DNA of 64,000 bases, taken from the NCBI GenBank assembly GCA_951406725.2, contig OX597822.1, positions 95,480,001 to 95,544,000 on the forward strand, written 5' to 3'. Every line of letters starts with the position of its first letter. The first letter of the stretch is position 1. Both the position numbers and the translations under genes were made by a program. Source of the DNA: Octopus vulgaris. Taxonomy: Eukaryota. This document shows, in pieces, positions 1 to 64,000 of this stretch. The notes below the pieces were generated by a model that worked only from the letters and a program-made list of their open reading frames with translations, made no database searches and was not told the origin of the DNA.

Positions 1-209
1 AGAGTTTTAAGGAGTGTAGAACCATTTCTCGATCAGTATTGTTCCCAGGCCTACTCTGACACAGACTAGTAGCACCTGTCAGGGTCTCAGTCATGGGGAA
101 ATTAGCATATTATCATATTAGCATATGAAGACTGGATTTGAAAACTGGATCAGATCGACTCTGCGTAAGGAGCCTTTATGATTCAAAGGAAGGAAGGAAT
201 CTGTAGCAA

Positions 210-289
210 CGCATTGGGAATATAATGAAGCACTGGGAATAAAATGAAGCATTGGGAATAAAATGGGGTGCAGGGAATAAAATGAAGCC
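210..289. repeat. ~19-bp minisatellite, about 4 units (gcattgggaataaaatgaa)
   Basis: Four successive variants of gca(t/c)tgggaata(a/t)aatg are visible. Confidence 0.8.
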
Positions 290-759
290 ATATTAATCAC
301 CCGCTGCATCTCTCTCTATCTCCGGTCGTTTGAACTGATCCAACAAATGATTTAAGTTGGTCAGAGACGAGAGATGAAGTTGACGGTGCACCACACTCCT
401 TCACTTTGAGCAAAGTCACTGCCCAAGGCATCCGTCATCCTTAAGATTGAATAGATGGGAATCGTCGCTTTGACGGACGAACGAACACGAATGCGATAAC
501 CGGTGAATAATTACACATTGTATTTCGTATGGAAGTGTGAATGAACAAGAAGATAACGTACCTTACAATCATCTAAGAGATGAGAAGTTTATATGCTGTC
601 AACAACACAGTGTTGTGTCTGTAGTCAATATACGTAACTAGTTTGATTGACCGGTTAACTTTAGGTAATTATGTTAAAAAAGGAGCATCGTGGCAACTAT
701 GTTAAATCTCTGAAACTTACAAATTATGTCATTAATAAGCTCTACAGTGTTCAAATATT

Positions 760-1143
760 GGAAGCACTCCGTCGGTTACGACGATGAGGATTCCGGTTGA
801 TCCGAATCAACGGAACAGCCTGCTCGTGGAATTAACGTGTAAGTGGCTGAGCACTCCACAGACACGTGTACCCTTAACGTAGTTCTCGGGGATATTCAGC
901 GTGACACAGAGAGCGACAAGGCCGGCCCTTTGAAATACAGGTACAACAGAAACAGGAAGTAAGAGTGAGAGAAAGTTGTGGTGAAAGAGTACAGCAGGGA
1001 TCACCACCATCCCCTGCCTGAGTCTCGTGGAGCTTTAGGTGTTTTCGCTCAATAAACACTCACAACGCCCGGTCTGGGAATCGAAACCGCGATCCTACGA
1101 CCGGGAGTCCGCTGCCCTAACCACTGGGCCATTGCGCCTCCAC
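760..1143 (-). mobile_element. tRNA-derived SINE, family A (head A + tail A), full length
   Basis: Minus-strand head with Pol III A/B-box-like motifs (tggcccagtggttagg, gtttcgattccc). Perfect 11-bp TSD gttcaaatatt at 749-759 and 1144-1154. Near-identical copy at 29452-29835. Confidence 0.92.
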
Positions 1144-1159
1144 GTTCAAATATTATGAA

Positions 1160-1620
1160 AACTAAAGGATTGAATCCAATAAAACCAAATATAACTAAAA
1201 CCACTGGCATAACCTAGACCTACCCCCATCGTTTTTGTGAACCACAAAAACCAGTTCCATGGCCTGAAGGGGACACACCTAAATATACACAACTACTTAC
1301 AAGGATTTACGTACATGAATAAATTCTAAACAGTAACATAACTCCCAATTTAATCAATAAAAACTTCTACAAAATACATCTCTATCGCAATATAGCCTCC
1401 AACCTAATTACTACTCCACTCAAACCAACATACCCAAGAAAGAGTTTATCTTAACAGAGACTATATAAAGCCAAGATCGACTTCAATGCATCGCAGTCCG
1501 ACGATGGCTTAGCTGGTCGAAGCTTCGAATTACTGTCAATGATATTCTTGTTTAAGAAAAATAAATTTGTACTCCACAAAAATATAGAGTAACCATCAGA
1601 TTAATGGAAAATTGCTTTTA
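1160..1620 (+). mobile_element. Decayed Penelope-like element 3' region
   Basis: A-rich coding-like remnant with LNRD (cttaacagagac, ~1450), typical of the PLE GIY-YIG C-terminus. Followed by a degenerate hammerhead-like motif at 1494-1536 and (TA)n. Confidence 0.4.
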
Positions 1621-1634
1621 TTTTAACAGAAAAC

Positions 1635-1683
<49 letters not shown>

Positions 1684-1688
<5 letters not shown>

Positions 1689-1866
1689 GGAAAGTTTACG
1701 AAAATAAACAAAAAACGAAGGCAGGTGGTGTACAAACAAACAAATGTATTAGTATAGCGCTCAGGAATAGAAAAAGTCTTTTACGTTTCGACCCTACGCC
1801 CTTCCACAGAAAGATACACAGAAGAAAACAAGGAGAGAGAGAAAAAATGCGTGTAGTAGCTAACGA

Positions 1867-1869
<3 letters not shown>
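1684..1869 (-). mobile_element. Short (TA)n-flanked element carrying a variant hammerhead motif (1777-1814)
   Basis: Reverse strand reads tcttt-CTGTGGA-agggcgtagggtc-GAAA-cg-TA-aaaga. It shares ttcctgagcg...taatac...tttgtt with 42785-42992 and 54673-54861. Confidence 0.7.
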
Positions 1870-1925
<56 letters not shown>

Positions 1926-1976
1926 ATGCATGTATATGTATGTATGTATGTATGTATATATATTTATGTATATATA

Positions 1977-2433
1977 GGCGCACGAATGGCTGTGTGATAA
2001 GTAGCTTGCTTACCAACAAGATGGTTCCGGGTTCAGTACCACTGCAGGGCACCTTGGGCAAGTGTCTTCTACTATAGCCTCGGGCCGACGAAAGCCTTGT
2101 GAGTGGACTTGGTAGTCGAAAACAGAGAGAACCATCGTATATATGTATATTTATATATATATATATGTGTGTGTGTGTTTGTGTGTCTGTGTGTGTGTGT
2201 TTGTGTGTGCGTGTGTGTGTGTTTGTTCGTGTTTGTGTGTCTGTCTTTGTCCCCCCAGCATCGCTTCACAACCGATGCTGTTGTGTTTATGTCCCCGTAA
2301 TTTAGCAGCTCGGCAAAAGAGACCGATGGAATAAGCACTAGGCTTACAAAGAATAAGTTCTGGAGTCGATTTGTTCGACTAAAGGCGGTGCTACAGCATG
2401 GTCGCAGTCAAATGACTAAAACGAATAAAAGAA
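1977..2433 (+). mobile_element. tRNA-derived SINE family B (CORE-like ccttgggcaagtg, internal TA/TG microsatellite)
   Basis: A/B-box-like head, homology to at least 7 other copies in the window, and aataaaaga-type tail. Confidence 0.9.
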
Positions 2434-2554
2434 TATATGTATATGTACGTGCCATGGCCGTAACTTGGAATCCTGGATAATTTGTATCATGTAATACAGT
2501 TTGTACAAGTAGAAAAGTGCAGAGTTACACCAGCATTCAGCTGGTATTCATTGT

Positions 2555-2887
2555 AAAGGGTAAAGACCCCCTTCGGTCATGAATGACCATGGGATTGCAC
2601 CTAGAAAGTTACCCTCCTAGACACAAGTCCGGGCAAGGTTGTTTATAGAAGACCAGCAGTCGCCCATGCATACCAGCCTCCCCTCTCCACGCCACCAGTG
2701 TTATCCAAGGGAAAGACAAATACAGCTTGGCACCAGTGACGTCGCAACTCAATTCTACAGCTGAGTGAACTGGAGCAACGTGAAATAAAGTGTCTTGCTC
2801 GAGAACACAACACGCAGCCCGGTCCGGGATTCGAGCTCACAACCTCACGATCGTAAGCTCGACGCTCTAACCACTGAGCCATATGCC
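2555..2887 (-). mobile_element. tRNA-derived SINE (head D + unique tail)
   Basis: Reverse strand ggcatatggctcagtggttagagcg...gctcgaatccc, then gagcaagacactttatttcacgttgctccag, which is shared with 10054-10383. Confidence 0.85.
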
Positions 2888-3005
2888 ACTAAAAACTAGA
2901 ATAAAGGGAAATAAAGTGCCTTTCATTTCATGTTGGTGGAACTAGGAATCGAACCTTTTGATTGAATGTCAAAATATATTCACACACACACACACATATG
3001 AATGC

Positions 3006-3064
<59 letters not shown>

Positions 3065-3069
3065 CATAT

Positions 3070-3740
3070 ATAATAAAGGGACTCTTGAATAATTCTTTCT
3101 ACAAAGCACCGGATTTACCATAATGCACAACATCATACTTTGTCTCATGTACATAACTTGTACGTTGTTTGGTATTCTTAACACATGATTAAACTTGAGG
3201 CTTAAAGGAAAGAATGCCCCGAAGAAATCAAAGTTCAATACTTACAGAACATACTGCCTTTCCAAGTATCAGTCAGATCGTTAAATAGAAAGAGAAATAA
3301 ATGCCACACGTAAAAGGTGAGGATATATCTAGGGAAATTGAATAGGATGGAAAACTTCCAGAGAAATGTTACCGTTGCATAATGGGTTTTTACTAAGAAA
3401 ACGAAGATTCTGCTTCAGTGAAAATAGTTATAACTCTCACGAAAGAGTTGCCATATCACACAGGGTATGTTAAATATGAGAAAAACAAAATTTCAACCTC
3501 AGGAAAAGCGAGATGTTGGCATAATGTTACCACAGAGAAAGGGTAGCTCAAGGGAAACAGAATATATCAGATAGAAAACAGCGTAATTCAAAGGAAAGTG
3601 TTTTGTACGTTTGTCATTAATAAAATCTTCCCGTAATGAACCTACATCAAACCAGAAATAAACTCGCAAGTAATCCGAAAATAACATTCGTTGATGACAG
3701 TTAAAAGAAATATTACCTATTAATGAATTCATTTTAAGTT
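3070..3740 (-). mobile_element. Decayed Penelope-like RT/GIY-YIG fragment
   Basis: Translated remnants WFDVGSL (compare PLE RT SFDVxSL), LPFL, and KYDVVHYGK (GIY-YIG VVY-like), with many stops. Confidence 0.45.
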
Positions 3741-3761
3741 CTATTTATCTAAAGTTTACGA

Positions 3762-4215
3762 GAGCAGGCGTGGCTTTGTGGTAAGAAGTTGCTTCCCAGC
3801 CACAGGGTAGTGGGTTCAGTCCTACTGCGTGGTATCTTGGGCAAGTGTCTTCTACCATAGCACTTGGCCGACCAAAGACTTGTGAGTGGATTTGGCAGAC
3901 GGAAACTGAAAGAAGCCCGTTATATACATACATACATGCATACATATAAACAAACATACATACGTACATATATATGTGCGTCAGAGTGTGTGTGTGTGAG
4001 AGAGAGAGAGAGAGAAAGAGAGAGGGAGTTTATGTTCCTCACCACCAACCGATGTTAGTTTGTTTACGTTTCCGTAAATTGGCGGTCAGACCGATAAAAA
4101 ATATCAGACATTGAAATATAAGTATTGGGGTCAATTTCTTGGACTAAAACTCTACAAGTCGTTGCCCTAGCATGACCGCAGTCAAATGGCTGAAATAAGT
4201 AACAGATAAAATAAG
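3762..4215 (+). mobile_element. SINE family B, older diverged copy
   Basis: Same head (ggcgtggctttgtggtaag...cttgggcaagtgtcttc) and tail (gaccgcagtcaaatggctgaaa). Confidence 0.85.
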
Positions 4216-4505
4216 AATCACGCACTTTTTAATAATTTACTCACGATCCGCAAGCGCTAGTCTAGCAAGCAATATACGCTGCGTGTTAAATCATTAAGCA
4301 GCTGTGTTTCTTCGAAATAATAGAGTATTTATTCGTTCGAATCCATATATTTTTTCACTGAATGATGGCAACATCTGCCTGCACATACTGTAGTAAAATA
4401 AATTGGATCCGTGCAGATGTAAACAAACGGCGGCCATTTTCGTGAAACAGCAACACTTTTACCGTCCTAAATTATTGGCAAATGTCCAATAAATGATGTG
4501 TTATT

Positions 4506-5660
4506 ATGAGTCAAAAACGTGATTTAACATCAAATGAGAAGTCCATCATTGTCTCAGAGCTTGGAAAAACAAAAACCACATCGGAAATATCAAAGATCCC
4601 GGGAAAAGTTCATCGAACTGCGAAGAAATTAGTGGAGTCTTCTGCCGTCCGTTCGAGGGCTGACAAGGGTAAATCGAGGGTTGTTTCCAGGCGTACCCTG
4701 TCACGTATAACGAAAGAAGTTGCGAAGAACACGTGTCTGACTAGTCGAGAAGTGTGGCAGAGTAGACATTTCGAAATCTACCAAGTGTTGCCCCCTGAAG
4801 CAGGTAGCCAAGAACGTAAAACCTGTTACAAGACCCCATGTGAAGGGTGTTCATAAACAAAATAGAATCAAATGGGCAGAAGACTGCATGAAGATAGATT
4901 TTTCAAAAGTTCTCTTTACTGATGAATGCCGTGCTACTCTAGACGGACCAAATGGGTGGATTAAAGGTTGGGTTGCAATTAGCGGAAATCGTTCTCATCG
5001 TTTGAGATACCAACAAAGGGAAGGCGGAATGATGATTTGGGCTGGTCCTTGGAAAGTTCCAGACGGAATTAAGGTGACATCTAATGCCTGTGCTGCCTTT
5101 TTGGAGGACAATTTTAAGCCATGCTTGAAGAAGCAGAAAGTTTCATTAAAGAGAATGCTGGTATTTATGCAAGATAATGCGCCCTCCCATGCAGCTAAGA
5201 CATCTCTGGAATACCTACAGCAATTAGGCTTCTCTGAACACCGTTTGATGAAGTGGCCAACGTGTTCACCCAAATTAAACCCGATTGATAATCTATGGAG
5301 TGTTCTGAAGAGGAAGACATATCAAGATGGACGACAGTTTTCAACGAAAGACAGCATTCTGGAAAGTTATTGTGGATGCTGCTTTGTTTGTTTGTTTGTT
5401 TGTTTGTTTGTTGAGGGAAGCGGTCTTCGTCTCTTGAGAGAAGTCCGAAACGAGGTCCTTTGCTATTCGTAAGACCCGCAGAAGAGAGAGCAGGTCAATC
5501 CCCGACACAGAGAGCATCGACGGATGTGTGGATGTGTGGACAGTAGATGATGCTCATATGAGATGCTGCTGATATAAGATGAAATAGTTACCATGACAAA
5601 TTCAATGGATAAATGCGCCAGGGACGTTCTCTCATGTGGAGGATCATACATCCATCATAA
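4506..5660 (+). pseudogene. Tc1-family transposase pseudogene (frameshifted, interrupted)
   Basis: HTH-like N-terminus (ORF 4506-4856). DDE domain motifs VLFTDECRATLDGPNGW, FMQDNAPSH and WPTCSPKLNPIDNLW. C-terminus resumes after the insertion (SMDKCARDVLSCGG). Confidence 0.9.
5384..5561 (-). mobile_element. 178-bp retroposon 3' stub with (AAAC)n tail inserted in the Tc1 transposase
   Basis: 9-bp TSD gatgctgct at 5375-5383 and 5562-5570, with (tttg)n at the left end. Confidence 0.8.
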
Positions 5661-6557
5661 AGAACTTTATGATGTCATATTTCTTGTATCGTTTCCATTC
5701 AACCATATTATTATGTTCATTATGAAGTCCTTTATGATTATATTTGCTGTTAAAAATTAATTGTTGCATTAAATAAATGTTTGTTTTTGCATAATTAGCA
5801 TTTTTAGTAGACCTACCTAATAATTTAGGACAGTAAAAATGATACCTATTAACAAAAATGGCCGTTGTTTCTTTACGTATGGGTGCATCAAATTTATTGT
5901 GGCACAGTACATGCAGATGGGTGTTATCATCGTGCAGTGGGAAAATATCTGGATTCGAACGTATGGCTACTGTGTTCTTGCGAAAAAAGCCGAGCTGCCT
6001 AATAATTTGACATGCAGTGTATATATTAATTAATCAGGCACAGCCATCTTGATTTATAATGAATATCAAACCCTCGAGACAATAATTAGCTTAAAAATAC
6101 GTTTTACATTTACTGTCTCACAACGTTAGTCAAAATGCGTCATCTAAAACGCATCCTTTCCCCATAGTTACTGGGCTGCATATCTGATTATCATATAAAT
6201 ACACATATACAGTACATTTTTTAATCTCTAGACGCAAAAGATTCATAATACTATAGATACATATATACATTACCACGTACACACACACATGCACACACAC
6301 ACATACTCACATATATATACATGTATATGTATGTATGCATATGCGTATAGATATACATATAAATGCGTATCCATGGAAAACCCAAATGTATTAAATATTG
6401 AGTTTTATAATTAATTACTTGCAGTAAACAATATTTAAATCCAGTAACTGAATAAGACGTATGATCTTTATCATTTCATACTAATCATCATAATATAAGA
6501 AATAATAATAGCTATAATATCTGTCTTTGTATTCTATATCTATCTAGCTGTCTCTCG

Positions 6558-6687
<130 letters not shown>

Positions 6688-7089
6688 CCAATATTTAGTT
6701 ACGTAAATGTCCTGTGAGTGGTATGAGAAAATTTCAAAGTTATACCGAAATTATCATATCAACTAATTGTTTTTGACGCGTACGCCAGATGGACGGACCA
6801 TGGGAGAGAAAGAGAAAGAAAGAGAGAGAAACAGAGACAAAGCGAGGGATGGTAAAAAAAAGTGTAAAGGATATGTATTTTCAAATTTCGAGAAATATAT
6901 ATGGAATATAGGCAAACATGACATATTTAATTTATTTTATATTAATTCCCTTATTAACTACATCATTATCTCTCACATTTTCAATTTATTTTTTCAAAAG
7001 TTTAAAAAAAAAACGCTTGAAAAGGGAAAAATCGAAAATATTTTTCACATATTTCTCTCGTTTATATGAATATGGAATGAAACAGTAAA

Positions 7090-8620
7090 AAAATTGCTTC
7101 TTAGTTTGTATGATAACATGAAGGACTAGCGTGGTCGTATGGATTATGAAGTTTAATTCAGTGTAGCTCTGTTTTCCAGAAGCAATCCGTTGTTATGAAG
7201 CAATTGCTGGTCAGTATTCTTCGCTTACAATGTGGATCACTAGAGAAGCCCTGTTGATGATCTGTTGCCTCAGAGCAGCCTCATATTTCTTTATTGATCG
7301 TAGACTCTTTCGAGTCCTCCACTTCCGGACTTGATGTGTTCTAGTATCTCATACGTTTAATAAAATGCGATTCAAATTTGCTTTCATTATTCCTAGTAGA
7401 CCTCGGTTGATGCTGCTGTGCTACTCACTGCAAATCCGCTCTGGCCCTTGTTACCATCTCATTGAAAGCAAAGATTAGCATCTTCTTATGGAACTATTTC
7501 AGTGATATGTCACTGTTGGCATTACCAAGGATGACACGTGCGGCACCGCTACTTTTGTCCTCAAGGCTGTCACAATGCTTAACGAAACAGTTGTTTGGTG
7601 CGGCGGTGAACTCCTTGGATATGTTAGCATTACCAGTTTCTTTCCTCTGCCGATTTCTTTCATAGTATTTCCGGCTGCTACTTTGATCTTGCTGTAACAT
7701 ATCTAACAATTGGATGAAACAATTCTGTGCTAAAATTTAACACAACGAGGGTATTAATCCTATTTCTTGCTAGAATGTAATCCAGTTGAAAAAAAAACTG
7801 TCACAAGAATAGCATATAAGTAGTAATACAGCTGCTGGGCTGTTCTATGGTAGTCTTCATGTGCTTACTGTTTCTCTAACTAATTAAGAGGAAGTGGCTT
7901 GATTGGATTGCACTGATTATACAGATAATTACAGATAGTCTTGCTTAATGCCTTCTTTCAGATGTTTATTGGGTGGGCTGAAGCAGTAGAAAGCGATTCG
8001 CTTGCTTTCCAATTAGAGTAAGTCTATGGAACATTCAGTACATTTCAAAATACTCATATATTACATAAAGCGCTTTGGGATAAAGTAGAGCACATACTTC
8101 TAAATACTAATATATTACATTAATGTTTTGGGATAAACCAGGGCACTTACTTCTCTAGTGATAGCATTCTTTTTATTCTTCCATATTAATGGAATAAATT
8201 TCTTAATTGTCATCTGTGTAAGTGGCTCAACATGCAAGTTTCAATGTTCTTGTTCACAAAAGGCGTCAATACAATATGTACGGGCATCGGATGTAAATTC
8301 CTCCTTCCTGATAGTAGTGGTCAATGACCTGTTATTGAATGTACGAGCAATAGAAGGCAGTTACACTGGACACAGGTAACTACACTATGTTTTTGTGCAT
8401 AAAGTTTGGACCGTCCGTGGGGATTTAAGAACTTCCCTTTATCCTTATTGGGAAACAACATTGCTTTATATGGTAAGGATATCAATTCACAGACTCTAAT
8501 CCCACTCTTGTTGTATAGGAAAATCATATTGCCAGTCTACATGTTATGTACTGTGGACGAAATTCCATTCGCAGCCTTCTTTAGATCAGTGGATCTCGAA
8601 GTACACATAAACCTATAAAT
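7090..8620 (-). pseudogene. Possible decayed tyrosine-recombinase (Crypton-like) coding region
   Basis: SGIRVCELISL resembles the YR box I GxRxxExxxL. YLCPV lies in a shifted frame (8364-8378). SKHMKT (~7860) and DMLQQDQSSSRKYYE resemble downstream YR motifs. Heavily broken, and spacing is atypical. Confidence 0.4.
8047..8155. repeat. Two-unit ~54-bp tandem repeat
   Basis: aaatact(c/a)atatattacat...ttgggataaa...gcac(a/t)tacttc occurs twice. Confidence 0.75.
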
Positions 8621-8641
8621 AGCATATAAATAATGAGTTGA

Positions 8642-8988
8642 GAAATCCATTTGGACCGAAAAAATCGGAGGCTGCCCATGTGACTTGAACCAACATCTCC
8701 CGTGAGCATGACAGTTATTTTACCATTGAATCAAAGCAACCCTCCGAATTTCTCTATCGATCTTAGAAACTGTATCGTTACAGCGAGAACTGCATGTTGT
8801 TGACGTCAAACATTTTATGAACTTTCGTGAGCGATATCCAATTCTCGTTGGTAAGAGTAGTTTCTAAAATCGACAGAGAAATACGAAGGATTGCTTTGGA
8901 GCAATGGTAAAATAACTGTCATGTCTACAGGAGATGAAGATTCAAGTTCCACGAAAAGCGTTGGATTTCTTCTGCCCCAAAGGATTTT
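8642..8988. repeat. ~350-bp foldback (long inverted repeat) with tRNA-like arms
   Basis: catgacagttattttaccattg (8707-8728) is the exact reverse complement of 8902-8923. Imperfect pairing extends over about 160 bp per arm. Confidence 0.9.
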
Positions 8989-9074
8989 ATATACTAATAT
9001 TTAAATGCTGTTATTAATAGCATCATGTGCGCAACAATATCCATCATTCTGCACCCCACCCCATAAAAATATAA

Positions 9075-9136
<62 letters not shown>

Positions 9137-9140
<4 letters not shown>

Positions 9141-9448
9141 GAGGCGCAATGGCCCACTGGTTAGGCAGCGGTCTCGTGGTCGTAGGATTGCGGTTTCGAT
9201 TCCCAGACCGGGCGTTGTGAGTGTTTATTGAGCGAAAACACCTAAAGCTCCACGAAGCTCCGGCAGGAGATGGTGGCGATCCCTGCTGTACTCTTTCGCC
9301 ACAACCTTCTCTCATTCTTTCTTCTGTTGGCCTCCTCGCTTAGCCAGCGGGGTGGCGTCATTTGAAGGCTAAAACAATGCGAAGCGCATTGTGACCATCG
9401 ATGTGTAGCAACATCTGATAGCCTGGTCGGTCACGGTGATCACGGTGA
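9137..9448 (+). mobile_element. tRNA-derived SINE (head A + tail E) inserted in (TA)n
   Basis: Head shared with family A. Different 3' part ends ggtcggtcacggtgatcacggtga-tata. Copies at 38234-38514 and 44198-44318. Confidence 0.9.
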
Positions 9449-9453
9449 TATAT

Positions 9454-9874
9454 ACTCTTTTACTCTTTACTCTTTTACTTGTTTCAATCATTTGACTGCG
9501 GCCATGCTGGAGCACCGCCTTTAGTCGAGCAAATCGACCCCGGGACTTATTCTTTGTAAGCCCAGTACTTATTCTATCAGTCTCTTTTGCCGAACCGCTA
9601 AGTGACGGGGACGTAAACACACCAGCATCGGTTGTCAAGCAATGCTAGGGGGACAAACACAGACACACAAACATATAAACACACATACATATATATATAT
9701 ATACATATATACGACAGGCTTCTTTCAGTTTCCGTCTACCAAATCCACTCACAAGGCATTGGTCGGCCCGGGGCTATACCAGAAGACACTTGCCCAAAAT
9801 GCCACGCAGTGGGACTGAACCCGGAACCATGTGGTTGGTTAGCAAGCTACTTACCACACAGCCACTCCTGCGCC
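9454..9874 (-). mobile_element. SINE family B, young full-length copy
   Basis: (agtaaaag)n tail and ggcgcaggagtggctgtgtggtaag head. Confidence 0.93.
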
Positions 9875-9908
<34 letters not shown>

Positions 9909-10053
9909 TATATATATTCGGTTACAAGTATTTTTTTTGCATCTTCAATATACTGATTACAACCCAATTTGTAGTCGAACCGGTTTCGTCGAGTTCATAT
10001 ATTTTATAGCATGGGATTCACTCTAGTTACATTCTTTCTGTTGTGCAATATTA

Positions 10054-10383
10054 AAAAAAAAAGACTCCGTCGGTTACGACGACGTGGGTCCCAGCTGATA
10101 CGATCAACGGAACAGCTTGCTCGTGAAATTAACGTGCAAATGGCTGAGCATTCCACAGACACGTGTACCCTTAACGTAGTTCTCGGGGATAATCAGCGTG
10201 ACACAGAGAGTGACAAGGCTGACCCTTTGAAGTACAAGTACAACACATTTTTGCCAGCTGAGTGGACTGGAGCAACGTGAAATAAAGTGTCTTGCTCAAG
10301 GACACAACGCGTCGCCGGGAATCGAACTCACAACCTTACGATCATGAACCGAATGCCCTAACCACTAAGCCACGCGCCCTCAC
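10054..10383 (-). mobile_element. Chimeric SINE (head D + tail A)
   Basis: TSD tg(t/c)gcaatatta at 10042-10053 and 10384-10395. The 3' half matches family A and the 5' half matches 2555-2887. Confidence 0.88.
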
Positions 10384-10533
10384 TGCGCAATATTATTACC
10401 AGTTCGAATATGCTGGTGGCACGTTCGGACTTGAAAACAAACTATTCATTGTGCTTTGTCATGCAGAAAATTTTTCGCTACAGACAAATGGTGTAAATAC
10501 ACTAAAATAAGCTCGCAGTGTCACCTACCCAGA

Positions 10534-10581
10534 CTATGAGAGGCTAGCATTTCGGAGTGGTTATCTCCTCGTCAGTCACAG
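10534..10581 (-). ncRNA. Type I minimal hammerhead ribozyme motif
   Basis: Reverse strand ctgtga-CTGACGA-ggag(ataacca)ctcc-GAAA-tgctagcc-TC-tcatag. Stem I has 6 bp, stem II 4 bp, and stem III contains the palindrome gctagc. Confidence 0.8.
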
Positions 10582-10934
10582 GAACTGAATGGTAGCGCTG
10601 CGAGCTGATAAGAGAGGCAATCTCTCTTATGTTATTCCTGTCAACATATCTCGGATGGGAGAGCAAATCGACGACTCATCATGATTAAATTATCGAGTGG
10701 GAGCTTAATTTTACGCAAAGTTTTATTTTAGGATCCTATATACAATGGACTCTTTTATTCTAGACCGAGTCTTATTTGGTTATTACCTAACGTACATCAG
10801 AAAATTAGCAGCATTAGAAATATTGGTTTAGGCATTATCAAATAATTACAATATAATGGACTTGTAACACACGCTCACGCTCAAACTTACACAGCCACAC
10901 CGACACACAGACAGAAAGATATACACATATGCAT

Positions 10935-11007
<73 letters not shown>

Positions 11008-11303
11008 ATTGTAAGATTCTCGATGTCACTGAACTTTCGGAGAGCCTTGCTGTTGGCGCCCACCACCACTCATTGATTAATTTCAGTCTCATTGCCAATT
11101 TATTAGATAATTATTTAATTAATCAATTAATTAATCGACTAATTATCTAATTAATTGATGATGAAACTGAAGTGAGGTAAATAATGTTGGCAGATCCCGC
11201 ACTCAAAGCACAATATACATATATGGATGTATGCATATAACTGTTTATATGTATGTATTTATGTATATATACATGCATGTATGTATGTATGTATGTATGT
11301 ATG

Positions 11304-11359
<56 letters not shown>

Positions 11360-11376
11360 CACACATATATATATAT

Positions 11377-11540
11377 TAATTAGAAAAAAAACCCACCTTT
11401 TATCAATTCAACAATGCAAAATTTAAATTATACCATATAGAAAAAAATTAAATATAAGATAAAAACAATATCATATATTGTGAAATTTGATTTAGTATTT
11501 CTAAATTGAATTTTTCCCTGTAAGTTTGGAATAATATTCA
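11377..11540. mobile_element. AT-rich PLE-like terminal fragments in inverted arrangement
   Basis: Matches 62596-62760 and 33436-33570; one half is forward and the other reversed. Confidence 0.55.
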
Positions 11541-11541
11541 C

Positions 11542-11617
<76 letters not shown>

Positions 11618-11627
11618 ATATATATAT

Positions 11628-11682
<55 letters not shown>

Positions 11683-11685
<3 letters not shown>

Positions 11686-11962
11686 CATGGACTCTCCTGC
11701 AATTTCTTGTTGAACAACTCCATAGTCGACTCGTTTATAGTAATCAAATGTTTGTATTCGCATTAGCTCACCACTTCCATCAAATCGACCTCACCTGAAC
11801 AGGTGCACGACGTGCCACACGTCAAATGACGAAATGATCGCAGCGTAACGGGAAATGAAGTGTTTTAGCTCAACAACACAACACCACGCCCGGTCTGGGA
11901 ATCGAAGCCAGGATCTAGCAATCGTAAGTGCATCACACTAACCAGTGAGCCATGCATCTTCA
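11683..11962 (-). mobile_element. tRNA-derived SINE, diverged, another tail type
   Basis: Reverse-strand head gtgaagatgcatggctcactggttagtg...ttcgattcccagaccggg. Confidence 0.7.
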
Positions 11963-12250
11963 CACAGACAGACACAGAGACACACAGACTCAACAGACAT
12001 AACACATACACACACAAACAAACACACACACATATACACACAAACACACACATATACACACAAACACACACATATGTAAATGCGTATGCATCAATGTACA
12101 TATATGTACATTCAAGGTGGAGACCAACATTTCGATATGGTATTCTTAAACAATTGTGAAGATCCTCACATGGAACCATTGGGTGCCTCGTTAACCCATA
12201 AATAATGATAATAATTTGATGGCATGCACTTCTCCATTACTCACTCACTC

Positions 12251-12294
<44 letters not shown>

Positions 12295-12390
12295 CAAATA
12301 ATAATAAATAATAATAATGAATAATAAATAAATAATAAATAATAATAATAAATAATAAATAATAAATACAAATAATAATAAATACAAAAT

Positions 12391-12694
12391 AAATACAAAG
12401 ACCTGGAAATAGAGGTAACTAGAATGTGGAATCTGAAAACAGAAACAATTCCTATCATAGTAGGTGCATTAGGCATGATAAAAAAATATTCAGACAAATA
12501 CATAACAAAAACACCAGGACTTACAAACACATATAACATACAGAAAATTGCACTACTAGGCACTGCACACATCCTACGCAGAACACTTTCCATACAATAA
12601 CCATCAGAGCATCACAACAAATCACAGCACATACCCAAGGCACACAGAGCTGCGTTCGGTAGTGAAGTGAAAGCACGCTATAAAAATAAAACTA

Positions 12695-12698
<4 letters not shown>
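12391..12698 (+). mobile_element. R4/Dong-clade LINE 3' end in a (TAA)n array
   Basis: KYKDLEIEVTRMWNLKTETIPIIVGALGMIK...IQKIALLGTAHILRRTLSIQ* is a restriction-like endonuclease C-terminus, followed by a 3' UTR and (TAA)n. Confidence 0.9.
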
Positions 12699-12748
<50 letters not shown>

Positions 12749-12751
12749 TTA

Positions 12752-12814
<63 letters not shown>

Positions 12815-12817
12815 TTT

Positions 12818-13348
12818 ATTGAGTGAGAGAGCAGTGCATGTCATCAAAGTGACACTGGGGTAAAATATACGAAGGCCAGTATACCCATCATGACTACCTG
12901 ATAAGGGTACACTAGGCACATGCATCACAACCATATATGTGTGTCATGATCTTATATTAAGATAAACAGCACATGACCTTGCAGGTGGCGCCCAATTAGA
13001 ATTTTCTTCTTGTCGAATAATCCATTCCGCTCAAAAAGTCCCTGAATAAGGGTTGTTTAAGGATGTTGAACGAAACACCCATGTTTCCAGAGGTGAATTA
13101 TTCAAACCCCTAAGAATCCCTCTTAACACATGGCTATGATGCTCCCCCACTACTCCTGCTCGTGATCAGAGATGCACATATCGTCAGTCACTAAGGGACA
13201 TGCACAACTGGTTAAGGTCAAACAACTGACAAGCAATTCTGTGGTATTGAGCAGAATATTTGCTGTAGCCCAACGTACATGATAACACTTCCAATCAGTT
13301 AAGGTCAGAAGCCATGAGAGCCACTACCTGGTACTGCATCAGGGCATA
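12818..13348 (-). mobile_element. ~530-bp non-coding (TAA)n-embedded element (family F)
   Basis: Highly similar copies at 28428-28917 and 47805-48352, all flanked by (TAA)n. Confidence 0.85.
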
Positions 13349-13394
13349 TATTATTATTACTACTACTACTACTACTACTAATAATAATAATAAT

Positions 13395-14715
13395 ATAATC
13401 GCCTAAAATCAGACGTCCACTGGTTCTATCTTTCACTCTTTCACGAAAGGAAGACGGCAGAGGCCTAATCCAACTTGAAGTTTCCATAAAACGAGCACGA
13501 TAGGGCTCCAAGTGTTCATCCAAAGTAACACCGGCTGGATGATACAGCAGATAAAGCAACAAGAAGCGATTAAGAAACTGCACTCAATCTCAAAGGAAGC
13601 ATATAAATACAGACGAGGGTTTTTCCTGCCTGATTATGATGATGATAAAGACGACACATCACCCACTAAGGCAGCAAAAACGTGTAAAAGAAAAGCTAAA
13701 CAGGAAAGCTTGGAGGTAATGTCGAGACTGTGGAAAGAAAAACCATTGCATGAGCAATACCTCAAATGAGCTGGGGAAGATGATGTAGATATCAAAAGAT
13801 CATGTAGATATCAAAAGATTAAGGCGGCGAGATGGCAGAAACGTTAGCACGCCGGGCGAAATGTTTAGCGGTATTGCGTCTGTCGTTGCGTTCTGGGTTC
13901 AAATTCCGCCGAGGTCGACTTTGCCTTTCATCCTTTCAGGGTCGATAAATTAAGTACCAGTTACGCACTGGGGTCGATGTAATCGACTTAATCCCTTTGT
14001 CTGTCCTTGTTTGTCTCCTCTATGTTTAGCCCCTTGTGGGCAATAAAGAAACAAATATCAAAAGAACCCATCTGTGGTTGCAGAATGCTGGTTTGAAAGC
14101 CGAAATAGAATGATATATCCTAGCGGCACAAGATCAGAGTCTCCTCACACGTAATTATCAAGCTAATGCCACACACAATAAGGTAGACACAATGTGCAGA
14201 CTCTGCAATGAGGAACTCGAGAGTATTGACCACATTGTTGCCGGTTGCTCAATCTTAGCTCCTGCAGAATATAAAATCAGGCATGATCGAGTTGGCCAGT
14301 ACTTGCACTGTAACGCATGCTGTCACTATGATATCCCACACCCTACAACTGGTATGAACACCATCCAGAGCCAGTCACTGAAGGAGCAAATGTCACGATT
14401 CTATGGGATTATGGGATACATACAGATAGGCAAAGAAATGCCAACATATCAGACATCGTCATCAAGTACATAAGACAAAATACATGCCAGTTAATTGATA
14501 TGACAGTGCTGATAGAAATATTTTAGGAAATGAAATTTGAAAAACTGTCGAAATATAAGGATTTTGAGATTGAGATATCTAGGACGTGGCAATTAAAAAC
14601 CAAAATCATCCCTGTTACAGGTGCACAGGGAATGATCAAGAAAGGTAGTGACAAATGTTTTGACCAAGTCCCCTGGAAACCAACGATCTATGAGACTCAA
14701 AAAATTGTGTTGACA
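13395..14715 (+). mobile_element. R4/Dong-clade LINE remnant (RT C-terminus, CCHC finger, RLE)
   Basis: CRLCNEELESIDHIVAGCSILAPAEYKIRHDRVGQYLH, WKEKPLH, AAQDQSL and KLSKYKDFEIEISRTW, with stops and frameshifts. Confidence 0.9.
13821..14054 (+). mobile_element. SINE family C nested in a Dong LINE
   Basis: aaggcggcgag.tggcagaa head and gcctttcatccttt.ggggtcgataa core. TSD atatcaaaaga. Confidence 0.92.
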
Positions 14716-15290
14716 TCTTCTGATTCTAATCCCATGGGTAACTATGTATAGGGAACCTATTTCTTTATTACCCACAAGAGGCTAAACACAGAGGGGACAA
14801 GCAAGGACAGACATAGATATTAAGTCGATTACATCGACCCCAGTGCGTAACTGGTACTTAATTTATCGACCCCGAAAGGATGAAAGGTAAAGTCGACCTC
14901 GGCGGAATTTGAACTCAGAACGTAACGGCAGACGAAATACCGCTAAGCATTTCGCCCGACGTGCTAACGTTTCTGCCAGCTCTCCGCCTACTATGTATAG
15001 GGAACCGTTGAGAAAGACACCAACTGTTCTGTTGCAACACCAAAGCCAAGCAAGGAGCCAAGTTCACGATGATGTTCGAAGATCTTCTCAGGGACGCAGT
15101 GAGGAGCGTATGCGCCAAATTCCGGAGCCGTCTTCAGGACGTTGTGGAAGTCGAGGACGGTTATCTCCCAGTCATGATATAGTTGATATTTTTAGATACT
15201 TTAAAATACCTTTATTTTTAGATGGGGCATTGTGCTATCTGTTCCTTTTATGCAAATTCTCAAAATTAGCCCGAACACCTTTTACATATG
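14715..15290 (+). mobile_element. Tc1/mariner transposase C-terminal fragment, interrupted by a SINE
   Basis: SDSNPMGNYV*GTVEKDTN (compare SPDLNPxDYxVW) and VCAKFRSRLQDVVEVEDGY. Confidence 0.7.
14758..14989 (-). mobile_element. SINE family C
   Basis: Perfect 17-bp TSD actatgtatagggaacc at 14741-14757 and 14990-15006. Confidence 0.95.
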
Positions 15291-15489
15291 TGCATACATA
15301 CTTACATGTATGTATGTATGCATGTATACATATGTATACATACATACATGTATGTATGTATTTACTATGTATATATGTATACATGTATGAAATGTATGTA
15401 TGTACGTACATGTGTGTGTATGTATGTACTACGTATGTGTATACTATGTATGTATATATGTATGTATATCTGTGGGTATGTATGTACGT

Positions 15490-15650
15490 GTGAAGGAGTG
15501 TGGTCAGGTGTTTAGGCTGTTATGTTTACGATTATAAGGTTATAAGTTCGCAGGTTCAATTCTCGGACAGTGCTGTGTGTTGTATCATTGAGCAAGGTGC
15601 TTCATTTCACGTTCCTTTGGGTTACTAAGCTGCAAATGAACCTGGTGCTG
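15490..15650 (+). mobile_element. Old tRNA-SINE head (D-like)
   Basis: ggttcaattctc B-box-like motif and cattgagcaaggtgcttcatttcacgtt. Confidence 0.6.
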
Positions 15651-15825
15651 GCAAAGCCCCCTCCCCTTCCAGGTGTTAAAACCTTAATGTTTCGCTGGGT
15701 CAAAGGTGAAATGTGAAGGGGTCAAGAGAGTATACTGCGTTTGCTAGTTACTACGTAGGTACCTTAAACTCATAAAAGTGACGTAAAAAATCCCAGGTCA
15801 TACTCTCTTGCTAGAGTGACGGTTA

Positions 15826-15894
<69 letters not shown>

Positions 15895-16075
15895 ACACGC
15901 ACACACACATACACACACAGTATTTGTTTTCCCGAATAATTGCACTTCCTATTTAAAGTTCCGATGGAACTGTAAGGCGCGTTAATCAGGTACTCAACAA
16001 TGAATGCGCCACATTTTATAGTGGAAAGAGCTATAAGTTAATGAAGGTCATAAGATAATTTATTCCTTTGTCATC

Positions 16076-16142
<67 letters not shown>

Positions 16143-16204
16143 TTTTTTTTATTTTGATTTTTCCAGTTTCAGCTCATGAGCTGTGGCCATGCTGGGGCAC
16201 CGCC

Positions 16205-16260
<56 letters not shown>

Positions 16261-17455
16261 ATTTATATACGTATGTATATAATGTATCTATGTGTAAGTG
16301 AGTGTGTGTATATGTGTAGATACTCTGTCAAAAATATTTGCACTATTTAAGTGTGACTCAGTTATCTCCCCTTCCTTCAATAATGACTTAACATTTCGTA
16401 TTCCCCCGGGAATATCTACTGATAAATATTACCATTGATATAAATGATTAGAAACCTCCTTTGAAGATGGTGCTCCATCATGGCTGTAATACTGTGATTG
16501 AAATCAGTAGAAAGAAAAAAAGCATAAAGAAAAATATTAACGAGTTCTTAGTTACGAGCATGTTATGAATATTGGTTTGTTCTCTCTTGAGAAAGTCCAT
16601 ATTTTTCCACCTGCCAAATGAAATCGTGATTTTATTTGCTTTCTTGTATCAGCGTAATTTTAATTATTATTTTTTTTATTCTGTGTTGTTTCCATATTCA
16701 TTTCATTTTGTGTATGCAGTGAACCTGTGATGGAAAACATCAGACTTCCTTTTAAACTGGCGACCATTTTGAATAGCCGTTGATTATGACTTTCTCTTGT
16801 CATCCGGGTATTTCGCAAAGTGCAGAGTCAAATTCAAAGTAAAGTGACTTTCACAATTGAACAGAATTCGCTCACACGAGGGTGAAGTCGGCGGTGTTGG
16901 TGGTGTCAGTGGTGTTTGGTCGTGGAAACGGTAGTGTTGGTGGAATATTTTGATTTTGATAGCGATGGTGCATGTGATGGATATTGATGATGGTATTGAC
17001 GATGATAATGATGATGATGATGATATCCTTAGTAATGAATGTGGTGGTGGTGGTGATGGTGGTTGAACTGTGGTGGTAATGAGACATTGACAGTATTCTT
17101 TTTGTTGTCAGGGGGTGGTTATATGTCTGGTTGCTTTTTATGGATTTTGATAACGGTGGTACCGATTACAACGGTGGTAACTAATGATGCTCGTGGCAGC
17201 GGTGGTAATGAAGATAGTGATGATGACAGATGTGGTAGTGGTGATGGTGACTGTATTTCGATTTACCGAATAGAGCTATTGGTAAAGGATGCTGATGGTG
17301 TTTGTGTTGGTGATGATGTCATTGGTATTAACAATTGCAGTGGCAGTGGTTGCGTTGGCGGTAAACGGTGATAAATCCGTTATGATCTTGTCTGTGTTCT
17401 TGATTGTGGAGTTCGGTGTAACAGTGACGAATTTTATTATTATTATTATTATTCA

Positions 17456-17617
17456 GGCGCAGGAGTGGCTGTGTGGTAAGTAGCTCGTTTACCAACCACA
17501 TGGTTCCGGGTTCAGACCCACTGCGTGGCACCTTGGGCAAGTGTCTTCTACTATAGCCTCGGGCCGACCAAAGCCTTGTGAGTGGATTTGGTAGACGGAA
17601 ACTGAAAGAAGCCTGTC

Positions 17618-17657
<40 letters not shown>

Positions 17658-17875
17658 GTGTATGTTTGTGTATCTGTGTTTGTCCCCCTAGCATTGCTTG
17701 ACAACCCATGCTGGTTTGTTTACGTCCCCGTCACTTAGCGGTTCGGCAAAAGAGACCGATAGAATAAGTACTGGGCTTACAAAAGAATAAGTCCCGGGGT
17801 CGAGTTGCTCGATTAAAAGGCGGTGCTCCAGCATGGTCGCAGTCAAATGACTGAAACAAGTAAAAGAGTAAGAGT
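17456..17875 (+). mobile_element. SINE family B
   Basis: Full head, internal (TA)n and gtaaaagag tail. Confidence 0.93.
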
Positions 17876-18196
17876 AGTTTTATTTTTATAGCGTGCTTTC
17901 ACAGCACTACCGAGCGCAGCTCTGTGTGCCTTGGGTATGTGTTCTGATTTGTTGTGGTGCTCTGATGCTTACTGTATTGAAAGTGTTTTGCGTAGAATGT
18001 GTTCAGTGCCTAGTAGTGCAATTTGTTTGTATGTCCTGGTGTTTTTGTTATGTATTTGTCTGAATATTATTTTATCATACCTAATGCGCCTACTATGATA
18101 GGGATTGTTTCCGTTTTTAGATTCCACATTCGAGTTACCTCTATTTCCACGTCTTTGTATTTTGAAAGTTTCTCCATTTCTTTTAGAGACACGTTG

Positions 18197-18268
<72 letters not shown>

Positions 18269-19455
18269 GTTTGACTTTTGCTTTATATTTGTACAAGTTG
18301 GCTCCAAGTCTCACCCAGAGACCTCAAGTGACAACAGGTTGGAAGTTCACGTTGTTGTTATGCCTAGTGTGCCATATATTTGGTTGTTTTTTGTGTTGTA
18401 CTAGTGGATGTCTAAAAAAAATGTTTGTTTTAAACCTGGAGATTACATAGAAAGTTGTTTTGCGTAGGATATGAGCAGTTCCCATGAGCACTATCTTTTG
18501 AATTTCTGCCATTTAGGGGTTTCCTGGTATCTGAGTTAGGTAGCAATCAGCCCCTTTTGCTATCATTCCCAGGACACATATGACAACAGGTATTGTTTTA
18601 GTCTTCAGGTTCCACATTTTGCTGATTTTTATTTCAAGATCTTTATATTTGCTCAGTTTTTGGTAGGTCTTGACAGATACGTTTATATCGATTGGGACAG
18701 TCATATCAATGAGGAGGCATGTTCTTTGTCTGAAGTCTTTCAATATGATGTCTGGCCTATTTGCATCTATCTTTCTGTCAGTTTGAATGGTGAAGTTCCA
18801 GAGGAGTGAGATGTGGTCATTTTCAAGCACTGGGGGTGGTTTGTGTTCCCACCAGATTTTTTCATGGGACAAATCCAGGTTTTTGCAGATTACCCAGTGA
18901 ATATATTATTATTATTATTATTATTATGTTTTTTCCTTCTTTCTTCAAATTTTCTTCCGTTTCTCGCCGAGTGTTTTCCATACACCTAGGGCAGAGAAGG
19001 GCATTGTATGCATTCCCAGATTATACGCGCAAATTCACAGATAAAATATGTATTTAAAAATTAATAAATAAATAAATTCATGGATGGATGTTATTTTCAC
19101 AGCGATAGTACTCTTCTCAGTATATGAGCCGTTCCAGTTAAAACGATTTTTTGCACTTCCTGTAGGGATGGTAAGCCTGGAATCATTTTCAAATAGGTTT
19201 CAGAGCCTTTTTTTTATCATTCCTAGAGATCCTACAATCACTGGTAATGTAGTCGCCTTGAGATGCCACATTTTTTAAATTTCCATTAGCAGGTCTTTAT
19301 ATTTACTAATCTTGTCAAATTCTTTCGCCGCTATATCGTGATCACAGGGAATACTCATGTCAATTAATAAACATATCCTTTTTGTCTGTTCTTTTATAAT
19401 AATATCTGGTTTATTGGCTTTTATAGTCCTGTACTGCCTGGTACTGCATCAGGGC

Positions 19456-19522
<67 letters not shown>

Positions 19523-19641
19523 CTCACAACAGATTAGATTGTTAGAAAACAAAAATTCGTAACATCGGGCTACAAGTAACCTTAGATGCCAAGAACCCTC
19601 CTGAGTATCCTATTCTTCTTCTTCTTCTTCTTCTTCTTCTT

Positions 19642-19736
<95 letters not shown>

Positions 19737-19866
19737 CATTATTATTATTATTATACTCACAACAGATTAGATTGCTAGAAAACAAAAATTCGTAACATCG
19801 AGCTACAAGTAACCTTAGATGCCAAGAACCCTCCTGAGTATCCTATTATTATTATTATTATTATTG

Positions 19867-19925
<59 letters not shown>

Positions 19926-19968
19926 CAATGATAAATCTCAGAGCGAGTTATAAACAGTAGGGTCACGA

Positions 19969-19970
<2 letters not shown>
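17876..19970 (-). mobile_element. Stack of co-oriented R4/Dong LINE 3' fragments separated by (TTA)n
   Basis: Fragments at 17876-18190, 18268-18897 (LLWNFTIQTDRKIDANRPDIILKD...KLSKYKDLEI) and ~19110-19430. Two ~90-bp stubs (RILRRVLGI*) at 19521-19612 and 19753-19845. Confidence 0.88.
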
Positions 19971-20019
<49 letters not shown>

Positions 20020-20448
20020 ATAGTTCAACATTTGATAGTTTGAGGTAAATTTCTACTGCATCGCCTGCTACACTCCGTGTTACTGGGTGTGTGCAGCATT
20101 CTGTATTTTTTTACTGCTGTTGGGAGTGTGCAAAATCTTCCCTGTAAAGTATTCTGTTAGTTTTTTTTCCCTCTTGAGGTGTAGTACAATCTTTCGTTGT
20201 ATTACTGCTTGTATTGCGTGTTGGGTGTGTAATGTGTTGGTTACCTGGATTGCTGGTGAAAGTTTATTTTACTGAACAGTTGCTGTATAGAATGTCTTGT
20301 GTTTGTGGGTTGTTTTGCTTAGGTTGCATTATTGAATTGGTAATGTCTTGCATAGGATGTGGGCTGCTCCTAGCAGGGATAGTTTTTGGATGGTGTGTAG
20401 CGTTGATGATCCAGGTATAGTTTCTACGCTTTTGTTGATATGTTTATT

Positions 20449-20525
20449 TTTATATCATGCCCAATGCTCCAATTACTTCAATTTCGAGGTCTTTGTACTT
20501 TAATAATTTCTCCACTTCTTTTTGA
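20449..20525 (-). mobile_element. Short Dong LINE remnant
   Basis: KLLKYKDLEIEVIGALGMI. Confidence 0.7.
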
Positions 20526-21211
20526 ACGTCGTGGTAGTAAAGCTTGTGGTGATTTGGTTGCTTTGAGGTAGCTTTTCGGTATAGTCTTAGTTCTATGAGT
20601 TGAAGCAACTCATCATCCTCATTATTATTGATATAGCCATCTACACTACCCACATCATGATCACCAATACTATGACTACTACGACGAGGACAACCACCAC
20701 CACCAACATCAACACCACTAACATCTACATTCCTATTACTACCACCGTCACCAGCACCACCACTATAACCATCATCATCAACACTACCCACACCACAACC
20801 TATAGTAATACTCCCACAGTCACCACCACCACCACTACCATCTAAACCACCACCACTATTGCCTACGCCTCAAATATCTTTTGTGAAGTCCATTAGACTA
20901 AATACCCTATTGCAAGCATTTGATTCTGGCCTTCGGATTGGGAATTATTTCTACTCTTTTATCCGTGAGACCGAGAAGACACTAAAAGGGTCATAGAGGT
21001 TGCTCTTCTTCCTCTGCATAAGCCATTACTTCTATTATCACCGCCATTAGCAATAATAATAATAACAACACCAAAACTATTATCACTATGGTCTCATACA
21101 TTACGGCCGACAATAACACCAACACGATCACCGCCTACCACCACCACCACCACCACCACCACCACCACCACCAATATCTCGATGATGATAGTGTTGGAGA
21201 TTATTATCAAC

Positions 21212-22589
21212 AATATTAATACGCTAGCTTTTTGTACTTGTGCGTACCTGTCGTGAGCGTAACAATTACTTCAAAGAAGAGGCAAAGGGACAGACAGAAC
21301 AGAGGAAGTAAGAGAGAAAAGGAGTGTGAGTGACAGAGTGAGAGAGAGAAAGAGAGAGACAGTGAGTGGTAACGGCGTTCGTTTTGAAAAACAAAAAGTG
21401 AGAGAGAAAGAGAGTGAGAGAAAGACAAGAAGTGAGAGAGAAAGAGAGAGAGTGAAAGAGACAGTAAGTAATAATGGCGTTCATTTTGTGTTTTTGAATG
21501 TTTATCACATCGCAAGTAGATACATAGATACATATACACATTGTTAAATCAAAAGCAAGGGAGAAGAGGGACAAAAAGGAAGTGAAAGAGAAAGAGAGAA
21601 AGAGAGAGAGAGACAGTAGATACATAAATCCGAAGAAAAGTTCATACATACATACACACAGCAAATATTGGATGTCATTTTCATTTTTCATTACCACACG
21701 AGGATAAAATTAACTCACAAATGGCAGAGCACTCCACAGACATGCATAACATTAATGTAATTCTCAGGGAGATTCATCCTCACACAGAATATGGCAACGC
21801 TGGCAGCTTTGAATTACAGCTACAACTCGAGACATATATGAATGTATTTGTGTGTGTCTGTATAGTTTAGGTTACTTAAAACATGTTTGCAATAATAAAT
21901 GTCGCTTGGTGGAAATAAACGCATTTACCAAACGTTCATTCATAAATCCATTTATTATTTCGTTCTTTTGCATTTAAATTTGTACCTTAAGGTTCTTTGA
22001 ATATGTACGATGTACTTTAAAGTTAAATAGTAATTCCGTTTATGTTTGTATAACTGAGATATTTTGGTTGGATTATATAGTCATTGGTGTTACATTACTT
22101 TCTATATTGTGTAACTGTCACAATATACTTTTCTAGTAGGCCTGACATTTTTGTGTGGAGGGGGCGAGTTAATTAGATCGGCCCCAGTACACAACTGATA
22201 CTTAATTTAACGTCCCCGAAAGGACGAAAGGTAAAGTCGATCTCGGCAGAATTTGAACTCAGAACGTAAAAACAGACGGTCATAATATACGAACATTTCT
22301 CATGGCACTTGTACACTGTTTAGAGATGCTTACACTTTTTTGTTTTCCGTAAAACTTTCACGAGTTCAGCTAGTCAATAATATTAATATGCTAACTTTTT
22401 GCGTTTGTACGTACCTGTTGTGTGCGTCACACTTCTTTGAAGTGGCAACGTGAGAGAGAGAAGGACAGAGAGGAGGTAAGAGAAAATGTGAGAGAGTGAG
22501 AGAGTGAGAGAATAAGAGAGAAAGAGAGTGAATGAGACAGTGAGTGGTAACGGCGTTCGTTTGGTGTTTTCAAATGTGTCAGAGAGGTC

Positions 22590-22641
<52 letters not shown>

Positions 22642-23075
22642 CTGAGAGAGAAAGTGAAAGAGTGAGAGAGAAAGAGAGGGAGTGAAAGAGACAGGGAGTG
22701 GTGACGGCGTTCGTGTTGTGTTTTTAAATGTTTATTACATCGCAAGAGAAGTAGATATATGTAGATATATATATACACATTGTTAAATCAAAAGCAGGAG
22801 AGAAGAGGGATACAAAGGAAGTGAAAGAGAAAGAGGGAAAGTGAGAGAGACAGTAGATACATAAATCCAAAGAAAGTTTATACATAGATACATACACACA
22901 CCAAATATTGGATGGCAATTTCACTTTTCATTACCACACGAGGATAAAATTACCTCACAAAGAGCAGAGTGCTCCACAGACATGCATAACATTGACGTAG
23001 TTCTCAGGGAGATTCAGCCTCACACAATATGACAAGGCAGGCACCTTTGAATTACAGCTACAACTCGAGACACAC

Positions 23076-23153
<78 letters not shown>

Positions 23154-23305
23154 GAGTGTATTTGTGTGTGTGTATAGTATTGGTTAGTTAAAGCATGTTT
23201 GCAATAATAAGTGTCGCGTGGTGAAAATAAATGTAATTCCAAACTTTCAATCATAAATCCATTTATTATTTCGCTATTTAGTATTTAAATTTGTATATTT
23301 GTACC
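21212..23305. repeat. Diverged local duplication (21212-21987 vs 22378-23305)
   Basis: Colinear blocks include tacacattgttaaatcaaaagca, ttttcattaccacacgaggataaaatta, a SINE tail A fragment and cataaatccatttattatttcg. Confidence 0.85.
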
Positions 23306-23584
23306 CAGAAATTTTCATTAACTGCTCGCCAGAAGAAATGGTAAAACGAGGATTTTATATCCCCAAAATTCTCTTGCAATAAATGAAAAAGTTCTTAATA
23401 TTATACCACGATGCAATTCAGCCACCCGGGCCATCGAATGGATTTCGTTCCCTCCTGCTTTCGAGCACGCGCTCTAGCTCTGACACTGCAACCTTCATGC
23501 TTGGTGTTGAAGAATTGGTTCAGAACCAATCTCGCTGCTGGGAAGTCAGTTGCTATACCTCTTCTGAGAGCTACTTCTAATTTC

Positions 23585-24840
23585 CTAACTAGGTTTTCCT
23601 CTTACTCTAGTCTTCTCTATCGCTAGTTCACTGCTAAATTCTACAGCTTCTACTCTAATCGTCCGTTTTAGGGCTCCCTACCATCGATTGTTGATGACTG
23701 CACCCGTCAACATTCGATGGACTAACTTGCTAATCTGCTCTCTGGAAGCTAGAAGCGCCGTGAAGAACGCATTCAGCTTCCAGTATCCGGGTTCCAGACA
23801 ATGAAGCCTATCTAGGGCAACCATATAGATCACAAAGTTGTGCTCTGTGTGCATGTATTGGTAGAGCTCTTTCTTTCCCTCACTATATCAACTCTGATGT
23901 ATTCCAGGGTTACGCTTTTGTTCCTTGCTCTCTTTTTCCTATACACAATCTGCTTGCCGCCACATCCACCAGCATCCATGTTTAAAAAGACGATGCTACT
24001 CTTCATCTCTCTCCAGCGTTCTCCAGCCATGCATCACGCCCTCTCGGCTTCGATACCACACGTCAAACCTACAATGATTCCTTGAACAGAGACGCTGGAA
24101 ATATCAGCATCTTTCATTTGGGTTCATTAAAACCTTTTCTTCCAAAGGCAACAAAACGTGATCGCTACAAAGTTCCGTGTTCACTCTACAAAACGTGAAT
24201 AAGATATCATATTGCACTAGACACCTCTTAATCACGAGCAGCACCCAACTAGAATCCTCAAAACCACTTCAGTTGTTGAGTCGCTTACCGATGCAATCGC
24301 ATGACGAAAGCACGCCCTTAACGAAGCTAAAACTGCATCATTACGAAAGCACGCCCATAACGAAGCTAAAACTGCATCAGCACTTTTTTTCAGAGCCAGA
24401 AGTTGATTTAAACTTCCAGCTATTATTGACATGCATTGTTCAGAGGAGGTCAACAACAAAGAATTACTCTCACATCTAGAACTGAGCTGAGCACAAACAG
24501 TCTAGACTACACTCAAGAAAAAAGACACCTATCTGAAAGATATAGGATTACTTACTAGGTTTCCCTCTTACTCTAGTCTTCTCTATCGCTAGTTCACTGC
24601 TAAATTCTACAGCTTCTACTCTAATCGCCCGTTTTAGGGCCCCCTACTATCGATTGTTGATGACTGCACCCGTCAACATTCGATGGACTAACTTGCTAAT
24701 CTGCTCTCTGGAAGCTAGACGCGCCGTGAAGAACGCGTTCAGCTTCCAGTATCCGGGTTCCTGACAACCATATAGATCACAAAGTTGTGCTCTGTGTGCA
24801 TGTATTGGTAGAGCTCTTTCTTTCCCTCGCTATATCAAGC
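23585..24840 (+). mobile_element. Penelope-like element remnant with ~300-bp direct pseudo-LTRs
   Basis: Near-identical repeats at 23588-23890 and 24555-24838. The interior encodes SAFSSH...GFDT and HVKPTM/SLNRDAG (GIY-YIG end). No TG...CA, PBS or PPT. Confidence 0.7.
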
Positions 24841-24869
24841 TCTAATCTCCTATAATTGAGAAAATGGCA

Positions 24870-25276
24870 TGTCTAACAAAATGCTTTGCGGCATGACTTA
24901 AGTCTCTTTCCGTTCCGAGTTGAAATCCTGCCGAAGTCAGCTTTGTCTTCCACACCTTCAGGGTCGATAAAGTAAAATGACAGTCAAGTACTTGGGTCGA
25001 TAGTATCAACAAATCCCCTTCACTTACAAAATTGCTGATCTGGTCGGTCTGTGCTTAAATGGTGATTTCAAAGTTTGCCAGCATTTTCGGGGAGAGGTAA
25101 GTCTATTACATCGACCCAGTAATTTCATCTTTTATCGACCCCAAAGGGATAAAAGGTAAAGTTGACCATGGCGAAATTTGAACTTAGAAACGTAAAGACG
25201 GACGAAATGCTGCTAAGCAATTTGCCCAGCGCGCTAACGATTCTGCCAAGTCGAGAATTATTATTATTATTATTAC

Positions 25277-25334
<58 letters not shown>

Positions 25335-25513
25335 AATAATAAGGCGTGCCGGCAGAATCGGCAGCACGCCAGACAAAATGCTTAGCAGCATTTCTTTCGG
25401 CTGTATGTTCCGTGTCTTTCATCCGTTCGGGGTCTATAAAATAAGCACTAGTCGAGTACTGAGGTCGATGTAATCGACTACCACCCTCAGCCCACCAATT
25501 TTTAAAATTATCA

Positions 25514-25577
<64 letters not shown>

Positions 25578-25588
25578 CATCATCATCA

Positions 25589-25657
<69 letters not shown>

Positions 25658-26035
25658 GTATTATTGAGAAGGCGGTGAGCTGGCAGAACCGTTAGCACAC
25701 CGGGCGAAATGCTTAGCGGCATTTTATCCATCTTCACGTTCTGAGTTCAAATTCCGCCGAGGTAGACTTTGCTTTTCATCCTTTAAGGATCGCTAAATTA
25801 AGTACCAGTGAAACACGGGAGTCAATGTAATCGACTTTCCTCCTCCTCCAAAATTAAAAAATCATCATTATCATTATTAACGTGGCGAACTGGCAGAATC
25901 ATTAGCACGCTTTACGTTTTGAATTCAAATACTGCCGAGGTTGACTTTGGCTTTTCGTTCTTTCGGGGCCGAGTACAGGGGTCAATGTAATCGACTTATA
26001 CCCTTCTCCGAACTTGTTGCTCTTGTGCCAAAATT
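24870..26035. mobile_element. Cluster of about 5 diverged SINE C copies interleaved with (TTA)n
   Basis: Repeated tggcagaa..gttagcac and ctttcatcctt..ggggtcgat motifs at ~24870(+), 25085(-), 25341(+), 25669(+) and 25880(+). Confidence 0.8.
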
Positions 26036-26256
26036 ATTATTATTATCATTATTATTATTAGAAATATTGAATTTCTAAACGTCTCAACGAGACATGTGCA
26101 GTGGTGGAGCGATAGAGTGGTTGTATAAAGTCAACATAACGTGACAGTCCCGTAAAGGGAATTACACCACTGCTATATAGCCCTAGGAAGCATCGACGCT
26201 TCCTGTCGTCTTTGACACATTTCCTGTGTCCTTATATTTGCAAAGAGGACTAGCAA

Positions 26257-26302
26257 CCTGAATACATGCATGTTTCTGGGTATTGCCCGTCGTCAGTCCA
26301 GG
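26257..26302 (-). ncRNA. Type I minimal hammerhead ribozyme motif
   Basis: Reverse strand cctgga-CTGACGA-cggg(caata)ccca-GAAA-catgcatg-TA-ttcagg. Stem I has 6 bp, stem III is palindromic, and the cleavage triplet is GUA. Confidence 0.82.
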
Positions 26303-27023
26303 GTAGCGTGTCTCCGCTAGCGGTGATACTTACCAAGCCTTTGCAAATATATCTATTGTAGTAGTAGCAATGGTTGTATTTGCATATGTGTGTATGAGCT
26401 TCTATGCCTACTCAGTAATTTATTTATGAATGTAGTTCTGTGAATGTGAAGCTATGATTAGTTATGTAGCATTAGGCGTTTTTCATTAACCATATTTCAT
26501 TAACTTTATTTAATTAACCATATTTCAACAATATTTTGAAAGTATAGAACAGGGTCGGTAACTCATAAATATTTCTTAAACAAATACGATGACAAATTAA
26601 CTGCTAACGAGGTCGCCAATCCCGCCCCTTTATTGCAAATATTATAGCTTCAATCATAAAATACCACTTCATCATCACCATCGTCGTTATCGTTGTCTTC
26701 GTTGATATCCCCGCCTACCACTACCACCACTATCTTCATCGTCATCATTATAACCATCACCGTCATCATTAACATTACTACCGTCACAACTATTATTGCC
26801 CGCCTGATCGTTATTGACATTTTCAATATTTTTATATTTGACAAAAAAAACAAAAAAAAAACAAAAACCGTAATGTTATGGCTTTCGTTGTTGATGATGT
26901 TGGAATTGATGGTGATGTTGTTGTTGTTGTTGTCGTCGTCGTCGTTTTCGTTGTGGATGTTGTATGATATTGTAAAATGAATTATTGCTGACATCGGGAT
27001 TACTGAATGGCTGGACAACATCA

Positions 27024-27100
<77 letters not shown>

Positions 27101-27782
27101 AACATCGAAAAATGCGGATGAGAATGATCGGTGGAAACGAAGAGCTGAAACGACAACAAACAACAACAGCAACATCAACAACAATACAACTAAAACAATA
27201 TTCTTTGTTTAATAACTACAAGAGCACGAAAGCACAGAATAAAACGTATTGAATGTTAAACAGGGTGGGATGGGAGGTATGAAATACGTGTGTGGATGAA
27301 GCGAACAAGTTATGGTAAGAGAAGGAAAGAGGTGAAAGATCTCATAAAGGGGCCAAGTTAAAAATTTATAAATGCACACAAATAATTACGCAGAATGAAT
27401 ACAAAAAAATGTTTAAAATATAAAGTCATTAAAATAAAATATAAAATATCCTGAAGACCACTTGCGTTAATTCTGCGAACCTCACTGCCCCGTTTACAAC
27501 CAAAATCATGCAATGAAACAGAATGCATTAAGTAACTACAGATAATGAGATGGCCTAGAAGTAACAATGGATCACGTAGTCTCTAGCTACTCCTCTTCAC
27601 AGAGGGAGAATAAATACATCCACAGACAAAACAAGAGTTGTAATTTGTATGCTCTGGAGGCATACTTCAAATTACGTCATCAGTTGGTTTCAAAAACATG
27701 CGACTAAACTAAAACAATGAAGTAACACGAAAAATCATTAAAATATATATTATATCATGTTTTAATGATAATAATAATGTTA

Positions 27783-28305
27783 CTATCCTCTGGGACTTTC
27801 CAGTCAACATCGACAGAACGATCCAAGCTAATCTACCTGACATAGTCATTAAAGGCTATGCAGAAAAAAATTCCTGTAGACTAATAGATGTAAGTTTTCC
27901 TACTGATAAAAATATATCTGTGATGGAATTTGACAAATTAAGTAAATATAAGGGCCTGGAAATTGAAATACAAAAGATGTAGCATCTTAAAGGGAGAACT
28001 GTTATTGTGGGTGCCCTAAGTATGATAAGAAAGGAATGCCAGAAACAACCAGATAATATCACAGGAGAAGCATGTCTCAAAGAAATCCAAAAGATTGTGC
28101 TGACAAGTAATGCTCACATCCTTAGAAAAACCATATCAATTTAAATGCATGTGCTGCTTTACATGAAGATATTTCGCTACTGTTCTTGTCACTTCCTCTC
28201 CCCAATTTTTCAGTCATACTGCAACATCTCTTATCCTTCACTCGCCCAAGGACGCTGGGTGTGCCTCGGCGAGTGATTGTAACAAACATGCAAATTAAAA
28301 GTAAA
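27783..28305 (+). mobile_element. R4/Dong LINE 3' end
   Basis: ILWDFPVNIDRTIQANLPDIVIK...KLSKYKGLEIEIQKM...IQKIVLTSNAHILRK, followed by (TAA/CAA)n. Confidence 0.88.
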
Positions 28306-28348
28306 TAATGATGATAACAACAACAACAACAACAACAACAAAAACAAC

Positions 28349-28404
<56 letters not shown>

Positions 28405-28427
28405 TAATAATAATTGTACATGATAAC

Positions 28428-28916
28428 ACTGATTGGAAGTGTTATCATGTACATTGTTTTGTCTTGGTATAAGAGATGGGCAACAGCAAATATTCTGCTT
28501 AATACCACAGATTTGCTTGTCAGTTGTTTGACCTAAACCAGTTGAGCATGTCCCTTAGTGGCTGACAATATGTGCCTCTCTGATCACGAGCAGAAGTAGT
28601 GGGGAGCATCATAGCCATGTGTTGAGAGGGATTATTTGGGGTTTGAATAATTCACCTCTGGAAACATCCTTAAACAACCCTTATTCAGGGACCTTTTGAG
28701 CGGGATGGGCTACTCAACCTGAAGAAAATTCTAACTGGGCCCCACCTGCAAGGTCATGCGCTGTTTATCTTGATACAAGATCACCATGTCGCACACATAT
28801 GGTTGTGATGCATGTGCCTGGTGTACCCTTATCAGACGGGTAGTCATGATGGGTATATTGGGCTTCGTATATTTTACCCCAGTGTCACTTTGATGGCACA
28901 CACTGCTCTCTCACTC

Positions 28917-28917
<1 letters not shown>
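28428..28917 (+). mobile_element. Family F (TAA)n-embedded element
   Basis: Reverse complement of 12818-13348, with a (TAA)n tail. Confidence 0.85.
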
Positions 28918-28973
<56 letters not shown>

Positions 28974-28985
28974 TATGATAATAAG

Positions 28986-29037
<52 letters not shown>

Positions 29038-29038
<1 letters not shown>

Positions 29039-29261
29039 CTCTTTACTATCCACAAGGGGCTAAACACAGAGGGGACAAACAAGGACAAACAAAGGGATTA
29101 AGTCAATTACATCGACCCCAGTGCGTAACTGGTACTTAATTTATCGACCCCGAAAGGATGAAAGGCAAAGTCGACCGCGGCGGAATTTGAACTCAGAACC
29201 TAACGGCAGACGAAATACGGCTACGCATTTCGCCCGGCGTGCTAACGTTTCTGCCAGCTCA
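29038..29261 (-). mobile_element. SINE family C
   Basis: Homology to 14758-14989. Confidence 0.9.
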
Positions 29262-29451
29262 ATAATAATTATGACGATGATGATCCTGATATCGTTTATT
29301 TTGCCATCAGGACAATGGATGAGGGGACAATACGAAGACAGACACATGGAGTAGGGATTTACATAGAATGAAGCGACGAAAAGAAATAAAGACATAAGTA
29401 AAAATTATACACGATGCACAGTATAGGCAAAAGAAAAGAAGTGTGCATAAT

Positions 29452-29835
29452 GTTGGAAGCACTCCGTCGGTTACGACGATGAGGGTTCCGGTTGATCCGA
29501 TCAACGGAACAGCCTGCTCGTGAAATTAACGTGTAAGTGGCTGAGCACTCCACAGACACGTGTACCCTTAACGTAGTTCTCGGGGATATTCAGCGTGACA
29601 CAGAGAGCGACAAGGCCGGCCCTTTGAAATACAGGTACAACAGAAACAGGAAGTAAGAGTGAGAGAAAGTTGTGGTGAAAGAGTACAGCAGGGATCACCA
29701 CCATCCCTGTCGGAGCCTCGTGGAGCTTTAGGTGTTTTCGCTCAATAAACACTCACAACGCCCGGTCTGGGAATCGAAACCGCGATCCTACGACCGCGAG
29801 TCCGCTGCCCTAACCACTGGGCCATTGTGCCTCCT
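29452..29835 (-). mobile_element. SINE family A, full length
   Basis: TSD gtgtgcataat at 29441-29451 and 29836-29846. Near-identical to 760-1143. Confidence 0.93.
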
Positions 29836-29879
29836 GTGTGCATAATACACATTAGTAAAAAGAGAGCTGACAGTAATGT

Positions 29880-31230
29880 GATCCTCCTGATACAGGAGGA
29901 TCTCTAAGGCCAATTGAGGAACTCCGCCATCCATGGTATATTCCTGAAGACCAACGTTAAGTGCTTTCTCTAATTCCAGTTCCCTGATTCACGGGTAAAT
30001 ACTCAGAGCTGTGCCATCCACACTTGACATTGATTTCACTTTCACTCACTTCGTGGAAGTTGAAAAAGTCGATGAGGGATCAAGCAAAGAGGGATGTTTC
30101 AGTCCTCACACATTTCAACCTCGTCCATCAGACAAAATCTTTCACCTTAACCAGCAAACGGAGGGAGATTGCCTTATTGGCCCGATTAAAAAGAGGGCGG
30201 CAGACCAGCCATCACTATGGACTCAGCTGATTGCTGGATCTGTCCCATACGCAACAGCATCTGTTCGACATAGTTCAACAAGTCAGCAATCCCGGACTTT
30301 GAACGAATGCATGCTGAACGCTGTAGTCGCTCAGCTCGCATCTCAGACAATCCCATCTCATAGCACACCGTTGGCGCTCCTCCGTGGCACTGCTAGGCTA
30401 AAGACTTCTGATAATTATCTGCGATGGTGCCCGACTGGAACGTCGTCTGGAACAGAGTAGTTGCTTTCCTCGATACTCAAAGTCTCTCCGAAAACGTCGC
30501 CACACTTCCCAGCCATTAATACTCTATATATTACTAAAATGGAAAAATCATCGATCTCATTGTCCGACTGGTGGAGAGCGGTATGTGCCAGGACCTCTAG
30601 GTGCCAGGTGCCCAGTCTCAGACTTTCATTCATACAGGACTGCAGCTTTGTCAAAGAGACTAGTTGCAGAATGAAGTGTCTCATTAACGCTGTTTCACTC
30701 TCTCGGAATCGTTGTAGGTGGTGCAACGTTAGCATGTGTCTGCACATCAGCAGCCAAGGCATGCATCAGCCGTCACGTCACACAGAGAGTACTACCAGCA
30801 GACTGACGTCCTGACCAAAGGACGACGTCCTTTCCACAAGGAAATAAATAAAAGACGTTCCAACCTGATCGTGTGGCACCTGGAGCAAGGGACGATGGTC
30901 AGGCGATAATAACGGAAGCGATGTAGGATTCGTCACCACAGCTCGTCCTCTTGGGTATGGCTTCATCTCTACCAACTTCTGCGTGTGAGTGGTCACCATG
31001 TTCGTTACTCGTCCCAGTTTTTATCCATCTGGAGGTTGGAACCGCAGCACACCCCGTGCAGTTCCAGAATGTTTCGTGAAAGTCCCATTTTTCAATTGTT
31101 TTGTGAAAATCCTCGCATTTTCTTGAAGTCGTTAAAGAAGTCTGACTACATCTTTATCAATAGTCTATCTGACAACGTCAGGGATTTTGTGGAAATTTTC
31201 TGCTCTCAGAAGCACATCCATATCCACTTT
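29880..31230 (-). mobile_element. Decayed LINE remnant, probably an RTE-type AP-endonuclease region
   Basis: SLRLGTWHLEVLAHTALHQSDNEIDDF resembles the EN motif xAYAPT...E.D.FY. Many stops. Confidence 0.45.
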
Positions 31231-31239
31231 GACCACTGA

Positions 31240-32050
31240 CCTACTCCATTTCGGGACCAATTTCATGGTGAATGTATCACCCTATTCCTACAATATCATC
31301 CCTAAATAATGTATATTCAGTTCTGGGGCACGTTTGTAAGGGTCATTCTTTTCAGTCGTTTTCCTTGGGAGAATATTAAAATATGTTCCTCTGAGGAGCA
31401 AGTCAAAATCGTAATTGTTTTAGCTTCTTCAATATGGCATTTTGCGTTCCGTGAGACACACTCTTTTGCCTTTCTCATATGATATATATAACTGTGCACG
31501 GCTGGGGTTAGTATCTCGATGTTTGTAGTTTTGTGATAAAGGCATCTCCGACAACTAATCATCAGTAACCAAAGACAACCTCCAAATCTGAAGAGACTCC
31601 TAACAAAGACGAGATTCACATAAGGAAAGGAAATAATACGGGTAATAAAGTGTGGAGACCCTCGTTGTGAGACATATGAAATAATTGAAGAAGAAAAAAT
31701 CCAGAAAGACTTAAGAATGGAAAAGAACACAAAGTGAATTCATACGTGACTTGCGAAACAAAAAATTCTCATCTTCTGCATCACATGTACACAATGCAAT
31801 GAGAATTACATTGGGGAAGCAGGAACAAAACTAATCAGTCATGCATAAAGAATCATCTTCTTAGAAATGTCCCATGAAGTAAACATCTAGACATTTGTGC
31901 AAAAACAAATTAAATATTTACAAAATAAAATATGAAAAATGATTAACTACGAAAGCAAAAATGAAGAATATTTTATAAGAAATCTAAATCCGAGACTAAA
32001 CTGGAAATAATTAAAACTATTGCTAACTACAACTTTCTCTCTACGTATTA
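31240..32050. mobile_element. Penelope-like fragments (GIY-YIG on +, RT thumb on -)
   Basis: Plus strand: RQPPNLKRLLTK, KCGDPRC, LIFCITCTQCNENYIGEAG. Minus strand: LYHKTT and IFSQGKRLKR. Confidence 0.8.
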
Positions 32051-32226
32051 GTCCGGAAAACGTGGGTTTGAAAAGTTGGATAACGAAAACACTTACGCAC
32101 ATAATACATGCTAGACAAAATAATGACTATACGTAAACTTCTTCCACAGAAATTAGTGACGTCCTGTTGAATAAAATGTACTTTTAAATATCAAATAACC
32201 TTTTAAAAAATGTCATTTTTTCAAAA

Positions 32227-32325
<99 letters not shown>

Positions 32326-32365
32326 ACACATACACACACACACGCACATGTATATGTATATGTAT

Positions 32366-32600
32366 GGCGGAGAGCTGGCAGAAACGTTAGCACGCCGGGC
32401 GAAATGCGTGACCGCATTTCGTCTACTGTTACTTTCTGAGTTCAGATTCCGCCGAGGTTGACTTTGCCTTTCATCCTTTCGGGGTCGATTAAATAAGTAC
32501 CAGTTACGCACTGGGGGTCGATCTAATCGACTTAATCATCCCTTTGTCTGTCCTTGTTTGTCCCCCTCTATGTTTAGCCCCTTGTGGGTAATAAAGAAAT
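32366..32600 (+). mobile_element. SINE family C
   Basis: Full-length homology to other C copies. Confidence 0.92.
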
Positions 32601-32925
32601 ATATATGTATATGTATATGTATTTGTGTATGTATACGAGTAAGCACACAAATGCAAAACTAGGGGCAAAAATAGTACTCGAGAACCGGAGACAGAGTAAA
32701 ATACTTTCATTAAAGCAGAAAAAAAATCTTGCCTAATAGTTTGTGAAAACTTTTAAAAGCATATATTAGTTCGTTACGATAAGCCGTTTGTGTCTGAGGT
32801 ATGTGTCAACATATGTGACTATTAGTAGCACATAAAAAATATGTATTGTGTATAGTGAATAACATATATCTATCCCCGGATGGAGTACTTTTTCGTTGAT
32901 CCTATCTCCGCGAAACAGTTCATTA

Positions 32926-33376
32926 TCTATTATATAAAATCCGTTCTGTCTGTGTGTGTGTGTGTCTCCTAGGATCTCGGGCATCCACCATCCGATTGCG
33001 CTCAAATTTAATATGTAGATACCGACGGTATCAGGGCGTGTATAAGTCTTGACAAAATTACAAAAATCGATTCCATGTGAGAATGCGATCGATAAAGCCG
33101 TGGGAACGTGCATTTGTACGCGCAAGTACTTCAGCTGTTGCGATATACTTACTGGTACTTTAAACTCTTCGGTTGCATATTTGTGTGAATCAAATCGTTT
33201 TTCTTTGGAATAGAAAAATATCTATCTTTATTTCTTCTTTTGCTAGTGTCTCAAATTTAGGTTAAATCAGTGTTTCTCAAAGGGGAGGCCTATGGGACGG
33301 GCAAATTGTTTTGAGAAACTTTGGTTTAAATGTTTGACAATTCAGCACCGTCCATTGGACGGGGGGCGTTTTTCTC

Positions 33377-33377
<1 letters not shown>
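32926..33377 (+). mobile_element. Non-autonomous Helitron-like element
   Basis: 5' A|TCTATTATATAAA plus a (ctgt/gt) tract. 3' hairpin ccgtcc-att-ggacgg (33348-33362) followed by CTCG|T. Confidence 0.6.
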
Positions 33378-33430
<53 letters not shown>

Positions 33431-33435
33431 ATAAA

Positions 33436-34070
33436 TATTAGGGAATAAATCCAAATTTACAGGGAATAAATCCAAATTTACAGGGAAAAATCAGATTTAG
33501 GATTGAATCCAATTTTATAGTAAAATATTATGTAATATTAATTAGAGACAAAACCACTATTATGCAAATCAAACAAAGAAAGACTTAATCCAATACATAA
33601 AAAATTTTATATAAATTAAATAAAATTAAGTTATCCACTACAATTGTTTCTTGTCACTTCTAAGGACATTCATCAGGTGGTTTTCAGACCTAAAAATAAT
33701 CAATATTTTTAAGATATAAATTTGAAATGACTAAAAAATACAAATAATATAAATATAACTGGGACTTATATTTTCAACATAAAAGTAGGCGAAAAGAAGG
33801 TTCCACCCAAGCAAGATTCGATCTTATTGAAAATTTAAGCATTTAATCGGTTTCTCAAAAACAGCATCACCATAAGCAGATAATCTTTCCCGTTCAAACA
33901 CTATCTAATATCTTATAACGTTTGTAATTCCCCCGTTAAGTCTAAATGAGCTTAATCTGTTAAGATTAGCCAGATACACAAAATACTTTGAAACATTTCT
34001 TTACATTTGACTAAAATCCGCTCTGTCACCTCTGTTTTTGCTTCCACTACTCGTTGGCAACCCGCAACTT
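33436..34070 (-). mobile_element. AT-rich PLE-like terminal repeat next to (TA)n
   Basis: gggaataaatccaaa.ttaca.ggaaaaa start is shared with ~62605. Contains the hammerhead at 33635-33680. Confidence 0.6.
33635..33680 (-). ncRNA. Type I minimal hammerhead ribozyme motif
   Basis: Reverse strand ccac-CTGATGA-atgtc(cttagaagt)gacaa-GAAA-caattg-TA-gtgg, with one mismatch at the base of stem II. Confidence 0.8.
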
Positions 34071-34090
34071 GTTTTTACTTTTACACTGCC

Positions 34091-34161
<71 letters not shown>

Positions 34162-34179
34162 GTCTGTCTGTCTGTCTGC

Positions 34180-34235
<56 letters not shown>

Positions 34236-34857
34236 ACACACACACATGCACACGCGCGCGTGTGCACATACACACACACTCACACATACACACACACGTA
34301 ATTCAAAAGAAAAATTCTACGGAAGGGAAATTTCATAGTATATGGTTAACATTTTCACTCATATGTAGACCCAAATGAATATGTTCAAAGAAATACAGTC
34401 AAATTGCGTAACTGACCCGAAATGAGTAGAAAACCTGCGATGCCTGCAACTGCGTTCTTGCATCCTTTGATGTAGACTAGTTCTTCTATTATTTGAGGAA
34501 ATCTATACGTTCTTCAGAGAGTGGGATTGATCATGTACAAAGCTTTTCTCACTTTTTAACAAACTTCAAGTAGAGACATCGCTTCATTTTTAATACTTAT
34601 TTAACATCATGTTGCATACAATGGCTGATTGTAACCGAAAAAGGCTCAACATCCAATGAAAGATTCCACGAAGCAATGATGGGTTATATTAGTGGGGGTG
34701 GTAAGCTCTCTAAACATTAGGCGTGAGAGGCATCCGTAGTTGGCATATCTGTGCTAAAGAGTGTAGGCCCCTTGTAGGACTAAAAATCCACATGTATGCT
34801 GCTCATCTTTAAGGGTCAAATCAAACAAATCTTTGCTCAAAATCGTGTTGCAGCCAT

Positions 34858-34925
<68 letters not shown>

Positions 34926-34941
34926 TTTATACAGATACAAA

Positions 34942-34980
<39 letters not shown>

Positions 34981-35107
34981 CTTTTGAGAGTTTATCCAGA
35001 TACACGGACGTTTTGAAAACAGTTATTAATAATGTGAAACAAGTTTTTTTTTTAAATTATACATGGTAAACAATAGTTTTTCTACATTTTCTATAGTTGT
35101 ATATTTA

Positions 35108-35305
35108 AAGGCAGGGAGCTGGCAGAATCATTCGTACCCCGGGGAGAACTGCTTAGTGGTATTTCGTACGTCTTCACATTAAGAGTTCAAATTCCGCCGA
35201 GGTCAACTTTGCTTTGCATACTTTCGGAGGTGACAAAATAAATACGAGATGAGTACTGGTGTCTTCCCCACGAAGTTGCTGGCCTTGTGCCAAAATTTAA
35301 AACCT
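35108..35305 (+). mobile_element. Old SINE family C
   Basis: aaggcagggagctggcagaatc...gagttcaaattccgccgaggtcaacttt. Confidence 0.8.
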
Positions 35306-35336
35306 GTATTTGGAAGTTTAAAAAGATAATATTTTC

Positions 35337-35448
35337 ATAGACTTCCCAAGGAAGTACGCAAATGGTTCTTGTATTATCTTCTTTTTCTTTCTATAGACTT
35401 CCCAAGGAAGTACGCAAATGGTTCTTGTATTATCTTCTTTTTCTTTCT
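35337..35448. repeat. Perfect 56-bp tandem duplication
   Basis: atagacttcccaaggaagtacg...ttctttct is repeated exactly. Confidence 0.9.
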
Positions 35449-36971
35449 ATAGACTTGAAAATTATTCGGAGCCACTTGTCTGGACGATTTTGCTAACATT
35501 AGTTACTATAACAATATGACAGCAGGAAATGTGTCTGGCAAAAGAATAAACTACAGACAAATAAACAACCAACGAACCAAGCAAATAAATAATCAAATAC
35601 GCACACACACACACACCACACACACACACACATACACACACACGCAAAAAAAACAACTTTGATTTTCACTTGTGGATGGATGAAAATGTTTCTATATATT
35701 CCTAATGAGTAGCTTATGATAAATAATCTAGCATTTAAAATAAATGATCCGATAGAGAATATTGTCCGAGGATTAGTAAAAAAAAAATACAATAAATCTC
35801 AGTTGTAATCAATAAACAATGAGAGAAAGCGTTCGTCGAATATAGTTCTTTCTTTCTTAGACAGCGAAGAAACCACTTCGTAGTCAATCGATCAGCTAAA
35901 AACAGCGGCCGTGTCTCCCTCATTCACTCTCTGCCATTTCACATATGAAACATACATGTTAAATAATGAGATCTTGTTGAATTTCTACCAACAACTTGGA
36001 TTTTTTTCAAATTTTTACCTGATTATTTTTTAAAAAATGTAATGCATAGTGTAGTTTTGTGCACCGATGTTGAAAATCGCATTCATTTTTTATGAGTTAA
36101 CTTGCTGGGGCTGCCTGCTGGAGCCTAGCGGCAGGTATTTAAAGGGAAAAATTTGACAAGTCAGTCAGTCACCGGCTGACACTCGCTGACGATACATCGA
36201 AGAGGCCAGGGAACAGAAGAAAGAAGACATACACCCAACACCAGAGCTGAAGACACCCCCGAAAGGGGGGGGGCACGTCAAAACGGTAGAGGAGTAGGGG
36301 CCGAAACCGGACGTGGTTCCTCTTGATGATGTCTTGAGCTAACTGGATCCTATAAAGGAGCTGTTGTGGTAGCAGACCACGAAACACGGTTGTATTTTCC
36401 TTCCTAAGCGCTCAAAGCAATGTAATTTTAGCCAGTCGTATACCTAAATTGTTGTGAAAGCCATTCGTATACCTTAACTGTTGACAAAGTTTGGTGATGA
36501 AGAAAATATTTTTTATCACCTTTATTTTTAACCAATTCTTTCTCCAGTATCAAACTTTATAATGTTTTCATAAGGAAAGAGAAAGTACATTTAATATTGA
36601 ACTTTGGCACTCAGTAAATGTTCCGAGGGTTACGAGATGGGTAAAAGTTTATATCCGTGGAGATTGGCTAGAATTAAACCTTCTATCTTTTGTTTAGGAA
36701 AACGTGCTACATAACTTAGGTATAAATTTGTAGTTCTTAAATCACTTGCCAACATCTTAAATAAGAGACGCAAGTTTTAGATAATGTAGTCCTACCTATC
36801 GTCTAATTGTTAAGAGGTTCGTTTCACAACCAAGAATTGCCTGGTTCGATCTCACTGCAGGTCATTTTCTTCGACATGTGACTTTTGCCATAGCCTCAGA
36901 TTCACTCAAGCCTTGGCAGTGAAATTAGGTACACAGAAAAAGTGTATGGAACGTCGGTAAAAGGATTGGAC

Positions 36972-37235
36972 CTGTGGGTTTCAACCGGGGTCCGAACAGC
37001 CCTGAGGGATCCATATAAGATTTTGTTAAAATTTATGTGCAATAAATTGGTTAGGCCTAGATTTCTACGACACAAAATATTTTAGCACTGTTTTGAAATA
37101 CAATCCGAAATAATATCTAATTAGGAAAATAAGATAGAATTTTTTCCAACATCGACTGGTTATGGCGGGAGTGGGGTCCGTTGATTAAAATAGGAATCAA
37201 AGAGGTCCATAGCTAAAAATGGTTGAGAACCACTG
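36972..37235. mobile_element. hAT-type MITE
   Basis: TIRs ctgtgggtttcaacc / ggttgagaaccactg. 8-bp imperfect TSD gattggac / gattagag. Confidence 0.75.
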
Positions 37236-38233
37236 GATTAGAGGTTTAATTCAAAAGTTCAGCCTTGTCGCACTTATGCCACGCTGGTTCGGCTTAAGAA
37301 TTACGTTAAGGGAACGTGCGTCAGTTGTTGGAATAGTCCGTCCAGTAGATCCAACAACAGAGCTATGTTGCCCAAACAATGAACCCTCGTCGAAAATGAG
37401 CGAATCAATCGAATACACAATCGAGTGAGCACACACACATACATAATTTATAGTTGACTAAATGAAGCCAAGTCTATATACACTGCGTGCTATTTTCCTT
37501 GCGTGTATATAAGGATGAATGAATGAATGAATATATGAATATATAATCAGGTATGAATAAATATAGGTATGAATGCATATGCAACTATATATACATATGT
37601 GTGTGTGCGTGTGTGTATACACATATATGCAGATATTCATGCATATACGTATGTGGGCTGGCTTGTGTCAACACGCATATATTGTTTCAACATCTGTCGA
37701 CATTAATACGTGATATTGCAGTAAAATTTATTCACTCTCACTCTGTTTATCAGTTAATTGTGTTAGTTAATTGATATTTGTTGATTGTGTTTAATTCTAT
37801 TTTTGTCACTAATATCCATAGAATCATATTTAATGTTTAATTAAATTCATTTTATTTGAAACATTTATAAAAAGTAGAAAGCAAAACCAAGAAAAAAAGA
37901 AAAGAAAAATCCGAAGCAGTAGCAGTTAGATAAGCTACACCTGCAATAATAGCAGCAATAATAGAGGCAGAAGTTGGCTACAACGAAAATTGTATAGAAA
38001 GAGTGTAACTGTAAAGCCAACGCACGCAGTTTGATGTACAGTAACAACGCTATTGCTAGGACAGCCATATCTAAAACAAATACACGGATATCAAACAATA
38101 AAATCAAATAGGCGGCGAATTGGCTCAGGTGCCAGATAGAATGCTTTAACCTATCCGTTCCGAGTCCCTGCCCTCTGAGTTCAAATAACGCCGAAGAAAA
38201 CTTTGCCTTTCATCTTTGCGGTATATATATATA

Positions 38234-38513
38234 TCAGATGTTGCTACGCGTCGCTGGTCACAATGCGCTTCGCATTGATTTAGACTTCAAATGATGCCAC
38301 CCCGCTGGTTAAGCGAGTAGTCCAACAGAAGAAAGATTGATAGAAAGGTGTGGCGAAAGAGTACAGCAGGAATCGCTACCACCCCTTGCCGGAGATCCGT
38401 GGAGCTTTTAGGTGTTTTCGCTCAATAAACACTTACAACGCTCGGTCTGGAAATCGAAACTGCGATCCTACAACCGCGGGTCCGCTGCCCTAAATACTGG
38501 GCCATTGCGCCTC

Positions 38514-38514
<1 letters not shown>
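38234..38514 (-). mobile_element. SINE head A + tail E
   Basis: Reverse complement of 9137-9420; the 3' end abuts (TA)n. Confidence 0.88.
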
Positions 38515-38547
<33 letters not shown>

Positions 38548-38557
38548 AAATTTTACC

Positions 38558-38944
38558 AGGCAGAGGTGTAGATTTGTGGTAAGACGTTTGCTTACCAATC
38601 ACATGGTTCCAGGTTCAGTCCCATTGCATGGCACCTTGAGCAAGTGCTTTCCACTATAGCCTCGGGTCGACCAAACCTTGTGAGTGAATTTGATAGACGG
38701 AAACTGAAAGAAGCCTATTGTGTATGTGTGTGTGTTTGTGTCTGTGTTCGTCCCCCATGACTGACTGACAGCTGATGTTGCCGTGTTTACGTCCTATTAA
38801 CCTTGCGGTTCGGCAAAAGAGAATCGATATAAGTGCCAGACTTCAAAAATTAGTACTAGGGTGGATTCGTTCGACCAAATTTCTTGAAGGCGGTGTCCCA
38901 GCGTGGCCGCAATCTAATGACTGGAACTAGTGAAAGAATAAAAA
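38558..38944 (+). mobile_element. SINE family B, diverged
   Basis: Head, CORE-like motif and tail homology. Confidence 0.85.
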
Positions 38945-39580
38945 GCGGTATCACGACTATGATTATATGGGCCCAGAAGTTTTGCACTATTTGTTAACAG
39001 TTCTTTGTGTTCTGAGTTCAAATCCCACCATAATTTACTGGAGCTGTTGACTGAACCTTTTGTCTGATATGTATAAGACATAACACACAGGATGTTTCCG
39101 TGGCATTCACGCATCATATAAGATACTTATTCCCATTTTTTAAAAGCAATAGAGTAACTTGTGACTTATGAAAGGCAAGCTTTGTATTACTCAGACTTTA
39201 TGAAACAAGTGCTAACTAAATTCTAAAAATAAGCGTGGACATTTTGGACAAACTTCCGAAAATGCTTTTGACAGGAAAAGGACTAATCTTTCATCCGGTG
39301 CATAATCATCACCTGGCACGCGAATGATATTAGTGCACTCCACCCTGTTGCAAGAATTCGAACTATGTTTCCACTTAAAGGATACCTTCCTTCCTCCAAC
39401 CCAGCAGTCTCGGATATACTCTAACGGGACAAGCTTACTACTTCCCGGTAAAAAAGGGAGACTAAAAAATCGAAAAATGTGAGATCTTCATCAACGCGAT
39501 CATTTTGGTGCACTAAAAATTGCAACTAAATCACCCTTGAATCTCCTCCACTGAAATGCTATAGACAAGAAGAAAAAATG

Positions 39581-39813
39581 TATTTCTTTACTACCCACAA
39601 GGGGCCAAACACAGAGGGGACAAACAAGGACAGACAAACGGATTAAGTCGACTAGATCGATCCCAGTGCGCAACTGGTACTTAATTTATCGACCCCGAAA
39701 GGATGAAAGGCAAAGTCGACCTCGGCGGAATTTGAACTCAGAACGTAACGGCAGACGAAATACGGCTACGCATTTCGCCCGGCGTGCTAAGGTTTCTGCC
39801 AGCTTACCGCCTT
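39581..39813 (-). mobile_element. SINE family C
   Basis: TSD acaagaagaaaa at 39565-39576 and 39814-39825. Confidence 0.93.
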
Positions 39814-41341
39814 ACAAGAAGAAAATATAAGGTAATGTGGTACTGTGTATGAATTGCGCCCAGGTAAAAAAAAACAAAAAAAAACAGAAATGCCTTCAAT
39901 CAAGGATTTGTTGGATCAGCATGGAGCTGGGATTAATAAACAAGTGGACGAGAAAAACAAGAAATTAAAAAATGTAAAATAAAAGGACAGACATCGAGGG
40001 CTTTCGTAATATCTCAGAGAACACAAGTCCGAAAAATTTGCGGAAGGAAGGGTATAAGATTTAACCAACATTCAGTCCTTGATTAGGACATTTTGCATCG
40101 ATGCTGGAAGTATAAATGCAAAATGACACACAATAGGATTTGAACACAGTACATAGGGAAGGAGATTGTTAATCTCGTACCGTTTCTTGCCCCCTTGTTG
40201 CGTCTGTTCCCCCGGCCACACACTAACCACAGGTCTTTCTCCCCAGAATATTGGCATTCTGAAATCTTTTTAACGTCATTCCTGTAGGTATTGACCGACA
40301 ACAGCGTAAAGTAACATTAACAGTATAAAACTCATTTGATCTGAGAGAATCTGCAACGTTAATGCGCATTATTCCTTCCTCTAGATTCGGCAATTAGAAA
40401 TAGAACATTGTGATTTATTTTTTAATGGCTTCGTCCGTAAAATCTCAACATTTATAGCAACTTTGAGAGGGGCGAATTAGTCCTCAGATGAATGAACCTG
40501 ACTTGAATACTTACAAAAGATTGGACTCTTCTTAACGAGACCACGGCTAAAGTCAAGAACAGGAACGGTCCTTCTGACTAACTTCTCACACAGTTTCCCT
40601 CTAGCAAATTAAATTTTCTAGGCTTTGTTTACTATGAAACCATGTTAGAATCACTTTTGGGATTGAATGTGAAAACGATGTCCGTCCAAAGCGAACGTCT
40701 AACCTCACATCCATCCCTGCGCTCTACCGATAGCAACAGTAAAGACTTATTGTGTAGCAGCGTTTACTTAGTTGTTTGATCTAGCAATTTAGCAAACTTA
40801 TCTCCGTTTTGTGCTCTACCATTTTAAAAACATGGAGTCCTAAGTAAATTACGGACGATAAGGCTGCAGCTGTAATACCAGAAGCTTACACTGTTTAAGT
40901 ACACGGAAGAAGAAAATTGAATCTCGGTATGATAACAAGTGAGCAGTTCATGTTCTTTTGATACAATATTGGAGTGGATGAACTGGGGAATTGAAGAAAG
41001 TGTAACGAGGGGAAAAAACCTCATTATTAACAGTAGAGTTAATGCTACGGCATTGGTTTCCGAGGGGACATCCCCACCACACACATTCCATATCAGCAGC
41101 GGAAACTCAAGTACACTTTAATTTATGAGTGTGTAAGAGATCTAGGAAAAGAAATTAGAATAATACCTTATCTGTTTGCTTGTATGGTGTAACCGACACA
41201 ATAATGCAACATGAACAAATATCTAAAAATAAGCAGCCAAAATCACTGACTTAGCAGAAAGTATGATTCCTCATTATATTTTAAAAATAAATTCTGTCAC
41301 TATATAAACAACGAAGAAGCACAAATATAGTGAACATATAT

Positions 41342-41501
41342 AGGAGTGGCTGTGTGGTAAGTAGCTTGCTTACGAATCACATGGTTCCGGGTTCAATCCC
41401 ACTGCGTGGCACCTTGGGCAATTGTCTTCTACTATAGCCTCGGGCCGACCAAAGCCTTGTGAGTGGATTTGGTAGACGGAAACTGAAAGAAGCCCGTCGT
41501 A

Positions 41502-41535
<34 letters not shown>

Positions 41536-41752
41536 CAAATGTGGTTGTGTATATGTTTGTGTGTCTGTGTTTGTCCCCCTAACATCGCTTGACAACCGAT
41601 GCTGGTGTGTGTACGTCACCGTAACCTAGCGGTTCGGCAAAAAGAATCCGATAGAATAAGTACTAGGCTTGCAAAAATAAGTCCTGGGGTCGATTTGCTC
41701 GACTAAAGGCGGTGCTCCAGCATGGCCACAGTCAAATGACTGAAACAACTAA
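41342..41752 (+). mobile_element. SINE family B
   Basis: Near full-length homology. Confidence 0.92.
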
Positions 41753-42489
41753 AGCAAAACTCAAAGCAAAAACAAAATGAAAATAAAACTTAGGTAAACT
41801 TCTTCAATCAACAGGGAATTCTTAAACAAAACTGATAGGCTATAAATAAATCTTTTTTTTTTTATCAAACTACCTTACCATAAAACATGTCTTCATTCAA
41901 ATAAATGTTATGTAAAATATTAGGCTTCAGCCGATTTGCATACAAACCACCTGAAACTTCAGTCTTAACTCCTGCGATATAAAACAAAGCTAACAAATAT
42001 ATGGTCGAAAGAAAAAAAACTACAAAAGCATGAGAATGGATTCGGAAGTGAATAAAATACGCTGACGATAAAAAAAAAACAAAACCAAACTTTGGAAAAG
42101 TCGATAAAAATGTTTGAAACCGAAATACTGAAGATAAATTAAGCAAGCCTAATCTCGTTAACATTATAAATGAATCCTTGATAGAAAAATGACTTCTGAT
42201 GCATATAAATAAGCAGATCACAAACACATCGTTGTCTTAAGTTATTTATAAGCAAAGCTGTTGGAAATTGTTTCAGCAAACACAATACACGGCACTAAAA
42301 TAAGAAAGCATTCACAGCTCATAAGACTACAGTCAATACACATAAATAGAAAACACACACGCACAAACAAACAAAACACACACACACACACACGCGCACG
42401 CACGTACATGTATATACATCTCTCTCTATCTATCCATCTCTGTCTGTCTGTTTCTCTCCTCTCACTTACACACTCACTCACTTTCCCTT

Positions 42490-42590
<101 letters not shown>

Positions 42591-42706
42591 TTGTAGGGAA
42601 AAGTGTATATAAAAACAATTTCACATTAAAGTAAAGGATCAATCAATACTTTTTACTAGAATGTATATATATATATATATATATATACATACATATATAT
42701 ATATAC

Positions 42707-42759
<53 letters not shown>

Positions 42760-42784
42760 TAAACACATGTATATATATATATAT

Positions 42785-42989
42785 CAACATGTGACCTCGT
42801 GAGCACCGCCAGCAATTTTTTTTCCTCTGTCTTCCCTTCTCGGGATCTTTCCTTCTCCTTTGTTTCCGACGAAGAGCTCCGCTCGAAACGTTAAACCCCC
42901 CTTCTTCCCTTCTTTCCTGAGCGTCCAATAATACTTTATTTGTTCCACGTCCTCGCGTTGCTGTGTTTTTTTGTGTTTTCCTGTTTGGA

Positions 42990-42992
<3 letters not shown>
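42785..42992 (+). mobile_element. Short (TA)n-flanked element with a minimal hammerhead (42862-42896)
   Basis: gttt-CCGACGA-agagc(tcc)gctc-GAAA-cg-TT-aaac. Second copy at 54673-54861. Confidence 0.8.
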
Positions 42993-43036
<44 letters not shown>

Positions 43037-43228
43037 TAGAGAACAGTATTCTCTGTATAGAATACACTTCATAGTGCACAGGAGATTTTAACTTGAGCAG
43101 GTAAAGAGGTCAAAGGCAGGACAAGCAAGTCGATATACAAAATATACTTAAATACATTTAATACAAAATATGTACAAATGGACATATATAATAAAGTCCG
43201 GCTTACACAAAATAGAAAAAACTATCAA

Positions 43229-43390
43229 GGCGCAGGAGTGGCTGTGTGGTAAGTAGCTTGCTTACCAGCCACATGGTTCCGGGTTCAGTCCCACTGTGTG
43301 GCATCTTGGGCAAGTGTCTTCTGCTATAGCCCCGGGCCGACCAATGCCTTGTGAGTGGATTTGGTGGACGGAAACTGAAAGAAGCCTGTC

Positions 43391-43422
<32 letters not shown>

Positions 43423-43641
43423 GTGTGTGCTTGTGTGTCTGTGTTTGTCCATCTAGCATTGTTTGACAACCGATGCTGGTGTGTTTACGTCCCCGTCACT
43501 TAGCCGTTCGGCAAAAAGAGACCGATAGAATAAGTACTGGGCTTACAAAGAATAAGTCCCAGGGTCGATTTGCTCGACTAAAGGCGGTGCTCCAGCATGG
43601 CCGCAGTCAAATGACTGAAACAAGTAAAAGAGATAAAAGAG
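43229..43641 (+). mobile_element. SINE family B
   Basis: Full-length homology. Confidence 0.93.
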
Positions 43642-43675
43642 AAAAATTAAAGGGGTTGAGTAGAAGTTTTATGAG

Positions 43676-43775
43676 TCCTACAGCTGTTTCGGGGGGGGGG
43701 GGCTTGGTGGTCCAAAATAATGATTGCGAGTAACTTGATTCCATCATCGGAGAACAAGAGCTCCGTCTTCAGGGA
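43676..43775 (-). ncRNA. Hammerhead-like motif with a long stem/loop II
   Basis: Reverse strand tcc-CTGAAGA-cggag...(~70 nt)...cccc-GAAA-cagctg-TA-gga. Stem III is palindromic. Confidence 0.6.
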
Positions 43776-43947
43776 AGTATTTTACATCTGAGCTGTTGAC
43801 AGAATGGAGTTTAAAGATGGAATTTAAAAATTCCATCTGTAAACTCTGTTCCATATTTTTTGCATATCGATTTGCTTAACCTGCTTGTCCTTACATTTAC
43901 TCTCCACTCTCTCTTTCTTTCTCTCTCGCTCTTTCTCTCTCTCTCTT

Positions 43948-43980
<33 letters not shown>

Positions 43981-44013
43981 TTCTTTCTCTCTTTCTCTTT
44001 TTATCTCTCTCTT

Positions 44014-44092
<79 letters not shown>

Positions 44093-44146
44093 CAACTATT
44101 TCTAGTAAGTTCAGTATGTGGCAAAGTAATTTATTTTACTAAGCCC

Positions 44147-44197
<51 letters not shown>

Positions 44198-44205
<8 letters not shown>

Positions 44206-44525
44206 ATCACGTGACCGACCAGACCCTCAGATGTCACTACACATCGCTGGTCACAATGCGTTCGCATTGTTTTAGCCTTCGAATGACGCCACCCTGCTGG
44301 CGAAGCGAGTAGGCCAATGTATATATATTTGTTTGTTTACATTTATACACACATGGTTGTATGGTTGTTATATATATCTATATATATATATATATATACT
44401 CTTTACTCTTTTACTTGTTTCAGTCATATGACTGCGGCTATGCTGGAGCACCGCCTTTAATCTAGTAACTCGACCCCGGGACTTATTCTTTTGTAAGCCC
44501 AGTACTTATTCTATCGGTCTCTTTT
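44198..44525 (-). mobile_element. 3' fragments of SINE tail E (44198-44318) and SINE B (44398-44525) in (TA)n
   Basis: tcacgtgatcacgtgaccgacc terminus and (actctttt)n tail. Confidence 0.85.
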
Positions 44526-44789
44526 GCCGAACCGCTAAGTAACGGTAGATATATGTATGTATGTGAGTGAGTGTCCTACAATTCTCAGTCATCAGCTTAT
44601 GAAAGATCGCATATAGGATTGTGAAGGACATAGGTCTTCGCAGCAAAGCCTTATATATTAAATAATTTAATGAAGATATCTTCGTTTTAGTCTCTGAATT
44701 CACCAATTAGCGCTATAAATAAAAGAGAAAATGTGTAGGTGTCATGGGACCACCCTCTCTAATTCCATTCATGACATTATTTGGCTAAG

Positions 44790-45700
44790 ATAGGGTACCA
44801 CCAACATTTACCCAGGCATCAATGTTATGAATAACATTATGTTATCAAAAATTGATCTAAGTAGCCAAAGTTGATCAGGATCTACTATAACGCTTCTCTG
44901 TTGAACTTGTCAAGGGCCTTTGACATGTCCACAAAAACTTGAAACAAGTTTTGGCATTGCTTGTAACAGTTCTCTTGGACCTGACGAACAGTAAAGATCA
45001 CATCATCTGCGTTTCTGTTGGGTCTGAAACCGCGTTATGTTTACGGCAAAATCAAGTTTGCTATATTCTTATTCTATCTTGATAGGATGATTGAGGCCAG
45101 TATATTTCTTGCAGCAAAAAGTAGTAATATTACACTATAATTCCCGCAGTCCTCTCGTAAAGCTTTGTTTTTATATAATGATATTACTATAACTTCTTTC
45201 CAGTCCTTTCGTATTTTACTGGCTCTCCGGGTTTCCAGAGTTAGATCATACGTAACATTTGTTAATCTTACAACGTAAAATTTACTCATCTCTTTTCCAT
45301 CAACTTTTCCATCAACGTTTCTTCGACTAAGTTTCTTAATACCGATTTGTACTTCCTCTGCTAAGTGGGAATTAAGGGAGTAACTGACTAGCCCTTCTTT
45401 AATATTTTTATATAGGCAGGGTCTACTTGGGATTATTTCGCCACTCACCGAGATGTTTATTCTTTTAGACTACCTTCCTAGATTTAAGAGGGGATCTATG
45501 ATCGTAGATTTCAGCCCAAAGATTTGACTTAACAAACTATAAAACACCTATGTGATTTTCGCATCAGCTGCTATTTGCATGTCAGTTGCCTCTCTCGACC
45601 ACCAGTTTTGCTATGTAATCCGCAGAGTTCTTTGAACTGAGGTTTTTGCACGCATGAAATTTTGCTACGTATATAATATGACATTTTGCTGCGTATGTAA
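44790..45700 (-). mobile_element. RTE-clade LINE RT remnant
   Basis: DWKEVIVISLYKNKALREDCGNYS...ILASIIL, then GFRPNR and FVDMSKALD-like RT motifs. Confidence 0.85.
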
Positions 45701-46066
45701 TTTCATGAGAGTAGTTTGTGCATCTGGAAAATGCAGCTTTCCAACATTTGGATGTGTTGGGAGTTGGGTTGTACCGAATATCTCAAACTTACAATTCAGA
45801 CACAGATGATATTATGTCACAAATTAAGTGGTACCACGATCCTGCCGATGGCATTTAATTTACCACGTGATTGTCCGCAAAGGAGATACGCAGAATGTCT
45901 GCAATGTTCGTTCTCTGCACAGTGCTGAATGGAGGCCTGACCATACTTTGGTAAGACCCAAACTATACTTGGTAATAAAACTGGCTGCCAGAATTCATAA
46001 TACAATGTATATACATCCATACATTCATACTTACATATGCATATGCATATACATACATACATACAT

Positions 46067-46158
<92 letters not shown>

Positions 46159-46429
46159 TGTATATAAATAAATGGGGCAGGCAACAGGTTGCTTGGCCGC
46201 ATACCGAAAAATTAGAAATAGCAGTCAAGGCTGTTTATTTCTATTTTCTACAAGTGGGACTCCACACACGACATATCCCTGTAATTCACATCTGCAAAAC
46301 AGAAGGAATAAATAACGAAAACAAAGTCTGGCAGTTATTTGCGAACATCATGTTTCTGGATTATAAACATATTGAATATATATTTCATATATATTTTTAA
46401 TATATATTTCATATACATTGCATATATAC

Positions 46430-46722
46430 TTCACATCCGTCATCGGCGCAACTCTCCATTGAAATAGATTTATCAAATGCTACGTACCTCGAACCTTCTG
46501 ATCATGCGACATCAAAAGAGTTGAAGAAAGCGAGCATGGGCTAAACCTAAATAGACAGTTGAATTCGTAAATCTTCCCTCCAAAATTTTGCCATGCGCAT
46601 TACAAAAATAGTTCCTTAGAGGTAGAAACTATGAGTTGTCGTAGGGGTGTCATGAGCCTCAAAAAGAAAATAACAAAACATGGTACAAGACTTCAAGGCT
46701 CAACTTTTCATACACCCCTCGT
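46430..46722 (+). mobile_element. Mariner 3' fragment
   Basis: YLEPSD (compare SPDLAPSDY) and a terminal aacttttcatacacccctcgt mariner-like TIR. Confidence 0.55.
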
Positions 46723-46723
46723 G

Positions 46724-46788
<65 letters not shown>

Positions 46789-47431
46789 GCATATATATAT
46801 ATGTATGTACATATATATATATATATATATACATATACATCTATATATATCTAGATTTTGCATGTATATACATTTATGTGTGTGTGTATGTATGTATGTA
46901 TGTATGCATGTATGTATGTATGTATGTATGGATGGATGGATGGATGGATGGATAGATGAATGGAATGATAGATTGCAAAAGTTTGTCGTAGACGCCGACG
47001 TTTTGATGGAGTTGGCATCTTCAGACTATAACTTCTCTAGTCTTAGATACTGGCAATATGTTCGTGTTTGACTTGTGGGCGATGTAATACAGTGCGTGCG
47101 ATGTCAGCATAGTTTATAAAGTAATATCTTTCAGAAGTAAAAAAAAAAGAAAGAAAAATAATGATTGTAAAGTTTGAATTATAAAAACATATTATAGATG
47201 ATTTTTGAGAGGAAGGATAATAAAAATAAAAAATAAATGAAACTAAATTTGAGCTAAAATGTCTGAATGCATGAAAAACTTGTAAAAAGAGAAGGAAGCG
47301 GACGAAGGTAAATAGTAGTAGTAATGATGATGATGATGATAATACATATAATAACAATAGTAACAACAATAAAAATAATGATCAATAACAAAGCAATGAT
47401 GATGATGATAATGATGATGATGAGGACGATG

Positions 47432-47462
<31 letters not shown>

Positions 47463-47591
47463 GGATGATGATAATAAGTGGGGAAGGAAGAAGAAGAGTA
47501 ATAAGAAAAGAAGAATGAAGACGAAAAATGAAGAAGAAGAAGAGGAGAAGAAAAAGAAGAAGAAGAAGAAGAAGAAGAAGAAGAAGAAGAA

Positions 47592-47623
<32 letters not shown>

Positions 47624-47804
47624 AAAGGTTCTTCCAGTTTTTATCCATTCAAAAGAGCTTAGCTCAAATTCAGTATAGTTTTTTTCTCTTATTCATCTAC
47701 TCGATAACCGAAAAAGAATTCTCAACATCATCATCATCATCATCATCATCATCGTCGTTGTCGTCGTCGTCGTCGTCATGGCTGTTGTTGTTGTTATTAT
47801 TATT

Positions 47805-48352
47805 ATTGAATGAGAGAGCAGTGCATGCCATCAAAATGACACTGGGGTAAAATATATAAAACCAAGTATACCCATCATGACTACCCGTCTGATAAGGGTA
47901 CACCAGGCTCATGCATCACAGCATATGTCCGCGATATGGTAATCTCATATCAAGATAAACAGCACATGACCTTGCAGGTGGGGCCCAGTTACAATTTTCA
48001 TCAGGTGGAGTAGCCCATCATGCTCAAAAGGTCCTTGAACAAGAATGTTGAACGGAACACCCATGTTTCCAGAGGTGAATTGTCCAAACCACAAAGAATT
48101 CCTCTCGACACATGGCTATGTTGCTCCCCCATTACTTCTGCTCGTGATCGACGATGCACATATCGTCAGCCTCTAAGGGACATGCTCAACTGGTTAAGGT
48201 CAAACAACTGACAAGCAAATTTGTGGTATTGAGCAGAATATTTGCTGTAGCCCATCTTTTATACCAAGACAAAACAACGTACATGATAACACTTTCAATC
48301 AGTTAAGATCAGAAGCCATGAGAGCCACTACCTGGTACTGCTTCAGGGCATT
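47805..48352 (-). mobile_element. Family F (TAA)n-embedded element
   Basis: Homologous to 12818-13348. Confidence 0.85.
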
Positions 48353-48380
48353 TACTGCATCAGACCATTTATTATTATTA

Positions 48381-48445
<65 letters not shown>

Positions 48446-48451
48446 TTTTTT

Positions 48452-48935
48452 ACTTTTAATCTGCATGTTTGTTACAATCATACCCAGAATCCTAGGATAA
48501 GAGATGTTACAGTATGGCTGACAACTTGGGGAGAGCAGGTGACAGGAGCAGGAGTGAAATATATACATGTAATACAGCACATTTAAATTGATAGGATTTT
48601 TCTAAGGATGTGCGCAGTACATGTCAGCCCAATTTTTTAGATTTCTTTGAGACATGCTTGTCCTGGGATACTGTCTAGACGTTTCTGACTTCCCTTTCTT
48701 ATCATACCTAGGGCACTCAAAATAATAGGAACACTTCTCCCTTTAAGATGTCACATCTTTTGCATTTCAATTTCCAGGTTCTTATATTGAATTAATTTAT
48801 CAAATTCCTTTACATATATATTTTTATCCGTCAGAACACTTGTGCCTATTTGGGTGCAACTATTTTCTTCACTGTCCTTAATGACTATTTCTGGACAATT
48901 AGCCTTGATATTTCTGTCGCTTTTCACTGGAATTC
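48452..48935 (-). mobile_element. R4/Dong LINE 3' end
   Basis: DRNIKANCPEIVIKD...KEFDKLIQYKNLEIEMQKM. The 3' UTR is homologous to 28140-28305. Confidence 0.85.
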
Positions 48936-49338
48936 TTCCATTATTATTATTATTATTATTATAATTTTCTATCCAACTTTTCTTTACTTTAAAATCTATG
49001 ATTTTATAGACCCTGCATACATTGAACTCATTACATTCCACTAAGAATGTTAACCAAAACATTTGACTAGTAGAAAATACTTAAGAAACAGCAGCGTAAG
49101 GAAGCCAGTTCTCGACGAAATCCCTGCCAAATTCTTGTTCCGAAAAATAAATTATGTAATCTAATGGGCTGTTTCTTTAATTAATGTTTGACTCTTTTTA
49201 TGTTTCATTCTTCATAAAATATGCAAGCATATACATACATAAACGTACATTTGCACACACAGACACACAAGCATACATACACACATATGTATACATGAAT
49301 ATATGCTTGTATATTATTTTCGTATATATATATATATA

Positions 49339-49413
<75 letters not shown>

Positions 49414-49496
49414 GCAAACCTCCCTCTCTCTCTTTTTCTCTTTCTCTCTCTTTTACTATCTCTCCATATTCATATATGTATATGTATGTATATATA

Positions 49497-52043
49497 CAGT
49501 GGTGCCTAGATTTACGATTTTAATCCGTACCGTGACGGAGCTCGTAACGCAAATTATTCGTATGTCCAATCAATTTTCCCCATCGAAATGAATTGAAATG
49601 CCATTAATCCGTTCCCCGCCCCACCAGAAAAACACCCCAATTCTTTTTGTTACAGATTTTTAAATAAGAAAAATGCACTTACAAATAACGAATATTGTAT
49701 AAAAAAAAACAATACAATAGAATGTAGTGTAATAGACAGGTTTTATTAAGTACTAGCAGTATCACCCGGCGTTGCTCGGGTTTGTAAGGGAAATAACTAT
49801 ATAAGCATTTTTTTAGAGAGTTATAGCCAGAAAATAGCAAAAAATGCATTAAAAATGGAAAAAAAATGATGGTAAATTTTTTTTTAAATCGTTGACTCAT
49901 CGTAGACATTTTTAGAGAGTTACTTCCCTTATATAATAGCAAAAAATGCATTAAAATGGAAAAAAATGATGGTAATTTTTTTTTAAATCGTTGACTCATC
50001 GTAGACATTTTTAGAGAGTTACTTCCCTTATATAATAGCGAAAAAAATGCATTAAAATGGAAAAAAATAACGGTAAATTAAAAAATTTTTTTAAATAATC
50101 GTAGACTCATCGTAGACGCGCGCTAATACCCAGAAGGGCTCGATATGAATCACGACTATAAGATACCCGGTTTTGGTTAAACTGCACCGCAAAATGTGGG
50201 AGTAGTTAGGAATCTAAATCGAAGGGGACAGACACTCACACAACTACAGTTTTATATATAAAGATAATGTGCAACATTTGCCTTGGACATCAGACGACTT
50301 GATGCTGACGGAGGTAGAGGAGAAAGGCTCTACTGAATAACTGACGCTTCGGGTTCAAGTCTTTCAAAGTACGTTTCACTTTCATCTGCAGGCCACGGGT
50401 TCTTCCACGCAGAGGTCTGTCCTCATTGTAACACCCTGCCAGGCCATATCGATAATTCTGAGGCATATCACGATGTTATCGCACGTCCAGTTGCAACTTG
50501 TTCTGGGTGTTTCTTTTGAACAAAGTCTGAATGCTTTTCACACAACCCCAACATTTCTTTTATCACATTGTAGAGATAACCTCTTCTGCTTCCACCGCGT
50601 CATCTATTTCCTGCAAAATCTCCGTGTGCTGCTGCTTTAGTAACTCCTTTAGCTCTTCTGTTGTCAGTTCCTCAGAATGATCCTCGATGAGCTTGGTGAT
50701 GTCATCTTCATCCATGTCCAGGCTCATGGACTTGTCGAGGGTACAATCTTTCCACCACTGCCGCTTCGGGTTCAAGTCTTTCAAAGTACGTTTCAGACAT
50801 AATCTCAGGCCACGGGTTCTTCCACGCAGAGGTCAATGTCCTCATTGTAACACCCTGCCAGGCCATATCGATAATTCTGAGGCATATCACGATGTTATAG
50901 TGGTCCTTCCAGAACTTTCGAAGGGTGAAGTCTGTGCTCTCTGTCACCTCAGAGCAGCGGCGGAACAGGTACTTGGTGAAATTAGAAATCATCTGCTGGT
51001 CCATGAGCTGCAGGGTAGGGGCGGTGTTGGGTGGAAGGTAGAGAACCTTTATAAACTTGAACTTTTCGAGGATGTCATTCCTTGGAGTTTAGATGGGTGA
51101 GCAGGTGCCAGTGTCACAGTTGCGAGAAGGATGTATCCTTGCAGGCTGGTAGATTATTTTCCGGCAAGAGTTCTTAGGTAATCATCATCTGCCTTCATAT
51201 CCGTGCTCGCTGCCTCACCATGCCTGATAAAGGAGTGAATGCCGGTCCTCTTTTTAAAATTCTCAAACCAGCCCGACTGACTTGAAACGATTCATCCAAT
51301 GCCTCGTTAGGGCAAGTGCCTGGGGGGAGGTCTGCTGCAGAATCTTCCTTGGCATCGTCTTCTAATAAAGCACTGCCTCGTCACAGTTGCTGAAGATTAT
51401 AGCCTCCGTCACGGTATCTCGTGCGAGCTGCTTCTCTCTTAATCATACCAGTAGCTTCTCCATATTTTCATGGATAGATGACCGCTGTTTAGAAATTATT
51501 TTAACGCTCTTGATGGGCGTTATAGCCTTTATCGACTCCTGTTTCAGTATAGTGCAGATCATAGAAGTGCTACGCCAAATCGGCTACACGCATACCTTGG
51601 TCATGTCTTTCCATAATTTCTTTCCTTAACCCAATACACATCATCCGCCTATTCTTGCCAGCACTCCTTCACATTCACTTTCTTCGGATCCATGGTTGGA
51701 AAAACAAAATTTTACAAAATAATTGCGAGCACAACACTTATGCTTCTGTAGCTTGCAACGACTAAGTAAGCATTTTATCACCTGTCTAGCTAACGATCCA
51801 CCAACGATCTTCGCACTTGCTAACGTGCATGTCTGTCTAGCTATAGAGTGAGACACGGGATGCTGGGCAGATGTTATGGCGTTCACTGTGACGTTCGCTA
51901 CGACAACTAGCGGCGGGAGTGTATCTAAAGCTGGCTCGTAGCCCTAATTTTAGCTCGCAACCCGAAGCAAAATAATCGGCCGAGAGACGGCTCGTGTATA
52001 GAAAACTCGTTAGTTCGGACACTCGTAAGAAAAGGTACCAATG
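49497..52043 (-). mobile_element. Tigger (pogo) DNA transposon, inactivated
   Basis: TIRs cagtggtgcctagatttacg / cgtaagaaaaggtaccaatg with TA flanks. TIGD1-like remnants MDQQMISNF...TLRKFWKDHYNIVICLRIIDMAWQGV; start MDPKKV at ~51693. Confidence 0.88.
49753..50264 (-). mobile_element. Non-autonomous Helitron nested in the Tigger element
   Basis: Reverse strand 5' A|TCTTTATATATAAAA ... hairpin cccgagcaacgccggg ... CTAG|T. About three internal ~98-bp tandem units (49806-50115). Confidence 0.85.
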
Positions 52044-52064
52044 TACATACACACGCGCGCACAT

Positions 52065-52126
<62 letters not shown>

Positions 52127-52242
52127 ATATATTTTGTTTTTCCAACCATGGGTCCGAAGAAAGTGAATGTGAAGGAGTGCTGGCAAGAAGAGGCGGTTGA
52201 TGTGTATTGGGTTAAGGAAAGAAATTATGGAAAGACATGACC

Positions 52243-52476
52243 AAGGCGGCGAGCTGGCAGAACCGTTAGCACGCCGGGCGAAATGCGTAGCCGTATTTCG
52301 TCTACCGTTACGTTCCGAGTTCAAATTCCGCCGAGGTCGACTTTGCCTTTCATCCTTTCGGGGTCGATAAATTAAGTACTAGTTACGTACTAGGGTCGAT
52401 ATAATCGACTTAAATTCGTTTGTCTGTTCTTGTTTGTCCCCTCTATGTTTAGCCCCTTGTGGGTAGTAAAGAAACA
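52243..52476 (+). mobile_element. SINE family C
   Basis: Full-length homology. Confidence 0.92.
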
Positions 52477-54602
52477 TATATGTGTGTATGTATATAACTT
52501 TTGTTATTGTCACTTAGAAACAAAATGAATATTTTCTACAATGTGTTCGCGTTATTCTTCTTCCATTTTCCTTAATATATACCTACACACACATGCATGC
52601 ACACACACGCACACACACGTACACACATATTCATACACTCATGCACATACACGCACACAACTGTGCGTGTTTCTATACCTCTAAATTTACAATAGTTGTA
52701 ATGTTATTTAACCCGTCTAAAAGTGCGGAGTCGAATTAAAACGAAGTCTGTCGCACCAGGAGAGATTCCACCTGTCTTGACATGTGCACAGAATGAAGTA
52801 TCCGTGTCCAACCTCTAAATGTGTACGGAACACTTTGCTACTTAATGCTATACACAATCGAAAAACTTTCAATAGAATATAAAATATTAAAGAATTAGTT
52901 TTAATGGTCAATGCACAGCAGTAATATAACAATACACCGATGATATTACAATAATTTATCGAATGAGATCGTTAACTTTCTACAGGGTCCTCACCTACAA
53001 AATCACCCAATAAATCTTCTTTCATATCTTCATTGACCATTACTCTTCTAGCAGATACACGCACAAGAACATTCTCAAAGACTACACAATGAATCAATGA
53101 ATTTGCAAAGTAACCAGAAAAAAAATTGATTCAGTGAAATGATTTCCTCACCTCTTCAGGAAAATCAAAAATCAAAAATCAAGACCCCCAAATTCACTGA
53201 TTTCGTTATCAACTTTCATATTTTCTATAAATAGATTATTTAGATGCTTTTAAGGAAATCATTTTGGGAGACAATACAAAAAAAAAAAAAAAACAGAAAC
53301 CAAAGCAACTATATTGCTGATGTGATACAAACATAGGGCAACCTTGGACCAGACTTTGCACCATTAAACATAAAAATGGTGAAATAAATGATCCAAAGAT
53401 CGCTTTAAATTATGCAAGAAAAAGAAATCAAAGGAAAGCTACAAGTGTGGCAATATTTTATATTCACCATTAAACAGAACACTGATCGTTAAAACATTAT
53501 AGAAAACCATTAACAACATGAATGTCTTTATCTGTTCCTTGATTTTATCCTATGGCACGATAACGACATCAAAAGATATATGCACGTATATGCAACAATG
53601 ATTTTTATCATGCATTACATACTATACATAATAATTAATTGAACAATTGATAACATCTTTCCTTAACCTGGAATCTTTTGTTTTAAAAGAAAACAATAGA
53701 CGAAAGTTCAAAAATTATTGTACTAAGAAATGTAATAGTCTCCTACCAGTACATGAATGGTTAGGAAATCACAATACTTTATTATATTTTACTGTGTCTG
53801 CTGGAACTAACAAATAATAATACCGAATAGCAGAGCTTTTTACATTCCTCTACATGCCATCCAAATACTTGATAAATAGGAAAATCCTTTCAAATGTCTC
53901 CATTAAGCTACACAGTTTTTTTCTTATCATACTGTTCAATGACACTCTCTATACTCTTAATTTATTTTCAATGTTACATGATCTCGGGCAAAAAACACAT
54001 AGCATAACACATTATCCCAAGCCGCAATCACTGCCTAATGAAGGTTTCAATTTTCTTCCCCTCCAGCTATCAATGAAAATGTTATTCCCGTTAAACAAAC
54101 AAATCACTGATGTATTGAACTCACAGGAGTAAACAACATAATGTCTGACCAGCGATTTTTCGGAGCTCTATAATGAATCAGTGTCTCCATTTTGGTGCTG
54201 TCCACAGTGCTCTATCGTATTCATTTAAAAATATACATGCGTTCCAATCTAAATTCTCTTTTATGCCATTTTTTCATTCACACACACACTATCTTTGCTG
54301 TAATTACTTTTGAATATGAAATGAATTTAACAGTTGCATTAAACAGGTATTTGGGAGCATGCATTAACATGAAATTGTGATGGAAGATTTTAACTCTAGA
54401 TCGCTTTAAAATAGGAAGCTTTGCATTATAGAATGAGTTAAAGATTTTTGCCTACTAAAACAAACCCGATATCTCGACTATTTTTACATTTTTGAATACT
54501 AGTAGAAATTCTATAAAGAAGACTAAACTTTGCAGTATAAATTCTTCATTCGTTCTATGTACACTAGTTACCATAGACAAAAAAACCTATTCTTGACAGA
54601 GC

Positions 54603-54672
<70 letters not shown>

Positions 54673-54677
<5 letters not shown>

Positions 54678-54858
54678 CGTTGGCGATTTTTTTCCCTCTG
54701 TCTTCCCTTCTCTGGATCTTTCTTTCTCCTATGTTTCCGACGAAGAGCTCCGCTCGAAACGTTAAACCCTCCTTCTTTCCTGAGCGTCCAATAATACTAT
54801 ATTTGTTCCACGTCCTCGCGTTGTTGTGTTTTTTTTTGTGCTTTCTTGTTTGGATTAA

Positions 54859-54861
<3 letters not shown>
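54673..54861 (+). mobile_element. Short (TA)n-flanked element with a minimal hammerhead (54733-54767)
   Basis: The 35-nt HHR motif is identical to 42862-42896, while flanking sequence differs at several sites. Confidence 0.8.
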
Positions 54862-54926
<65 letters not shown>

Positions 54927-55235
54927 TTTGATACTTTGATAGGTTTCGGCCATTATTGGCCCAGGCCATGTCTAACGACATATATATATATATATATATA
55001 TATATGACGGGTATTCTGTTGCTTAGCGATTCCGATTCCTAAGCTTCTTAACCATGTATCAAAGCATGATGCGGTACTGATGAGACTAACGACTAATTCT
55101 GATTTGAAAGTGCAACAGCAGCAACAGCAGTAACGTTATCATCATCATTATAATCCCCGCCACCACCACCACCACCAAGACCATCACCATCATCATCATC
55201 ATCATCATCATCATAATCATCATCATTATAATCAC

Positions 55236-55286
<51 letters not shown>

Positions 55287-56284
55287 AATCATCATCATTA
55301 TAATCACCATCATCATCATCATCATCATCATCGTCATCATAATCATCATCATAAAACAACAACTACAACACATCAACTTCAAGCATAACAAAAAAGAACA
55401 AAATTTCATAACAGATATGATTGCAAACACAGAAGATGTGCAACAAGGAAATAAAATACAAAGATAGTTGTAAAAACAAAACAAAAACAAAACAAAAAAA
55501 AAAAAAAACAAAAACAAAACAAAGACGAAACAAAAGAAAGCAAAAAAAAAAAAAAAACAACCAGCGGTAAAAAAACACCCCAGAAGAATAGCAGAGAAAT
55601 TATTACGACAACGTAAAAATCGGAATAGCCATAACAACAATAACAACAACACTAGCAGCAACAATAAGCCTAAGAGCTCCGATAAGAACATTCTGCGGTA
55701 TACGTAATGTTTAGTGAAAGCTAGATAATTCTCCCTGAAGAGATTTCGATAAAGTGTCTATTTCCCATTTATCTATTAGATATGGAATTGTTAGAGAACT
55801 TTTAACAGTTATTGCTATTGTAAGCACACCGAACTTTTGACTTAAAAGAAAGCAACATTAATTACTAAATGAAACTGCCATAATTAATTAAGCATTGTAC
55901 AATATAGAAGTGAAAGAATCGGAGTGTAACATTGTAAGTCTCAAGTATTCATCTTGTGAAAGGGCAGACTTTATGTGGTCATTAGATCAACAAGAAATAG
56001 GAAATAAATCAAATTATGCCTTTAAACTACACCCAAAGTCTTTATAAGACAATCGACACATTAAACAAGGCCGTTCAATATTTCTGAAAAAGTAAAAGAA
56101 AAAAAAAAGGTGATGGTCATAGCTGGAATGCCTCTGATTGCAGGTCTGCTCAGCTAGTGATAATGGCCATATGACTAAACGCTGACAATCAGCGTGTGTT
56201 CGTGTTTGAAACTATACTGAAGATGTGGCCAACGACTACTACCGATTTGAATATGGAGCAGCATCGGATCGACAGCAGTGGTAT

Positions 56285-56609
56285 CGTCGTCGTTGTCATT
56301 AACATTATCATCATCATCATCATCATCATCGTCGTCGTCGTCGTCGTCATCATCATCATCATCATCGTCGTCGTCATCATAATCATCGATATCGTAATCA
56401 CCGTCATCATCAACATTGTTGTCGTCGTCGTCGTCGTCATAATTATCATCATCGGCGTTGTGGTTCTCGTGGTCAAAAGTCATCATCGTCATCATAATTA
56501 TCATCATCATCATCATAACATTATCATTATCATCATCGCCACATACCATTTTCATCATCATCATCATCATCGTCATCATAATTATCATCATCATCATCAC
56601 ATTACCATT

Positions 56610-56652
<43 letters not shown>

Positions 56653-57150
56653 CCATCATCATCATCATCGTCGTCATCGTCAACATCGTCATTCTCGTCG
56701 TCGTCTGCATCAACATCATCATCATCAACCACCACCCACCACCACCACCACCAACCACCACTAACCACCACTAACCACCACCACCAACCACTAACCACCA
56801 CTAACCACCAACACCAACCACCACTAACCACCACCACCACCAACCACCACCACCACCACCACCATCACCACCACCACCACCACCAACCACAACCACCACC
56901 ACCACCACCAACAACAACAACAACCACAACCACCACCACCACCACCACCACCACCACCACCCACAACACCACCACCACCACCACCACCACTACCACCACT
57001 AACCACCACCACCACCACCACCACCACGAACCACCACCACGAACCACCACCACTAACCACCACCACCACCTCCCACCACCACCACCACCACCACAACCAC
57101 CACCACCCACCACCACCCACCACCACCACCACAACCACCACGACCCACCA
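56285..57150. repeat. ~870-bp compound trinucleotide tract (ATC/GTC grading to ACC)
   Basis: Directly visible; produces homopolymeric ORFs in all frames. Confidence 0.95.
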
Positions 57151-57797
57151 TAATAATAATAAGCACTGAGGTGGATTCGTTCGACTAAATCTCTGTAAGG
57201 TGGCTGGCTAGGGTCATCGTCTGAAAAATAGACAAAAAAGGAAAACAAAAGATTCATTCTTTTTTGCAGCCTGTCACTAATTGATTGGTTAGTTATGATT
57301 GTTCGTCTTTTCAGTTGTTTGACGATGTTAATAGTGACGTTTTGCTTGAATATAGCCTTAGATATGTTCTGAATTGTTTATTTGCTTCACTCGATTCCAA
57401 TGGTTCATTAGTGGCTATCGTGTGTCCACTTAGCAGTGCCGGTTCTAATCAATGCTATTGTTGTTTACGTTTGCCTTCTCGTTTATATTCATCGTAGTTT
57501 TCTCGAAACAAGTATCTACTGGTCTATTTTCACTTAATTGCTTTGTTTTTATCGGTCATATATATTAGGAAGATCAGCAAATTATTATCTTTTTGTTTTG
57601 TCGCAATCGAACGTAGTTTACTGTTGTGACTGTTCGGCAAAAAAAATATGAGTACCTGGAATATTTCACCTGCCAGTAGATCTTCATTCTTTTAATGTAA
57701 GTAACCGAAGGTACTTCTCTAACTTATGAATGTACGTATGTATGTAAAAGCACACACATACACATAAATAAATATACATACGTTTATATGCATGCAC

Positions 57798-59195
<1,398 letters not shown>

Positions 59196-59539
59196 AAATC
59201 AAAGCCCGTGGGCCATATGACTGTGTAAATGTGTGTGTGTATGTGTGTGTGTTTGGATATGTGTTGTTTGCAACACCAGTAAACGTTTTATTTACCGTTT
59301 ACCTATATATCAGTGGCGACAAATTTCGCTTAAGCATATAGCTGGGTGTAGTTATTGACAACACTCGGCGACGCAGAAATACATCTTGTGTTATCTGCAG
59401 ATTCTGGGACGATTTTCGTATCCCGCCTAATATATTGTGTTTTTAAACAAAGCACATACATAAGATCGCAGTAATTTGCTTTTACCAATGTTTTTACACA
59501 AGCACGAGCGCACACACACATACAAACACACACACACAC

Positions 59540-62100
59540 GGCGATGGGAAGGTGGTGAAGCATGCAGACCTGACGGGTTGGAAGCATGTAGTCAGTGTCC
59601 TGCACGTTGGCGGCTCATGCTAAATATAAAGTCGTTTCCTTGTCGCCCAAGACAGCGGTAGAATTCGGTTGCTCTATGGATATATGAGCAGTTCCATTTA
59701 GAGAGGGCACTGCTCACCCGGAGGCCGGGAAGGTTCTGGAAAAGGTGAAGCAAAAATTACCTATATCTGGTCAGTTTAACGTGACAGAATGATGTCCACC
59801 CTGGATGGAACTTGAACATTTCATGTCGGAATGTGCGCACTCTGTTGGATAACAAAAGTGATTGTAGGCCTGAAAGACGCACTGCACTTGTTGCTCGCGA
59901 GCTAAACCGCTATAACATTGATATAGCCGCACTTTCAGAGACTCGTACAAAGGTGATGGTCAGTTTGAGGAAGTAGGAAGTGGATACCCGTTTTTTTTTG
60001 GAAGAGGAGGAAGAAGGAGGTGCGCAGAGAGGTTGGTGTTGGCTTTGCGGTTCGATCTGATATCCTTAAGAAGTTGTAGGAGCTTCCTGTTCATATAAAT
60101 GAACGTCTAATAACTCTACGATTGCACCTGAAAGGTAGGCGGTTTGCTACTCTAATAAGTGCTTGTGCACCTACTTTGACTAGTTATGATGAAGATAAAA
60201 CTATATTTTATACCCAGCTGAGAGCCATACTTAGGAAAATCCCCAATTCTGATAAAGACATTCTACTGGGAGATTTCAATGCCAGGGTTGGAACAGACTG
60301 GCAAACATGGAACTCTCTAAGAGGTTTTGGTGTAGGGAAATGGTTAGCAATGGTGTCATGCTGCTGGAGCTTTGCAATGAACATGGACATTACATCACAA
60401 GCACTCATTTCATGCACAAAAGTAATCACACAACAACGTGGATGCATCCAAAGTCTAAAGTTTGACACTTACTAGATTTTTGTCATCATCCGTAAGCGTG
60501 ACATCTATGACATTTCTAATGTCATGTCCTTTCATGGGTCGGAATGCTCGATAGACCACAGTCTAGTGCGAGCAAAGTTCCGGATGATGATTGTGAGAAA
60601 AGGCGGTGAGCTGGCAGAAACGTTAGCACGCCGGGCGAAATGCGTAGCCGTATTTCGTCTGCCGTTACGTTCTCAGTTCAAATTCCGCCGAGGTCGACTT
60701 TGCCTTTCATCCTTTCGGGGGTCGATAAATTAAGTACCAGTTACGCACTGGGGTCGATGTAATCGACTTAATCCGTGTGTCTGTCCTTCTTTGTCCCCTC
60801 TGTGTTTAGCCATTTATGGGTAGTAAAGAAACAGATTGTGGGGAAAGAGAGAAGAAGGCCAGTCGGCATTCCTCGGTGTTTGAATTTCCACAAGATATAT
60901 TATGGTGCGTTGAGGAAAGAGTTTCAAACTCGCTTGTCCAGCATTGAAAATACTTCAGTATGGGAAGATTTTCAAGACCAGGTTCTTCAATGTGCTGAGA
61001 TATGCTACTGCCAGACAGAGAGACTGGTTTGATGGAAATAAAAGCTGAAGTTCAGCGGCCATTGGTTGTAAAGCACCTGTTCACAATGTATTGCTGCACA
61101 GAGGACTTTCATCTGTGCAGCGAAACCTAGCACTTTCCCAATATAGCAGTGTAAAATCACTACAGCAAAGATCTCTCAGGAAGATGCAGAACACTTGGTA
61201 GGAGGATCTTGCTCGTGATGTTCAGGCAGCTGCTGATGGAAATGATAGCAAGAAGTTTTATCATCTTATGAAGCAAGTTTATGTGCCTAAGAGTTCCGCA
61301 TCAGCTCCTTTGCTTTCCAAGGAAAATCAGCAGAAATCACAGGTAGCTGGATCGAACACTACTCTGAACTCCTAAACCATGAGTCAGTTGTGGATGAAAC
61401 AGTGATTGAAACTATGCAACAAAGGCCTACCGTTGGTTTCTTAAATTCCACGCCCTCAACAGATAAAGTAATGACATCGATAAGTAAATTGAATCTTGGT
61501 AGGGCACCTGGAAGGAAGGATGGAAATTGCTCTGAGGTTTTGCGATTTGGTGGTAATTACATTATACAATCCCTTCATGAATTTATTAGTGTAGTCTGGA
61601 GGGATGGTGCAATGCATAAGGATTGGAAGGATGCAATTATTCTTCCTCTCTATAAAGGAAAATGAGCCAGAACAATGTTTGGTAACTACAGAAGTATTGC
61701 TCTACTATCAGCTGCTGGCAAGGTTCTGGCAAATATTCTTCTCACCCGCCTGAATGGGTGTCTCGTAAATGATGTTCTATCTGAATCTCAATGTGGCTTT
61801 CGATCTGGTAGAGGGACAATGGATATGATTTTAACAGCAAGACAGATGCAGGAGAAGTACTCTGAGCAGAATATGGATCTTGTCCAGGTAATCATTGATA
61901 TAACGAAGGCCTTTGATACTGTGAATAAGGTCTTGCTATGGAAAATACTTGGCAAACTTTGTATCTATGCTTTGTATCTGAAGTTAAATCCTTTCATGAT
62001 GGGATGAAGGCTTGGGACAATGTTGGTGATGACATGTTGGGACCCATTCCTGTAGAGAATGGTGTCAAACAGGTTGACATCCTTGCTGCTTTTCCTCATT
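59540..62100 (+). mobile_element. RTE-clade LINE with 5' end, EN and RT N-half, decayed
   Basis: NVRTLLDN..RPERRTALVARELNRYNIDIAALSETR, ISACAPT, ILLGDFNARVG, DWKDAIILPLYKGK, NYRSIALLS, ESQCGFRSGRGTMDMI and DITKAFDTV. Confidence 0.93.
60601..60833 (+). mobile_element. SINE family C nested in the RTE
   Basis: Imperfect TSD gattgtgagaaa / gattgtggggaaa. Confidence 0.92.
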
Positions 62101-62540
62101 TCTTTTTTTGCTAAGGTTAGCTCTCTGGGAACATATGCCTCCAGAGCCATTGAAGAAACTGTAGTCATCAACTGATCAAGATTGCAAGCACTTCCAAAAC
62201 AAAATTAGACAATACAACGCTGCACTACAGACGACATCATTTAGAGTTACAAGAGATTTAACTGAGCCAAGATTCATGCAAACTTTCAAGATCCAAGGTC
62301 AGATTTATCATCATGTTGGATCTCTACTACATCTGTCAAATGAATCACCAAAACCGGCCTTTCGTTGTTTATAATCTGTACTTGTTTTTTGTTTACGAAA
62401 TAAGCTACACAAAGCGTGTTTCTGAATTATGTGTATTTACTTTATACACATATATGATTTGAAACCTCTGTGTAATCTAGACGGCGTTTTTAAATTTCAT
62501 TATTTAACCCAACTATTTAACCCAAGCTGGGTACATCTGC

Positions 62541-62578
<38 letters not shown>

Positions 62579-62595
62579 TTATTTATTTATTTATT

Positions 62596-62755
62596 ATTAT
62601 TTGAGGGAATAAAATCCAAACTTACAAGGAAAAAGAATTCTATTTAGAAATACTAAATCAAATTCCACACAATATAATATATATATAAAATATTAGAAAA
62701 AACCCACCTTAAATCAATTCAAAATGAATAATTAAATTACACCATCTAGAAAATT

Positions 62756-62827
<72 letters not shown>

Positions 62828-63069
62828 TAAAGTATATTTATTAATTAATTGTTCTATTATAATTTTAACCTGATGAGCGACTATATTTATATGCAAGTGA
62901 TTTCTCTACTACTATAAGTATTTCTTAAATATAGCAGCGAAACACGTGTCGTTTTTCTACCTATTATATACATTATATTATTTTTGTAACTTACTTAATC
63001 TTTGCCTTTTAATTGTTATTTTAATTTTAACTTTTCTATTATATGTAATTTTCAAGATGGTGTAATTTA

Positions 63070-63075
<6 letters not shown>
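62596..63075. mobile_element. PLE-like termini in inverted orientation, with a hammerhead
   Basis: attaaattacaccatctagaaaatta (~62731) versus taattttcaagatggtgtaatttaat (~63046), with (TA)n on both sides. Confidence 0.65.
62867..62953 (+). ncRNA. Type I hammerhead motif with extended stem II
   Basis: aac-CTGATGA-gcgactatattta...taaatatagcagc-GAAA-cacgtg-TC-gtt. Stem III is palindromic and the triplet is GUC. Confidence 0.75.
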
Positions 63076-63125
<50 letters not shown>

Positions 63126-63404
63126 AGTAGTAACAACAGATTATGCTCCACCTTAATAACAGAACCAAACGTAATTATCTGATGGAGAATGCAGGGGGAC
63201 ATCTATATAAGTAATTCATCGATTATTTCATTTTAGATTTATTGCACATTTCGTTATTTTCAGATTTGTATTGCTAATGTGCACAGTAATCGCCAGTTGG
63301 CCATCACTCATTAACAGAGAACAAGTCAATTCAATAAGAAGTAAATGGAAAGGAATTAAAATGAGAGGAATGAAGCGGTAAAAGTAGGAAGGTCGAGAAG
63401 GATA

Positions 63405-63450
<46 letters not shown>

Positions 63451-64000
63451 CGTGTGTGAGTGTAAGAGAATGAGAGAGAGTAAAAAGTTAGATGTGTGAG
63501 GCGAACGATATGTGAGGAAGGTAAAATTTCGGAGAAGCGTGTTAGGAGAAAAGCAATGTGTCAAACAAGGCAAAAAGAAAATGTGAGGGTCTCAAGAGGA
63601 ATGAGAGAGCGAAAACAATAAGTAGAACAGAACGAAGAGGAGATAATGAACAACGGTCTGAAAATAACTATTGTTCCATCCAAACACGCATTACACGCGA
63701 GCATCCAGACACGCGTACATATATAGCAACAAATACAATTCTCTTAGATAAAGTTGTAGAACAAAGCACTATGGAGTCTATAAACAGTGAATAACAGAGC
63801 ATGCAAACATACTCTGCGACCATATGTACGCATACACGCATACACGCATACATATAGACGTCGCAGCAAAGAGCATAGCGTCATAATACCCCTATATGCG
63901 TAGATGCATGTATATATATATAGGCATCCATACAGACGATCATACATGTGCTTTCATGCAGTCATATCCTGCAAAAATCTTGGCTACATTTACATTTATA

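Follow-up and report, generated by a model that had tools for sequence, protein, structure and literature searches.

The window analysed here is a stretch of 64,000 nucleotides from Octopus vulgaris (contig OX597822.1, positions 95,480,001 to 95,544,000), taken from a microsatellite-rich assembly of 2.8 Gb in 227 contigs. It holds three short units, each containing a minimal hammerhead-like motif and each adjoined by (TA)n on both sides (Table 1). An earlier note had read these units as non-coding ribozyme modules. Its coordinates and letters hold for all three, including the 35-nt motif that is identical in units A and B, and the units indeed lack a strict Pol III A or B box and any ATG-initiated ORF longer than 44 codons. 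A relaxed hammerhead scan of the window found no additional hammerhead-like motif, an Rfam search of the window at E<=1 returned microsatellite noise alone and no hammerhead, and the window's ORFs together with tblastn gave no coding remnant of a Penelope-like element (PLE) within it.

Table 1. Features of the three units and their flanks (positions within the window)
Feature	Position	Strand	Remarks
Solo pLTR (3' end) of Neptune-type PLE, subfamily A (unit A)	42785..42992	+	5.8% substitutions to pLTR 3' of RT/EN ORF in L173; 5' end at the ~205-215-nt boundary
Minimal type I hammerhead-like motif, core CCGACGA (U4C), triplet GUU	42862..42896	+	Predicted cut after 42892, from hammerhead numbering
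Solo pLTR (3' end) of Neptune-type PLE, subfamily B (unit B)	54673..54861	+	1.6-2.2% substitutions to ORF-linked pLTRs in L166, L125, L136 and L140; 5' side ~20 nt shorter
Minimal hammerhead-like motif as in unit A (U4C, GUU)	54733..54767	+	Predicted cut after 54763
Solo pLTR (3' end), sister PLE lineage C (unit C)	1684..1869	-	4.3% substitutions to ORF-linked pLTR in L076/L091; young full-length relatives in L276-L294
Minimal hammerhead-like motif, core CUGUGGA (A6U), triplet GUA	1777..1814	-	Two private changes break stem II in this copy
(TA)n target, 5' side of unit A	42664..42784	.	
(TA)n target, 3' side of unit A	42993..43033	.	
(TA)n target, 5' side of unit B	54638..54674	.	
(TA)n target, 3' side of unit B	54862..54925	.	
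(TA)n target, 3' side of unit C	1636..1685	.	
(TA)n-rich target, 5' side of unit C	1869..1976	.	

Architecture and relationships of the three units

The surroundings of the shared motif in units A and B differ, as had been noted, yet they are homologous: BLAST aligns the two units at 88% over ~190 nt, and in global alignments the flanks are 76% identical upstream and 81% identical downstream of the motif. Because the flanks differ but are homologous, units A and B represent two subfamilies of one repeat, and identity at 35 of 35 motif positions has a probability of ~0.0015 given 83% flank identity. Unit C aligns to A and B (BLAST) across the hammerhead and along a TTCCTGAGCG block downstream of it. 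Its description as a distant relative with a compensated stem I stands as far as the swap is concerned, a G-C pair of A/B being C-G in C, but stem II of the window copy is broken. Among 10 hand-picked rows the swap pair reads CG in four, GC in four, another pair in one and a gap in one, and the alignments present it as a single event inherited by one lineage. In stem II the window copy has GGGC/GGUC where the family has GAGC/GCUC; because of these two private changes, and a predicted pairing probability of 0 for the stem, it is taken to be a decayed copy.

Minimal type I hammerheads are known from pLTRs of metazoan PLEs, where the consensus core is CUGANGAH and the core variant reported is U3-A8 (Cervera and de la Peña 2014, PMC4209133). 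The present motifs have stem I, stem II, an extra base after A9 and the loop-less, palindromic stem III that had been described from the window, and in the hammerhead alignment 89.8% of paired cells are complementary as against 16-50% when the alignment is slid. They resemble the motifs set out in PMC4209133 in that stem III, in the extra base between positions 9 and 10.1, in the G10.1-C11.1 pair and short stem I, in a U-rich upstream flank, and in occurring mostly as solo copies from truncated PLEs. The GUU and GUA triplets, which the earlier note had thought unusual, are nothing of the kind, GUU being common among published PLE minimal hammerheads, those of PMC4209133 included, and GUA being natural. 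One pair, in stem I, is compensated; stem II is nearly invariant and hence contributes no covariation. The canonical core CUGANGA is replaced by U4C in A, B and the related family Y, and by A6U in C.

Parent elements of the units

Walking upstream from the A/B and C families reached coding sequence. In locus L125, two B-type motifs lie 5,368 bp apart around a frame with RT, a C-x4-C-x2-C linker and GIY-YIG, an arrangement of the form pLTR-ORF-pLTR in which the element is a partial tandem with an upstream repeat of variable length. A protein search returned dozens of copies with equal scores, and these define family Y, ~6.2 kb long, whose copies differ by a mean of 12.7 substitutions over the first 3,250 columns and in which a 949-aa ORF is open in 5 of 22 units. 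Cy, the young C family, measures ~4.5 kb and carries a C-type end, with the A6U motif downstream in 15 of 19 EN-bearing loci under a strict pattern. RT and, at the C-terminus, GIY-YIG share a single ORF, the 949-aa frame of L156, for which Pfam gives RVT_1 at E 0.001 and GIY-YIG at E 0.011, both short of the curated cut-offs. RVT_1 passes its cut-off in L129, and 842 homologues at E<=1e-30 carry RVT_1, many of them with GIY-YIG as well.

The L156 frame has C-x4-C-x2-C, then C-x2-C inside GIY-YIG and two His, as compared by eye with supplement rows of PMC8557442. According to the clade marks given there, a CX2-5CxxC linker and a CCHH motif in EN exclude Poseidon and Hydra, and a C-terminal EN excludes Naiad; the long linker resembles the Neptune rows rather than the Nematis rows. 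By linker and EN motifs, and not by a tree, the elements are assigned to the Neptune clade, from whose description in PMC8557442 they differ by the long, (CA)-rich 3' UTR of ~3 kb found in Y. The octopus entries in the supplement of the same study (Craig et al. 2021) are Naiad and Hydra families, not the present one.

Measured against these elements, the three units are identified as 5'-truncated 3' ends, that is, solo pLTRs, of Neptune-type PLEs. A solo-pLTR origin with a PLE as mobiliser was among the readings proposed earlier, together with a comparison to the pLTR of an autonomous RT and GIY-YIG element, and both are borne out, since the units lie within 1.6-5.8% substitutions of pLTRs of RT and GIY-YIG copies in the same genome. 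In subfamily A the nearest ORF-linked pLTR among the loci examined is 5.8% away, while solos lie at 1.7%. The other reading offered, that of a free-standing minimal retroelement or retrozyme, is not supported: the units are 3' ends of PLEs that carry an ORF, and their 5' ends vary. Nor do they form the tandem arrays then envisaged: no head-to-tail copies at unit spacing occur among the first 100 listed matches of each of three patterns, all of which start on chromosome C1, and 41 matches of a further pattern include two that lie 219 bp apart and have a TA spacer between them. Being short and non-coding, with a hammerhead of type I and kinship to pLTRs, they resemble metazoan non-LTR retrozymes (PMC7229834; bioRxiv 10.64898/2026.07.22.740005), but retrozymes are described as head-to-tail arrays with canonical hammerheads (PMC7229834), whereas the present units are dispersed solos of a PLE 3' end with ragged 5' ends, each with one hammerhead only, its core minimal and not canonical.

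Constraint on the motif and the ends of copies

Across lineages, positions N7 and N17 and loop II vary while the other core positions are fixed, as in hammerheads; across A, B and Y loop II and N7 are unchanged as well. Between Y and A/B the motif is identical at 33 of 35 positions, with flanks at 47-68% identity and fourfold sites 27-30% different (P ~0.001), and in contigs of four organism labels no variant letter reaches 5% inside the motif while both flanks vary. Among inserted A/B copies (n=60, chosen by an anchor outside the motif), divergence is 2.9% in the motif and 3.2-3.8% in the flanks. Thus the earlier expectation of a hammerhead segment more conserved than its flanks holds between subfamilies but not among inserted A/B copies, where the two decay alike, and selection therefore acts in the parent elements rather than in the solos. 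Folding favours an inactive monomer hairpin, the double-hammerhead lying 13-21 kcal/mol above the dimer minimum; stem I of Y holds a U-U mismatch, and in the fold of Cy U6 pairs with A15.1. The variant hammerheads are likely slow, protein-assisted ribozymes that are selected in parent elements and decay neutrally once inserted.

The 3' end of the copies is fixed. A TA run of at least 8 adjoins it in 55/60 A/B copies, 60/61 terminal Y copies and 30/30 Cy copies, compared with 3.7% of random places in the window, which supports the proposed targeting of (TA)n. Since this end lies ~97-105 nt beyond the predicted cut of the hammerhead, it is not a product of cleavage. The 5' ends are ragged but clustered. 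Among A/B copies 38/60 begin 193-213 nt from the 3' end, which gives the discrete module of ~200 bp that had been described a real basis, and 57/60 are no longer than 213 nt; these 60 were drawn from 70 loci, 10 being left out by an anchor shifted one base, which removed copies with C after the pattern (A-type). In Cy, 8/30 copies begin at 207-219 nt (P 2e-6), and in Y the boundary is weak, with 3/70 at 213-219 nt. Each family has TCA at the ~210-nt boundary, followed by ATG within a few bases; this TCA may be an initiator. The pile-up of 5' ends at ~205-215 nt is likely a transcription start. In Drosophila Penelope, transcription starts inside the upstream pLTR (PMC2377424). Two further clusters were set aside, one at 669-674 nt that consists partly of alignment breaks at a poly-T run and one at 592-593 nt that includes a likely duplicated pair beside a gap.

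Family Y has a second cluster, in which 8/70 copies have 5' ends lying 5, 5, 5, 6, 9, 9, 12 and 12 nt beyond the predicted GUC cut, three among the first 30 loci and five among a held-out 40 (P 6e-5, uniform model across 60-220 nt). Only two other Y copies have a 5' end between 93 and 212 nt, and no Y copy ends at the exact cut position, the closest stop being 5 nt short; elsewhere near-cut ends show no clear excess (3/60 in A/B, 2/30 in Cy). In full-length Y copies the upstream pLTR ranges in length from 118 to more than 3,000 nt and shows no ~210-nt boundary, and ends at 60-117 nt are found in 0/49 of these pLTRs, de-duplicated by hand, versus 8/61 terminal copies (Fisher p 0.008). Within a Y copy the two pLTRs are nearly identical, at 0.5 substitutions per 450 nt compared with 3.2 between copies, and of the private variants seven occur in both pLTRs and nine in one only, some of these at alignment edges. 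In the triple tandem of C10, the first 3,250 columns are the same in units 1 and 3, and unit 2 departs from them by 3; the units are thus not identical, which argues against one rolling circle. Contigs of four runs guessed to be RNA cover 23-30 of 30 bins, carry no information on starts, ends, strand or level, and have no convincing splice joint.

Because they match pLTRs of full-length PLEs and sit in (TA)n, the units are likely dead-end short products of reverse transcription by full-length RT and GIY-YIG elements, and this explanation as a whole is put forward with considerable confidence. The PLE endonuclease would nick (TA)n, and RT would start internally at the pLTR end, by analogy with an anole PLE in vitro, which would account for the fixed 3' end; it would then copy toward the RNA 5' end. 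RNA beginning at the pLTR transcription start would yield the common solos of ~205-215 nt, hammerhead-cut RNA the 85-92-nt solos of Y, the youngest family, and circular or multi-unit RNA the long and more-than-unit copies, the long upstream pLTRs and the homogenisation of pLTRs. The altered motif may still cut its RNA, as the places where pieces stop suggest. A more specific proposal, possible but on the doubtful side, is that the U4C and A6U hammerheads of active octopus-like Neptune elements cut in vivo with the element's protein, the cut linear RNAs giving rise to the 85-92-nt solos and religated circles to long or more-than-unit copies with homogenised pLTRs.

The near-cut ends of Y may record in the genome that templates had cleaved themselves, or they may reflect RT stalling at the motif, and stalling ahead of a hairpin or a bound protein is a close rival for this cluster. 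With the same PLE origin, and so at issue for the ribozyme step only, the motif could be a hammerhead without catalytic activity that is retained as a hairpin or as an element to which protein binds, with RT stalling just ahead of it; this has a substantial chance of being right, if somewhat short of an even one. U4 and A6 are core positions, and U4C, found in a viroid that remains viable, and A6C, found in a phage, reduce in vitro activity, the latter to a low level (Perreault et al. 2011, PMC3088659). The monomers fold into stable alternative hairpins, with the U6-A15.1 pair in Cy, the Y copies stop 5-12 nt short of the predicted cut and never at it, and the invariance of loop II and N7 across A, B and Y goes beyond catalytic need. 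However, the catalytic positions are fixed while N7, N17 and loop II vary across lineages, and the near-cut ends are confined to terminal copies in the comparison with upstream pLTRs. Moreover, the hairpin of Cy is the most stable (-10.2 vs -8.8 kcal/mol), yet this family shows no clear pile-up, and homogenised pLTRs fit circles, which need cleavage.

It is unlikely that the ~205-nt units are instead a self-propagating, non-autonomous family, SINE-like or a monomeric retrozyme, which arose from a pLTR and borrows the PLE protein. The predominance of A/B copies of at most 213 nt would fit such a family, as would the low count of matches to a pattern placed upstream of the boundary, 58 compared with 7,230 to an anchor downstream of it (patterns that differ in length and stringency) and the closeness of subfamily A solos to each other rather than to any ORF-linked copy examined. 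B-type solos, however, lie as close as 1.6-2.2% to ORF-linked pLTRs, and young Cy solos with 98-100% identity to full-length copies show the same boundary. Tandem arrays among the matches listed, Pol III boxes and a second or canonical hammerhead are lacking, and the anole PLE needs sequence downstream of its initiation site (PMC11167929), for which the solos have no counterpart.

Variant cores and the role of PLE hammerheads

The A/B motif has at least 8,215 copies genome-wide, counted as exact matches to a 33-nt pattern whose reversed control gives 0, and the family C pattern, which admitted only A or T at position 6, has at least 15,886. Anchors for the young families give 337 matches for Y and 2,049 for Cy. 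Among the first 100 matches listed, the A/B core is CCG (U4C) in 72 and canonical CTG in 28 by hand count, and the C core has U6 in 97 and canonical A6 in three, so that canonical cores survive in minority subfamilies; position 7 of family C takes all four bases. CCA, the product of CpG decay on the opposite strand, has only 193 matches, and both the C4 and the U4 forms were therefore amplified as such. Among 70 Y copies, core and triplet are CCGACGA/GUC in 58 and CCGACGA/GUU in one, one being cut inside the motif and 10 giving no call, and among 30 Cy copies they are CUGUUGA/GUU in 24, with six giving no call. The variant cores, which had been suspected to be the family consensus, are so in 59/60 Y copies with a called core (C4) and 24/24 in Cy (U6), and by these counts U4C and A6U are cores of the youngest, near-identical full-length families and not decay. 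That they reflect CpG decay or drift in dead copies is very improbable: C4 does belong to a CpG, and the majority of copies are old and broken, but such decay would convert C4 into the canonical U rather than the reverse, and it fits neither the near-uniform cores of Y and Cy, nor the majorities among the matches listed, nor the scarcity of CCA.

The sole literature match for A6U is reportedly a twister paper (PMC11662667). Published work already covers pLTR hammerheads of the minimal dimer type, their mostly solo occurrence, the GUU and GUA triplets and the (TA)n bias (PMC4209133, PMC8557442). Unlike the motifs of PMC4209133, in whose supplement file 2 no CCGA- or CUGU- core was found, those of octopus have U4C and A6U lineage-wide, and while the variants in PMC3088659, whose text was not found to contain A6U, are rare single cases, here they occur in thousands of copies and in young full-length elements. 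The literature searched yielded no description of these families, of lineage-wide U4C or A6U, or of hammerheads in octopus or other cephalopods, within a comparison to which Lünse et al. 2017, on PLE hammerhead variants, and Repbase/Dfam are external, and the former may list such cores. A 2026 repeat annotation of Octopus vulgaris (PMC13282606) attributes 6.83% of the genome to Penelope-like elements, with 30 recently active Penelope families, and its supplement makes no mention of hammerheads. What is added here are the U4C and A6U cores of the youngest families, the constraint on the motif between subfamilies, the pile-up of 5' ends at ~205-215 nt and the near-cut ends of Y.

Craig et al. 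(PMC8557442) call the function of PLE hammerheads unclear, and the sole purified PLE inserted without cleavage in vitro. In that element, the anole Poseidon PAc (Frangieh et al. 2024, PMC11167929), RT initiates internally, downstream of a hammerhead that has a canonical core and cleaves only with protein; mutating the hammerhead did not impair in vitro insertion, and the cut was not the end point of any read. The octopus elements resemble PAc in AT-rich targets and in an insertion end fixed, as it would be, by internal initiation downstream of the hammerhead, at a distance of 97-105 nt compared with 85-92 nt in PAc (subtracted from its coordinates). Unlike PAc, they have variant cores, and their copies in the genome accumulate immediately 3' of the predicted cut.

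Descriptor searches that require CUGANGA would overlook most of the at least 24,000 motifs in this genome. If cleavage in vivo and religation are true of these elements, the octopus genome would hold in vivo evidence for the hammerhead-circle model of how PLEs replicate. With young, near-identical full-length elements, a selected motif, two core substitutions and countable near-cut insertions, the role of the PLE hammerhead becomes testable with short RNAs and one protein.

Reading frame and architecture of the young elements

The 949-amino-acid frame of Y, the youngest full-length Penelope-like element (PLE) family, is open in only five of 22 near-identical young units (L146-L185); an early stop falls at 182-183 amino acids in twelve units, at 304-305 in four and at 30 in one. 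Because poly-C runs are present in the proline-rich linker of the ORF, these breaks may reflect errors in the assembly, slippage, or a site of frameshifting. The 3' UTR of Y is about 3 kb long, of low complexity and (CA)-rich (5960-8990 in L156, a copy with an open frame), and within it lie two islands rich in GC and CpG, which may have a structural or a regulatory role. Another Y copy, L429, lacks the hammerhead, its 3' UTR sequence being fused directly to the element 6 nt beyond the predicted cut, a joint that is possibly a template switch. Full-length young PLE units also stand head-to-tail, two to three together, at three places in the genome.

Neighbouring repeats

A separate AT-rich family with a PLE-like RT lies near some copies (L143, 2522-1209, minus strand; L142). 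Six broken frames in the window resemble, as judged by eye, Tc1-type transposase, DDE transposase and LINE proteins. Another interspersed repeat, of ~240 bp, occurs there in many copies, and one insertion of it interrupts the 3' UTR of L125, a pLTR-ORF-pLTR copy.

Features in the window and genome (broken transposase- or LINE-like frames called by eye)
Feature	Location	Strand
TTCCTGAGCG-like block	window 42926-42935 region	
Broken frame	window 4741-5472	+
Broken frame	window 18513-18905	-
Broken frame	window 45074-45469	-
Broken frame	window 50708-51088	-
Broken frame	window 60080-60475	+
Broken frame	window 61291-61665	+
~240-bp repeat	window 13820-14058	
~240-bp repeat	window 14758-14989	
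~240-bp repeat	window 29036-29259	
~240-bp repeat	window 32349-32628	
~240-bp repeat	window 39578-39814	
~240-bp repeat	window 52243-52493	
~240-bp repeat	window 60600-60840	
Head-to-tail array	G000 C10:97.80-97.83 Mb	
Head-to-tail array	G000 C16:15.98-15.99 Mb	
Head-to-tail array	G000 C12:80.78 Mb	

Motifs at the boundary and past the cut

Immediately inside the ~213-nt boundary, where copy 5' ends cluster, the C-family copies and the full-length C-family locus L276 (about 7290) carry the motif CGCCATNNT, which is similar to a YY1 site like those of LINE-1 starts. A short TTCCTGAGCG-like block, 15-25 nt 3' of the predicted cut, is kept in the A/B units, Y and C, with equivalents in all families, as is the TAATAC that follows it. 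The block could base-pair with stem II on its 3' strand, or it could act as the signal that the RT recognises.
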